Origin: Pseudogymnoascus verrucosus
Lineage: Eukaryota
Strand: one strand, 5' to 3'
Assembly (NCBI GenBank): GCA_001662655.1
Contig: KV460214.1
Length of the DNA: 64,000 nt
Part shown: piece after piece, positions 1-64,000 of the stretch
Numbering within the stretch: the first letter of the stretch is position 1
How the letters are laid out: each line of letters starts with the position of its first letter
Notes under the pieces: model-generated
Told to the model about the DNA's origin: nothing
Seen by the model: the letters and a program-made list of their open reading frames with translations, nothing else
Databases searched by the model: none
Made by a program: the position numbers and the translations under genes

Positions 1-1811
1 AAGCGACTCGCCCACCAAAACACCAGAATATGACTATTACTACTACTACACTACCACCACCTTATATAATAACCCTTATTCTATTGCAATTGATTCCTGG
101 CGCCTCTCGCACGTACGAGCATTATGCCCCATATTACCACATGTGCCACATCGCCGCTGTCGGCCTGTAGAACCCACCTGCCGAGTAGTCTCACTTGCCA
201 CCTCCGTACGGAGTTGAGCATCAACCTCAGCACTCTGAAGGATATCCTCTCCCTCTCGTACGGAGAGACTGCCCCCTTGCATTATACGCCTCTTACGCTT
301 CCTTTCCCTCCTCTTTTTCTGTTCATTTGCAGCCTGTAGAGCCTTAACCTCTGCCTTAAGTAGAATAGCAGAATGCATCATCATTTCTGCCCCTTTAACA
401 AGGCAGCTAATAGCATCATTAATTGAGGTAGGAGAGCTGTTCTGATGTCGTACGATGCAGTTCTTAATGTGCTCTGTTTGAAAGTTAAGCTCCCGTATAG
501 TTTAAGGAGTCTTTGAAGTCCAATTGCTACTCTCAACTATAGGAGGAGTTGGAGTCCTTAAGCGTAGATTTAAGTAAGAGAGGACAGTCTGTAGCTTGTA
601 CGGAACTAGCCCTGTAGCCTAGAATCCGCTCTTAATGTTCTACTCTATAAATGTAGCTTTGAATGCTTCTTTGAATGTAGAGAGGAACTCGAGCTTTGTA
701 ATGTGGTTTAGCTAGTTTTGTACGAAGGTTTCAATCTGCTTTCCGTACGAGAGCTTTAGTGGCGCAAAGCAGCTTACATTAAGAGGCTGAAGAATGTGCA
801 ACGAGTGTGGTGGCATACAGAGGGTAATTATCTTCTGTTCTGTGCAGTAGTGTTGAAATTGAGCAGAGAGGTGGCTCTCATGCCTATCGAGAATAAGAAG
901 GCGATAGGTTCCGACCGTACGAGCATTTGTATGCTGATCGAAGTGTTAAATCTACTCGTACCTAATTGAATTTAAAGTCCACCCATTCTCACTTAGTGTA
1001 ATTACCTAGTCGTGTAGTAATCCTAAGTCCTCGTACTAAGTAGAGAGGTGATTCTGTGCCTTGAAAATAATGAATGGCGGGAGTGCCCATCCGTACGAAT
1101 TAACACCTTAAATAATTAACACCTACTCTCTATTTCTAGGCTGTATAGTCTTTAGACGGCTCTTTGCTTCTAAGCTTGTAACTACTTTTGCAGTAGCAAT
1201 AACTCCTATTGTGAAACCTACTTCATCAAAGTTGTAGATGTCCTACTCTAAGATTCCGTATTTTGTAATTGTGTTTCGTACGAGGGAGAACCACCCTTTA
1301 ATTATCTTCGGATCTTCGCATTTTGCTCGTTTATAGTCATACTTCTGACTAAACTTTGCTTTAATTTCCGTACGACGCTTTATGAAGTTAGTAGTCCAAT
1401 TCTTCCCAACAGGGCTCTTGCCTCGTTCAGAGAGTAGAAGGTCAGCCATTTCTTGTACAGCTTGCGGCCAGGGGGGAAATCCACGTGAATCTAGGTCGAG
1501 AATGTACTGAACGAGAGCTGACTCTTCGTACGAAGTCAGATTCTGTGATTTAGGAATAGAATCGCGTTAAGAAGCCATTCCGTGAATCCGATCGCGTAAG
1601 GTCGTTCAGGGGATATCGTACGAAGCTGCAGCTGCTCGAACACTTCGAAATTGGCCTTGTTTGATTGCATTAATAGCCAATAGTATTCGATCCTCTTAAT
1701 TAGAGGATTGGGCTTGTGTTGGTTGTGGCATGTTTACATTTGTCAAGTCGACGCGTTTTAGTGTTTTAGTAGGCGAGTCGCTTGTGTAGGCGAGTCGCTT
1801 GTGAAATACGT
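1..1811 (-). mobile_element. Fot1/pogo-like DNA transposon (Tc1-mariner superfamily), RIP-mutated; left TIR cut by the window edge
   Basis: The right TIR (~1761-1811) ends ...GTGAAATACGT followed by TA and has an internal 17-bp direct repeat. Positions 1-24 (AAGCGACTCGCCCACCAAAACACC) are the reverse complement of 1760-1783 except for transitions. The element encloses a decayed transposase. Confidence 0.93.
76..1731 (-). pseudogene. Fot1/pogo transposase pseudogene (HTH-psq, CENP-B-type HTH, DDE, C-terminal CCHC knuckle)
   Basis: Manual translation from ATG 1731 gives MPQPTQAQSSN*EDRILLAINAIKQGQFRSVRAAAASYDIP*TTLRDR...DSRGFPPRPQAVQEMADLLL...VGKNWTTNFIKRR, ending RRCGTCGNMGHNARTC. Many TAA/TAG/TGA stops are explicable by C>T or G>A transitions. 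Confidence 0.92.
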
Positions 1812-2004
1812 TATAGGTTTTTTTTTTTTTTTTTTTTTCATGGTTGTTTCTAAAATCTGCGAATAAGTTGTAATCTATTTATTATTTCAACTTTAATATT
1901 TTAACATAAATCCCCCCGGCCCCCCCATATCGGTCGTCATTAACTCTATTTCACACCTAATAACCTCACTTAGAAATACTACCCCGAATGAATCTAACAT
2001 GTAG

Positions 2005-2020
2005 AAAAAAGAAAAAAAAA
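2005..2020 (-). terminator. Probable RNA polymerase III oligo-T terminator of tRNA-Gly
   Basis: The minus strand reads T9-C-T6, starting about 30 nt downstream of the tRNA 3' end. Confidence 0.7.
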
Positions 2021-2049
2021 CACAACTCCGAATTGGAGAGTCTTTATTT

Positions 2050-2120
2050 TGCATCAGCCGTGAATCGAACACGGGGCCCATCGATGGCAACGATGGATTT
2101 TACCACTAAACCACTGATGC
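2050..2120 (-). tRNA. tG(GCC): tRNA-Gly (anticodon GCC), intronless, 71 nt
   Basis: The reverse complement reads GCATCAG TG GTTTAGTGGTAAAAT C CATCG TTGCCAT CGATG GGCC CCGTG TTCGATT CACGG CTGATGC A. Acceptor, anticodon and T stems are perfect, with A box TGGTTTAGTGG and B box GTTCGATTC. Confidence 0.97.
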
Positions 2121-2606
2121 TGGATTCCTGTTATCCAATTACCGTATTTCGTTCTATGTTAGCGGGCCCGGCTGCTTTTACCACCACGCTTTTCGGTTTT
2201 CGCGACTTCGCAAAAGCAGCCGCCCGTTTCTCGTTTCCCGTTTCCCTATTTCTGCAGCATCCAACACCACATTCCGTTTCTGGTTTCTACATCCTAGACC
2301 GTTGGGCGTCCCTAGGTGGGTTTCTAATTCTAGTATTTAGCTTTACGTTCGCACAAAGCTGTAGACATCATGTCGGCGTCGGCGCATGGCCCACCCCTAG
2401 TTTAGTGTCCACACACACCTGCTCCTTCTCTTCCCTTCATTCCCCCGTCTTCCCTTTCGTCTTTCCTACCATTTTCCTTCGCATCTTACCTCTCATATTT
2501 CCCTTGTTCTTGTTTTGCTTTTTACGCGTTACTTTGCTTGTCTCTTAATCTTTGAAGAGAACAGTGGTTATAAAGCTCTCAAAGGATGAACTACTAGCAG
2601 ATATCG
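2121..2606 (+). repeat. Element left-end segment U, copy 1 (abuts the tRNA 5' end)
   Basis: Alignable along its length with 13008-13479, and partly with 19506-19620 and 31962-32103. The pyrimidine-rich stretch ends in the stub ORF (I/M)KLSKDELLADI. Confidence 0.9.
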
Positions 2607-3114
2607 AGCAGCAGGGTGTTACGGCTGGAACATGCAACCCATATGCCGCAAGGTACAGTAATAAGGTATTTATTGTGTTCTACTGTGAAGCTTCTGCTCC
2701 GTTTGCCGAAGAGACTGATTACGGTTGTCGGGGATGGCCACACAAATTCGCGTGCAGTTCTCCGTATTCCGGAATTACCTCCAACAGTACCTCTCTCCAA
2801 GTTATCTGTAGATAAGACCCTTATCTTTTAAACCTATCATATCAACCATCAAGCAGCCCTATACATCTCTTACTCTACGACTGTCTTTAGTAATATGCAC
2901 CCTTAGGTGGAACTTTATTTGAGCCGTCTTCCCACGTTTTTTATTTATAATGCATCCTAGTCCCCGCAGCAGCAATTGTTCTAGCTGCAACCCATGCTTG
3001 CCGGAAACGTATGCCATCTCGTGAACTCCACGCTTTCTTTGTTCAAAACCAAAGCTTCTTAAGAGTACGAGACTTTCGTAACCGTCGTCTCAACGAGAAT
3101 CACCTGCACGCCTT

Positions 3115-4727
3115 ATGTCAAGTACAAGATCTCGCCAGGGATGTGAAGAGTGTCGACGGCGACGCAGAAAGTGCGACGAGCAGAAGCCTTGTTGTGGGCA
3201 CTGCTCGGCTTTTAATAGAACATGCAGTTATCAATTGAGAGTAGTATGTGGTGGTGGCGGCGGCCGGAAGCACAAAAGGCCCCTACTTGGCCAGCCCTTG
3301 CGACATGCAGATCGATATGTTGTAGACACAGGTAAAGTAAACTTGATTCGTTATTAGCCACCACCCGCATTAACTGATGCTAGTCAATGAGAACGGTGCA
3401 TTAGTACACCGCACAAAGGACTCTACTGGGAAAGCCCGTGAGCTGTCAAATGCTCTGCCTCGATGTCTGCAAAATGGAATTTCCCTACCGCCAAAGTATC
3501 AAAAGCTCCTGGTTTATTTTATAGATGATGTTCTCGCCTCTCTATCGTGCCACCCCTCGATACAGGAGGACCTCCGCATGGGGCTGGTTCCCGTGATGCT
3601 CCATTCGCCCCAACTCATGTCAGCTTGCCTCGCCCTATCGGCCGCTGGCTTTCTATCGCGGGGGATCTTGGAGGTGGAGGGTGTTGAAATCCCGAGGATC
3701 TTGGGGCATTTACAAACTTCGGGTCTCGCACTGTTGAGAAGTGCCTTGGATTCCGGGGAGAGGACCGAGACCTTGCCGGCTACGTGCTTGATTTGGTGCC
3801 TGACAGATGTCTTTACATACCGTCAGGGGATATCATCCTGGCAAATCCATTTACAGGGCATCGGAGCCCTGCTGGACGGAAGTGAGGCCCATCGCGACTT
3901 TGCCACTCCGTCTGGGTCTTTTCGGTCTGCAATGAGACACCTCTACCAACTATACCTCTCTCTACAAACTCTCCCTCACATACCTACAGTGGAATCTCTC
4001 GAGAATTCAGCACAGTTAGGCGTACGAGCCTCTCAAAATTCCGAATGGACATCAATGACAAGCCCCGAGATAGATGGATTCTTGGGCTATAGTAGCGAGC
4101 TCCTAGATGTTTTGCAGCAAATCGATCAACTATCCCGTTCCGTCTCCGGAAACGAAGCACAGTCGATATCCGAAGCCGATATCCTCCTTGGCAAAGTCCA
4201 AGGCATGATTAGTCGTGACACAACATCTCCACGAGATATCTCGATCTGCACGCCCTTATCTCCGGAATACAACCGCGAGTTCGCTCTCTGCCATCAGACC
4301 TTCCAACAAGCCACATTAATCCACCTATACAGAAAATTATATCACCATCCGTCGGGCTCCCCGTCCATACAAGCTGCCGTTCGATCGATCGAGGAAATGG
4401 TCGGCAACATGATCCAGGGACAGCCGTGCCACACCTGGGTCGCTATGGCGATGCCTCTTTTCACGCTCGGCTGTGAAGCCTTCACCGAGAAGCAGCAGGT
4501 CTTTACGATGGATAAAATCAAGAAACTAGAGGATTGCATTGGATCGCTACATGTGAAATGTATTCGACAAGCTTTGGAGGATATTTGGAAAGTTAGAGAG
4601 GATCTAGGGGACCGTGAGGGAACGCTGTGCGCAAGCCAACTTCTTGGTAGGTGCCGCTTCGAAGATGTACGCTTAAGGCTAATGTTATGATGCAGCTGAA
4701 CTGCGATATAACATCATACTATTCTGA
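3115..4727 (+). CDS. Zn(II)2Cys6 transcription factor with Fungal_trans_2-type domain (about 3 exons)
   Basis: GCEECRRRRRKCDEQKPCCGHCSAFNRTC motif. Introns at ~3332-3383 and ~4647-4695. The last exon reads ELRYNIILF*. Confidence 0.88.
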
Positions 4728-5051
4728 TATTTGCAGAGATTTGATCGACACGAATAAGCAATAAAACACCGAGGCGAATAAATGCCACTTGAACTTCCAA
4801 CTATGGGCCATCACGATAAGACATAGGAACATTGCATCTTTGGTTTCTATGGAATCAGGTGATAAAACAGCTCACTAGGCGCACAAACGACAAGCAGCAA
4901 AACAGGTATATCACAGAAAAGGTCAATTTTAACAACATCACAAGCAGCTACTACCCAACACATAATGTCAGCCACGGCCAAGTCTGACCCAGTCGCCTAA
5001 GCACTTAAGACCCGACAACCAAGATCTAACCCCGTCTGCGATCGTTCTCTT

Positions 5052-6581
5052 TCATAACTCGGAGTTATCTCCCGCATCAATCATTCTGCTCAAAGGCCCC
5101 TTTTTCACCATCATGCTCATAATCTCATAAAGCACATCGGCCGCAGCCATGGTAGTGTGCTCAGCATTCGTATCGTAAGCGGGCTATATGCGGATTCCTG
5201 TTAGTCGACGCTCCCGCTCAGATTTCCAAAGGCATTAACAACATACCGCAACCTCAACAATATCCGCCGCAATCAAATTAATATTCTCCAGCCCGCGCAG
5301 GATCGTCCGAAGCTCTCTCGTCGACCAGCCCCCCGTCTCGGGCGTGCCTGTGGCGGGCGCAAACGCAGGGTCGAGAGTGTCAATATCGATGGATAGGTAG
5401 ACAGGTCGCTCGGTCCCAACCCTGTCGACGATCTTCTTGATGATGCCCTCTGTGCCGATGGTGTCAATCTCGCGCGCCTCGACGATCTCGAACCCGCAGT
5501 ACCCGTCGTTGTCGTAGTCGCTAGGCCCACTCAGCGTGGTGCGGATACCAGCGTGGATGTTGGTGTCGTTGGAGAGCAGGCCCTCCATCGCGGCGTGGTA
5601 GAAGTAGGTCCCGTGGTTGATGGCCGCGACGTCGGAGGGGGATCCGCCAAAGACCTTGGGCTTCCCTGTGTTTTGGGATTGGGATCAGTACTGATGTATA
5701 TCGAACTGGGGCTGGTGGGGGGGGGGGGCTTACAGGTGTCGAGGTGGCTGTCGAAGTGGATCACCGAGACGGGACCATAGGCGCGGTTGATGGAGCGCAG
5801 GAGCGGTAGGGAGATGGTATGGTCTCCTCCGAGGGTGATCACGCGGGGTAGGGTTCTTCCCTGGATCGCGGGGCCTCTTTTGTCGGCGTCGGTTGCGGGG
5901 GCGCGGGAGAGGATCTCAAAGTGGCCTTCCTCGATTTGTTTGAGTGCGTATGTGTTGTCATATCTTGGTCTCTGTCAGTGTCATCATCTAACGTACATCG
6001 GGAGTCTTACGAGGTAACGGGGATATCACCACAATCGAGGACAGTGGCCCAGCTGTTGAAGGGGTTCGTTTTGAGGGGGACGTTGTAGCCTCCGCTGGTG
6101 TTCTGGTCAGTATTCGTTCGATTGACAGGGTGTGATGGGCAGGTTATATACTAGAGATTCAGTCGGCGGGAGCCTTGTCTAATGCCCGAAGGCCCGAAGC
6201 GGGCGCCTGGGCGGTAGGAGGTTCCGGTATCGAACGGGGCACCTTATTAAAACATTAGCTGTGTTCAATCAGAGAACTAATATCTGTTTCATACCGATGA
6301 ACGCAATGTCGTATTTTGCATCAGGGTTCTGAAGGCAGGGCTGGTAGGGGAGACGGCCGAAGGTAGTAATGCCAGAGAAGACAGAGTCCGCCTAGAGTTT
6401 GTAAGCAGTTTGACCTCGGAAGGAGTTATATGCCTGGGAGTCAAATGACCTGCGTGCCGCCATCTCCGGGCAGTCTGGTGTACCATAGGGACTGATGGGG
6501 TCCTTCGATGACTTTCTGGTCATGCCCAGAATGAGCGGTGGCAATGGCTATCCAGCCGAGTGCTAAGAGTGCGGCGTACAT
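5052..6581 (-). CDS. Agmatinase/guanidinobutyrase-like ureohydrolase (arginase family), multi-exon, with signal peptide
   Basis: Motifs [35 protein letters not shown] and [14 protein letters not shown]-terminus [17 protein letters not shown]-terminus DNSEL*. Confidence 0.92.
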
Positions 6582-6770
6582 TATGCTTCCTGGTTTTAAT
6601 TTGGATTTCTTGGGGAAAAAAGCCTATGAGGATTTATCAGTGGCAGCGGTTCATTTCTTATATCACAAATTTGAGTTTGACCTCGTCTAGAATTGACTAA
6701 TGTTGTTGAAGGCGCTCCTGCCAACTATGCCGTCCCGTTAAGTGCCGCCATAGTTTCGAAGCTTTTTACA

Positions 6771-6974
6771 CAAATAGTATCGATAAGACTTAAAAATATC
6801 TCATCGTGGTGGTTCCAGGCGCGTATTTTACTACATCCAGCTTGGCGGACCTGCCTCCACGTTTCTTGTCTGCAAATGGTATCGATAAAACTTAAAAGTA
6901 TCACATCATGGTGTTTCCAGGCGCCTATTTTACCACATCCAGCTTAGCGGATGGGCCTCCACGTTTCTTGTCTG
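6771..6974 (+). repeat. Two-copy 102-bp tandem duplication in the divergent agmatinase/MATE promoter
   Basis: 6771-6872 and 6873-6974 both run CAAAT(A/G)GTATCGATAA...CCTCCACGTTTCTTGTCTG. Confidence 0.92.
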
Positions 6975-7413
6975 TCCCCAGAATCCCGCAACAACACCCA
7001 GCTCAGTTATCGTGGGTATATTACCAGATAAAGTTAGCGCAATATGCATATTGTGGATTGATAGTGCTGCATATCTCCAGCGTGCATGGATTACGTCTCC
7101 GTGCAAAGGCTTGTATCTACACCATGTTATTAATATCGGGTCTCTACGTTATTGTGGCATGTCAAATAGTAATTCCGACGTCTTATCGTCGAGCCCTGTG
7201 TTGATCGGGATTTTAAGGGCTGAACATTGGTCGATAACGATGTATGTATGATAGCGCTGATAATACATCAAATGTCTTGCACAAATATTCCGGTGGCTAA
7301 AAGCCTATGGGTGACCACGCTTGGGTGCAATTTGATCTTGTCTGAAAGGACGATCTGAAAGGGCGACCGCGCGAACCAAAACACGAGTTGAGGTACAACC
7401 CCAAGCTTTCGAC

Positions 7414-8931
7414 ATGAGTCCGAAAACATCTACAAGCATGCAAAAGTCGCGAGCCCAGGAGGGCAGCTTCCCGTCAGTCCTCGAGGAACATCTGGATGAA
7501 ACGTCGCCTCTGCTCCCAGCTTCGCCATCAAGCCGATCAACTGCCCGACCAGAATACGTCGAATGGCTGGCTGAGATGTGGTTCTTGACCAAGGCGTCCA
7601 TCCCGGTCATTCTGGCCTATATGCTCCAGAATAGTCTGCAAACGGCCTCGATATTGGTTGCAGGGCGAATTTCCTCGGAAGCGTTGGCAGTCGCCGCGTT
7701 CTCCTATATGTTTGCAATGGCAACAGCATGGCTAATCGCCCTTGGTGGAACGAGCGCTTTAGATACTCTAGCCTCGAGCAGTTTCACGGCCTCCAAGGAC
7801 AAAGGAAACCTCGGTATTCTTCTGCAGAGGGGAATCATCGTTTTAACTGCTTTCTATGCAGTAGTTGTTGTTATATGGGGTCTCTCCGAGCACCTCTTCA
7901 GGGCGCTTGGACAGCCAGAGCACATTTGCATGCAGAGTTCCAAGTTTCTTCATTTACTTGCCCCGGGTGGCCTTGGCTATGTCTGGTTCGAGTGCATGAA
8001 GAAATTCCTTCAGGCCCAAGGGATATACCGACCCGGCACATACGTTCTTTTTGTTACCTCGCCGCTCAATATTATCCTCAACTATCTCTTCATTTTCACT
8101 TTTAACTTTGGTGTATACGGCGCGCCAGTAGCAACGGGCATCTCATATTGGCTCTCGTTTCTTCTCCTAGTGGCTTACGCGGGACTCGTTGGAGGCAAGG
8201 AATGCTGGAGTGGGTTCAAGCCAAGACAAGCTCTTAGAAACCCATGGCCTTTTGCCAATCTTGCGTTTTTAGGCGTCATCCATGTCGGAACAGAGTGGTG
8301 GGCGTTCGAAATTGTTGCTCTCGCCGCTGGCCGGCTCGGCACCCTACCCCTTGCAGCTCAGTCCGTTGTCATGACGACCGATCAGATTATCACTACTATT
8401 CCATTCGGCCTCGGTGTTGCCGAGTCGGCTCGATTGGGCAACTTGCTGGGGGCTAAAAACTCCAAGGGAGCTAGACGATCTGCACATTGCGCTGCTATCC
8501 TTTCCGTCTTCTTCGGCTCCGTCATTCTCACTATTTTGTTCGCGACAAGAAATGTCATTGGTGGTCTATTTAGCGATGACAAGCGCGTCATTGCCCTTGT
8601 TGCTGAGATTATTCCATATGTTGCACTGTTCCAGGTTGCAGATGGATTGAATGGCAGTTGTGGTGGGGCCTTGAGGGGTATGGGCCGCCAGTGGGTTGGG
8701 GCACTTGTTAATTGTATAAGTTACTATGGAGGTGCTCTTCCTGGGGGGGTTTATCTTGCCTTCCACGGATGGGGTCTGGCTGGTCTGTGGCTGGGACAAT
8801 GCGTGGCGCTGTCGCTCGTGGGCATTTTGGAGTGGGTCATCGTCGGGTTGAGCAACTGGGACAATGAGGTCCGGAAGGCTGCCGATCGATTAGATGATAA
8901 TGAACAAGAACAGCTTGTCTTACCCAGCTAG
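7414..8931 (+). CDS. MATE family efflux transporter
   Basis: 505 aa with about 12 hydrophobic segments. Motifs ALDTLASSSF, EWWAFEIVALAAG, RLGNLLGA and GALRGMGRQ. Confidence 0.93.
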   Translation: MSPKTSTSMQKSRAQEGSFPSVLEEHLDETSPLLPASPSSRSTARPEYVEWLAEMWFLTKASIPVILAYMLQNSLQTASILVAGRISSEALAVAAFSYMFAMATAWLIALGGTSALDTLASSSFTASKDKGNLGILLQRGIIVLTAFYAVVVVIWGLSEHLFRALGQPEHICMQSSKFLHLLAPGGLGYVWFECMKKFLQAQGIYRPGTYVLFVTSPLNIILNYLFIFTFNFGVYGAPVATGISYWLSFLLLVAYAGLVGGKECWSGFKPRQALRNPWPFANLAFLGVIHVGTEWWAFEIVALAAGRLGTLPLAAQSVVMTTDQIITTIPFGLGVAESARLGNLLGAKNSKGARRSAHCAAILSVFFGSVILTILFATRNVIGGLFSDDKRVIALVAEIIPYVALFQVADGLNGSCGGALRGMGRQWVGALVNCISYYGGALPGGVYLAFHGWGLAGLWLGQCVALSLVGILEWVIVGLSNWDNEVRKAADRLDDNEQEQLVLPS

Positions 8932-9737
8932 TAGACAATAGAGACCAAAACAATACGGTCGAATATCAAGACTTGTCACGTGTGTTCTGCCCCCTTCCGC
9001 AGTAACTTACGTAGCAAAGACCAGAGAAACGTCTCGCATACGCCTAGATAAACCCAGGTTATCCTTCTCCTGAAATTATGAGGTTAAAGAGGATAACGTA
9101 TAATTATTTATATTGAAGTCTAGGTGAAGATAAATCATACAAAAGAGGCTTCTGCTATGTGATATTTTTGGTGAGGAAAGCTCGGACTAGGACTAGCCGT
9201 TTTTGTTCGATATTTAGCAAACTCTATGTAACCCTTCACTATAATTTACTATGTAATGGTACCCCCTTTTTTTGCCCTTCGATGATGCATTTACTTCCTC
9301 TGACTATGAGCCAGCGGTTCCGACGATCACACCCTTACCGCATCCGCTAATCAGACGTTGCGGATGAGGCGCTATTCCAACGCCAGGGGATAGATAAGCA
9401 ACTTAGTCGTATGGGAGGTCTGCTCTGATAAGGCGCGTACATTTCCCTTCTTGGTCTTCTTATTGCCTTGTAAGATGCAACAGTGGAGATAGGTAAGGGA
9501 GATAAGGAGCCGGAGTTTCAGGATACCATACAACCAACAGACGAAGCATCTAACTTACCTCTACAGCGCATAGCTACGATAAGGTCGAAATTATGAGGTA
9601 GTTCTGTATCGTATATAGCTGTATATAATAATATTTATATACGACGATCCCAAGCATTGGCTTCAGTAATGTACACTGGCGGTTCGTTCAAGCTGAACTA
9701 TTACAATTAATTGATTTTGACGACATACTCCAGGACA

Positions 9738-11536
9738 ATGATCTCCAAGAGTATGGAGAATGAGAAACAGCTCGCACTTGCTATAGATTCAGGAGGCTCC
9801 GTTGCGGATGGATCAATAAGCCATGCAGCGAATGAAATAGTGTTGAGTAAAGAAGGCTTTAAGCTGTTCCCTCAACCTGTACTTGGCGACAACCTTGACC
9901 CTCTGAACTGGTCCTTCGTTCAGAAGCATACGATTTTGGCTATTGTAATGTCTATGTGAGTTTTACAGCAGGCATTTTATCTCCATTCTAAAGTCAATTA
10001 AGCTCGGATTCTAATACATTGGCATTGTTAGCTACTTCATGTTCACCTACATCACGACCACTACAGTGCCATCATTCCCAGCGCTGGAGGAGAAGTACTC
10101 TGCTAGCTTGGAACAAATCAATTGGACAGTCGCAATTCCTGCTCTTGGTCTCTCCGTCGGACCGCTGCTATGGGCCTCTATAGCGGGCATCATTGGACGT
10201 CGTCCTATTCTCATATTCGGCACAGTTATGGCTCTGGCCGCCACAATTGGAGCTGCTCTTGCCCCGAACTACTCGAGTTATATGGCTGCACGCTTCTTTC
10301 AAGGGCTTGGTGTCAGCCCGGCATCCAATGTTGGCCTAGCCGTAATAAACGACATTTTCTTTGAACACGAGCGCGGCCAAAAGGTGGGACTCTGGGTATT
10401 GGCAATTGATTTGGGTCTTTACTTTGGGCCACTTATAGGTGGCGTTATCAATCTTGCCGGTCACATCTGGATTCAGTGGCTATCCGCTATTCTCTTCGGA
10501 GCGATCTTAATTGCTGAACTCCTTTTTCTACCGGAGACTTTATACCCACGGCACCTCATGCTATCCAAGGTATACCGTGGAGATGTGTCACAGCAGGGTG
10601 TCGAGGAGATTTCAGTCAGAGACTCTACTGGTGAACCTGAGAACATACTAAAAACCAAGCGGCTCCCATTCATAAATGTTACTCCGCTTCCAGGGGTCCA
10701 GCATCCGAAGCCTTATGACACTATGACCCAATTTATTAAAACATTCAAGTTCATTGTCGTTCCTATTTCAATCATGACCTATTGCTTTGGTTGGTACTGG
10801 TGGGTACTGTCAGTGGTCACTCTAGTTCCAATCGCATATGAGCAATATCCGCCACAAATTCAGGGGTAAGCGTCACTATTAGTGCATAATTAAGGGAATT
10901 GTCACGCTAAATTATTACAGACTTCTTTATCTTGGGCTCATTGTGGGTACCCTGGTCTCCGAGGTCCTTTATTCCGGTAGTTTGAGCGACTGGATAGTGA
11001 TCAAACTAGCCAAACGCAACAACCACCAGAAGACTCCTGAGATGCGCATCTGGCTTACCTATCCCGCGGTTATTCTCACCGCAGTTGGGTTGGTTGTCTG
11101 GGGGGTCAGTATTGACCGCGGGTATCACTGGATGGTAGGCCAAGTCGCTTTGGCTATTTGTAAGTCAGACCGGATGATCCTTTCTTTTTCAACTTCCGCT
11201 AATTGCTGCTATAAAGTTGGTGCTGGTGTTCAAATGGGCAACACTGCCATTTGTTCGTATGTGGTGGATGCATATCCCTTGCAAAGCATGGCTATGATGA
11301 CCTTCTATGCCGTGATGCTCAACTTGTCAGCATTTCTGGATCCATTTTTCATTGTTTCGTGGGTGGAAAATATCGGGTTTACTTGGACGTTCATTGGCCA
11401 CGCCATTATCACCGTTGTCGTTTGTATTCCAGTAATGGCTGTGCTTCACCGGTTTGGGAGAACACTGTGCGAGAAGTCTGGAAGCCCAACATGGGTAAAT
11501 CCAGAGTATGAAGTTCATACTCCCAGTAGTATATGA
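9738..11536 (+). CDS. MFS transporter (DHA1-like), about 4 exons
   Basis: PQP..D.LDPLNWS N-terminal motif, plus IGRRPILI, DIFFEHERG, FLPETLY and PEMRIW. Confidence 0.9.
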
Positions 11537-11731
11537 TATGAGATGATATAAATGATATGGTATGATATAAATGATATGATATATCATATAATACCATACC
11601 ACGATGAAGTTTTTACATAGGGATAGATATCATCTCATATCACGGTCTTCACCATGTGATATATCATATCATATCACACCACTTGAAAGTCCCATATAAT
11701 GATATAAATGATATGATATCCACGCAGGCCT
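11530..11731. repeat. Degenerate (ATATG)n/(CATAT)n array with inverted blocks; possible MITE remnant
   Basis: GATATGATAT-type pentamers occur on both strands. ATGATATAAATGATATG appears three times. Confidence 0.7.
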
Positions 11732-11783
11732 CCACGTACCATCGCGTGCTACTATAATACCTACCGATGTGTGAGGAAAGGCG

Positions 11784-12491
11784 TTGCTTCTTTCGCCGCA
11801 AATTGTCATCCCAAGTAAGGTTTTCTATGCACTGTTAGCACGGCCCAGTATGCAAATGTTGATATTCTTACCTCAAAAAACAGAGTATGACCTCTTGCGT
11901 TTTGCAGCTTCCTTGGGACAAGACCGCCGGTCGTCGCCTTTAGACGGCATGTGTTGCCATGATAGTCCAACGAATTTTGTCAGGAATGTAGAATCTCAGC
12001 TACCTGTTCAGGATTTGGAAGGGCAGTGTAGATTGTTGTATAATCGCAGTAAACCTGATGAAGTTGTTCAGGGAACTTGGGGGAGACCATGCTGAGTCGA
12101 TGGCTGGCACGACAGTATTTATGGAACCAGTCAACTGTTTTCGCGCGTCTTACGTTGCTGTTGCGGCCAGGAGGTTACGTGACCTCTGGGCTCGAGGCAA
12201 ATTTCCGAACGAGAAGAGGTGAGTACAGGTAAAAGCACTGAAGCCAGCCAACCATCCCCCGTTTCCAGGAAGCCGCTGTCGTGATCGAATACACAGGATG
12301 CGGCCTTTGGAGAGGCCCGAGGCGGATTTCGGAAATCGACTAACCGTTTCGCGTTTTTAAGCGCTCTTAGGCCGCTTCGGCGGTCGTCGAAGGTAGAGAT
12401 AGGCGTGCCTAGTGGCAGTGAAAGTAAAAGCAGCAATGGCCTAAGAGCGGGAACACGGAAGCGGAAGGCTGACAACAGGGGACGGTTTTAG
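11784..12491 (+). pseudogene. Decayed ORF running into element right-end segment D
   Basis: One frame of about 235 codons is broken only by three TGA stops. It includes STNRFAFLSALRPLRRS (also at ~18795-18845) and GTRKRK. Confidence 0.4.
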
Positions 12492-12947
12492 TGGTGGTCT
12501 TAGCAGCAAAAGCGATGGCAGCTCACAGAGAATTAGGCATCTCTGCTAGAGATGGTCGCTGAATGAGACGACTTTAAAGTTCCTGTTTATGGAAACTTGA
12601 TAGCCAGTTGCTGTATCGTGAGAGTGGTTCTAAGGCTAATGCCGCTTTTATCTAAAAACACTACACTAAATCCCGGAAACGGTAAATCAGCTGTTTAGCG
12701 GTTGATTGTCTAGAGGTACTGCATCTACAATATACAGGGGTGGATGCCTTTAGGCGCGGAGTAAAGCGCAGACATTAGGTGATGCACCTTTAACATTAGG
12801 GCAAGGAGCTAGACGCTCCGAACCAATTATTAGGCTTGAATCACGCGTCCCCATGTCTAGATCTAGATCAATTCTAGGCAACTGAGCGCTAAAGTGTCGC
12901 TGCTTTTCCCAGACTTCAGAAAGGAGAAATCAGGAAATGGTAAACCG
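12222..12947 (+). repeat. Element right-end segment D, copy 1
   Basis: Alignable with 18681-19445 and, in its last ~230 bp, with 35381-35594. Confidence 0.9.
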
Positions 12948-13007
12948 GCATTAGGGGGCCTAAAGTCGAACGGCATCGATGGATTAATACCACTAAACCA
13001 CTGATGC
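12948..13007 (-). pseudogene. T-arm-less tRNA-Gly-like junction sequence, copy 1
   Basis: The minus strand reads GCATCAGTGGTTTAGTGGTATTAATCCATCGATGCCGTTCGACTTTAGGCCCCCTAATGC. The first 20 nt are identical to the tRNA at 2050-2120; there is no T arm or B box. Confidence 0.88.
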
Positions 13008-13479
13008 CAGATTCCTGTTAACCAATTACTGTATTCCGTTCTATGTTAGCGGGCCCGGCTGCTTTAACCACCACGCCCGTTTCTCGTTTCTTGTTTCCCC
13101 ATTTCTGCACCATCCAACACAACATTCCGTTTCTGGTTTCTACATTCTAGACTGTTATGCGTGTCCAGTGGTTTTCCGATTCTAGGATTCAGCTTTCTGT
13201 TACGCACACACTGTGGAAATTATGTCAGCGCATGGCCTACCTCCAGTTTGGTGTCCACACACCTACTTCTTCTCTTCCCTTCATTCTCCTGTCTACCCTT
13301 TCGTCTTTCCTGTTTTCTTCCCTCGCATCTTACCTCTCATTTCTCTTTTGTTCCTGAGAATTTTCTTGGCTATTTTTCCTTTTTTACATGTTACTTCTTT
13401 GCTTGTCTCTTAGTCCCCTGATGATTGAAGTAGTCCGTGGACATGAAGCTCTCAAAGGATGAACTACTTGCAGATATTC
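13008..13479 (+). repeat. Element left-end segment U, copy 2
   Basis: Colinear with 2121-2606. Ends in ATGAAGCTCTCAAAGGATGAACTACTTGCAGATAT (MKLSKDELLADI) at 13443. Confidence 0.9.
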
Positions 13480-14184
13480 AGGTTGTAGATACGACGAATC
13501 TGTAGACACGCACTTCTGGATTCCCTTCTGCGGGTGTTAAAGATGACTTTGTGAACGTTGTGGAAGAGAATGCAAGCATTTTTAGTGAGAAGACTGCCGC
13601 AGTTGCTATGAAGTATGAGCCCTTCTGCTTGCGCTATTCTTGCATATTTAATGAGGATCAGCTAGCCTTAAAACAGGGAATCCGAGCATCAGAGTGATCT
13701 CGACAAGCGCATGCACTACACGGCCTATGAATTAGACAAGAATAACAATGTTATTGCAGCTCAGCACTTGGTTAAACAGAGATAGGTGATGGTTTAGAGG
13801 CTAAGCGGCTAGGAGGCTCAGATTAGTGAAAGCGGCGAGGGTGGAAACAGATATTTGAGGCGGTTGGTGCTCGTTCAACACGAGAATCAAGATATGGTGC
13901 GAGATCTGGGTTGTAGAAACCAATATAGTTCACGTCTATATAGTAGCCATGTTGAAATAAAATAGGTCACTGAGCCTCAGGATATCCCTTGTCTTGCTTT
14001 TTGCACTCAAAGGTTCACTGCGAGTGCGATAGATGCCCGAAGTCGAACTCGATACAGGACACTTCCTTCCGACGGGACAACTTGCTTACTCCGGCTAGGA
14101 GTGAAGCGACCAAGCCGATCCGACGATTAATAGATGATTGAAGAATGAAGATAATGATCAAATGGTCAAATAAAAAGACACATC

Positions 14185-15075
14185 TCAAGCCCGATCCTCC
14201 CAACTCCGCTTCACTATTCCCCAATATCTTGCTGGATCAGATCTCATGTGTCCCACATGGCTCGTACCCTCAAACTTCACCATCTCAACCCTCAGCCCAT
14301 TCCTCTCCGCTTCTTTTGCATGCTCCTCAACATCCCTATCCAAAACAACCTCATCCCCATCTGAGTAGATATAACATCTCTTCGCCTCCTTGCGGATGAA
14401 TTCCGGCCTAACAGAATTGAAAATCACTAAAGCCGAAATCTTCTGTCCCATGATCTGTGGTAGGATATAGCAGAAAAGCAACAAGATGCTGAACATCAGC
14501 TGCATAGGCATTCTCAAGTACCAAGTTGCAGGTAGGCCGAGAGAAAATGTCGCGAGCCCTTGCTTAAAGCGCGCCGTTCCAGGCAACGAGTCATATACAA
14601 TGGTGTTTGCCGGTAAGGGTTGTCCCGTCTCCGCGAGATATTGCTTGGATATTAGCGCGAGTTGCCCGCCGCCGCCGTTGGACATGGCGTGGACTAGGAG
14701 GTCATTGCGGGAGACTTGCCTCTCGTCGGTGTAGGCGCGGATGGCACTGATTGCGGGAGCGAGTGTGGCCAGGCGGTGCTGGATGGAGACGGGGAAGAAG
14801 TCGGATGCGGAGCTTGTGACAAGCAGAATAGGGGTGGAGGGATAGAAGATTTGGTAGTGGGAGGTATATTTTGAGATGTGGCGAGAGGATGCGTTCATCC
14901 ATGATACTAGGAAGATGAGATGGGGTGCATTGGTGTCTGGATTTGGCAGTGGTGCTGAGTCGCTGTCGTGCGTTCCAGAGGGGGTGTAGAGGTATGCTTT
15001 GCTGCTAAGGCGCTTGAAAGATTGAAGACTGTCTAATTGTGAGGCTTCAGCAGCTGTAAGTATAGGTATCTCCAT
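14185..15075 (-). CDS. DUF829/TMEM53/PaxU-like alpha/beta-fold protein
   Basis: Motifs SWMNASSRHISKY, HAMSNGG, YDSLPG, YIYSDGDEVV and HVGHMRSDPARYW. Confidence 0.85.
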   Translation of the reverse strand: MEIPILTAAEASQLDSLQSFKRLSSKAYLYTPSGTHDSDSAPLPNPDTNAPHLIFLVSWMNASSRHISKYTSHYQIFYPSTPILLVTSSASDFFPVSIQHRLATLAPAISAIRAYTDERQVSRNDLLVHAMSNGGGGQLALISKQYLAETGQPLPANTIVYDSLPGTARFKQGLATFSLGLPATWYLRMPMQLMFSILLLFCYILPQIMGQKISALVIFNSVRPEFIRKEAKRCYIYSDGDEVVLDRDVEEHAKEAERNGLRVEMVKFEGTSHVGHMRSDPARYWGIVKRSWEDRA

Positions 15076-15827
15076 ATCTCTGAGACAATTTTACAATTTA
15101 GGAATCAAAATGGAATGGCTAGGTCAGGACTGGCTGGTGCAAGTTCTAAACAACGGATAAAGCTGAGTGTTTATCTGGCCTCGATTATTATATGTGATTA
15201 TCATTCTTCAATCACCCCTGTTAGAGATAGAAACATTGTAAGCATGAGCATTAACAGGATTCGAGATACGCCGAGCCCGACTCATAAGGTCAGGTCGGTA
15301 GGTCCAAATACTTAATACTTCGCTATCTATTTGATACATTTGCGGACATTAGCACACAGTTCATCCGGCTTACATCTTTTGAAGACTTTGATTCACTTTG
15401 ATCTTAGATCCACATCTAACCTCTTAATATTAATGTGGCATGGCAGCAGAAGAGGAAGCTATTCCCGCAATACGTCGTCGCGTCTGCCTAGTCTACACTC
15501 CAACCTCAACGGTGAGCCGAGGTACGCAGGGATTGAATGGTCGTCCCGACTCTCCGACGCCTAGAATGCTTGTTCGTACATAGCCTCACAGGACGAATTT
15601 ACAGCTTACAGAACTCAAACGGGCTGCCTAATTAAAGTCTAATGTACCATTTCGGGCCAAATTGTGAACGAATAATAAAGACATTAGTATAAGCAGCTCC
15701 ACGAGCGGGACAATTAATGCCGTGAGTGCAATTTCTGTTCAACCACGTCGGTGACATTCCCATTTAAAGCTAGAGATCTCCTCTTCACATCATCTAGCAT
15801 AGAACAGCTATAAATCTGCTCGCAAAA

Positions 15828-17252
15828 ATGGCCAAATATACGCCGACAACACCAACAATCCAAGTCCTCTCCAAACAGAACTACGAGGACCAACACCTCG
15901 TGGCCCTCCCCAATGCCCTCCCTCTTCCACCTCTCACCCCACACTCCCTACGCATCTGCACAATAATCCTTTCCTTAACCACCAACAACTTCACTTACGC
16001 ACGCTGTGGTCATCTCCTCGGTTGGTGGGACGTGCATCCTCTGCCTCCGTCCATCCCTGCTGAATTCGCCAACCCGCAGGATTACGGAAGGGTATCGGCT
16101 TGGGGCTATGGCGTTGTGGTGGAGAGTACTGTTCCTAAAGGTCTAGGTATCGAAGTGGGAACGCACGTGTATGGCTATCTGCCAATTGGAACGCTACCTG
16201 TTGACATGCACGTCGAGATCAGTGCAGACGCGAACGGACAGTTTGTGGAAATCAGTCCGCAGAGAGAGAAGTTGATGCCGGTTTACAACCGCTACCTCTT
16301 CTACTCGTCAGAAACGACCGCCCAGCAGAAGGCCGAGCGGAAGCAAAGCGAAGGCTATGATTCTCTTTTGCAAGTCCTATTCGAGGCTGGCTACATGATG
16401 AATCGCTTCGTCTTCGCGTGGGACTCGAGCGAGCTCGTGCATCCCTCCGGCGCCGATTCGGGTTGGACTACCGAGGACGCACGGATCGGGGAAGATACGA
16501 TCCTGCTGCTGTTCGCGGCGAGTGGGAAAACAGCACTTGCGTTCGCCCACCAGTTGAAGTATGGCCGTCCAGCAGGGAAGTCCTCGCGCAAGGTTGTAGG
16601 GGTGGGATCAGACGCACCAAGGGCTTTTACAGAAGGAACAGGGCTGTACAATTCCGTGCTGACGTACGATGCTGATGATGACCATGACATTGGTGTTGAG
16701 GTTGGCGCGGATGCAGACTCGAAGGTTGTCGTCGTCGATTTTGGCGCTAGAGGCGGAGCAGCAGATCGGTGGGCGGAGAAGTTGAGGAAAAGTAGTAAGA
16801 GCGTTACGCTCCTAGGTGTAGGGGGCGAGGTTGCAGCGGAAAGCCAGGAGGTGACAACACAGAAGATGGTGAAGCGCATGGCGGCTGGGAGAATGCAGGT
16901 AAACACTTCAGGGATGAGATCCCAGGCGGTGGGGATTCTAGGGCACAAGACATATTTTGAGGGGCTTTTGACGGAGTGGAGGACGTACAGAGAAAGGGGA
17001 GTGCCGAAAGGGCTGCAACTAGTATGGGGCAAGGGAATGGACGACGTGGGGAAAGGGTGGGAGAGGTTGTATAAGGGGGAGGTAGGGCCGGATGAGGGAC
17101 TAGTGTTTGACTTTTGTCAAGTTGACGCGTTTTGGCGTTTTCGTGGGCCACTTGCTTGTGTGGGCCACTCGCTTGTGAAATACCTTATAATATATACCCT
17201 ATCTGTGCTGATAGACAAGAGGTGTGTGTGGTTGGGTGGTGGTCTTGCGTAG
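15828..17252 (+). CDS. DUF2855-like protein; last ~46 codons are transposon-end and flanking read-through
   Basis: LTTNNFTYARCG..LGWW, YGRVSAWGYG.V.ES, YGYLPI, VYNRY, ASGKTALAFA and the family-like end GEVGPDEGLVF. Confidence 0.8.
   Translation: MAKYTPTTPTIQVLSKQNYEDQHLVALPNALPLPPLTPHSLRICTIILSLTTNNFTYARCGHLLGWWDVHPLPPSIPAEFANPQDYGRVSAWGYGVVVESTVPKGLGIEVGTHVYGYLPIGTLPVDMHVEISADANGQFVEISPQREKLMPVYNRYLFYSSETTAQQKAERKQSEGYDSLLQVLFEAGYMMNRFVFAWDSSELVHPSGADSGWTTEDARIGEDTILLLFAASGKTALAFAHQLKYGRPAGKSSRKVVGVGSDAPRAFTEGTGLYNSVLTYDADDDHDIGVEVGADADSKVVVVDFGARGGAADRWAEKLRKSSKSVTLLGVGGEVAAESQEVTTQKMVKRMAAGRMQVNTSGMRSQAVGILGHKTYFEGLLTEWRTYRERGVPKGLQLVWGKGMDDVGKGWERLYKGEVGPDEGLVFDFCQVDAFWRFRGPLACVGHSLVKYLIIYTLSVLIDKRCVWLGGGLA
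17113..17185. mobile_element. Solo Fot1-like terminal (TIR) fragment
   Basis: TTTGTCAAGTTGACGCGTTTTGGCGTTTTCGTGGGCCACTTGCTTGTGTGGGCCACTCGCTTGTGAAATACCT followed by TA aligns without gaps to 1739-1811 + TA. Confidence 0.88.
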
Positions 17253-17413
17253 GGTTTGAGGTGAGGAAGCAAATACGCGACTGCAGGGTGGTTGACAAAT
17301 GGAGTTATTAACAAACATTTTCTCAAAGGTCTATATAGATGGATTTTTCAAGTCCTATAGCAAAATAATTATATTATATTGTGCAGACAGCGAGAAAGGT
17401 AGCTTAGCCCCGT

Positions 17414-18211
17414 TCAAGCCCATTCTTTGCGCAAATAAAACTCTATCCGGTCCACCTGGCCGCCGTCACCCCAGGCCTTAGTCTGAGTAGAAAAGCCGTC
17501 AGCCATATAAACCTCAGCGCTGCCACTGACCTCCTTCTCATAGTGCGCCGAAAAATGAGTCGATAGATAGCCCTGTAGGGAATTCCCAAGGACGCTCCTC
17601 TCAGTCCCATCGATCCAGTAATCCACCTTGCCCTGCATCGAACCCAGCTGGCCAATCTCGATTTTAAATTCACCGAAGCAGCCGGGATCTATGCTCCACG
17701 GTTCAGGGATGTCCCATCGGTAATTATGCCCTGAAAGGCCGTGCCAGTACCAATTCAATCTGTTCGTGGTTTTGTTGTAAATCCTTCCAATGACGTAGCT
17801 TGACTTGAATCGGTTGCGGCTCAGCTGCAATCCTCTGATCCGTGGCCTGCCCTCCTGATCGAGCTTGTGGCCGTCTGCGTATAGATCGGGGAACTGATTT
17901 TCGATCTGTCGCTCAATATCTGCTTCTTCTCTCTTTGCATCTTCGAGGTCGGCCTCATGTTTTGCTTTATTCTCTGGGTCTGTCTTAATCCCTTTCTGGG
18001 CCTCTAAGGATCTCGTATGTGGCCCTTGAAGGCTATCAAGCAAAGCTTTCAAGGCAGGGTCTATTCAAAACATAAGCTTGTATTGCTGTAGTGATGGTAG
18101 TAGGTTTGATTACTAACCAAGTTCATGATTAGAGTCTGTGGTTCCGTCCTCCTGTTTAGGAGCAAAGGTTCCCGGGTCGGTCTGTGGCCCGACTTTTATG
18201 TTAGGATTCAT
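17414..18211 (-). CDS. Hypothetical protein (main exon 17414-18060; upstream exon and start uncertain)
   Basis: 212-codon open frame preceded by a GTTAGT..TAG intron-like segment (~18061-18117). No family recognised. Confidence 0.5.
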
Positions 18212-18680
18212 TAGTGGGTTTATATTATGAGACAGGTTTATTTCAAGATAAATGTGTACTTAGAGTAAGGCGCTACTCTAGCTTCAAGATAATTTCGATA
18301 CTTAGCGATGGCTAATGAGAAAGAGTCTTCTAGACCTCAAGGGCATCTACAACAGTTATATATAATTGCTCGAGGAGCAGGCACACAATAGTATAAACGG
18401 ATCGCCACGACTTGACCTCTTAATTCTGTACAACACGCAATTGACCAACCGTATGGCGGTTATATGCCACGTCACCGATACAGGCAAAGACACTTTAGGG
18501 ATGTTAGCTCATTGGTAGCTTTCTGTAGTCTGCAATATATGTAGCGCCGACTAGAATGGAGCTGAATTTTAATCTACGCGGCCTTAGACGGGCTGTGGCC
18601 TTGGGGTAGACTTCAGAACTAGGCAAGCCGCTCCTCATTTTGAGGAACTCTTATGGCTACCCGTGGGCCTCCCAAGTGGC

Positions 18681-19445
18681 AGTGCAAATAAAAGTACCGA
18701 AACCAACCAACCATTCTCCGTTTCCACGAAACCGCCGCCGTGATGCCAGACACAGGATGCAGCCTTTCAAGAGGCCCGAGGCAGATTTCGGAATCGACCA
18801 ATCGTTTCGCGTTTTTAAGCGCTCTTAGGCCGCTTCGGCGGTCGTTGAAGGTGGAGATGGACGTTCCCAGTGGCAGTGTAGGTAAAAGCAGCATTAGTCC
18901 TAGAGCTGGGAACACGGAAGCAGAATGCTGACAACGGGGGACGGTTGTGGTGGTGGTCTTGGCGCGGGAGCGATCACAGACGGCAGATAATGGGCATCCC
19001 CGCCAGAGATGGTCGCTGAATGCAACGACTGAGATTTCTGTTAATGGTAAATTAATAACCAATTGCTGTAACGCGTGAACGGTTCTAAGGCTAATGCTGC
19101 TTTTATCTAACAACACCACCACACGAAACGGGCAAACGTACACAGCTATCGCAAAACGGGAAGATGTACGAGGTAGCGCTTTGCAAGGTAAGAACCCAAG
19201 GTTGGAACACGCTAAGGAACTATACTGCATCCACAATATGCAGGGGTGGGTGCGGGTAGTAATGAGCAGACATTGGGCTATGCACCTGTAGCATATGGGT
19301 AGGGGGCTAGAGGCACTGAGCTAATCACTAGTCTTAAATCACGCGGCCTCATGTCTAGATCCAACTCATATCTAGGTAACCGAGCGTCAAAATGTCGCTG
19401 CTTTTCCCAGACTTCAGAAAGGAGAAATCAGGAAATGGTAAACCG
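18681..19445 (+). repeat. Element right-end segment D, copy 2
   Basis: Colinear with 12222-12947, including a 43-bp identical block (18803-18845 = 12345-12387). Confidence 0.9.
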
Positions 19446-19505
19446 GCATTAGGGGGCCCAAAGTCGAGCGGCATCGATGGATTAATACCACTAAACCACT
19501 GATGC
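19446..19505 (-). pseudogene. T-arm-less tRNA-Gly-like junction sequence, copy 2
   Basis: The minus strand reads GCATCAGTGGTTTAGTGGTATTAATCCATCGATGCCGCTCGACTTTGGGCCCCCTAATGC. Confidence 0.88.
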
Positions 19506-20302
19506 CGGATTGTTGTTAGCCAATCCCGTATCGCCCCATATGTAGTTTGGGCACCGGCTGCTCCGTCAGCTTCCCGCTGCTTTTGCGATGCGCCATTTTT
19601 CACGTTTTCGCCACTTTAGAGTCGGTCGAACATGCGTGGCAGTGCAAGCAGGGTTCTGCCCTTCCTCGGCCTACCTAGGGGCTCAGAACGGAAAGTAACT
19701 AATGGGCACACAGTACTGTATAGTGTGTGATGTCTTTGTTTTGGCCCCTCCTACACTTTGCTCAGCCAAGCCAAGAAGTAGCCAGAACAGGGGTTCGCAT
19801 GAACAGAAGATGGCTAGTTTTTCGCTGATTCGGGCGTAAGGCCTAAATAGATGAGACTAGACTGAAGTCGATGGTATGACAGTATGCAGGGCAGAAGGCA
19901 CGTTTTGGAACTTTTCGGGTTACGAGGCTCTAGTGTCAGAGCAGAGGGTCTGGAGACTCCAGGTCTCAGGTGCATTTCAGAACTAGCTAAATCGCACTAA
20001 TTCCGCAATAGTATATATAAGCTCAAAGTTCCAAAGTGTAGAGGTGCTATATCAAAATCACAAGAGGCTAGTTTAAAGGCAGAATATAAAGCGGTTGCTA
20101 TATATAGAGGGCACGTGATTATAAAACTAATGAACTGGAGTTGGAAATTTAGCCTATTCTTCGGAACGGGCCGGATGAACAACATTACGCCTGCATCTTA
20201 GATTTAAACGCGGGGGTGCCACGCTGTCAACCTCGCAGTTGATCTTATCCCTATCAACTACTGAGAACCATCATATCATAACTCTAGAGAAACAAGCCCA
20301 AG

Positions 20303-22546
20303 ATGTCGACGCAACCTATTCAAGTCCAGTGGAGCCTTAATGAAACATCCCAGTCGGTATTTTCTGTTGCTAGGGGAGTCTTGGCTGCGGCGACAAGTGA
20401 CAATGTCCAACCCCTTGCTATACTTGCCTGTGAAAAATTTGGGGCCACAATCGCTATAAGCAGCAGGACAGCCTCTAAGGTTGAGAAAACGATTGCACTA
20501 TCACCAGAACCAGCCCCCGTTAAGTTCTTAAAAGGGCTTGTGGGGTTTTTCCCCAACGATTGTGCTACTCAACTTAGCAATACTCATTCAGGAATCCGCT
20601 TTTTAGGATTAGCGGCTGCTATTGTTACAACAGTCGGCCCCTTTAACGGCGCAAAAGCTCTCGACGTGATGCTGAGGGATTCGGCGACAGACTTGACGTT
20701 GCTTCCCACAGTAAGACATTTAGACGATCTATTAGGGAGCCTTGAAGCTAGATCTTATCGCTGTGGCTTTGCTGAATCTGTTGTGGGCTGGGAGATCGTA
20801 CTGCGAAAGGAAATCTTACCTTCCATTTCTTCAGAAGAACGCCGGCAAAACCTAAGTCAAAATTCCCTACGGGCGCCGTCTTCAGAGACAATAGCTTGCC
20901 TAGTTGCAGCTTTTCGTCAAGTTGCACGAATGGGCTCTTCAACAGTAATTGGGATGACGATAAAAGTTAGCAAAGCCGCGCCATGGATTTTGGCCTTCGC
21001 ACAGTGGTGTCTCGAGATCCCCCCATCTCTATACGTGGATGGAATAGCGGCTGCAGTCCGTAAAGAACCCCAGTCTCAAGTTAATGTTATCGTTATCAGC
21101 AATTCGAGCAAACCACTTGAAATTACCATCCATCACCAACTTGAGGATATAACTCAACTCCTCGCACCAGCATCTCAACTTTTCTCGAGCGGAATGGTTA
21201 CTATTGATTCATACTATCCGTGGCTATTCCAACAACTTGGCTTTAACGGTGACGCTATGTTTCGACTGCTACGCCAGGCCCTTGAGCATGCTATTCCTCA
21301 AGTTCTATTAGCAATGAGGTGTGGTAAGTTTACCTATCTTGGCCAAAGAACGACTTCTCAACATTTACTTGGCGCTATCGACAACTCTATGGACACCTGC
21401 TACCTTAGTCCACTTCCAAATACAGACATTATAGCCCTGACATACGCTAGGGCTCTAGCTATAAATGGGCCAGTAACCTTCATCAATCTCCGACAAGGCA
21501 TGCTTATAGCCGACCTACCACTAGTTTCTCGTCATCTACAGTCATTAATGGAGAAATGTCTATGCAATCAATGTTGCGAATCTACGCAAAGACATGCCAG
21601 ACCAACCTCAAATAAAGACTTCTGTAGCAGAGAAGACTTCTTTCGATCACTAGGTTTTATAATTGTGGAATTACTTGTTCTATCCCTATTTGAGTCTTCG
21701 ACACCTATACTAGTCAGACTTTCACTAGAGAGAAACGGAGGGGTTCCGGTACTAGACGGAACTGTCGCTAAAGTAATTAAAACTGGGGAGTCCTTTCCTT
21801 TTAACGATATGCACCTTCTCGATTGGGCGAGAAGCATGGTTGGACACATGTTTGACAACGAAGAACGGAGCTTGATAATGACCTCAGGGAAAGGTCAAGT
21901 GGTTTACCCTGTTATATTCGACACATTCTATGTCGAAAAACAGGGATACCTCAAGCTTTACTGTCTGCCAGGGGCATTACGATACCAAAATGATACCTAC
22001 AACGTTGTATCATCGCCTGAGGATATTAAGGATGATGAGACCGACAATGATGAGATTGACAACGATGAGATCATGGATGATGAGGCAACTTACCCCAATC
22101 TACCCTCTTTCCCAGCAGTGTCTAAACCATTAAATCTTTTGAAAGATCTCATACTATCGTGGAAGGTAACTATCCGAGAGAATAAGGAACTTCAAATCAA
22201 ACTTATGATACGCTCTAAGACCGACACCTCTCTTGTGGCTGAAACCGACCCCTTACTTATACTTACTTCTTTAAGTAACACACTTTTGCTTGAAAGATGT
22301 CCCCACCACCATTCCGCTCAACTTATAAGCGCAGATCAATTTTCTTCATATATTTCTCTTTGGGATCTAGTCGAAGGTGCTTTGGGCTCTACCTCTCATG
22401 TTGGCGTTGTTCCTGTAGATGGCGCAGATGATCTTCGGTGCTTTGCAATCGCCTACCTAAAGTCGTTGATTCTACGCAGAGGTTCTTGCCTTCAGTGTTG
22501 TCTTAACCTATGCAGAGATACTGGCGTTCCATTTCTTGTTCTTTAA
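20303..22546 (+). CDS. Hypothetical fungal protein, 747 aa, intronless
   Basis: Long ORF with N-terminal AATSDNVQPLAILACEKFG, Cys clusters (CLCNQC, CPH, CLQCCLNLC) and an acidic stretch. Function not recognised. Confidence 0.8.
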   Translation: MSTQPIQVQWSLNETSQSVFSVARGVLAAATSDNVQPLAILACEKFGATIAISSRTASKVEKTIALSPEPAPVKFLKGLVGFFPNDCATQLSNTHSGIRFLGLAAAIVTTVGPFNGAKALDVMLRDSATDLTLLPTVRHLDDLLGSLEARSYRCGFAESVVGWEIVLRKEILPSISSEERRQNLSQNSLRAPSSETIACLVAAFRQVARMGSSTVIGMTIKVSKAAPWILAFAQWCLEIPPSLYVDGIAAAVRKEPQSQVNVIVISNSSKPLEITIHHQLEDITQLLAPASQLFSSGMVTIDSYYPWLFQQLGFNGDAMFRLLRQALEHAIPQVLLAMRCGKFTYLGQRTTSQHLLGAIDNSMDTCYLSPLPNTDIIALTYARALAINGPVTFINLRQGMLIADLPLVSRHLQSLMEKCLCNQCCESTQRHARPTSNKDFCSREDFFRSLGFIIVELLVLSLFESSTPILVRLSLERNGGVPVLDGTVAKVIKTGESFPFNDMHLLDWARSMVGHMFDNEERSLIMTSGKGQVVYPVIFDTFYVEKQGYLKLYCLPGALRYQNDTYNVVSSPEDIKDDETDNDEIDNDEIMDDEATYPNLPSFPAVSKPLNLLKDLILSWKVTIRENKELQIKLMIRSKTDTSLVAETDPLLILTSLSNTLLLERCPHHHSAQLISADQFSSYISLWDLVEGALGSTSHVGVVPVDGADDLRCFAIAYLKSLILRRGSCLQCCLNLCRDTGVPFLVL

Positions 22547-22590
22547 TATGCAGAGATACTGGCGTTCCATTTCTTGTTCTTTAATATGCA
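22509..22590 (+). repeat. Perfect 38-bp tandem duplication spanning the stop codon of the 747-aa gene
   Basis: TATGCAGAGATACTGGCGTTCCATTTCTTGTTCTTTAA twice, followed by TATGCA. Confidence 0.95.
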
Positions 22591-22670
22591 CGGGGAATGG
22601 TCGAGATAGTTTTTACTTAGAGCTTGAAGACTAAATTCTGCCTTTGGTTTTTGCGATATCAGCTCTAAGG

Positions 22671-23664
22671 ATTAGAGGATTATTTTCCCGTTTACCATGT
22701 CTTAACAACAAGATTAAATTCCTAACAGCAGTTTCCGGGGTGATAGAAACTATTTTCTAGTTTTTAGAATTATACACTTTATATTATCGCTGTTTCCCAA
22801 ATTTATGAAACAGTTTTCTTAATCTAAAGTTCGTGGCAGGCAGATTCGACCACCAGTATCACCTATGCTAAGAAACAAAACGAAACAGATACTAGTCAGT
22901 TTAGTGACACACACACTTTATATCACCACATTCTCGATTCTACAAGGGCTTATATCTCTACTGGATCGAGTTCTCCGTCTCTGTCTTCTAGTTAGGGGAG
23001 GTATAGCCTTAACAGATGAGACTAGTTTCGTGCTAGATAACAGAAGGCAACTGGCTCAGACTTAGGCTTAGGTGTAATGTGTTGCTGACTAAACTCTAGA
23101 CTGTCGATTGCAAATTAGTGAAAGGGATGAAGCTGTGGAAAGAACCTATGTGCTGCAACGACGGAACATGTAGGCCTGTAGTTAAAGTCTTTAGAAATTC
23201 CAGGACTACACTATTTCAAATGACCGCGTTCTTAAAGGTGGGACTGATTTACAGTTAGCTTAACCAAGAGCATTTGCCGTATCTTTTTAGCTAAATCCAA
23301 CTTAAGCGCTCTCTATTCCAAGTATATGATATAGTTAAAAGGGGGCAGAGTTAGTTGGAGATTTAGGTACGCATAATACAGCAATGTAGGAATGTTGGAC
23401 ATAGACTAGAGTTTAGACGTTTCAATTCTAGAGGTCTTAATTTACATATGTTGTTTATATTTTTACTTCAGATTTGCTAGCGTACATTTAAAGTCTACTA
23501 TCAATTACTTTATATTAAAAAAGCAAACCTTACTATAACTTAGCCGCTGGTTTTATAACTCTTCTAGGTAGATTCGAGCAAAACCCTGTCCTTCTTTCGT
23601 TTTCTGCTGTTAGGAATTTAATCTTGTTGTTAAGACATGGTAAACGGGAAAATAGTCCTCTAAT
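22671..23664. mobile_element. MITE/non-autonomous DNA transposon of about 1 kb with 61-bp terminal inverted repeats
   Basis: 22671-22731 is the reverse complement of 23604-23664 with one mismatch. The interior is AT/TpA-rich and non-coding. Confidence 0.8.
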
Positions 23665-24481
23665 GACGATAGTGCTGAGATCTACAACGTAGACAACGAT
23701 GACGACGAGAACCTCCCACTAGGCTACGAAACGCACTGCGCTACCTTCCCTTCCATCGCAGCCCAACGCCTCTCAGCGCCACGCTCTCACCTGACCCTCC
23801 TCGTGCTAGTAGCCTGCTACACCTCAATCTTCGTCCTCCTGCTCATTAGCGGGATAATTAGTAGTGGCGACGGGAAGAATAAGTTAAGAGCGAAAGTTGA
23901 CGCGGAGTTTATTGCGTGGTAGATTCTGCAACAAAACAGAAGAGCCTCTTCATAACGATTAAAATGATTTCATACCTCTGGGTTATTTTCCTCCCAGTCG
24001 ACGAGTTGAAAATTCTTACCGTTTCCTACGTCGGCCATCTGAATTTCAGGAGCATCTGGAACTGTATTTTCGCACGTTCTTGATGTTGAGGAAGAGCTGG
24101 CAATTGCACACTTCTGAGCCTTCGAAATGACGCGTTGCTGTGCCGCAGGAAAAAGCTTGCCTCTAGATGCAAAGTGAACAATACATCCGAAAGCAATTTC
24201 ACGAAAAAAATCTTGCGTCGTGCGCAACTTCAAAGCTAAGTTAAAAGAGAAGACAGGCACAGTCAAAGTTTAAGATGAAAGAGAAGTAAATCTGGGTATG
24301 ATGATAACGATTTATTAGATATATATGTGTATATATGAGCCACTGTATTAAACGTCTATTTACTTGAGAGGTTCCTCGATGGCCGAGTTGGACTCATATC
24401 ACTAAAAATTTGCTACCGCACTAGATCTGCAAGCATAAATATTTGGCATCCGACGCACTTGGGCAACATTTCGCAATTGCT

Positions 24482-27400
24482 TTAGTCTCCCCTCCCTCCT
24501 ATCATGACGGGATCCGCATTAAGGTTCTCTATCTCAGTACCATCGATGTTAAACTTCGCCTCCCCAACTAAATTCTTCGTCTCTTCCAGTAAGCCCTCTA
24601 AATCATCTCTCAACATTGTAGATGATACCTGTATCACGGCAAAACCCGCGTAGCCTGGTTCAAGTACATGCCGTGTACTGAGAATATCGCCGTCCATTCT
24701 GTTAAGTAGTTGTCTGAGGTTCATGACTTGTGGGGCTTTGAGATATGGAGGCATCGGTCTACCGGTCGAGATTGCGGAGGCGACTATGGCGAGAAGAGAT
24801 GTTACTTCTTGGGATGTTAGCTGTAAGGAAGAGATGAGACGTTTAAAGTCTTTCAGCCACGGCCCTGGAGTGTTCTGGGTGTTATCTGCAATTGGTAACA
24901 CTCGGAACGTTTCAGATGCATGGGCAATCATTGTCGTGAAGCGGATGATGCTAGTTTAAGTTAACACTAGAATCAACAAGGAGGTGCAAAGCTAACTTCT
25001 GGGTATGATTGATCAACCTGTTATATGAAGCTTGCGGGAATTTCCCCCCAAACGTGGGCTCCCACGCAGTGAATTTAATATGCTTCTCTATGCCTTGAAG
25101 GAGGACAAGGTCTTTGACGTATAATCGAATTCGAGCCTTTTCAAGCCTTCTTCCAGGACTCCCTTTGTCTTTCAGATCCCCTTCTGCATCTCTACTTTGC
25201 AATGCAACAGTCTGATGGACGGAGCTATAGTAGTTGCAAAGAATATAGAGACAGGATCCTAGGTCCTTGCGGAGTTGGCTTCGAGCTGTGATCACTGACG
25301 GGAAGTATGTGAAAAAGAATGCCACGCCCACTCCGGCAACGACTGTAGCTAATCTGAAAGGAGCGAGCTCGTATAGGGGGTGATAGGCTTGGCCGTTGGA
25401 AATTGACCTAAGGATGCCGACCTTCTGGACTTGAAGTTCATATCCCACTATCAAGGTAACCGTGACCATTCCGATTATAGGAATGACTGGATTGTTAGGG
25501 CTCTTGATCAATGGATAGTGGTAAAGGAACATAGTGATGCCAGTAAAGACAATAATACCTGCCGGGTGCTGATCAACGATATACCAGATAATGTACGATG
25601 CGACCATAGCGACTAATGTTCCACTGAAACGTAAGAACTGACCATAAACCCCAGACCCAGCGGTTTGAGTCATGCTTATGGCAACCATAATCGAACCCCA
25701 GACGAGTCGCTGTTCGATAAAGAATTGCTGAGAATTCCTCAGGAAACAAATGATTGCAATAGCCATGGTTCCCGTTGCTACTCTGAAACCAAATGCCGAC
25801 TCTGCAGAACCAAAGAAGTTCGGAATAACTCGAAATTTGTCCGTCACCTTTTCCCAAACAGACGTAGGGCGAAGGTGTTCGGTGTCTTTCTCACCTTGAA
25901 TGGCGTCGCCAAGATGGACTGTCGGACTGCCAGATCGGGTACTATAGACTTGGTAGTCTAAATTGCTGTCTTCTCTAGAAAGCATGGCCCAGAACCATTT
26001 TTTCATTTGTTTACACGTTGGCAGTATAAGGCGCTTCTTCGACATTGTTCCATCATCCACTTTAGAGTCAGCATACTTGACCAGGTTTAAAACTTCTCTC
26101 GCAGTCACAAGAAAAGAATATTCTAGCTTTAGACTGGTCAGAATTTTGCCTTTCGGGAACAGAATAAACTTACATACATCAAGGATAAGATATAGTTGAG
26201 ACTGATGTAGCTCGTGCAATGAATTGTCTGAGGGCTTCATGCCGTTTAGTTGCGAATAGTCATCCACACCCATCTCGGCACACCATTTTTTCAGAGGACC
26301 TTCTCGTTGGCGCAAAAAGTCTTGTATCGCATTCTCTAAGTATTTAGCGAAGCCTCTCTCCCCAGCCGAGTAACCTAGGCTGTTTGCTTCAATGTCGGTA
26401 TCAACCGGGGATAATGGTCGTTTTGCGAGTTCGAGTGTGTACAAAGAATGATCGAAGCCCTCAATCACAGTTTTCTGGAGTTGTCTGACCCGATCATTTA
26501 ACTGTTCAAGTATCTCCTTCCACTGACCCTTCTCTTTGTCTTCCAGAGAGTTGGATTTCGATCCAGTCAAACTGTCGGCGGTCCTTGGAATTCTCGGAGC
26601 TTCCCACCCACCACGCTTTTCAATTCGATCTGTGATTCCAATGAAAGACTCTATCCCTAAAATTGGAACCAATATGTTCTTTATTAGCCGACATATCGTT
26701 ACCATGTCCTTCGATCCTAATTTGCCCCAAGCCACCTCACGTTTTGCATATCGAAGCTCTGATTGTACCTTAACTTGTAGCTCGGTTACGTCGGCGGTCA
26801 CTTTCTTTAGAGCATCAGCTTCAGGCCAAGGTTTGGCCCTAGTAGAGAACCAACTCTTATTGGCGCTTCTGGCGTATGTGGTGGAGCTCTTCGTGCCGTA
26901 CCACTCACGCTTGGGTAGGGAGAGCATATATTGTCCCTGGACTTCGAGGGTGGTCTTCAATTCATGGAGCTCTTCCGTTACGAGCAAGGAGATGATAGTT
27001 CGAGAGCTGAAAGGCACGATGACAAGGCTGACTGAAGCTGAGATTCCGAAACCAGCGAAGAACGCTTGAAGCAAACGGGAGACTAGAAATCTCTCTAATC
27101 AGTATTCTGCTACGCGTAAAAAAGGGAATGTTACCTAGAGCTTCGACCTGCTTCATAGTTACAAACAGCGTTCCATAGGTTCCTGTAATGTTGATGAAGA
27201 TTGAAAATATTATAGAAGGCAAAAAGTATTGCGGTCGATACGCTCGGAACCTGCAATATAACTGTCAGAAGATTGGCGGACGCAAACTGCGGTTGGGACT
27301 GACGTGTTGATTAGCCATACTTCAAAGAATAGCCAAATGCCCATGTTAGCACTTGCCGCGGCGTTGTACGATGGGCTAACTTGAGCGCCTGTGACAGGCC

Positions 27401-28019
27401 CATTGGCCAACGCTTCTTTCGAAATATGAGTAGTATTTTCTCGAGCTTTGACCGCACACCACATGGCAAGTAACGATATTGCGGCTGCAAGACAAACCAA
27501 AAGCTACCAAAGAACCTAAGTTAATTCAACAAGAACTATAAGAGGTACGATTGGTCCATACCGAGGCCACCAAAAGGTTTTGGATAAATCTTGCTCGAGG
27601 AAAAATCGGAACTGCTAGGATGGACATAATTGGAATGAGATAGCCAATCGTCAAGAAATGGTCCGCAACATGGTTGTCCTGATATCTGCAGGAAATCAGT
27701 TTTTTCTTCTGGGAAGCAAAAAAAGGTTATGGTGTATACATGGCAAGTCCGATGGTAGGTGCGATGGCTCCTCTTCGACATGTCAGCTCTGGATAGAATA
27801 CACCGCTACAGCATGGAGGACGATTTTAAATAAATAAAAGCCGCCTGCCTATACTCTCTTGAAGAGCGCTGGCAACTGCGGCCTTTCTGCGTATTAAATG
27901 GGCTCCCAAATGAGGAAGGTCAGTCACAGTACATACTTGATCATTAGCAACACGATGGGAATGTTTATTCCAAGTTTGCCTGCGATTCTCTTCCATATCG
28001 AAGAGTTTTTCGACTCCAT
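24482..28019 (-). CDS. Aromatic acid exporter (ArAE/FUSC-like, Bre4-type) membrane protein, multi-exon
   Basis: GAIAPTIGLA, PRARFIQ, AKREVAWGKL, SAFGFRVA, QRLVWGSIMVAISM, TLIVGYELQ, WEPTFGGKFP..SY and G.PMPPYL. Start approximate. Confidence 0.85.
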
Positions 28020-28797
28020 CGTCTCGTCGTTAACCTGACCTTGAGCTACATTCGACACCGTGCTTATAGCTCTGGTCTTGTCACCATAGGCCGTTGGCCT
28101 GTCTTTGGTCGTGTTTGATAAGGATATTACCAGAACGTGGCCCTCCCACAACCCAACAGCTGAGAAATCTAACTGCTCTAAAATCGCAACTGGACGCACA
28201 TGGATCCCGTCAAACCAAACTTTGAAGTGCAATACTGTATGTTAATTCGCCAAGCAGAACTCTCTCTCGAGAAAATACTTACCTCATGATGATGAAAACC
28301 CCCGAAAATGGGCTGACACACACATCCGCAAATACGTAACGTAACATAGTCTACTTTTTGCCACGTCAAATACGTCAAGCGCGAACGATAGCTTTCTTAC
28401 TCGAACTGGTCGTGATGCTGGTGCAGGAGTCCATGACTGACTGTTCCATTCGACCTGGCCTCGATGACAAGGCTGTTGTTGAGAGGTAGAACAGCGGAAT
28501 TGGCATGATTAAGGTGGCCGAGATTGAACTTAGCCGCTGAACCATGATCAATGATTATTAAACCAACCGCCTCGGCGTTGTGGAGACGAGTAGTGCCGGC
28601 AGACAAATGCCGAAGCTAATGGTCCCGTGTACGTACAGTACTGGTACACCTGATTATACATACGTTAGGCCTTGGGAGCGTCCAAGGAATTGGTATATTA
28701 GCAGCGATGTTAGTCTAGGCGATAATGTAATGTATTATAACTATGTTGAAAGTGATATCGCCTGGCTCTGACCGTTTTGAAGTTTTGCGCTCTCGCG

Positions 28798-31700
28798 ATG
28801 TCTCGAAATGCTGCTTCTCATGAGCCCCTTCATCCGCCACGAAAAACGTCGCTATCTAATCCTTTATCTCAGGCCTCCCGCCGCCAATACAAGGATCTAA
28901 GCAAGCTACTTGTCGGCGATGGAGATATACAAACTGAAGCTGCAGTCAATGGTTGGTGCTTCTAGCGCGAACTGGTACACGCCCTAGATTGATCTGATAC
29001 CCTAATAGATGACGGTCGAGTCGATATTCGTATCGATCACTGTTCAGAATATTTAAGAGATCATGTGCTTCCTATCATACAATGTCCTAAAGCCCAGACG
29101 AAACGCTTTCAGGCCGGGCAACCTACTCTCCCGCCATCCATAACGAGGGGGCGTGATGGTCTTCCTCCACCGCGAATGAATATTGCTATACACGTCGTGG
29201 GCTCGCGCGGCGATGTTCAGCCGTTTGTCTCACTAGGCCAGGTTCTTCGCGAAAAGTATGGCCATCGCGTTCGTCTCGCCACGCATCCGAACTTTAAGTC
29301 TTTTGTCGAAGAAAATGGGCTCGAGTTCTTCAGCATTGGGGAGGACCCAGCCGAACTGATGGCGTTCATGGTAAAGAATCCTGGTCTTCTGCCTAACATA
29401 GGAACTCTTAAAAGCGGTGATATTGGCCGACGACGTCGGGGCATGTATGAAGTTATGAAGGGGTGTTGGAGGTCTTGCATCGAAACCGGAAACGGCATGG
29501 AGGACGTCGATTATTCTAGAATTTTCACCGGCCCGAGCGAGCACCTCGACAGGCCTTTCATTGCAGATGCCATTATTGCAAACCCCCCAAGCTTTGCACA
29601 CGTTCATTGCGCCGAAAGGCTCGGCATACCTCTCCATCTGATGTTTACCATGCCTTGGTCACCCACACAGTCATTCCCGCATCCATTGTCGACCATCCAT
29701 CACTCAAACACAGAACCGAGCATGGCGAACCTAATCTCATATGCTCTGGTAGATATCATGACTTGGCAAGGACTGGGAGGAGTTGTGAACCGGTTTCGGA
29801 CAAAAACATTACACTTGGAACCTGTCAGTCTCATGTGGGCTCCTGGCATGATTTCCCGCTTGAGAATTCCGTTTACTTATTGTTGGTATGATTGATCAAC
29901 CTATTTCCTTGTATCTTCAGCCTTTGATAAGATATGTAATATAGGTCTCCGGCGCTCATTCCAAAGCCTGAAGACTGGGGCAGCCATATCTTTCTGTCAG
30001 GATTCTATTTCCTGTCTCTAGGATCGTCATATGACCCGGATACCAAGCTACGTGCTTTCCTAGAGAGTGGCCATCCCCCAGTATATGTTGGGTTTGGATC
30101 CATAGTTGTGGATGAACCAGATGTCATGACGAAGATCATTTTTGAGGCAACTAAGAAAGCTGGTGTCCGGGCACTCGTCTCAAAAGGTTGGGGTGGCCTT
30201 GGCACCGATGAGCTCGATATTCCTAACAATATCTGCATGATCGGAGACGTACCCCACGACTGGCTCTTCAAACATGTATCTGCTGTAGTTCACCACGGAG
30301 GAGCAGGTACGACCGCGGCTGGGATACTGGCAGGTTGCCCTACAGTTGTGATTCCATTTTTTGGAGATCAACCATTCTGGGGAGCCATGATTGAGCGTGC
30401 TGGTGCGGGGCCAGCCCCAGTGCCATATAAGAAACTCACCGCTGATGCTCTAGCTGCGGGTATTCTCAAAGCAATTGAACCTGGCACGGTGGAGAATGCA
30501 AAAAAATTAAGTGAAGCTCTTCTGAAAGATCAAGGAGCAATTACGGGGGCCAAGTCTTTCCATAATATGTTAGACCTGGACAATCAACGGTGTTTAGTCT
30601 GTCCGAAACGAGTAGCAGTTGCAAGGGTCAGGAGAACGAATATCAGGCTAAGTGCATTGGCGACAATTGTTTTGGGTGATGAGGGTCTCTTAAAAGCTTC
30701 TGATCTTAAAATGTGGGTTCCATGTCCATATCCCAAACTGTAATGTAGTAATAATCCTATAGGTACCGTCCATGCGAATACAATACGGGAGCAGAACCCT
30801 GGGACCCTGTTACTGGAGGGGCTGCAGCTCTCCTTGGTACTATCAGTAGTTTGATGATTGGAATGGCAGATGTTCCTTTTGAGATCATTAACAAACTTAA
30901 GTCTCGAGTCCATAATAGCCACGAAGACAGAGCTTCCCGCTTCCAATCGACAACTTCCAACCCGGGTGCCGACCTGGGTGTCGCAAATCAGAGAACGGAG
31001 CAGGCTAGTTCTAAAAACACACGCCTGACTGAAACAAGCACTATACATGCCACGGATCCCTACCGATCGGGAAGCAACAGCAGCCACCATGAAGAGCGCG
31101 ATAATGAGCAGCATCTTGTAGATCCGGAGCCAGTAACACACAACATCACGATTTGTTCGATAGTCAAACCTAGACATAAGCATCTCATGAATCCAAGGGA
31201 TCGTGCTGTTTACAAGGCTGTTGAAATGGGGGATCAAGGGATCTCTAACGTCGCCATCACAGTAATGCGGCCACCTATGGACCTCATCCTAGCCGTCTCC
31301 CGCGGATGCCATAACGCGCCAAAGCAGTATGGTGACGATACAGTCCGCCAACTGGACGACGTCAACGATTTTAAAAGTGGAGTAGTGACTGCTGGGAAGC
31401 AGTTCGGGCTGGGATGGTACGATGGTATTGCCGGGGTGGTAACGCAACCATATCGTGGTGGGGTGGAACATGGAGCCAAGGGGTTCCTGGCCGGAATTTT
31501 GAAGGGAGCTGGCGGGCTCATCCTTAAACCCAGTGCAGGCAAGCGGTTCCAATAACTCTCTCCAGCTGGCGAGTACTAATCGGGCGTAGGCATTTTTGGA
31601 CTCGGTGGCTATACGCTGCAAGGCATCTACAGAGAAATCCAAGAGCATATGGGAGAGCAAATGCACAGGTACGCCGTAGCAGCCCGTATTACCCAAGGAC

Positions 31701-31807
31701 ATGAGGACTGGGAGACATCAACGCCGGAAGAACGCCGCCATATCATTGATAACTACAATATGATTAAGAACGACCCATTGTTAAAGAAAAGAGAACATCT
31801 GTTTTAG
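28798..31807 (+). CDS. Sterol 3-beta-glucosyltransferase-like (GT1; UGT80/ATG26-type catalytic domain), multi-exon
   Basis: IHVVGSRGDVQPF, GHRVRLATH, IIANPPSFAHVHCAERLGIPLH, VVHHGGAGTTAAG and PFFGDQPFWG. Confidence 0.9.
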
Positions 31808-31961
31808 GGGAAAGGCCATCATGGCCCTAGTAATTGATGCTTACGTGGCTAATCATGAGGTTCCCAAGTGGGTCGTGATTGTCACCAATAAGGGCCAAGA
31901 GGAGTATGTAGTCCTAAAGTTAGTGTTAAGGTTTCCAAACGTATATACGCTCTTTGTTACA

Positions 31962-32103
31962 GCGACCACGCAAAAGCAGGTGCCCGTTTCTCGTTTCCTC
32001 GTTCCCTATTTCTGTAGTATCCAACACAATATTCCGTTTCTGGTTTCCAGATCCTAGGCTGTTATGCGTCCCCAGTGAGTTTCCGATTCTAGGATTTAGC
32101 TTT
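31962..32103 (+). repeat. Internal fragment of left-end segment U (orphan)
   Basis: CGCAAAAGCAG..GCCCGTTTCTCGTTTC...ATCCAACAC..ATTCCGTTTCTGGTTTC...ATTCTAG.ATTTAGCTTT matches ~2202-2344 and ~13075-13196. Confidence 0.88.
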
Positions 32104-32512
32104 CCTTGATAGATTTAATTGTTACTGTTCTATATACTGTACGTTCTATATACTGTACTCTATGCCGAAGCCCTTATTGCGGCTGCTTCACTTGATGCGT
32201 ATACAGCTAATAATATTGCTAAGCATCGAATAAATACCTGACATTCACTTACTTAAGCTGGGAAATATAGGGGGAGTACTCGTGCACGCCAAAGGTCCGA
32301 TGAGGAACAGTGGGCTGACATAGCAACTATGGCTTCGGACAAGACTTCCTATTATAGACTGTGATTATCAATGTTAATGGCCATAATAATAGCATGCTAC
32401 ATAGAAAACTAAACAGAAGACAGTTTTTAGCTACCTCTGTAGCATCTGTCACACCAACCTCACACAAACGTCTCTGTCCAAACTTCTGGGACACACGAGA
32501 ACCCTAAAGCGG

Positions 32513-34977
32513 TTATGCAGATACCGAATAAGCCGGCAATTCCTCCATCTGCTCAAATTCCGTCATTGAAATTTCATACCCAAGATGCCGTTTGAGAAGT
32601 TCATGCGTAATGAATCGCTCTGGCGTATTGCCCTGGGCGTCAACAAATGATACATGGTGATTGACGTCGCTGATCCTCTGCAACTCATTGGCATGGCGAT
32701 GGTGATGCGGACATCCATCAACACCAATCAAGAAGATCGTCACATGAGCCCACGAGAGTCCAAGGAGATCTAGTTCGAACTCATCCATATCGGTCGCTTC
32801 GCCATCGAGCAAGAGCAATAACCTCAGCATCGGTGTTTCAGGACCTGCTTGCCATCCATACACTGGGTGGTGAATCGCCGAGGCGGAGTGTTTCTGAAAA
32901 TGTAGATCCTTGACCTTCTGCCAGCCGGTCATGACGCGAGTTCCGCCGCCGATGCGGACATTGCGCCACATGGCCTCAAGATTCTGGTGGTTAATGTTCC
33001 CAATGTAGTGGGCTTGGTTCGAGAAGGTCGTGAGACTGTAACCTCCGAAAGCGTGGTCATGGTTTGCCATCGCGTCGGTGAAGCGCCGGATAATGGCCTT
33101 GGCAACATCTAGGACACGATTAGTATCTCATGTGGGATTGATGGGAGTATTGGCACTACCTTTATTCTTTGGTTGGGTGGAAGGTTGGTAGCCTGTAATA
33201 AGGTATTTGTTATAAAATGGTCGGACAGGATCAAAGTCCATAGATCCGGAGACATCCAAGAGGATCATGGTATCATCTGTAGGCACTTCTGGTCGATCAT
33301 ATGCCCTAAATGGTGTTGGCATAACCTGTTTAGAGTATCCGGGAGATGTATGCTGAAGATGGCATGTGTCATTGGCGGCATAGTATTGAGGGGGTGGCTC
33401 GACCGCTGAAGCCATCCTAGCACGAGCCATGTCCATTGCGTAGATGAAGTCTGGCTTCATCCGCATGCCCGCGACTCCTTCCCGGTGGTTCAGGACCCAA
33501 TATAGCCGTTCTTCGGCTGTGTCCTCATACCCGCGCCACTGAGGTGTGATTCCTCTCCACCCAGAGGCAGGTTCAATGCTGAATTTCAGGGGGTTAGAAG
33601 TAGCGCCAGCCCAAGCAACTGGAATTGGTTCAAAGTATCCAGCTCGGAGCAAGTGCAGATACTGGATAGGTTGGCGAGCTCGAAGATGCCTAATTTTTCT
33701 AGTCATGCCGACCTTATCTTGATAGCTAGTGACTATTTGTTGCCATTGCTCATTTGGCCACCTGCCTCGCTCTTCGGCAAGAATAGAGTTTCGTAACTCC
33801 CGGCCTTTTCTGATCCGCTTTTCCGTTTTTGCAACCGCTCGCTCCTCGGATGATTTAATCCCGATGGCTTTCCTGAACGAAAATTTAGATGATTTGGTAG
33901 ATGCCTCTGCAGTATCATTCTTAGGGGGAGTAACGACGCTTTGCCGCTTCTCATCTGAAGCCTTATAAGGTAGTACCTTTCGGTCTGGTGCATTGGAACC
34001 GGCTGCTTCAATACTCATGTTCGACATTGTGGTGTTTACACCGTCCAATTCATCCCAAATGTTAATTCTCGGTTCCTTCGCATCAATATCGGCTTGTGCT
34101 TGGCGATTAAGACTGTTGTTCATCTGGATAGTTTGGTGAATTGACATTGCGTGACTATCTGGCTTAGGCCTCTGAGAACTCCATTGAGACACATACATGC
34201 CATATGGCGAGATAACATTGTACTTGTATGGGTTACTACTAAACATAGAAGTGGATAGATTGTTAGCCAAGCCAGAGGTATAATAGCCCTCATTGTAAGC
34301 TTTCTCTCCTTCTCAGCCAAAAATAAACTGTCAGCCTCTCTGAAGAACGTAGGACATGTTATTGAAAGAGGGTGGACTGACCTGGATACATGACCGCGTT
34401 CGACCACATTTCCTGCACACCATAGCGGTGGTATTTCCTCGTCTGGTAAGTGTGGATGGCGCAACCGCAGTAGTAGTCCGACTCATGCTCGGGTTCTATC
34501 TCGCTGTTGTAGATCCCATATTGCAATTGGAGGTTCTGTAGCGCAAACTGCATCTCTTGCTGTAGGGATGTTAGTTAGTTGGCGAGGACCTGAGAGGATC
34601 AAACAGACCTCATCTCTTGCACGGACGTTCGCAGCCTCAATTACTCGATTCATATGAGGCCTTCCAAGTAACATACTCGTGTTCTGCGAGACCACAGGAT
34701 AGGCTGGGGGCGCATATGCCGGTGGCGCATTTGCTGGCGGCGTGCCCTTGACATCGCTTGACAGCTTCGATTTTTCAGCGGTTACAGCTGAGCGATGCGC
34801 GTTAAAAGATGTGATAAACTCCGCAGCCTTTGGCGTGTCTCCCAATAAACTTGTGAGATGAATGGTAGCCTCGGCATCAGAAAGTGTGTTAGTGTACAGA
34901 ATAATCTCCTTCAGAGACTCTTCGTCAAGAGGCAAGAGCTCTGAGAGCTGGGGCAATGCCCACTTCACGAGTGTCAT
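32513..34977 (-). CDS. Multi-exon protein with Rqt4/ASC-1-N-like N-terminus and C-terminal vWA-like domain
   Basis: N-terminus WALPQLSELLPLDEESLKEII.Y..TLS; MIDAS-like ILLDVSGSM, then GGGT, LLLLLDGEA and IFLIGV. ORF pieces are joined by GT..AG introns. Confidence 0.7.
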
Positions 34978-35380
34978 AGTTTCTTTCTATTATTTACGGT
35001 AATCGTATTTGCGAGATGATTAATGAATTAAGACACTGTATATATGTGTGAGTTAGTGCAATGTGATGCGAGGCTATGTAAATGAGTGTGAGGCTGTGAG
35101 CGTCATGATCCATCCTTTGAGGCTTACGCGGCAACACCGTATTGAGCCTAGGCAAATTACCCGCCCATACAACGAAGGTAAATGGCTCAAAACACGGAAG
35201 CTGGGATATAATAAGCGCAGACGACGGCGATTAAATATTATTTATTCCTTACAATATTATTTCGTAAACACACTGTTGTAGTAATGAACGTAATCATAAT
35301 TAACTTGCTCTAATTTTAAGGTAGCGGGCTGACAAAGATGTTACCATCACAAACCCGGGGTGACAGTTGCGAGTTGCTAT

Positions 35381-35594
35381 TATACTGCATCCACAATATA
35401 CAAGGACGGATGCATTTGGGTGGGCAGTAAAGCGCGCACATTGGCTGTGCACCTACAAGCTACGGCAAGGGAGCTGAATGCTCTGAACCAATTACTAGTC
35501 TTGAATCACGCGTACCGATGTCGACATACAACTTGTTTCTAGGCAACTGCTTTTCCCAGCCTTCAGAAAGGAGAAATTAGGAAATGGTAAACCG
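35381..35594 (+). repeat. Element right-end segment D, copy 3 (truncated)
   Basis: TACTGCATCCACAATAT...AATCACGCG...CTAGGCAACTGCTTTTCCCAG aligns to 12717-12947 and 19222-19445. Confidence 0.88.
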
Positions 35595-35654
35595 GCATTA
35601 GGGGGCCCAAAGTCGAGCGGCATCGATGGATTAATACCACTAAACCACTGATGC
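35595..35654 (-). pseudogene. T-arm-less tRNA-Gly-like junction sequence, copy 3
   Basis: Identical to 19446-19505. Confidence 0.88.
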
Positions 35655-36099
35655 TATTATTGATGTTAGCTAGATGGCCTATGCCATATATGCGCCTAGC
35701 CCTACTGTGGGTTGTGGGGTTTGCGTTGGACGTCCCGTTATTGCCCCTCTTCGGCTTTGGTTGAGCAAGCTGAGTAGGGAGCCAAAATATGTCCATTTAA
35801 CTTGCTCATACCCCTGACAAACAGATATATTAGCGCTGGACCCCGTAATAGGCTCTATTATTAATAGGCTCTATTCGCTGCCCGGCCTGGTTGAGCCTGG
35901 TTGAAGAGTGGTAGAAGCACAAAGTTACCCCACGCAGATGGACGGTCGGAATTGCAATTATCCGCACGGTTGGTTCAGGCACCTGGTACCTGGGAGGCCC
36001 AAACGTCAACCTGATGCCCACGTCTCTCGATAGGTTTGCGACCATTTGCAACACAGATTCTCCAGCACGGAACTGCTGGGGAGAACAACACCCATCACC

Positions 36100-37141
36100 A
36101 TGTCGGAGTCCACAGAGTCTGACGACAGCGACAAGTCTTCACCTAGCCGGTCCGAACTGCCCCTTCGGACCACCGCTGGTGATTTAGCACGCCTGTTTGA
36201 GCATCTCACGCCACCAGAGGATGTCGACGACAAAGGGATTATTATCAAGTGTATAACGCAGCTCAAGTCCACAGTGGATGATCATGAGAACCGCGTGCGA
36301 GTGTTAGAACACCAACCTTATGCTGGTTCACCTAACGAGCTCGCGACTGATGTACCTCTGTCTAGTTTCGAAAGATTACAACAAGAAGTTAAGGGACTCG
36401 ATGAAGTCGTTAACGAAAGGGATATAAGGATATCTGAAGCTGAAGAGGATATTGTGAATATAAAGGCGGAGGTGTAAGACTTCTAAGACTTCAAAGAGAA
36501 TGGCAATATCGTGACTGACGAACACCTACGCGAAATTATTCCAACTCTTGCAACTAAGGTTGACCTTGAAGAACTTCGCCTTGCAACCAAGGCCGACCTT
36601 GAAGAACATCGCCTTGCAACCAAGGCTGACCTCGAAGAACTTCGGCTTGCAACTAAGGCTGACCTCGAGACCGGCCTTGAAGGACTTCGTCTAGAATTTC
36701 GTGCGTCGCAAAACTACAGAGCATCTAGATTCTTCGATGAGGTCCAATCTCTTCCTATCGTTCGAGAACAAGATGGAGTAAGGCAGATTGAGAACTTTCA
36801 ACATCATTACGACAGGTAAAACACTATTGGAATCTACACAACCAAGAGCATGGTATGTCCCTTTATTACATCTATATTAGACTTGTGTGAAAGCAACTAA
36901 TCTATTCTTCGCGTTAGAGCTAGTCCGTTGTCTTGAATTCTACCTTTCTATCGATAATTGGCCCTTTAAAGTCTTGGATGAAGCTGATGACATTGATTAC
37001 TGCGACATGGACTTATTAGGTCCCTTGCTGCAAACCGTTCCTAAATCATGGGAAGAAGCAGTGAAACTATCCCCTAGACGCTCCGTTTTTGTGCTCTTCG
37101 GAGTTTTAGGGCTTAGGTATGATCACTTTTCAGAACAGTAA
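36100..37141 (+). pseudogene. Probable pseudogene: coiled-coil protein with 11-aa LATKADLEELR repeats
   Basis: The reading frame is interrupted by TAA codons at 36475 and 36484 (CAA>TAA plausible) and an apparent frameshift near 36815. Later exon reads LVRCLEFYLSI...EAVKLSP...LFGVLGLRY. Confidence 0.6.
36547..36669 (+). repeat. 33-bp coding tandem repeat, about 3.7 copies
   Basis: CTTGCAAC(T/C)AAGG(T/C)(T/C)GACCT(T/C)GAAGAAC(T/A)TCG(C/G) starting at 36547, 36580, 36613 and 36646. Confidence 0.93.
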
Positions 37142-37727
37142 GACGCAATGAAGGCTATGAGCACTCAACGCCGAAGCGCTACAAAGTCGAAATTAGAATC
37201 GCAAACTGCTATTCGCACGAAGCGCATTAAGAACCCATCGTCTGGGTCGACTACTGAGCCTTTCACAGGCTGAAATATTCTCTCATGAACAGACTGATGG
37301 CTTATTGTTGAGGGGTCGATGCTCAAGAGGGCAATTATGACGAGAGAGTGCCGCAGAGAGCAGGATGAGGAAATGGGGGCTGTCTTCCACTGCGCGGACG
37401 CTGAATCGCCGCCCATCCACAATGCTGAATCCCTTTCGAAATCCGGAATAGATACGATACGGCGCTCGGAGACACTTGCCCCGTTCGAAGGATATATTAT
37501 AAGGATAGCGATGACGGAAAATGTGGAGACTGCACATACGGAACTCCGACGTCACAGTGACAAGTGACGGGGATTTGCAGGTGTGGGTTGCACCGATACG
37601 CTCTCCGGTGCCTCAGGACCCGTGACAGAGAGTGTGTGCAATGTACTAATAAGCAAGTGTAAACTTCTACATTTATTTAACTATAGCAATAGCAGCTATA
37701 GAGTCATAGTTTAGTATTTCTAGTGCA

Positions 37728-39376
37728 TCAACGCCACATTTTGCCTCTCCATTGACAAAAAATAGTTGGGATAATGCTAGCGCATAATATCAGTGCTGTA
37801 ATGATCCCTGCGCTTCCATATAACCCTACTGTCTCAATCATAGTAGGGAACCTATAGCATGTAAGTGGCAGCACACATACATTTTCAGAGAAGCAACGTA
37901 CCAAAAAGGGCCAATAAAGCCCAGCTCTTGACGAACGAAAGTAATAAACACGCCAATACTTGCAGCTTCATCACGGTAGCAATCAACGGCATACGTGATG
38001 AGAACGGTCGTGACGATTTGATTCCCCGCCGCAGCGATCCCTGCTCCGATTATAGGAGTGATATTCCACCTAGCATCGGCCTGCTTAATTTGGATCAAGA
38101 AGACGATAACGCCACAGATTACGAGGAGATATCCACTATAGCTGAGCCAGAGACGGAACTCAGGTTGCACCATCCTCTCCTTCATTTTGCACTGGCGTCT
38201 CCACATCCATCGATCAGAAAGGGTCCCGCCCAGCTGCTCGCCGATTAGAGTTCCCAAAATTATACTGATGTTTTGAAGACCGATTTGTTCTGCGTTGAGA
38301 TGGAATTTCTCGACAAACAATTGCGGAATTTCGATAGCGATGAACACACTGGCAAAGAGGAAGACCGTGGAGTATGCTGTTGCGGAAAGAAGGACGCAAG
38401 GGCGTACAACAAGTTCCAGTGGTGATACGAACTCCCGCCATGTTAAGGGCGTAAGATCTATGCGCTTGAAGCTGAAGTACTGCTGTCTGAAAGAGGATCG
38501 TTGCTGTTGCTGTTGGCCACGGATGTAGCGAGACTCTGGGCCAAAGAAAAGGTAGAGGATGAACTGTACTGCATTTGTCTGAATATGGATTAGATGTCAT
38601 TTTAAACCTAGAGAATTTACTCACACATGCAAGGATCCAGTAGATCCAACGGTATCCAACTCTGTATGCAACAAAGCCAAAGATGACGGGAGCGGTAGGC
38701 ACGCCGAGTGTCACCATTACTGTCCAAATACCCATATATCGTGCTCTTTCCCGCTTAAAAATTGTCTCTGCCACTGTAGCACTGCCAAGTGCAGCGGCAG
38801 GGCTAATAAAGAAGCCCGCAAGGGCTCGACAGAGACCCATGGTAGCATACGTAGGACTACAAGCACAGCCGATATTGCAAACGAGGCTGCCGATCAGCGA
38901 AATGAGGAAGATCGGTCGTCTTCCATATCGTTCTGAAAGTGGCCTCCAAACAAGTGGTGCAACGCCGAGAATGGCTATAACAAGGGATGTCAAGTAGGTG
39001 GCTCGGTGGATGCTGACATTCAAATCGGTGGCAATGTCCGCGAATGCAGACTGGATTGCAGCGGCTGTGAATGTTGCCATCATCGCATGGAAGGCAACAA
39101 GCAAGAGGTTTATCACTTTCTAGTATGTTGTTAGCAAGGAACCACAGTCGTAGGAATAGGGCGACCTTTCGGAACGGCCAATTATAGGGATCAGCGTCAT
39201 TGAAGTCGGGGACTGGGTCCAATTCAAGGGTTTTATGTCTGTCTAGGATGTATTCCTTGTGCGCATCCGAAATGGAAGCTACGTTCGCCTAATGATTATA
39301 AGCATAATGCTTAGCAGAGGATAATTGTCTTCCCACTTACATTCTCAACATGTCCAACTTCTGGCTTCTCGTCCAT
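37728..39376 (-). CDS. MFS transporter (DHA1-like), multi-exon
   Basis: D.DPYNWP, PLSERYGRRPIFL, ETIFKRERARYMG, GPESRY and PEFRLW. Confidence 0.9.
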
Positions 39377-39875
39377 ACTTAGGTTTTTAGAACAATATGA
39401 GTATTAAAAGTAGTGGTGAATCGTTTCTGTGCGAGATAGTGTTAGATCGAAATGAGAATATCAGAGGAAACCTTGCCTTTTAGGGACACATCGGTTGATG
39501 GAATCCTCGAGGGGAGGTGGCCAATAGGGTTGATGCTTCCCGTCGGCTCGGTTGCGATTCAATGAAGCTCCAATAAGAACCACCCCTCCCGAGGCTCGGG
39601 ATGGTTACCTTTATTTTGATAGGACCCCTGGCATTTACCCTGGTGAATACTTAGCCCGCGAATCCACATTTCCCCGCGTTTCCCCACATTCCTCTTCCTG
39701 AATAGAACACCGAGCGGGTAGTACCCGGTTTATGTCCGGGCATGACCCGCCAAAAAGGGAAATGGGTTGTATATATCAAATGAATTGCTTGTAACCGTAT
39801 GTTTACTTAAATGTTGTTGTCTCTAACTAATTTCAAAAGCGCAAGCCAGCTAAAGGCAGCTAGCAAATAATCATA

Positions 39876-41634
39876 ATGGGTCTTCTACGGTCCCAATTAA
39901 TTGATTCTCCACTCACGGCTTTGTGTATATTCATACTTTTATCACTCATACTTTTGGTAGGATATGTTGTGTATCAACGCTGGTTTCACCCACTAGCCGC
40001 TTTTCCTGGCCCATTCCTAGCCTCAGTCACAGATCTTTGGCAGGTCTATCAGTATTTGACCCTGAGACAGCCATATAATTTAACAGAACTACACGAAAAG
40101 TATGGACCCTTTGTTCGGTACGGCCCTGATAAACTCAGCGTTACTTCAGAAGACGCCATTCCGCTAGTGTATCAGAAAGGAGGCAAGTCGATGCCCAAGA
40201 CCGAGTTTTATGATGCATATGGCGCAGCACATCCTAATGTCTTCGGCATGCGAGATGAAGCTGTGAGTTAGCTGCAGACTTTTTGGGATATAAGCTAATC
40301 AGAATCGGTAGCTTCATTCCATTCGGAGACGCCATATGTCCCATAGCTTTTCCATATCCTACGTGAGGGAGATGGAGCAGTACCTAGATCTCAACATTGA
40401 TATCCTGAGAAAAAAAATTGCCAGATTCAGCAGCCGAAACGAAGTTTTCGACCTCAAGAAGGTCTTGCACTATTACACTATTGACGTGCTTGGTGAATTG
40501 GCCTTCAGCCAATCGTTTGGTGTCCAGATTGCAGATGATGAGTCGCTTGTCCCACCAGTCGTACCGCACAGTTTACTTGCTGCTGCCACGGGTGCATGGC
40601 CGGCGCAGACACAAACTTTGAAGAGGTGGCTTCCCAAAATACCCATTAGGGGACTGCAAAATTTATTCCGAGGTCGAGCGGCATGTGCAAGGTTGGCATC
40701 CGAATGCGTACAGAGGAGAATTGCAGCTCTGCAAGATGTTAAAGATGAAGGCATGGAAACTTTGCAGAGAAATGATATTCTGACCAATTTGATTCTGGCT
40801 AAGCATCCGGATACGGGTGAGCGCTTAACACAAGCTGATTTGGAGACAGAAGCATTCGGTTTCATGTAAGTATTAGTAACCCATTAGAAGAGATCATCCG
40901 CTGACCATAGTATTTGAATAGTATCGCTGGAACACATACCACCAGTGCTACGGTGTCGTTACTGTTCTATCATCTACTGCATGCCCCAGACATTATGGCT
41001 AGATGCGCCACGGAGATAGATGAGAATCTTCCACCACTGACCGCAGGCCAGTCTTCTTATTCAGTAGCAGATGTGGAAACATCTCTCCCTTACCTCCGCC
41101 AGTGTATTCGTGAAAACTTTCGAATCACCCCGGTGTTTACCATGCCATTAGCCCGACGCGTGACAGCACCTGAAGGAGTCGCCATTAGCGGGCGACATAT
41201 CCCGCACGGAGTAAGTTCTACAGATTGTCATATACGATATTTGTTCCAAATTAGCTAACCTTGTACCTTAGACGTCTATTGCCGTCTGCAACCACGCTTT
41301 TCACCATGACCCTGCTGTCTGGGGTCCAGACCACAACACCTTTGATCCTACCCGTTGGGATAATCCTGAAACCGCTGCGCGAGCTAGATATTTAATGCAT
41401 TTTGGCTTAGGTGGGCGTCAATGCATTGGCAAGACAGTAGCTCTGAGCAACATCTACAAACTATCGAGTACTTTGTTGAAAGAATTTGACTTCGAGCTCG
41501 TAGATCTAAATGAAAGACTAGAAGTGCAGATGGGTGCTTTCAGAGGTAGAATTCCAGACTTAGTTAGTGTAGGCATAAGTGATCTTGCCCAGCCGTTGAT
41601 GGTGAAGGCACGGCAGAAGAGGAAGGTGGAATAA
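39876..41634 (+). CDS. Cytochrome P450 monooxygenase (4 exons)
   Basis: N-terminal anchor plus HPLAAFPGP, LHEKYGPFVRYGP, I-helix AGTHTT, ENFR (ExxR), FDPTRW and heme motif FGLGGRQCIG. Confidence 0.95.
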
Positions 41635-42327
41635 CGCCTTTGTTTCAACTAGAGACTTGGCAGTTCAAACAATAAATATCTACTATCTTGGCCTTTATTA
41701 TTAATGACTCCTAGATGAGTTCCGCTACTCCTCGTGAACTAACTCCACTGCGATCACCCTACTAGAGTCAAAGTGATAATTGCTTCCGGCTAGAATCCAC
41801 ACCCAAATTTTGTATAGGGTCCTCTGACGCACGGGAAGAATTGCAGCACTCACGGGCACTAATTGTAATGCTAGAAAGTCTGTACAAGGACTGGGCGTAG
41901 GCAAGAATGGCAGATCGCAGAAATTACGTAGGTACCATAGATTTCAACTCACTCAATTTAATTTTCAGTAGCCAACTCTTGTATGTGTCTATAATAAAAT
42001 AATGGCAGCCTAGAAATTTGCTGGCTTAGTTCGTAAAGTATAGTTGCTATAGGCTCTTGTATTACTAAACTTAATATCGAGTTGAGAACTTTATTCCAGC
42101 ATCTCATTAGCTACAAAGCACGGTCCTTATATAAAAGTACCCCGCAAATAGGATCAAGTAAGCAGCATGGATTTAAACGCGGGGTATTAGAGCTAGCCCC
42201 TCTCGTGACCAGCCATTCGGCTTTAATCTCAAGGTATCTTCCGTACCGAGGGAACGAATCTTAAATATATCTACTCTTTTGAATTACACATACTGTACAC
42301 CATTCCTATTATTGCCGCCTAGTCTCC

Positions 42328-45022
42328 ATGCAGAACGAAACCCTATCACCGGAAAATGAGAATATTTCGAGCCGTTCTCTAGAGTCTCCCCCCACTGCTC
42401 CGCCACGCAAACGCCGGAGAGTACCATTAGCATGCAGGTCATGTAGAGAAAGAAAGTCGCGTGTAAGCTATTTACGTGGACAGTCTCTAGGTCATGCAGC
42501 TCAAATATTTCATAGTGTAATGGACAGCGCCCTAGCTGCTCGCCATGCCTGGAACTTGGGATCCATTGCATATATGAGGAAGCTTCTGGAGTATCTAGAA
42601 GCTGGCGAGGAATAGGATCCGCAAATAGCAGGGCAACTAATAGATGCATTATCAGCGATGAAGGTGGTGAGACCGCCCAGTTGAGACTGAGAGTGATGGA
42701 ATTGGAGGCCAGGTTACGCTCAGTCTCCGTTGCAGCTCCAATCATTCCACCAAACGGCAAAAGCAGAGAGCAGATCAACAACCTGCGTGCATCGTCGACG
42801 ACTAGGCAGCCAAACCTGGGCGCCATAAATGCTCCTGTACCCTTAACCACACCTTCGACCGACATTGGGGAAGAAACCGACGAAGTCCCAGTCGATACTC
42901 TTGCTACCACTACATTCGACGACGTACCAGAAAAAACAGACCGAAATATTGGGAATTTTGGTGAATCCATAGTCGAACCAGTAGCGACTTCAGCCATTGC
43001 TTACTCTGATATAGGCCCGACTTCAAACCACGCTTTGTTCCGTACGCTCTCTGGAATTTTCGCGCACGTTGTGCATATCTTCTCTCCATCAAATCAGCAA
43101 CATTGTACACCAAGCTCTGCGAGGGACTACCATAGGTTTACTCGTCGTCCTCCATTGTTACTACCAGAGAAACGCTTGGAGATACGTCAGGACACGCCTG
43201 ATGTTGTCGACATTTGTGTTCTACCAGATGGTCAAGATGTAATACCATTAATCTCCCAATTTTCTACCACGGTGGGCATAGTATTGCCATTTGTTAACAC
43301 GTCGACTATATTATCTGAGTACAAACGAAGGCGAGAAAATAACCAGCAACTTCCTAGACCGATGGAAGCGCTAGTAAACATCATCTGCGCATATACTTCC
43401 TCTACACTACAGAATTCAAATGCGAAAGTATATTACCGTCGAGCACTAGCCTTACTGGACGAGCAGACACTCCGAGGATCATGTCTAGAGCTAAGTCAGC
43501 TGAAATTATTCAATTCGTGATCAAGTTTGTCGCTAATATTTCACAAAGTCCAAGCACTTCTTCTGATTGCTAGTTTTCAACAGAACCATCAGCTTTCCAT
43601 CGCTAGTTGGACGTTCCATGCCGTCGCCGTCAAAGCCGCTTTCCAGTTGGGTCTTCACTCACCAATCTACTATAAAGACCACTCGTTCCAGGAAAGCGAA
43701 CTCCGGAAAAGACTGTGGTTTGCTCTAGTTAACCAGGATAGGTATTTTACGTGGGCTCGTTGCTTATAGTGCAGCCGCTAAGGTCTCACAGACATCTGAG
43801 TATTTCGTTAGGTCGACCTTGCATGATCCCGCAGCAACACATCCAAGTAGAAGTACCACGAGATGCATCTTTGATTCTGCAGACTATGCCCATGACAATG
43901 CCAGAACAGATCGATAGCTTGCTTTATTTTAATCGAGTAATGTATGTATGGAATCTGCCGTTAGAATCCTATTAGCCATGCTTACTTGTTATTAGATCGT
44001 TGGATACTGTTAAAATCTCGATAATTGACAACCTATATAACCACAATATTGATTCAGAGTCCCTACCTCTTCACGAGCTACTCATCAAAAGACTTCAGCT
44101 TTCATGGCAGCTAGAGCAATGGCGGCAAAATACTGCTTCGTTTTGCGACATCCTCTCTGAAATCGATTTATGCCAGCAGTCTAGAGTACCAAACGTCACG
44201 AACAGACTTCAAGTGTTACTTTCCATCCAATACTATAGTGTCACACTGCTCATCAACGGGCCCGTGCTAACAAAATTCTTAAGTGAAGCGGTCAATAAAA
44301 AACATAGTCCTAGAGACAAGACTATGCTAATAGATAGTATTATGCCAGTGATTAAGAGCGAAATCAAAACTGCGAGAGAGCTCTTAATAATCATTGACGG
44401 AGCAACTGCCTGTGGAGAAAGTTTCTTCGACTGTAACGCGGCGTGGTGGAACTGTAACTACATCAGTGAGTGGCTTGTGAGAGATTGTAGAGAGAGATTA
44501 TGTACTGAGTGGGCGCTGACGCTGGCTAGTGTTCACTGTGAACTTACACTTATTTGGTATCCTTCTTGTACACAAGTGCCATGGAGGGATATTAACTGCT
44601 GCGGGAGGTATTGAGATGGTAGAGGTGAGGTCATCTCTCGACCGCGGCTTAAAGATTCTACAGACTTTCGAGAGAATTAGTTTAATGAGTCGAAAAGCTC
44701 GTCACTGCATATTGGGGTTCTTGAGGGTTTTTGACTCCCTAGGTGAGTGGACAGGCAAATACACAACCCTTTTCTATACTCCACCGACTGACATATGTTC
44801 CTCTTGATAGAATCCGATCTGCCGCCCACAATACCCGGTAGCAACGCCCAGGCCGAAGTACCCGCAACACCAGAGATATTAGATCCGTCTTGGATAATTG
44901 CCAATGACACTAATTCGATGCCGCAGAATCTCTTCTCACAGTATGTTGCACAATCGGCCGATGATTTTCTCTTTCAGTGCAGTGATGCTGCCCTCTTGGA
45001 TGGAGATCTGAATTTTCTCTAG
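42328..45022 (+). CDS. Zn(II)2Cys6 transcription factor with Fungal_trans domain, multi-exon
   Basis: RVPLACRSCRERKSR|CNGQRPSCSPCLELGIHC across an intron; AFQLGLH, ELRKRLWF and LGRP. Confidence 0.9.
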
Positions 45023-46123
45023 AGGGTTTGTCCTAGAGAAATTGATCCGGACCTGTTGTCTCAGCCGGCTCAGAGCAATTTAGAGAAGGTCATCGAACCT
45101 AAATTAGGAATGTCGAGTTCAGCTCTGAAAGATGGGCGTTGTTGTCCATTCTTAGAGAAACAATCAGTATTAGAGTATCTCGAATCTCGAAGAGTGGACG
45201 GGTTAAATAGATTGTTGGTGGTTGAGGCTGTATCTTGAGTAACCAGTCCACACTTGCTTGCGTCTTGGTCCTTAATGCTAGCAAAGAGATTACTCGAGGC
45301 AACCCTAGCTTTAGCTTCGTCGTCGCTTTCATCGTCGCTATTACCTTCGATAGTTAGGGACTCTTCTTCGTGAAATTAGTAGGGTGTATTGGTATACAAA
45401 AGCGAGCTAGAAACTCACTATTACAGAGCTGCGGCAGTACAATATAAGAAACTGGAAATGATTCGCGTTGGTCGGGATGAAGAGGGTACTGGCCCAACCC
45501 CGATAGTGAAGAATTATAGACAATAGTATAAAACCACAACTAAACAAACTGTTTTTTCCGCGTATTCGACGATGGAAAGTCGCGAAAATCTTCTGATAGC
45601 TCGAAACAACCACTTTGTCTTATTGCGTCCTTGCAAGATCGGACCTTGGGCAACAGGCGCAGAATCGATCGACTTGTTTACAGATGATAACTCCCAAAGC
45701 CACGGAAATCCTGTGGGTAATTGCTATAGCAGTACGACCCGGCAAAGCCTGGGTTGAGCTGAAAGGTGGGCGCAAGAGCTAGCTATTCGGTTATACACTG
45801 GCTCGGCCGCAAACGCTAGTCTCCAACCGCCCCTCGTTGGAATATCCATGTGACACTGGTCGCCAAGTTACCTAAAATAGGGATTCATTCAGTAGCTAGC
45901 CATGCAGTCAGACAGAAATACAGTATATATCTTTCTCGATACCCCGTTACTGGCCCTCTCCAAGTACAATAATGATCACAAAGCTCTCAAAGTAATGACC
46001 AGGTGATCAATCGTTGACGAGGATAGTACCGGCGCCATTCAACATTGAGAATAATATCCTTTAAAAGAAACTGTCCTGAGATTCCTTGTATTTGATTGAT
46101 AATATAATCTCTTCAACTGCTGT

Positions 46124-47080
46124 CTACACACTCGCTAACGTTGGTCTAGTAAAAAGCCTCCCTTTCGTCTGTCCCGCTTCCAAACGAAGTAAGCCTTCGT
46201 TCACCTTGCTAAAAAGTATCTCTTCCAAGTCTGGCGTTATCTTTCCTTCACTTATCAAGGCCAAAACAGTCCGCAGGTCCTCTTTGGTCGCACCTAACGA
46301 ACCCCGGATTTCTACACTCTTATGGACAATAGAAAATGTAGGTAAAGTCAACTTTTCGTCTCCTAAACCGGTTAGGACGATACGTCCGGACGGCTTGACG
46401 GCCTCGAGAGCCGCAGTCATTGTCGAAGTGATCCCAACAAAATCCACGACAACGTCAAATGTAACATCCTTTGCATCCCCGAGGCTGGAGAAACAGGACT
46501 TCGCACCATCTCGCATTGCCGCCTCGAATTTACTACTATCAATGTCGAAGCCATACACGATAGCTCCTTGAAGCGACGCAATTCTCAGGCCAATTGATCC
46601 TAGACCGCCTAGACCGACGATGGCGACAGTCGTTGACGCAGTGACTCCGCCTGTCCTGACAACAGCGTGGTAAGATGTCGCAACCGCATCTGTCGCTACA
46701 GAAGCTTGCTCGAAACTAACGTTGTCTGGGATAGGTTCGAGATATTTGACAGGGACAACGGCGTATTCAGCATATCCACCATCGTAGTTGAGACCAATCC
46801 CACCAGCTGGTCCTAGCAGGGCCACTGCTACTCTGTCGCCTATGTGCACCTCTGATACGCTTTCTCCTAATGCGATGACTTTCCCGGCAACCTCATGACC
46901 AAGGGTAATAGGCCGTTGTTGGATCCATGCTCCCCCTGTTCCACTGATAATATGGCAGTCTGAATGGCATAATCCGCAAGTTTCAACTTGGATAAGGACC
47001 TCAGCCGTAGAAGGTTGCGGGACTGCAATATCTTCAAGATGGAGGCCACTATTGGGGCCACCCCAGCGATAAGCCTTCAT
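46124..47080 (-). CDS. Zinc-dependent alcohol dehydrogenase (MDR family) lacking the structural-zinc loop
   Basis: CGLCHSDCH, TLGHEVAG, IGDRVAV, DGGYAEY and GLGGLG. No four-Cys lobe. Confidence 0.92.
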   Translation of the reverse strand: MKAYRWGGPNSGLHLEDIAVPQPSTAEVLIQVETCGLCHSDCHIISGTGGAWIQQRPITLGHEVAGKVIALGESVSEVHIGDRVAVALLGPAGGIGLNYDGGYAEYAVVPVKYLEPIPDNVSFEQASVATDAVATSYHAVVRTGGVTASTTVAIVGLGGLGSIGLRIASLQGAIVYGFDIDSSKFEAAMRDGAKSCFSSLGDAKDVTFDVVVDFVGITSTMTAALEAVKPSGRIVLTGLGDEKLTLPTFSIVHKSVEIRGSLGATKEDLRTVLALISEGKITPDLEEILFSKVNEGLLRLEAGQTKGRLFTRPTLASV

Positions 47081-48107
47081 CACGGGGGTTGTGAAAGATT
47101 TGTAGGCGTGGATGGTTTATAGATCGAGTGTCCAGGCAGTATTAGCAGTAGAAAATAAAAGACTCCTGTTTGAAGGGAGATGGTGCAGGATTCTCCTGAA
47201 TGTCGTTGTGTTTCTCAGTGGCCTACAATCGGGGAAGCTTCGCTCCATTAAATAATTGATAATTAAGGTACGTAGAATTACAGTCACATGAGGTCTGAGC
47301 ATCCCCGCTGCATCTGAAATCACCGAGGTGGTGATATTTGCGGGGTTCAATGGCCAAGATGAGAGTGAAGGTCGGAAAGGAGAGGGGATATTAAACAACG
47401 CACTTTCCTTAACGCCTCTCATCTAGCTAGCAAACCCCAACCTCACCTCCAGCCCATCCCACAAACTTCTCCAAAGCCACATCAACTCCATTCCAACACC
47501 CCCTGCAATGACCACCACCCCCTCACCCCTCCCCCTCTCGGTCCTCATCTCCCCGCATACTACGTTCCACCCGTCTGATAACGACACTATTGACTGCATG
47601 AGAGCCTGGTCCGTCCGAATGCACCCCAATATGTTAAGTGGACTTGTTTTTAGCGAGGTTCCCCGCGCTTGGCCAACCCCCAATTCTTGGTCAACCCCGC
47701 TCGAGATCCCGCCCTTCTGCTACCTTTAACGCTAATTAAGCTAGGATAATCATGACCCACTTAGCCGTTCTTTGTTTGGGTAATCATTAAGTCCGATTTC
47801 TAGAGAAGTTTGATTTCTCGACGTGATGGTTTAGCTGCAGTTTAAAGAACCTCGGCTCCTTTCGATATTGCGGGGATGGCTTTGGGGAGGTATTTTAGCG
47901 CCATGCGCTACTATACCCCTCACCAAGGTACACACAAAATTGTAGTATTGGTCTAATGGAGTTGCAAAATCCTAAAGCCCTGACTATTGTTCAGATTTAC
48001 TGTAATTTAAGACCTTGACTAGCAATATATAATTAATGCAGCTTCCTCACTGCCGCCTTAATTCTCGTATACACCCTTCACAAAATATCATTTCTAGTAA
48101 GAACAAA

Positions 48108-49435
48108 ATGGCGTTTGAAACATACCTTCGAGAAGCCACTGGTAACGGACCTGACCGCACTCTTCCAGGTGCTGTCGTTGTAGCCGCTGACAGAAATGGC
48201 AAGTTTCTCTTTAATGACTAATTTTTCTACAATATTCTAACCTCCCATTTATAGGAATCACCCACACTTTCGCCTCTGGAACCCAGTCCCTCGATCCCGC
48301 TTCTCCCCTCTTTGAAAAACCATTTGCAATCGACACTACAATGTGGATTGCCTCATGCACAAAACTCCTTACAGCAACTAGTGTCCTACAGTGTGTGGAG
48401 AAGGGGCTCCTGAATCTAGATGCCGACCTCGCAGATGTTCTTACTGAGTTCAACGAAATTCAAATCCTCGCTGGATTCGACGACAATGAAAAACCAGTCT
48501 ATAAAAAGCCGGAAAGCAAAATCACCCTAAGAACCCTTCTTAGCCATAGCAGTGGCTTTGGATACGCAGGACTTGATCCAAGACTCAAGAAAGAAGTCGA
48601 TTACAGAGGCGGTAAAATTGATATAACAGGCGAATTGGTATGTTATCTCATCACCATTAAAAGCAATAACTAATTTATTTCCCAGCTCGAACATATTTTG
48701 GTCCCCCTTCTTTATCAACCCGGTACATCATGGTCTTACGGTGTAGGACTTGACTGGGCCGGCCTTGCAATTGAACGAGTCACGGGACAATCCCTTTCCG
48801 CCTACATGGAAACAAATATAATTAATCCACTCGGCATGACCTCCACATCCTTCAAGCTCCAATCTAGACAAGACATCCTAGCAACTCGATCAGACATGAG
48901 CCTCCGGCTGCCAGATGGGTCTCTCATCCCCAGCCCCACACGCTACTTTCCCGAAAATTCCAAGGATGACTTTGGTGGAGCTGGTCTCTTTTCTTGCGCA
49001 CAGGATTACATCAAAGTTTTAATTGATCTCCTACAGGATGACTCAAAATTGCTCTCCGCGGCAAGTAAGGAAGAGTTATTCAAGCAACAGCTCTCTACCG
49101 AGTCCAAAGCAGCACTGAATTTTGTTCTGTATGGCGATTATGAGGGCAACACAAATGGAGAGGTGGGTATGCTGTTTAGTGGTGGGTTGCCAGCAGGGAC
49201 AGATGTGGGATATTCGGTTGGAGGTTTGCTTGTAGATTGCGCTAATGGCGCGGGTCCGAATCGGAGGAGTAAAGGTGCGCTGTCATGGAGTGGGTTGCCC
49301 AATTTGCATTGGATGGTCGATAGGGAAAGAGGAGTTGCGTTGTTTTATGGGAGCCAGTTGCTTCCTCCAGGGGATATTAAAACAGCGGAGACTTTTGCGA
49401 AGTTTGAAGAGAGTATTTATAAAGGAGAGCTTTAA
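48108..49435 (+). CDS. Beta-lactamase-fold serine esterase/transesterase (LovD/class C-like), 3 exons
   Basis: SxxK motif IASCTK, plus ITLRTLLSHSSGFGY, PGTSWSYG.GLDWAG, GGAGLFS and WSGLPN. Confidence 0.9.
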
Positions 49436-49785
49436 AGGGAGAGAATTCTTTCGGAGCTTCTAGATAAATGCAGATATTCTTTATATTCACAGAAGTATCG
49501 TGAATTGTTTGCGATAGCCTATGACCTATGCTCTACACCATCTTTGTTTTGTCCCTGCGCTATTCAGCCCAAAGGATTTATGCAATACAAAGATACAGGG
49601 TTAACAACTCAAGCTGGCATATGAGTTTTTGTACAAACTCAAACTCACCAGTCGATTTGAATAATTGACTCAACTAACAACCGTAGTATACTGCCTAGGA
49701 CATTGAAACGTCTACTAGTTAAAGCCATTGATTCATCTGTATATGTCTGCCCAAAGTAGGCTATAATCATTTTCTATGCATCTAG

Positions 49786-51579
49786 CTATGCTTTCGTCAA
49801 CTCCAGCCCAACAAGTCCTCCATTCTTCCTCCAATCCTCCAAAAGTTTAATAAAAGCAGAAGACCCCCATCCATAAGAAGAATTTCGCAAAGCCCTGTCC
49901 GTAATCTGGCCTTCCTGATTGTAGTATCCTGGCGTACAATCCTTCACAAAATCTGCCTGCAACTTCCCCCCCTCCATAATGGTCTGGACCCACTTATCCT
50001 CTGCCTCTTGTTCCGCCTCAACACTCATAACCTTCCTTTCTCTACATTCTTTGACCACATAGGCAATGTGCTTGGCTTGCTCACCTAACATATGCGAGAA
50101 ATTAGGTGTCATGCCTGACTGGACAATGCTAACAACGAATAGGTTTGGAAAGCCTCGCGTCCAAAATCCTTGCAACGTGCTTGTTTTCTCACCGTCCTCC
50201 CATTTTTCACTAAGGGTAGTTCCGTTAACTCCCGTAATCTCAATACCAATTCTCTTGCTGTAATCGGTACTGAATTCGAATCCGGTGGCGTAGACGATAG
50301 CATCCAACTTGATTTCTTCACCATTTGCCACAATTCCATTTTCAGTGACACGTTCGATTCCCTTTCCGTTTGTGTCTACGAGGCTAACATTCTCTTGGTT
50401 GAAAACCGGGAGGTACTCATCATGGAAACAGGGCCGCTTGCAGAACTGATTATAATATGCCTTCAGCTTCTCCGCGAGCGCTGGGTTTTTTATGACCTGA
50501 TCCACTCTAGCTCGAACTTGCTCCATCTTTCGAAAATCAGCCATTTGTAGAGAGGAGGAGGATTGATTTGCAGTGGGTTGATCGGCTCCTCCAAGGACTG
50601 AAAGGTTTCTCAGGATGTCGGTCCAACCGTCTTGTACAAGGTCTTCATCTTGATGCCCTCCAGAGACAATGATATTGAAATTGTCCATTCTTTTCTGTTG
50701 CCATCCTTTCGTCAATGAAGATGCCCACGTTGGGTCAGTTGGTTGATCGAGTCGCTTGTCAACCGAAGATGGAGTCCGTTGAAACACATAGAGGTGACCA
50801 GCCCCGCGAGCGAGGTGGGGAATTGATTGGACTGCCGTGGCACCAGTTCCAATGATTCCAACACGCTTATCAGCCAATTTGCTCAACCCTCCTGTTGTGT
50901 TGCCCCCAGTATAATCGTAATCCCATCGACTAGTGTGAAAACTGTGTCCCTTGTACGTCTCAATACCGGGAACACCAGGAAGCTTCGGCTTATGAAGAGG
51001 GCCACTCGCTGTGGCAACGAACTGAGCACGGATAGTGTCGCCACGATTCGTTCTTGCAATCCAATGACGGGCAGTCGCATCCCACTTCAGACCGAGAACT
51101 TCAGTCTGGAACAAGGCTTTATCGTAAAGTCCGAAATGCTTTCCGATGTTGCGAGCATGTTCAAACAACTCTGGTGCTCTGGTGTACTTTTCCGTTGGCA
51201 TATAGTTGAGCTCTTCTAACAATGGCATATAGATATATGATTCAAGGTCACACGCTGCTCCTGGATAACGGTTCCAGTACCAGGTTCCTCCAAAATCTCC
51301 CGCCTTGTCGATGATACGGATGTTGGTGGTTCCAGATTCAAGAAGACGTGCTGCAATGAGTTGTCCGCCAAAGCCGCCTCCAACCACTAGGAACTCGACA
51401 TCTTCGTCGATTGGGGTGCGACTGAACCCGGGCTCAGCGTATGGATCTTCAACATAGTGCTTCAACGAGCTGGTATCGATCCCCTGATACTGTTTAATAC
51501 CATCGTCGCGAATACGTTTGTCTCGTTCCGCGCGATACTTTTCCTTTAACAAAGTTGGGTCAAAAGTGTCTTCTGGCAT
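49786..51579 (-). CDS. Type I Baeyer-Villiger monooxygenase (cyclododecanone MO/PntE-like), intronless
   Basis: GGGFGG, GGTWYWNRYPGAACD, YKGHSFHTSRWD, IIGTGATA, CKRPCFHD and ATGF. Confidence 0.93.
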   Translation of the reverse strand: MPEDTFDPTLLKEKYRAERDKRIRDDGIKQYQGIDTSSLKHYVEDPYAEPGFSRTPIDEDVEFLVVGGGFGGQLIAARLLESGTTNIRIIDKAGDFGGTWYWNRYPGAACDLESYIYMPLLEELNYMPTEKYTRAPELFEHARNIGKHFGLYDKALFQTEVLGLKWDATARHWIARTNRGDTIRAQFVATASGPLHKPKLPGVPGIETYKGHSFHTSRWDYDYTGGNTTGGLSKLADKRVGIIGTGATAVQSIPHLARGAGHLYVFQRTPSSVDKRLDQPTDPTWASSLTKGWQQKRMDNFNIIVSGGHQDEDLVQDGWTDILRNLSVLGGADQPTANQSSSSLQMADFRKMEQVRARVDQVIKNPALAEKLKAYYNQFCKRPCFHDEYLPVFNQENVSLVDTNGKGIERVTENGIVANGEEIKLDAIVYATGFEFSTDYSKRIGIEITGVNGTTLSEKWEDGEKTSTLQGFWTRGFPNLFVVSIVQSGMTPNFSHMLGEQAKHIAYVVKECRERKVMSVEAEQEAEDKWVQTIMEGGKLQADFVKDCTPGYYNQEGQITDRALRNSSYGWGSSAFIKLLEDWRKNGGLVGLELTKA

Positions 51580-51830
51580 TTTGTCGAATATGTCTATGGG
51601 GGTTCAGGAACAAGAGAGTTGATTCTATCGTAAAGGAAGTGTTGGTTATGGGTGCAAATTATCTCCTATTTACACAAATAATATGCCTCGGTATGCTAAT
51701 GATTCAACTCTATGTACCAAGCCACAGTCAAATATCACAAGTTAGAAGTAAAATTGCTTTTACTTTTTTTCTGCGAATCTAGTGTTTGATTCCCCCTCAT
51801 TTTCCGCAACTAGCATTCTTCAATGACTAG

Positions 51831-51916
51831 TGTGGAGAAAGCGGGGTAAGAGGCATTTTATTTTACTCTTTCCCCGTAAATGTAGCCTTTGAATCTCCTG
51901 TGGAGAAAGCGGGGTA
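51831..51916 (+). promoter_or_regulatory. Duplicated TGTGGAGAAAGCGGGGTA, each copy with two CreA/Mig1-type SYGGRG sites
   Basis: Identical 18-mer at 51831 and 51899, about 250-340 bp upstream of the BVMO start. Confidence 0.55.
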
Positions 51917-52354
51917 GATGTATTTTACCCTTTCTCCAAAAATCTAGTGTTCGATTCTCCTCCATCTTTCAACTACCATCCCTTTAACAAGCTGGATATA
52001 CTTTCGATACAGAAATACCGAGGCAAGCTCCATTTATTACCCTGCCCCCTAACTTAAATCTATCAGTTGTAGGTATAGTCGTTTTGCGGAGTTGAATACG
52101 CGAAGCCTTTAGAGTTGGTTTGTTCCGTATCTGGCAAAACAATACCCCAACTATCTTGGCTTAGCTAGCCGTAACTAGCTAAGACATGCAATATCAATAT
52201 GGGAAGAATAATATGCTTCGTTTACTATAGCATCGGATCTTGGGAACGCTTGCGTGGAGTGAACTGTCGCCTTAGCGAATGATATGCCTCGTTTGGTTTG
52301 CTATGACATAGCTGATCGTAAGGACGTTGCCCGAAGCGAGCTGTGGGAGGCATG

Positions 52355-52412
52355 GTTTGGCTGTGCGGGGAAGTCGAGACTCTTGACTCTTGGCTTCCCC
52401 GCACACCCAAAC
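52355..52412. repeat. Inverted repeat with 25-bp arms and 8-nt loop
   Basis: GTTTGGCTGTGCGGGGAAGTCGAGA / TCTTGGCTTCCCCGCACACCCAAAC. Three mismatches, two of them G-T wobbles. Confidence 0.85.
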
Positions 52413-52991
52413 TGTGGGGCCTGCAGGTCGTGCCGTGTCGTAGGTCAACACGGGCCATGACGAGTCGGCCACGACGAGTCGATAGTGGATCTGCACGCTA
52501 TACTATCCTGATGCTAAGCATCCTCAGCTACCAATTTTCATTTTCAATGAAATCGACTTCGAATTGGTCGGTGGTAAACCCCTTTGCTGTAAACGAGGCC
52601 TGCTAAGGACGAATAACTTGATGGCATCCCGCCCTACTGGCAAACTATCGATTACCTCGGCCCCGGGGCATAAATGAGACTTTCTTAATGAGATTCCAGA
52701 GATACGGTAGAGCCCCGCTCTAGGGAGTACTATGAGACGAGAGTGGGGTTTAGCGCTGGCAAAAAGTGGGTACTAGACATGTCAGAATAACGAAGTACTG
52801 GCGATTTCCTACATTTTTATTTCTCAGCTCCTTGTCCCGTCCAAAAGTCTATTGCCTGGTTTGTGCGCCAAAAGCAGTGACGACGAGCTATGAACGATTC
52901 AAGCCAACCACAACTTCAGAACAGACCGAGGGAGAGTTTCAACAAAGGTACTAGGCGACAAACTGTTGGGCGGCACGAGTACACTGACAGA

Positions 52992-53023
52992 TTCCTGGGG
53001 TAAGCTTCCGCTTACCCCAGGAA
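52992..53023. repeat. Perfect 14-bp inverted repeat upstream of the TATA-like box of the MFS gene
   Basis: TTCCTGGGGTAAGC-TTCC-GCTTACCCCAGGAA, with TATATAAA about 45 bp downstream. Confidence 0.85.
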
Positions 53024-53151
53024 ACTAGACAGCAAGGAGGAAAGGAGGCAATGGCTTTGGAAGTAATATATAAAGGTGCGCGGAAATGTCTAAGATCTCT
53101 CAAGGCGATATTTAAGGATTCGAAACTTGAACGTAGACGATATCAGCAAAT

Positions 53152-55536
53152 ATGGCTCTTGAAAATAAAGCAGAGAATGAGCAGGCTGTACTGAGCCCCG
53201 ACCCCGGCCCCGACCCCTAAGACACCATACCCCGACTCTCACATTCACTGACATTATACCAGATGACGATAGAAAACATCACCCCTCAACACCTAGAGTC
53301 TCAATTGACAGCGACACCAGACAATGTCGAGCTCCTTGCGGAAGAACTTGCCGTTGAAGCAACCCACCATGTTGACGCTGTTGGATGGAAGTTTCTTATA
53401 GAGCCCTACACGGTGAAGAATCCCATCATCCTTATCTTGGGTATTACTAATATTGTACAAGTTTGGCTCTCTTGCTGCGATGTCCTTTGGGTTGTTCTGT
53501 GCTGCATGGGGATTTGCTCCTCCGGCATCAGTTCTGATCTGGATTACCGCTGATATCGGTATTGAGTCTCATTTCCCCGTCATAGTCATATTCTGATTGA
53601 TGCAGGATCCAAGTCCCAAACCAACGCCGCTCTGTTCTCTGTCATGCAAACCATTGGGACAACACTGGGTTACATGTTCGTTGGTCGGTTGTCCGAGATA
53701 TATGGTAGACGCTGGGTTATGATAGTTTTTACACTTTTTGGGCTGGTTGGATGTGAGACTACCCCTTACTCCTCTCTGAATCCTGCTTACTTTTTTTTTT
53801 TAGCAATTGTTGCCGGAACATCTCACGACCTGAATACATTTATCGGAGCAAATGTAGGCTTTTACTCCCTTTTAGTAAATGCTGCGCCTAACTGTTTCAG
53901 ATCCTTATGGGCCTTGCAACTGGCGCACAGTGCTGCTATGCGTTTCTAGCTGGAGGTAGGCTCCTTGATATGTTAAAACAAGCTAGAAACTACTAATGCT
54001 AATGTGACTTAGAACTGATGCCTAATAAGCACAAGATGCTTGGTATGGCCATAGTTGTCCTATTTTGTTTACCAGGGACTGCTATGGGCGCATTTTTTGC
54101 ACGATCTCTTGTTGAGTATGCCTCGTGGAGATGGATTTATTACATATATATCATTGCACAGAGTACGTTTACCTGCTCTAATTCTGTAGCTAACCAACTT
54201 GCTGACAATTTTTAGCCATATCTCTTGCTCTTTATATCGTCTGCTACTTCCCCAAGGAAGCTGCCCAAGCTTTCAATAAGCGCGAGCAAACAAAAAAACT
54301 TGACTTCATTGGAATGTTTCTCTTGGTTGCTGGTCTCGTCTTGTTTATCCTCGGCATCATGACCGGTGGATCGCCATATCCTTGGAAGTCTGGTAGGTTT
54401 TGGGGGTTTGACTCCTGATATGTATTGGCTAACCACGCTCCTAATAGCCAAAGTTCTCGGAATGGTGGTATCAGGAGGGGTTTGTCTCATAGCTCTTTGC
54501 GTATGGGAGGTCTACCAAGGAGAGAACGCATTTTTTGCTATTCATCTGTTCAAAGATGTTCGAGGCTTTGGAATGAACTGTATCTGCTCAGCCGTAGGAG
54601 GGATTTCGTACGTCGCTTTAAGCATCATCTGGCCAACTCGCAAGTATTCCTTTCTATTGTAATAGTGTGATCTAACAGGCTGCAGAGGTTGCATATATGT
54701 ACAGCACCGGGGGGTCGTCATGGCAAGCTATCGGTGCTATGTCTTGCACAATTGGTTTCGGTCTTTGGGGAGGAATGGTCTTTCTGGGAGCTTTGTGGGG
54801 TGCGTGTCCCAATCCTAAAATAACTCAAAATGCTAACACAAAACCAGGCCCCATCGGACACCCAAAATGGACCTTGATCATCTCGAATATATGGATGACG
54901 GCATTTATCGGAGCTCTAGCTCATTGTAATCCGGATAATAAGACATTTGCGATTGTCTGCTCATTTCTTGCTGCTCTACCCATCGGGTTTATTGAGCAGC
55001 AGACGGGAGCCATCGCCCAGCTTGTGGTAGGCGACAAGGAAATCGGTACATCTTTCGGAACTATGGGATGTGTAAGGGTTGGAACTGGGGCAATTGGAAC
55101 AGGCATCGTGCTAGCCATCTTGACTGGTGAGCATTTCAAATACATATATGAGAGGCCTGAGACTGATATCTTCAAAGCAAAAATCCCCGTCGAACTTGAA
55201 GCTCATATCGTCCCCGCAGCGCTCAACGCTGGTCTCCCTGCATCTTCGATCGCCGACCTTTTTGCTGCTATTTTTGCATCTTCTGAGACAGCGATGGCCG
55301 CTGTTCCTGGAATTAACGCCGAGATCATCAAGGCTGTCGGTAAAGCTCAGCTAGATGGATACGCAGCTGCCTATCGCTATATTTACTATGCAACCATACC
55401 ATTCGGGGTTCTGGCAACTGCCTCTGCCGTCGCTCTACGCCCAGTTGCCCACTTACTCACTAGCCATGTGCCGAAAATGGTCGAGAACCCACAGGCATAT
55501 CACGGTAACCGAGACTTAGAGAAGACCATGGATTAA
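53152..55536 (+). CDS. MFS transporter, TRI12/DHA2-like 14-TM type, many introns
   Basis: GRLSEIYGRRW, ELMPNKHK, ASWRWIYY, LDFIG..L, GG..YPW.S and AYRYIYYATIPFG. Confidence 0.85.
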
Positions 55537-56061
55537 GTGTGGGGAGGACTTATAAAAGTGGTGGGAAATGGTCAAAGGGCATTAAAGGTTGCAATTATAG
55601 ATCTAGTATCCCATAGTAATAAAGAATGCCCTAAGGGACTGTCAAGCTAAGAATAGTCGTGCCGCAAAAGGGATGTCATATAGCCAGACAATTGATGCCG
55701 CAGTAACTGGAAACTGAGGGCAACGTTATCCACTGTAGTTGAATGTTGACAAACGACATCACCCACTCACTTGCAATGCCTAAAACCCATCGAGAATGGT
55801 AATTCGCGGACATGGTTTGATATGCCGTGTAGAGAGGCTCTTCATGAGCAGCCACTTTAGTATACATTCTGTTCAAGTCGTCAATAGTATGCAGAATCCT
55901 GTTTTTAGAGTCAATAGTTGTAACGGAAGCATGATAGTATATTTTTCACTCACTCAGGGTGAATAAATGCGGGAATCGTTTCTTTCAAAGGGGCTGCATT
56001 TACAGCCACATACAGTGCGAATAAAACGACGCAGCTTGCATTCTCTTATATATTCTCATGC

Positions 56062-58665
56062 CTATAATCCTGACCACACGACTGTCTCTTCTACTTCCAA
56101 ATCTCCCTCAAGGACAATATTCGCGCTGCTCTTACCAATCAGAACTTTATACTTCCCCTTCTCATTGACCCATTTCGCAAGGATTTCGTCATAATAGGCG
56201 GTTGCAAACCTGTCAAGCTGGATGATGACCTCTTGCATTTCGTTCATTTCCAGGAACACCTTTGCAAACCCCTTTAGCTCCTTTTTAGGCCTGCTGATTC
56301 TCGAGGCGTGCTCGTCAGCTCCTATGTACAATTGTATCACTTCTCTCCCGGCACAGCCACCTGTATTCGTGACTTTCAACACTACTCTCGTCTTCTCGAC
56401 ATGCAAGTCTGAGAATTCAAACGTGGTGTACGATAATCCATGTCTGCTAAGGTTAGCAATCGACCAACTTCATCTAAAGGTAGGGAAAGAAGTCGACTCA
56501 CCCGAACGGAAACAACACCTCCCTCTCCACCTTCTCATAATACCGATACCCAACATAAATATCCTCCCCATAAACCACTCTCCCGCCTTCACTCCTAAAA
56601 TTTAGAAACGCAGGATTATCTGCATTTCTCCTCGGAAAACTTAACGGCAGCCGCCCATTCGCATTCACATCCCCAAACAGCACATCCGCTAGCCCATTAC
56701 CAGTCTCGTTCCCTCCATACCACGCATGTACCTGCGTTGTCGTTTTGTCCGCCCATGGCAGCATGTTGATCGGCGTTCCACTCTGCGTGACAACGACGGT
56801 CCTGGGATTTGCTTCCACGACTGCGCTGAGTAGCCGTGAGACGTTGCCTGGTAGATCCATATCTTGGCGATCAAATCCCTCGCTCTCCCAGTCTTTAGAC
56901 AGGCCTACACAAATGATCGTATGTTCGTTCTCGCTCGCGAGCCTAGCCGCTCGCCGGATATGCTCCTCTTCGTTGATTTTGAGGGCTGTTCCAATCCTGC
57001 CCGCCCCTCCCGGAAATGCGACGACACCTGGCTTGAGCACTTTGCTCGTTGGGCTGCTCGCGAATTCTAATCTTACGTGATAAGTCTTACCTTCGACGAG
57101 GTCGACCTCACCGATTTCCTCAGCTGTGCCTTTGCCGAAGAAGGAGGTTCCGGGGCGCTGAGTCTCCGTGTTCTCAATCACCAGCTTGTTATCGATAAAA
57201 AGGTTTCCGGAGCCGTAGACGGTGATGCCAAATTGAAATATCCCAGTTGCTGGGGCGAGGAAGAACCCTTCAACCGTAGCATAGTACAGGGTCTCGAGCT
57301 GTGGATGGCGGTAGTCCATTAACTGGAAGAAGGCCTCACGAATCGAGAGTTGGTCTACCACTTGCCGATTGCATACTGACGGTGGGTCAGCGAAGAAGGA
57401 TATCAATGCTCCAGGCCTTCCATCTGGAGTTGTTAAACCATCGCTCAATATTGGAAGAAGGGCATGGGAATATGCTCCGATCTCGTAGTGTACAGCTGTA
57501 TCTTTTCCAAGCTTATCAATAATGCCTTGATAAGGCGAGATGGTGTAGTATGGCTCTAGTGACGCGCTGCCACCTCCACAAAAGGCGACATTCTTTAGGT
57601 TCGATCCAATCAAGGCAATTTGCTTGATATCTTTGGATAGTGGGAGAACACTAGCATTATTTTTCAGAACGACTACACTATCGCCAGCCAGTTGCCGATT
57701 TAACTTCCTGTCTTCTGGGAAGTCTCGTACAGTCTCTGTTAGAGAAATCTTTGCTTTGCTTGCTCGTTGCACAAATTCCAAAACGTTGCGGACACGGTCG
57801 TTGATGGTTTCGTCAGTAACTTTTCTCGATGATACTGCAAGATTTGCGATTCCAGTACGCCATCTCGATGGTCCAGGCATTTCCAGATCCAGTCCAGCAT
57901 TGAAAGCCTCAGTCGTGGAATACGTCCCAAACCAGTCACTCATCACTAATCCTTTCCAGCGCCATTCATTCCTCAGAATATCTTGGAGAAGCCTCTTATC
58001 CTCCGAAACGTGTGTTCCATTCACTTTGTTATATGCGGTCATAACTGCACCTGGCGCAGAATCCGCGATGGCGATCTGGAAGGGAAGCAGATAAATCTCC
58101 CTCAAGGCTCGCTCGGTGACCTTAGCGTCTACAGCAACTCGCTCATGCTCCTGGTCATTCGCTACATAATGCTTCACAGTCGCAACCACATCCTTGCTCT
58201 GCACACCGTTGATGTAGCTCCCTGCTAATTTGCCGCTGAAATATGGATCCTCGGAGAATGACTCGAAGCCACGGCCACCGAGAGGCGATCGCTGGATGTT
58301 TATTGTGGGGCCGAGCCAGCACGCAGCCCCTTTGGCGAGGCATTCTTCTCCGATGAGCATGCCAGCTTTGCGGAGAAGTTCGAGGTCCCAAGTCGATGCT
58401 AGACCGGTGCCGCATGGAAGACAGGCCGCTGGAACGCCGCCAAAGAATTTGGTGCCTCGTACGCCATTGGGACCATCACTTGTACGGATAGAGGGGATAT
58501 TGAAGCGCTCTAGAGGATGGGTATGCCAGAAATCCTTCCCTGTGTAAATTAGCATCAGCTGTAGCGTAGGTGGTGATTTATTAATGCTGTACCTGCGAGT
58601 AGAGAGATCTTTTCGTTGATCGTCGCCTCTTGAATGACACTCTCGATTTCGAAAGCTGGACTCAT
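56062..58665 (-). CDS. GH3 beta-glucosidase, intracellular type with PA14 and FnIII domains (3 exons)
   Basis: SDGPNGVRG, GGRGFESFSEDP, KHYVAND, nucleophile motif VMSDW, ESEGFDR and EVIQLY. Start MSPAFEIE has no signal peptide. Confidence 0.95.
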
Positions 58666-58960
58666 TGTTATAACGAGTCGTGTTTAATTGAATGTTAGGG
58701 GGCGTCAAACACGAGGGAAATAAGGAATGAAACACAGCTTGCTAAGTTTAGCAAAGAGAATAGAAATTAATGTAAGACCAGAACTAAATCGTTATGACCT
58801 ACAGGTACACTACTATAAGTCTACCATATATAGAGAACACTCATACATGTCTAAGAACCCAAAAGTTTAGCGTCTCTCCTAAAGCAGTACCAAGATATTT
58901 ATCCACATTAACAGACTCCACCGTGACTTCATGTTAGTAAAATGCTGGCAAAGTTACTGT

Positions 58961-59129
58961 CGGGGACTCTTCCCGATAGCCATGGCACCGGTTCTTCCGA
59001 AGTTAGCCCAAATTCCGAATAAAGAGACCCACAATTAGTCAATCATTCGATGGCGGAAATTCAAATATACGATTAAGACCCCGTCGTTATATCGCGGAAT
59101 CACTAACAAAGTTACGGGGACCCTTCCCG
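58961..59129. promoter_or_regulatory. Two CGG-N9-CCG sites upstream of the GH3 gene
   Basis: CGGGGACTCTTCCCG (58961-58975) and CGGGGACCCTTCCCG (59115-59129). A related site lies at 61910-61924. Confidence 0.5.
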
Positions 59130-59885
59130 ATGGCCATGTATTTTGTAACGATCTGTTTGTTCTGTCTAAATATGTAGCTGCCTGAATTTGCGACGAAGTG
59201 GGCCTAAGTTACGTCCCAACATTACAACACCATGTGTTGTAAAATATAGACTAACTTTGACCTGCCAAAGTGTAGGTGCTCCACTTTTGCCTGTTTCCCT
59301 GGTTTAACACCATGACACACAGCCACAGCTTTTTCTGAGGTTGGCCTGAATTATGACAAGGGAAACCCACGATTTGGTCCATCGTTCGATAGTAGAATTT
59401 CAAATACACCATTGTAAGTATGATTAGAACTATTTAGATTACTTCACGTTCACGCCCTTAGTGTAAGCAGTTGTTTGACTGATTTCGGCGCTGTTGATAC
59501 CAGTCTCATGAATTATTGCTTAACAACAACAATACCGTTGGAAACTCAGATTTAGTAAATACTTCGTTGTATATATTAGTAGAAAGCTGTAGCGTTTCGA
59601 AACGGAGCATGAAAGCACCTGCTCAGCGTGCCATTTTCTAGCAACGGAGAGTTACCACTAGTAAGACAAACATGTAGAAAGAGGTAATGTTCTTAGCAAT
59701 ATGAAGATAAATAGGGAGCATTCGATAATAATGTGAGAATATAATAGCTAATATTAGAAAACAAATACTATCTATAAATGCTCACATTGAAGGTCTTCTA
59801 GCTAATTAAACGAGGTTGCAAATATCACACCTTCTGTAACCCTTCCCCTACCCTAAACGCTGTATTTCATTAATACAATACAAAC

Positions 59886-61680
59886 TCAGCGAGCCTTTGG
59901 TTCATTTCCCTCAGATTTATCAGCCACAGATTCTTCCTCTTCCTCTATCGGAATTTCTTTCTTGTCATCATCATGTGCTGGCTCATCTTTCTTCCCATCA
60001 AAAATCTCTGCAATCTCCTCGAGCGTATGACCCTTAGTTTCTGGGAAAAGAAACCAGATCAAGCTAAGCAGCACGGCTAAAAGAGCGCAAAAGAAAATGT
60101 AGTATTTCCATCCAATCGACTTCATCGCAATCGGATTGCAGAATTGTCCGATTATCAAGGAAATATAACCTGATGCCAGAGCTACTGTAAGACCTCGGCC
60201 GCGTAGGGCATAGGGGAAAATCTCCACAGGATAGGCTTGGAATAGCGGCGTCCATGCGATGTCATAGAAGAAATAGTAGATGAAAATGAATGCCAAGACA
60301 GCATTTCCAGCTTGTTGGTTGAGAGTTCGAGCAAACACGCTGGTGAGTATAGTCCAGCATACATATGAGACTAGCATGCCCGTAGTCGATATGAGGAACA
60401 ATGTACGCCTGCCAATTCGATCAACCATCAAAGCGCCTGCCAAAACAGCGGCAATCCAATTGAAGACTTGGAGGAGTCCGTTGATAAGGGCTTGAGAAGC
60501 TACCGATGTAATGCCGATAGTGTTGAGGACCAATGTAAGATAGTATGACACGACACCAACACCGTTCCATTGAGACCCTATGCCTGTAATGACGGCGATG
60601 AGAGTCCTTCTTCGGTTTGGCGCTGTGCGGATTAGATCGAAATAAGTTGTCTGAGAATTGATGCTGGCTTCTAGGCGAATATTCTCTTCAATTTCGTTCA
60701 TCTCATAATCCACAAGTGGGGAAGACTCATCACCGCCGCCATGATACTTAACCAGGATTTTGCGTGCTTCTTCGTGGCGATGTTTCGCAATAAGCCATCT
60801 GGTCCAAATTAGCAAAGCCCATGTGTTTAGACCAACAGATACTTGCCTCGGGGACTCAGGAAGCCAGTAGAAGAATGCAAACTGGATTGAAGGTAACGCT
60901 CCTTGCAAAAGTGAGGGGATCCTCCAAGCCCATGTTGACGGTATTTTAAATGTACCATAGGTAAACCATGCAGCCATAATGGCGCCTAGATACTATAAAA
61001 CCGTTAGGATTCTGTGGCCTACCAAAACGATATACTTACATAGAATGTGTTATACAGAGCAGTAATTTGCCCTCTCTGCGTAGGATATGCCAGCTCGGTG
61101 ATCAAAATCGGGGATGGCTGAGCGATTAGAGCTGTTGCCCCCCCTAAAATTAAACGAGAAATAATGAACATTGGGAGATTCTGAGCAGCCCCCTGCAGTG
61201 CCGCGCCGACTAAGAGGAAGATGAAGCCGACAAACATGGGGCATTTTCGCCCATATTTATCAGACAACCACGTGCATGGGAATAGAACAAGTATTTTCCC
61301 AATAGGATACACAGCGTTGATCGTCCCTAGGAGTGCGCTCTGGGGATGGTTGAAGTAGTTGCGCCATTGCTCAAGGGTTTGCAACCCGTTCATCATAGCA
61401 CCTAATGAGCATATCAGCATTGAATCAATTGTTAGAAATTTAAAGAGAATGTACCATCAAATCCCACGGTAGCTGAAGAAAATAGCGCTACAAGTAGAAT
61501 CAAGTTCAACTTGGCAATATGGGGTGTCTTGTACCATGGTTTTGGGTTTTTTGGCAGAACCTGTTGCATTCATTAGCCCAAACATCCGAAACAAGACGAA
61601 GATTTGCAAATCCTTACAGCAAGGAGTCCTAGGCCAACCGCCGCCTCTGCACTAGTCTCTGATTTCTTAAAGATACCCAT
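59886..61680 (-). CDS. Sugar porter MFS, lactose permease/cellodextrin transporter-like, multi-exon
   Basis: GFDGAMMNGLQ, SDKYGRK, ITELAYP.QRG, WAWRIPS.LQ, PESPRWL, QWNG.GVVSYY and PETKGHTLEEI. Confidence 0.93.
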
Positions 61681-62479
61681 AGTAGTCAGGTGCTCTGTTG
61701 TTATAGTAGCAAGTCTGTATAAGATGCCATCCAGCTCAAGAAATAGTTGCAAGATGATGATGAGAGCAACAGGTCTAAACACTTAGTTCTTATATTGATA
61801 ATGCACGATGCTTTCTGACTGAACCCGAAATGCGGGGAATTAAGCGACCTCCGCGTTTTCTGAAGTGGATGGAGTCTGATCCCTGGCAGCCACGTTGAGA
61901 ACTCTGTCTCGGGGAAGGTCCCCGGATGTGGCCTGAGTTGGTTAAGAGGGTCGAGCGTTCTAGGGCCTCTGATTTTAGTTGATTGAGAATGGCCTCGTTT
62001 CGGAATAGATACTTGGCGTAAATTAAGACTACATTCTCGATAGTACTCAGTGGTACTGTAACCTTGCATAAACAGAAGCATGTGCAGATCGACTGTCCTA
62101 AATTTCGGTAGGACCTCAGTTAACAACGAGGATGGACTAGACTCTCGGCTAAATTATGGGTTCTCTTTTCAGAATCCGGGCCAACTTCGGAGGAAGCCAT
62201 GAATGTGTTGAGGGTTTGCGCTACCGGCCATAGACAGTAGCGTTAGATGTTTGCCTCGTCTGTCGGCAAATGTCCATTTCATCTGCCACATTAGTAATAT
62301 TCATAACATAATACTGTCTGGTTTATACCCCCATATCCGGTGACGTGGAACGGGGTAATCGGGGAGAAGTTACCCCACATTTGGTGAGGAGACGATCTTA
62401 AAGAATCAGTCCCCACAATCCACAAAACAATCTCGCGGGGCATCCGACAACTCAACATGACCCATGCTCATCAATAGTT

Positions 62480-64000
62480 ATGGAGGGGGAAATTGTTAGC
62501 CCTGTCGCTGGACCTGTCGGTAGGGATCAAGGACATGAGTTCCCTTCCGATGGTCATAGGCCCCCTGCTCGACAGCGAGCACGTACTCGCGGTGTTACCG
62601 CGTGTTCTCTCTGTCGAAGCCGAAAGACGAAATGCGACAATCAAAGACCAACGTGTGGCTATTGCTCGAGAACTCAAGTCGAATGCGCTTATGAAGATGA
62701 TGTGGAGCTGAACTCGTAAGTCTGTATGGTGAGCTGCCGCCAGCCTTTAACGCAGCCCCCTTATCAAACAATAATAATAATTACTAGTTGTCATATTATC
62801 GAGTCAGAGTTGCTTAAGAAAATAGAGACTCTAACAGGCCTACTTCAATCTCAAGCTCTCCAATTAACTGGGCGAGATGAGAGTACATTTCCCCCTATCC
62901 TCCCCGATACTGAATTCTCGGCCCTACCGGCCCAAAACCACATCGAGAATCATTATCACCACTACCATTACTACCAAGAAACCAGCAAGAACAGCAAGCC
63001 GAACGAAAGCCTCATAGAACCACAGAGCACTTGCACAGACCATGGCTCCCTATCTGTTGGCGTTGATTCCGTATTATCATGGAAGATATTCCCGCAAACC
63101 TACTCTTATCTGACTTTACCGCGCGATTCCGACGACAATTGTGTGCAGTCCATTCCTTTACCAAATGTCGAGTATTTTGAGCTTGCAAGATTGGAATCCA
63201 AGTACATTACCTATGTCCATACAAAGAATCCAATCGTGGATCCCCGCGACATTCACCATCAAATTTGCCACGTTGTCGAGAACGGGCTGAGCTGGAACAC
63301 GTCGACATGCCTTGTTGCTCTAGTCTGTGCTCTTGGTGCGACATCAGAGAGATATGTAGCACAACAGAAATCGTCCTCCAGCTTAAGTCCAAACGAGATG
63401 CAAATAGACCACGGACTCATGAAAGATCTCGAAATTGCGGATAGGTTTTGGAACATCGCAGTGAAGAGGATTGGCCTTGCGATGAGTGAGAATAGTCTAG
63501 AGGCTGTTCAATGTCTTTGCCTTGCTGGGTAAGTGAGAAACATCAGCATCTCATGATGAGGCACTATCTGAAGGAACAAGCAATCGATACTAATGTTTAT
63601 CTAGAATATGGTACATGTACAATTTTCAGCCTTTACAAGCATGGAAATATTTCAGGCTCGCTAGTAATGCCTGGTATGTGTCATTTATTACAAGGTTGGT
63701 CATTATAGTATACTTCTAATATAGTTACTAACTTGCTTTCTAGAATGCCTTCTCTAACCAATAGGCCTTACGATGTAGGTGGCTCCTTGACGCTTGAGCA
63801 GAGTCTCTACTTTACCTGCTACAAGTCAGAATGGTATTTATATCTTCATACTAGATCATGACCGAACCAAAAACTAACGTGGTGCAGCGAACTTGCCTTT
63901 GAACTACCACTCCCTACTTCCATCCTCCACGACATCGGCTATCCCCATGCTTTTCCCTCTCCTCCAAACGTTGATGATCAAGCAGTAGACAAGGATGACA
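62480..64000 (+). CDS. Zn(II)2Cys6 transcription factor, truncated by the window end
   Basis: TACSLCRSRKTKCDNQRPTCGYCSRTQVECAY; VHTKNPIVD, LVCALG and VQCLCLAG. Confidence 0.9.

Follow-up and report, generated by a model that had tools for sequence, protein, structure and literature searches.

What does a frame of 12 codons, found twice at the inner edge of a repeat in fungal DNA, represent? The DNA analysed here, referred to as the window, is a stretch of 64,000 nt from contig KV460214.1 of the Pseudogymnoascus verrucosus assembly GCA_001662655.1. With its Zn2Cys6 regulators, MFS, MATE and TRI12 transporters, GH3, DUF829 and DUF2855, the window looks like the DNA of a filamentous ascomycete. 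Starships are giant cargo-carrying transposons of Pezizomycotina, tens to hundreds of kb long, with direct repeats and often terminal inverted repeats at their ends, and a Starship captain is recognized as a DUF3435 gene standing first and facing inward. A preliminary description of the window had read the 12 codons as what remains of such a recombinase gene, namely its promoter and first codons. In this study the two copies of this remnant (the stubs) and the repeat that carries them (U) were followed into related loci and proteins, and the surrounding repeats, tRNA gene and carried genes were analyzed. The stubs and the copies of U are listed below.

2570..2616, + strand: stub 1, codons 1 to about 16 of a DUF3435 recombinase gene, with ATG changed to ATA
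13443..13505, + strand: stub 2, ATG and 12 codons that are shared, followed by 8 that are unrelated and by a stop codon, with TTGTAG at 13483-13488 (translation and alignment)
2121..2569, + strand: U copy 1, recombinase gene upstream region with conserved blocks and a CT-rich promoter-like tract
13008..13442, + strand: U copy 2
19506..19562, + strand: short U-like stretch after core copy 3, the first ~55 nt of U only; 2073-2176 matches 19453-19562 at 77.7%
31947..32104, + strand: internal U fragment without adjoining tRNA or core; 81.8% identical to 2186-2344 over 159 columns and 84% to the related locus L001

The stubs and their recombinase relatives

The letters of both 12-codon strings, at 2570 and 13443, are exactly those given in the preliminary description, and the strings differ at three codons (ATA/ATG, CTA/CTT and ATC/ATT), which amounts to the loss of one start codon and two synonymous changes. 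The position claimed for the stub was likewise confirmed: measured from the 5' end of the tRNA or core, it starts at 450 nt in copy 1 and at 436 nt in copy 2, and it points away from that end, with a CT-rich tract before it. There are exactly two copies of the 23-mer AAGCTCTCAAAGGATGAACTACT in the window, at 2573 and 13446; 0 of 100 shuffles had two. The frame of copy 1 (2549-2815, 88 aa) contains no Met, and copy 2 is an ORF of 20 codons (13443-13505) with an in-frame TAG 12 nt upstream. The stubs are incapable of making a recombinase; at most they may act as promoters or DNA sites.

U is about 530 bp long. The blastn program aligned 2086-2604 with 12972-13477 (74.7% identity over 550 columns, E 1.9e-105), and with softer scoring 2073-2604 with 12955-13477 (74.25% over 567 columns). 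Since U starts within the 5' part of tRNA-Gly and continues through the upstream flank of the tRNA, the stub is divergent from the tRNA, and U is the tRNA-Gly 5' part plus the upstream region of the recombinase gene. In a four-way alignment U contains several further blocks that are conserved as well as the stub.

A degenerate DNA pattern for the 12 codons was used to search metagenome_contigs, prokaryote genome_contigs (596 Gb) and viral_contigs. Two loci, L001 and L002, were found in metagenome_contigs, both on contigs of another assembly; with 0 matches in the 596 Gb of prokaryote contigs and 0 in the viral contigs, the pattern is specific. Both loci consist of a tRNA-Gly(GCC), then U (77-81% identical to the window copies), then ATG AAG CTC, and their captain start stands at the same spacing from the tRNA as in the window (436-450 nt). 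The tRNA-Gly and U of L001 are 80.8% identical to window positions 2049-2616. L002 is 89.8% identical to L001, and identical to it over the last ~75 nt before its break. The check that had been suggested for the stub, recovery of full-length relatives and a test for DUF3435, was thus carried out by DNA pattern search, and in L001 it recovered a full-length relative beside a U copy.

After the 12 codons the L001 frame runs on as MKLSKDELLADIELHGSTKKRPLKVAPPTDRGYKSILSHWEE, followed by a canonical GT..AG intron of 53 nt (5126-5178) with an in-frame junction to the next exon. An exhaustive HMMER search with this next exon returned 224 proteins at E<=1e-3. Five successive pieces of L001 are collinear on the Pfam profile DUF3435 (PF11917; profile positions 2-46, 50-85, 101-161, 172-209 and 214-276), with scores of 20.2, 13.1, 17.0, 15.4 and 16.4 bits, each below the gathering score of 25.8; the window stub is too short to score. 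Three of the 224, the long proteins P0005 and P0007 and the 344-aa model P0011, exceed that threshold with 134, 117 and 92 bits, respectively, and the L001 gene aligns with residues 8-516 of P0007, a DUF3435 protein of 799 aa, at a summed E of 4.7e-74. P0011 is a separate DUF3435 protein with the N-terminus MLSLEELLADIE, and residues 10-18 of P0007 read SKGELLEDA; both N-termini align with the stub and with the PPT.RGY...W block that follows it. Tyrosine recombinases carry the catalytic set R-K-H-R-H/W-Y. By eye, TRPGAVV, AIRRGAAN and LQARY of L001 stand against ARPGAVV, FRRGAAN and FQLSY of P0007, and GRK of L001 against GHK; P0007 also has a weak Phage_integrase match at residues 314-371 (21.7 bits), which is below threshold.

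Because the L001 frame runs into a DUF3435 gene and the N-termini of P0011 and P0007 align with it, these comparisons show the stub to be the genuine N-terminus of a captain-type DUF3435 tyrosine recombinase. The earlier reading of the stub as promoter and first codons of a lost recombinase is thereby borne out, as the same 12 codons lead into a recombinase gene in L001 and the window is without the rest. The stub-like N-terminal motif was present in only 2 of the 151 proteins compared, so it marks a narrow clade. Searches of the protein collection with the copy 1 frame (88 aa, among longer proteins), with L001 exon 1 and with residues 1-60 of P0011 returned no match, which is weak evidence. 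The L001 gene has three frame changes too short for introns (6109/6129, 6236/6238 and 6558/6513, within 6100-6560) and is probably damaged, a pseudogene, unless assembly errors cause these changes; no certainly intact captain of the tRNA-Gly-linked lineage has therefore been seen. Among the four copies of the stub there are 3 variable sites in 36 nt, all at third codon positions, a pattern which suggests that the lineages diverged while the recombinase gene was still intact.

The body of the recombinase is lost from the window. With L001 exon 1, tblastn matched 2570-2623 at stub 1 (78% of 18 aa, E 3e-5) and 13440-13499 at stub 2 (70% of 20 aa, E 3.7e-5). When eight pieces of L001 were searched against the window, only the two stubs were found (E about 3e-5), and everything else had E>=0.09; P0005, P0007 and P0011 gave no match in the window at E<=0.01, and the 19-mer that follows the junction in L001 is absent from both of its strands. 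A DUF3435 gene in first, inward-facing position is present in L001, and the window holds codons 1 to ~16 of it, twice. As the window is without a captain body, its units are classed as Starship relics or derivatives, not as members.

Proposed units at tRNA-Gly

U adjoins three further kinds of sequence, an intact tRNA gene, a conserved core of 108 nt and a longer repeat (L) that precedes the core.

2050..2120, - strand: intact tRNA-Gly(GCC), ARAGORN; Rfam tRNA at 57.1 bits (gathering score 29)
12900..13007, + strand: core copy 2, 108 nt; on its right, a tRNA-Gly-like 5' part in reverse complement, corresponding to positions 1 to ~51 of the tRNA
19398..19505, + strand: core copy 3, from the alignment of the repeat family of 108-nt cores
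35547..35654, + strand: core copy 4, same repeat family, 98%
12222..12899, + strand: L copy 2, before core copy 2; candidate right-end region for the left unit; 12222-13063 matches 18681-19562 at 76.2% over 899 columns
18681..19397, + strand: L copy 3, from alignments with L copy 2
35383..35546, + strand: L copy 4, partial; 12717-13020 matches 35383-35668 at 78.8%

The three cores are 98-100% identical, and beside U copy 2 a core takes the place of the tRNA gene. They keep the first 20 nt of tRNA-Gly unchanged, then match it in diverged form as far as about tRNA position 51, and the resulting partial tRNA-like repeats lie at 12955-13007, 19453-19505 and 35602-35654. The core is not scored as a tRNA (none by ARAGORN, none in Rfam at E<=10), and as a candidate for another known RNA it was rejected, with no Rfam family at gathering score and only two chance-level matches (E 3-4); its fold z-score is -2.1. 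L is non-coding, because its alignment shows 1-nt indels. Conservation of 98% in the core against ~76% in L suggests, on comparison of the copies, either constraint, as on a recombinase site, or gene conversion.

The order of the repeats is the same three times, each U having L-core on its right without change of orientation: U copy 1 (2121) is followed by L copy 2 and core copy 2 (to 13007), U copy 2 (13008) by L copy 3 and core copy 3 (to 19505), and the U fragment (31947) by L copy 4 and core copy 4 (to 35654). On the left, copy 1, L001 and L002 become similar at the 3' end of the tRNA, and beyond that point each has DNA unrelated to the others. In layout these are the marks of an island at a tRNA gene: the tRNA left intact on one side, a partial repeat of it on the other, and the recombinase start adjoining the tRNA.

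The stub is the real 5' end of a captain gene, with upstream region, start codon and the first 12-16 codons, and we consider it probable that the window contains captain-less relics of Starship-like elements integrated at tRNA-Gly. In intact relatives the captain gene would lie divergent from the adjoining tRNA-Gly(GCC). Each unit would begin on the left with the tRNA or a tRNA-like repeat, followed by U and the captain start, would carry ordinary genes, and would end on the right with the L repeat and the conserved 108-nt core with its tRNA-Gly-like 5' part. Two such units would stand in tandem, at 2121-13007 and 13008-19505, and a third, more decayed unit may span 31947-35654. Starship-like elements would have entered at tRNA-Gly, and the captain body would have been lost. 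This wider view of the repeats, as Starship-like relics linked to tRNA-Gly and arranged like islands, is moderately well supported.

The first unit carries genes for a Zn2Cys6 regulator (Zn_clus domain at 3115-3312, ~500 nt downstream of copy 1), an arginase-family protein and MATE and MFS transporters, and the second unit carries DUF829 and DUF2855 genes. At 10.9 and 6.5 kb, both units are small for Starships. None of the Starship auxiliary genes (DUF3723, patatin-like, NLR) was scored in the 37 window ORFs scanned, and no empty site or joint across a unit was found in the contigs of four sequencing runs. As for terminal inverted repeats, the one inverted match examined, in copy 1, did not recur in L001 or L002. 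The ends given for the units are approximate, since past cores 3 and 4 the sequence keeps a resemblance to the first 30-55 nt of U.

As measured by the identity of their copies (only 74-78%), the repeats are old. U copy 1 and U copy 2 share 74-75% with each other and more with L001 and L002 (81% for copy 1, 77-78% for copy 2), a relation that fits two separate element lineages side by side at one site and not a local duplication. Within the stretch 2.7-12 kb the carried genes are 97.6-99.8% identical in the runs that cover it, as expected of ordinary resident genes. Contigs of runs X5, X9 and X16 cover 2.7-12 kb and have zero cover over 14675-16008, where no joint across the gap is listed, so that absence of the second unit is not implied. 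In X5 and X9 zero cover extends on to 16675 and is found again over 17343-18676, and X16 has trace cover (1.46) in 16009-16675. In run X2 the summed depths over L and U are 3-6x those of neighbouring bins, a depth that is not a copy number.

Three other origins for the repeats were tried and rejected. A SINE or retro-copy origin of the minus-strand L-core was set aside, as the copies include DNA upstream of the tRNA-like start and the far end of L is without an A/T-rich tail. An LTR with a primer-binding site would need the tRNA-like part in the other polarity, and copy 1 has the whole tRNA gene. TGTTA was considered as a target duplication flanking U; at cores 3 and 4, however, homology runs on past the tRNA-proximal TGTTA.

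Separately, contigs in runs X2 and X5 join the end of a core (19505) directly to the interior of L (12424). Elsewhere in the X2 and X5 genomes, L-core units may follow one another without U.

The break near codon 16 and other readings

The preliminary description had the similarity of the U copies end after the same 12 codons. This holds between the two window copies, which in a MAFFT alignment part after GCAGATAT, and it fails for copy 1 and L001, which remain similar up to 2616, about codon 16. Of the continuation given there for copy 1, positions 2617-2665 (...VTAGTCNPYAARYSNK) match no recombinase or other protein and are not captain sequence. L002 loses all similarity to L001 after ...CTGCATG; in copy 1 the loss comes a single base further on (2616/2617), and in copy 2 it falls within about 11 nt. 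The six bases after the break are TGTTAG in L002, TGTTAC in copy 1 and TTGTAG in copy 2.

2617..2622, + strand: TGTTAC hexamer directly after the copy 1 break; L002 has TGTTAG at the same place (alignments)

Beyond the hexamer, the three truncated copies are without mutual similarity (local scores of 10-12 against shuffle means of 11.9-12.9). Because L002 groups with the intact L001, at least two of the truncations are independent, and probably all three. Simple random deletion does not explain a cut that recurs at codon 16; a recombination-prone site in the 5' coding region of the captain would explain it, which on three truncated copies we offer as a lead.

The furthest-reaching alternative to the preferred reading builds on this cut. 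It holds that the captain recombines inside its own gene, at a working site near codon 16 by TGTTA(C/G), and that the tRNA-U-stub modules are not random deletions but attachment sites, reusable landing pads or excision scars which donate a promoter and start codon. The agreement of the breaks to within 1 nt in copy 1 and L002, and to about 11 nt in copy 2, would follow from such a site, as would the hexamers after which similarity between the copies ceases. TGTTA[CG] is rare, with 42 occurrences on the + strand of the 64 kb; L002, being nearest to the intact L001, was truncated independently of the window copies; and L001 is without a Met of its own between the break and the conserved region. 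However, this rests on three truncated copies and one intact one, and L001 itself lacks TGTTA at the break site. Comparison of the stub site with the tRNA/core site revealed no sequence likeness, and a marginal inverted match between the stub junction and the tRNA boundary of copy 1 (19 of 27 positions, equalled in a fraction of 0.018 of the shuffles) has no counterpart in L001 or L002. Published Starships, moreover, have the captain inside the element, for example at 1,390 bp from the 5' end in Tangerine, according to the available part of the source (10.1101/2025.11.25.690456). We regard recombination within the captain gene as unlikely. If it were true, it would allow the cargo downstream of the stub to be replaced site-specifically, an integron-like exchange in a eukaryote, and a recombination site at the codon-16 break would point to a mechanism for the rapid and still unexplained cargo turnover of Starships.

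Passive segmental duplication would dispense with mobility altogether: a host segment with tRNA-Gly and the start of a neighbouring recombinase gene would have been copied, the tRNA having no role and the segment never having been a transposition unit. The age of the copies (74-78% identity), the likeness of the genes between them to ordinary fungal genes and the lack of any mobility evident from the contigs of four sequencing runs all agree with this. Random duplications, however, would not share an end, and in copy 1, L001 and L002 alike the similarity starts at the 3' end of the tRNA; the right ends coincide too, at codon ~16. Each U also has a partial-tRNA core on its right, always in one orientation, and the gene concerned is itself a site-specific recombinase. 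Such a duplication seems to us quite improbable. A third possibility, that the 12 codons are non-coding, being a chance open frame or an upstream ORF in a conserved promoter or leader that now serves downstream genes, would suit the missing start codon of copy 1, the mere 20 aa of copy 2, the equal conservation of other U blocks and the place of copy 1 ~500 nt upstream of the Zn2Cys6 regulator gene, but it is contradicted by L001, where these codons form the first exon of a DUF3435 gene, by the alignment with the N-termini of P0011 and P0007 and by the confinement of all three variable sites to third codon positions, and is very improbable. Any leader role for the regulator gene today would be a later re-use.

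Comparison with known elements and further observations

Captain-less Starship-like relics at tRNA-Gly, the reading preferred here, can be compared with three known systems. In the text consulted, the targets of published Starships are 5S rDNA, AT-rich DNA and short motifs, TTAC(N7)A among them (PMC11162782), those in 5S rDNA being Voyager, Arwing and Aspergillus members of the Enterprise family (Gluck-Thaler et al. 2022, PMC9156397; Gluck-Thaler and Vogan 2024, PMC11162782). As described in the accessible parts of both sources, 5S Starships resemble the units here in having a DUF3435 tyrosine recombinase as first, inward-facing gene and ordinary genes as cargo (PMC9156397; PMC11162782). They would further be alike, as far as those parts go, in that the target is a small multi-copy RNA polymerase III gene of which part is repeated at both ends. 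On the same sources, the target here would differ in being a tRNA-Gly that is left intact, whereas 5S insertions are internal and disruptive, and the tRNA-like repeat of ~50 nt is longer than the reported direct repeats of 6-16 bp. The units here are also only 6.5-11 kb, stand in tandem and have lost the captain. A 2024 Starship survey used tRNAscan on insertion sites, and its available text reports no tRNA target (PMC11162782); in the 2022 Starship paper, as far as its accessible text extends, tRNA genes appear only as a bacterial analogy (PMC9156397). No report of a tRNA-linked captain or a tRNA-Gly target was found in the portions of open-access papers and bioRxiv consulted.

That bacterial analogy (PMC9156397) concerns genomic islands and integrative conjugative elements at tRNA genes. 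In these, likewise, the tRNA is intact on one side and repeated in part on the other, with a tyrosine-recombinase gene directly adjoining it. Adjacent units share one site in both. The units here differ in their eukaryotic host, in a DUF3435 enzyme in place of a phage-type integrase and in having no transfer functions. Bacterial islands usually repeat the 3' part of the tRNA; here the 5' part is repeated, and the recombinase lies upstream of the tRNA. Cryptons are tyrosine-recombinase transposons of fungi with 1-2 genes, thought to move via a circle by site-specific recombination and without large terminal repeats. They resemble the units here as tyrosine-recombinase elements of fungi, are set apart by description, being small with 1-2 genes where DUF3435 captains form a family of their own, and have to our knowledge no reported tRNA target.

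If the preferred reading is true, fungal giant transposons have converged on the strategy of bacterial islands, tied to a tRNA that is kept intact and stacked unit upon unit, and a half-tRNA core together with a captain stub would be a simple annotation mark for old, captain-less insertions. The regulator, arginase and transporter genes between the repeats may then have come as cargo.

Several further features of the window and of L002 were recorded. The Zn2Cys6 regulator, the arginase-family gene (5235-5974, - strand) and the MATE and MFS transporters lie together at 3115-11536, between U copy 1 and L copy 2, and may form a small co-regulated cluster. On the left flank of the tRNA, the contig depths summed over 1-1815 reach thousands in X2, X5 and X9, against 20-50 in neighbouring bins, depth again not being copy number, and contigs join 1731 to 17107; this segment looks like a multi-copy transposon of which an end of ~85 nt recurs as a fragment at 17104-17189. 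In L002, positions 800-1100, beyond the tRNA and on the strand opposite the stub, contain by eye a stretch (...GDFNLHH...) like a LINE-type endonuclease motif. Two inverted repeats of 61 nt (22671-22731 and 23604-23664), 98% complementary and 872 nt apart, make 22671-23664 look like a small terminal-inverted-repeat element. A unit of 102 nt is present in two tandem copies at 6771-6974 (88% identical), and the 94 nt at 52337-52430 match their own reverse complement at 72%.

Follow-up and report, generated by a model that had tools for sequence, protein, structure and literature searches.

The 64,000-nt window of Pseudogymnoascus verrucosus DNA analysed here (contig KV460214.1) carries three cargo units in tandem ahead of an intact tRNA-Gly(GCC) gene, and each unit begins with a short sequence that follows the tRNA but lacks its T arm. 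This mimic is quite likely the end of a site-specific element, whichever enzyme moves it. It is also probable, though we hold this with less assurance, that the mimic is the target-like att end of captain-less, Starship-type cargo units, which would integrate at tRNA-Gly through a recombinase acting in trans and leave the gene restored. If true, fungi have a tRNA-targeted, gene-restoring integration akin to that of bacterial genomic islands, and a Starship-type system can acquire a fresh target when its end is made out of that target's sequence.

The tRNA-Gly(GCC) gene lies at 2050-2120 on the minus strand (ARAGORN; Rfam RF00005, 57.1 bits) and is the only tRNA that these two programs call in the window; as the earlier note had expected, neither calls anything at the junctions. 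It is the restored target and forms the inner end of the array. Its first 20 nt constitute a core with four exact copies in the window, at 2101, 12988, 19486, and 35635, so that target-homologous direct repeats stand at all four boundaries of the array. The three junction cores, all on the minus strand, are J1 (12988-13007), J2 (19486-19505), and J3 (35635-35654), the last being the outermost and attL-like. Between them lie the units, each read on the minus strand: unit C (2121-12987, between the tRNA and J1), unit B (13008-19485, between J1 and J2), and unit A (19506-35634, between J2 and J3). The units are 6.5 to 16 kb long, and their cargo is unrelated from one to the next. On the minus strand the order reads U3-core-L-A-U2-core-L-B-U1-core-L-C-U0-tRNA, where L denotes a left end and U0, U1, and U2 denote right ends.

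Counted from tRNA nt 1, the first 108 nt of the left end are 96-98% identical (2, 2, and 4 differences between copies), while the identity of J1 and J2 further inward is 66-86% per bin. The tRNA-type left ends, again on the minus strand, are L1 of unit C (12717-12987), which begins with the tRNA mimic, L2 of unit B (19220-19485), and L3 of unit A (35381-35634). The right end of unit C, U0 (2121-2604, minus strand), which is also the 5' flank of the tRNA, and that of unit B, U1 (13008-13477, minus strand), were recognized by their likeness to each other: 75% identity over about 500 nt, with 35/40 beside the core. U2 (19506-19620, minus strand), the diverged right end of unit A, belongs to the same family, since over the last 80 nt none of 2000 shuffles was as good. 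The outer flank beyond J3, U3 (35655-35714, minus strand), is unrelated to U0 and U1 (1133/2000 and 1109/2000 shuffles as good; 49/2000 against U2) and is a candidate for the sequence that first stood 5' of the host's tRNA. With its unique outer flank, element-borne inner flanks, and whole gene inside, the array has the pattern that repeated site-specific integration would give. A further U-type fragment without a core lies inside unit A (31962-32104, minus strand; 84-86% to U0 and U1), and from its sequence unit A may be two fused units.

The homology ends at tRNA nt 1 in J3, in a related metagenome contig (L001), and in a contig of another isolate (contig set X12). The letters AACA, which we take from yeast work to be a mark of tRNA start regions, stand at -12 or -13 in all five flanks, including U3 (at -13) and that of L001; the background is 758 of 20,000 random places (-16 to -9). 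A 9-mer, AAAAGCAGC, occurs 8 times against 0.86 expected, every copy within 620 nt of a core, although the motif was selected post hoc and its occurrences are partly homologous to one another. L and U share no long inverted repeat (92/1000 and 659/1000 shuffles as good), only short arms at the core (described below). A profile search of the window gave no further copies of L, U, or the 5S-type ends X and Y below E 0.05, save cross-matches between X and Y.

The mimic behind J2 (19446-19485, minus strand) was delimited by alignment to tRNA-Gly. The earlier note had proposed that the junction is an element end that keeps tracking the tRNA past a plain duplication, and this is borne out: when nt 21-60 of J1, J2, and J3 were aligned with tRNA nt 21-70, none of 5000 dinucleotide shuffles was as good in any of the three. 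The missing T arm is likewise confirmed, as the best alignment drops tRNA nt 49-63, precisely the T arm. Most of the likeness comes from nt 22-35. The stretch past the anticodon is weaker (14/5000, 20/5000, and 40/5000 shuffles as good for J3, J2, and J1, respectively), and in L001 it is nonsignificant (991/5000). Descent from tRNA-Gly is clear for nt 22-35 and likely, in this lineage, for nt 36-53. The A box is kept, and the GCC anticodon is found in all three window copies, but L001 has TCC. A B-box-like 9-mer (at most one mismatch) is absent from J2, J3, and L001 (300 nt each), in line with the proposed loss of the B box, but J1 has one with 1 mismatch at nt 37.

The proposed symmetry of the junction fares unevenly. 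The first 14 nt of the tRNA and junction nt 22-35 form inverted arms that match at 11/14 positions around a 7-nt spacer; in the tRNA gene itself the same arms match at 9/14 around a 6-nt spacer. Symmetric half-sites are therefore plausible, but the half-site pattern [AG]GCAT[CT]AG is unspecific, with 23 matches in the window, 13 of these away from any end. The reported 10-bp inverted repeat amounts to 9/10 in J2, 8/10 in J1, and 6/10 in J3, and its outer part is unconserved. The reading of CTAATGC as a remnant of the acceptor 3' strand is not established, given that the same letters also occur in 5S-type ends. Alternatively, CTAATGC may be a binding motif of the element, because L001 shares 13 nt, GGTCGCTGAATGC, with the 5S-type left end at this place. 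Another inverted repeat with half-site letters (53515/54031) lies inside a TRI12-family gene and was put down to chance.

We infer the mobility of the units, their order of insertion, a circular intermediate, the identity of the enzyme, and the promoter silence of the junctions. The proposed element is non-autonomous and would run from a right end U through tRNA-Gly nt 1-20 into a left end L, which opens as tRNA-derived nt 21 onward, such that its closed form, U-core-L, would resemble the target on either side of the crossover. A site-specific recombinase supplied from another locus, in all likelihood a tyrosine recombinase of the Starship captain type, would cross the element with tRNA-Gly(GCC) within nt 1-20. 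The outer product would be host flank-core-L, and the inner one a whole tRNA that has gained a different 5' flank. The inner tRNA would then again be a target, and therefore units could accrete in tandem, in the order A, B, C, with the newest adjoining the tRNA. Lacking the T arm and the B box, the junctions would not act as tRNA genes, and the motifs suggest a promoter-dead state. The spacer is 6 nt in the target and 7 nt in the junction, a difference that a strict tyrosine-recombinase model does not explain.

About 450-500 nt inside units B and C lies a second junction, of 5S type and unnoticed in the earlier note, in which the right end (X) and the left end (Y) of a 5S-rDNA-targeting element are fused; unit A has L without any such junction behind L3. 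In unit C, X1 (12188-12526, plus strand), recognized through the ENA ORFs P0002 and P0106, is fused to a 5S-like core with Y1 (12527-12716, plus strand; 13/16 to 5S nt 21-36). In unit B, end X2 (18680-18985, plus strand), with an inverted-repeat arm at 18879-18904, joins a 5S-like core with Y2 (18986-19219, plus strand), which holds the other arm at 19084-19109; both are also delimited by contig joins in set X12. Among the best 150 of 650 matches in a search with P0002, 142 match 5S read backwards, 9 match the window, and 1 matches both. Residues 7-43 of P0002 are antisense 5S, joined to window positions 12550-12188 (residues 36-145), and P0106 is a second join of antisense 5S to X; in both, X joins 5S from about nt 20. 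At least three X12 contigs have the 5'-terminal 26 nt of a 5S gene ahead of 18991, and one enters 5S-like letters past 18974. Compared with 5S nt 21-40, the window agrees at 13/16 positions both at 12528 and at 18989 (local alignment, 61/1000 and 2/1000 shuffles as good, respectively), and Rfam finds no 5S halves beside the X-Y joints in the window. From these joins, X is the end abutting the 3' part of 5S and Y the end abutting the 5' part.

The design of the 5S-type junction parallels that of the tRNA type, in that Y starts like 5S nt 27-36 and L starts like tRNA nt 21-35. X and Y contain a 26-nt inverted repeat (0/1000 shuffles as good) that includes the AAAAGCAGC motif. Because the two X-Y copies are only 81% alike, far below L, the tRNA site looks like the one kept in use here. 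Published 5S-type repeats match the X-Y zones loosely (6-8 of 10-12 letters). Among 15 comparisons of end types, the 13 nt shared by L of L001 and Y gave 3/1000 and 18/1000 shuffles as good, and end X2 and U0 have 12 nt in common (38/1000); Y2 against the window's own L is at chance (700/1000). By sequence, the ends of tRNA type and those of 5S type are thus connected modestly, even thinly. The X end also shows an oddity of annotation: 12188-12420 and 18680-18870 consist of degenerate tandem units. The annotations of several Pseudogymnoascus genomes place hypothetical proteins there, apparently false gene calls in repetitive, non-coding DNA. A contig (L002) placed in an Acidobacteriota metagenome-assembled genome carries at 3001-3120 a fungal-type 5S gene (Rfam, 78 bits) followed by a T run, and is likely fungal contamination of that bin.

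Related ends occur in other isolates. Four public contig sets (X2, X7, X12, and X21) were compared with 17000-36999 of the window at 80% likeness; the last three each hold less than 0.1 of the sampled words, so their uncovered parts prove no absence. A variant letter of L at 19377 is found on 6 (X2), 6 (X7), 1 (X12), and 2 (X21) contigs, and ENA ORF P0084 runs through another L variant. These variants indicate that the L end is a multicopy family. One X12 contig has the core and L behind 149 unlike letters. A 14,976-nt contig of set X2 and a contig of set X7 read L-core-13 nt of flank, then 215 other letters, and then 18778-18973, a joint from 19518 to 18778. Contigs of the same two sets carry U2 and U3 through the core and then 9 and 8 nt of L, respectively, fewer than the 31 letters required to count as a bridge. 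Cover of the cargo is patchy in X7, X12, and X21, three of the four sets; 17667-18333 in unit B is uncovered in 3/4 sets and 32341-33674 in unit A in 2/4. Among the joints listed for 17000-36999 in the four sets, an interval that leaves the tRNA locus outside, none cleanly skips a unit or represents an empty site. A search with exact junction patterns returned 0 viral, 0 prokaryotic, and 1 metagenome contig. In L001 the likeness to L extends for about 150 nt, next to a flank that is unrelated; at 1-408, 330 nt upstream of its junction and facing away, it also holds the start of an oxidoreductase-like gene (GxGxxG), presumably of the GMC family.

The units carry multi-gene cargo, namely transporters, transcription factors, and enzymes by Pfam. 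Unit C (3082-11536) encodes a Zn2Cys6 transcription factor, an arginase-family gene, and MATE and MFS transporters, and unit B (14185-18064) encodes DUF829, DUF2855, and one unknown ORF. In unit A, one part (32513-34986, minus strand) is an intron-containing gene without a Pfam match, whose DxSGS motif has what we take to be a vWA-like look, and the other (20303-31555) encodes a 747-aa unknown protein, a FUSC-like transporter, and a family-28 glycosyltransferase. Pfam searches of 177 ORFs of the window (all 40 of at least 150 aa, plus selected shorter ones outside identified genes) found no DUF3435 (PF11917), tyrosine recombinase, or transposase in the array, and the units encode no endonuclease among these ORFs. 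Auxiliary genes typical of Starships (DUF3723, ferric reductase, patatin-like, NLR) are absent from the window's Pfam matches, and no captain linked to the X and Y ends was found. The enzyme must therefore act in trans or have been lost, and, since the units carry no enzyme, such a system would be invisible to captain-anchored Starship searches.

Two candidates for a hidden enzyme were considered. The 747-aa gene (20303-22546), at the end of unit A, has no Pfam match and gives a confident predicted model (pTM 0.88) that has no Foldseek match at E 0.001 and whose best VIA Z is 5.2, to unrelated folds; no recombinase or transposase fold is among the matches, with residues 42-294 well tested. Apart from itself, this cysteine-rich protein is most similar to one from a Pseudogymnoascus sp. 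(88%), and its family (76 matches, patchy in ascomycetes) includes a Phialocephala protein at 75%. The L-proximal 'ORF' P0001 is no recombinase relic, as relatives use different frames for this DNA and the substitutions by codon position (16/16/12) show no codon bias. The sole transposase domains in the window belong to a Fot1/pogo-type relic (715-1566) outside the array. This broken transposon (1-1815; DDE_1 and HTH_Tnp_Tc5, inverted repeat 1-28/1756-1783) lies 235 nt downstream of the tRNA, and a relic of the same end is found at 17104-17189 in unit B.

In bacterial tRNA islands and tandem cis-mobilised elements, the att core lies in the tRNA gene, the gene is restored, islands accrete in tandem, and enzyme-less members are moved in trans. 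The units described here differ in being eukaryotic, with intron-containing cargo, in having the crossover in the 5' end/D arm, and in having an end that mimics the remaining tRNA. The Voyager paper (PMC9156397) also notes that bacterial ICEs insert at tRNA genes. Among the nearest known systems are the 5S-rDNA Starships of the Voyager, Enterprise, and Arwing families (PMC9156397, PMC11162782), likewise cargo units whose target-homologous direct repeats lie in a Pol III gene present in many copies. The Voyager insertion point is 20 bp into the 5S gene (PMC9156397), and the X-Y junction of units B and C has a like position, about nt 20-26 of 5S. Starship termini contain target-homologous sequence and leave no footprint (PMC10104507), a miniature Hephaestus transposes in a strain with a full-length copy, and circles as well as captain-dependent integration of circles have been reported (bioRxiv 10.64898/2026.09.21.753150). 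In contrast to the described 5S insertions, which are thought to be disruptive, the target here is tRNA-Gly nt 1-20 and is restored; in addition, the units are 6-16 kb, in tandem, and without captain or auxiliary genes, and two have a second, fused att-like junction. We do not file them as Starships because the defining DUF3435 captain, the first gene of a Starship, is absent.

The starfish survey lists AT-rich and 5S target sites and ran tRNAscan on its sites (PMC11162782). Of the 42 curated Starships in its Table S1, 3, all from Fusarium (Ffuj_Starship2, Foxy170_Starship1, and Fpro_Starship1), have the direct repeat TG(G)TGGTATT. It has the 8-mer GTGGTATT in common with the junction, precisely where the core meets L; 301 of 20,000 random zones match at least one of 10 longer published repeats. 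The 8 nt serve as a lead only. The three elements differ in being 82-87 kb with captains present. Dada elements (PMC3706591, PMC8869645) are also tRNA-gene-specific eukaryotic DNA elements with tandem insertions and end motifs common to the target, but they have their own DDE transposase, duplicate 6-7 bp, usually within tRNA nt 8-13 or close to the anticodon, and split the gene (PMC3706591), and the accessible text describes no multi-gene cargo. WHO elements of Torulaspora/Lachancea (PMC7282813) insert successively, leave the gene whole and fragments behind, and have the newest unit nearest the gene, but they use an endonuclease and homologous repair, target a protein gene, and encode the enzyme in each unit. 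Dada and WHO are analogues that fail on enzyme and anatomy. In the accessible parts of the Tangerine, Peltigera, and Metarhizium papers, tRNA appears only in methods or references, and a search of mostly open-access literature found no description of a fungal tRNA-targeting, gene-restoring cargo array.

A wider version of the Starship-type reading draws in the 5S-type junctions. The array might be an integron-like, two-site cassette array, built from enzyme-less circles with a 5S-mimicking and a tRNA-Gly-mimicking site, either usable by one of two Starship-type captains; we regard this as possible but doubtful. Each insertion at the tRNA site would regenerate the landing pad, stacking accessory cassettes in a self-renewing locus, and the tRNA-type end would record a switch from 5S to tRNA by way of a captured, trimmed piece of the new target. 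The fused X-Y and U-core-L junctions fit circles or tandem insertion equally. Site-specific integration at tRNA-Gly with target-mimicking ends could also be the work of another enzyme, either a Dada-like DDE transposase or a Crypton-like recombinase, the 5S junction being an unrelated passenger. The window without a captain, the L of unit A without a 5S-type junction, and the mismatch of spacers, which would suit a short target-site duplication, all agree with such an enzyme, as does Dada, which targets tRNA genes, inserts in tandem, and has short sub-terminal repeats common to the target (PMC3706591). Nevertheless, this is unlikely, since Dada duplicates 6-7 bp and splits the gene whereas here 20 nt are common and the gene is whole, the units have no transposase, and motifs are shared with the 5S-type ends. 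Rather unlikely, too, is a passive relic, in which a 5S-type element captured tRNA-Gly and its flank, the captured gene decayed, the array grew by recombination at the 5S site or unequal crossing-over, and gene conversion kept L alike, L then being no recombination end in its own right. Units B and C can indeed be read as tandem 5S-type elements (Y1...X2, 12533-18985), and the other arrangement on the X2 and X7 contigs, L-core-short flank-X, would suit it, but it is tRNA-type ends that bound the array, where no 5S half is found. Moreover, L is much better kept than X and Y, J3 lacks them, and L001 retains its stretch of L behind an unrelated flank.

That the mimic is the head of a tRNA-derived SINE, encodes a non-coding RNA made by Pol III, or serves target recognition as a guide of RNA or ssDNA is quite improbable. 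The homology does begin at tRNA +1, where an A box and a tRNA-type 5' flank are found, and the junction hairpin folds better than 200/200 shuffles in J1 and 196/200 in J2. However, the hairpin is expected because the DNA is palindromic there, and L001 breaks 3 of its pairs. The T-arm-less cloverleaf is unstable (+1.0 kcal/mol, compared with -19.6 for the real tRNA), and the mimic keeps 3 of 5 pairs of the anticodon stem. Across four sequences, 72% of cloverleaf cells are paired (55% in the anticodon stem). The covariation analysis that the earlier note called for gave nothing in favor of a structured RNA: 0 two-sided changes among 16 cloverleaf pairs, with the shuffle control not exceeded, four sequences giving such a test low power. 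Furthermore, the flanks are of the U family or tRNA type in 5/5 cases rather than random, unlike SINE-like dispersal with unrelated flanks. With no caller match, an unstable cloverleaf, no compensatory change, TCC in L001, and the B box absent from three of the four copies, a working or T-armless tRNA is not plausible, and the alternative of a structured RNA or ssDNA finds no support. Least probable is WHO-like homing, in which the tRNA gene would be cleaved by an endonuclease and then repaired on the template of an allele that already has an insertion, gaining a unit and leaving gene fragments. An identity of 20 nt is short for homologous repair, the units encode no endonuclease, and the fragments are 96-98% conserved, with fixed ends and no decay. 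In its favor, WHO elements build tandem clusters with target fragments in which FBA1 is kept whole (PMC7282813).

The Starship-type reading names exact sites, tRNA-Gly nt 1-20, the 108-nt left end, and the U-type right end, and with these sites in hand a change of target, mobilisation in trans, and tandem accretion can each be put to a direct test. A reusable, non-disruptive tRNA landing site would also interest fungal engineering.

Several smaller features were seen along the window. At the end of the 747-aa gene, 22509-22590 is an exact 38-nt tandem duplication, for which at least one contig in each of sets X2, X7, and X21 is single-copy; it may be recent or an assembly error. The ESM Atlas gave no usable match for the 747-aa protein or for the ORF at 36100. 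This interrupted ORF (36100-37564), with a 33-nt coding repeat at 36547-36665, begins about 450 nt outside J3; it has no Pfam or Atlas assignment, and its contig depth is raised in X12. Between the arginase-family and MATE genes of unit C, 6771-6974 is a 102-nt tandem duplication (88%). Finally, in 22655-23682, a pair of 61-79-nt inverted repeats surrounds about 870 nt, and at 23603-23661 about 1.75 kb of different DNA is present in set X7; this segment is probably a small transposon derivative.
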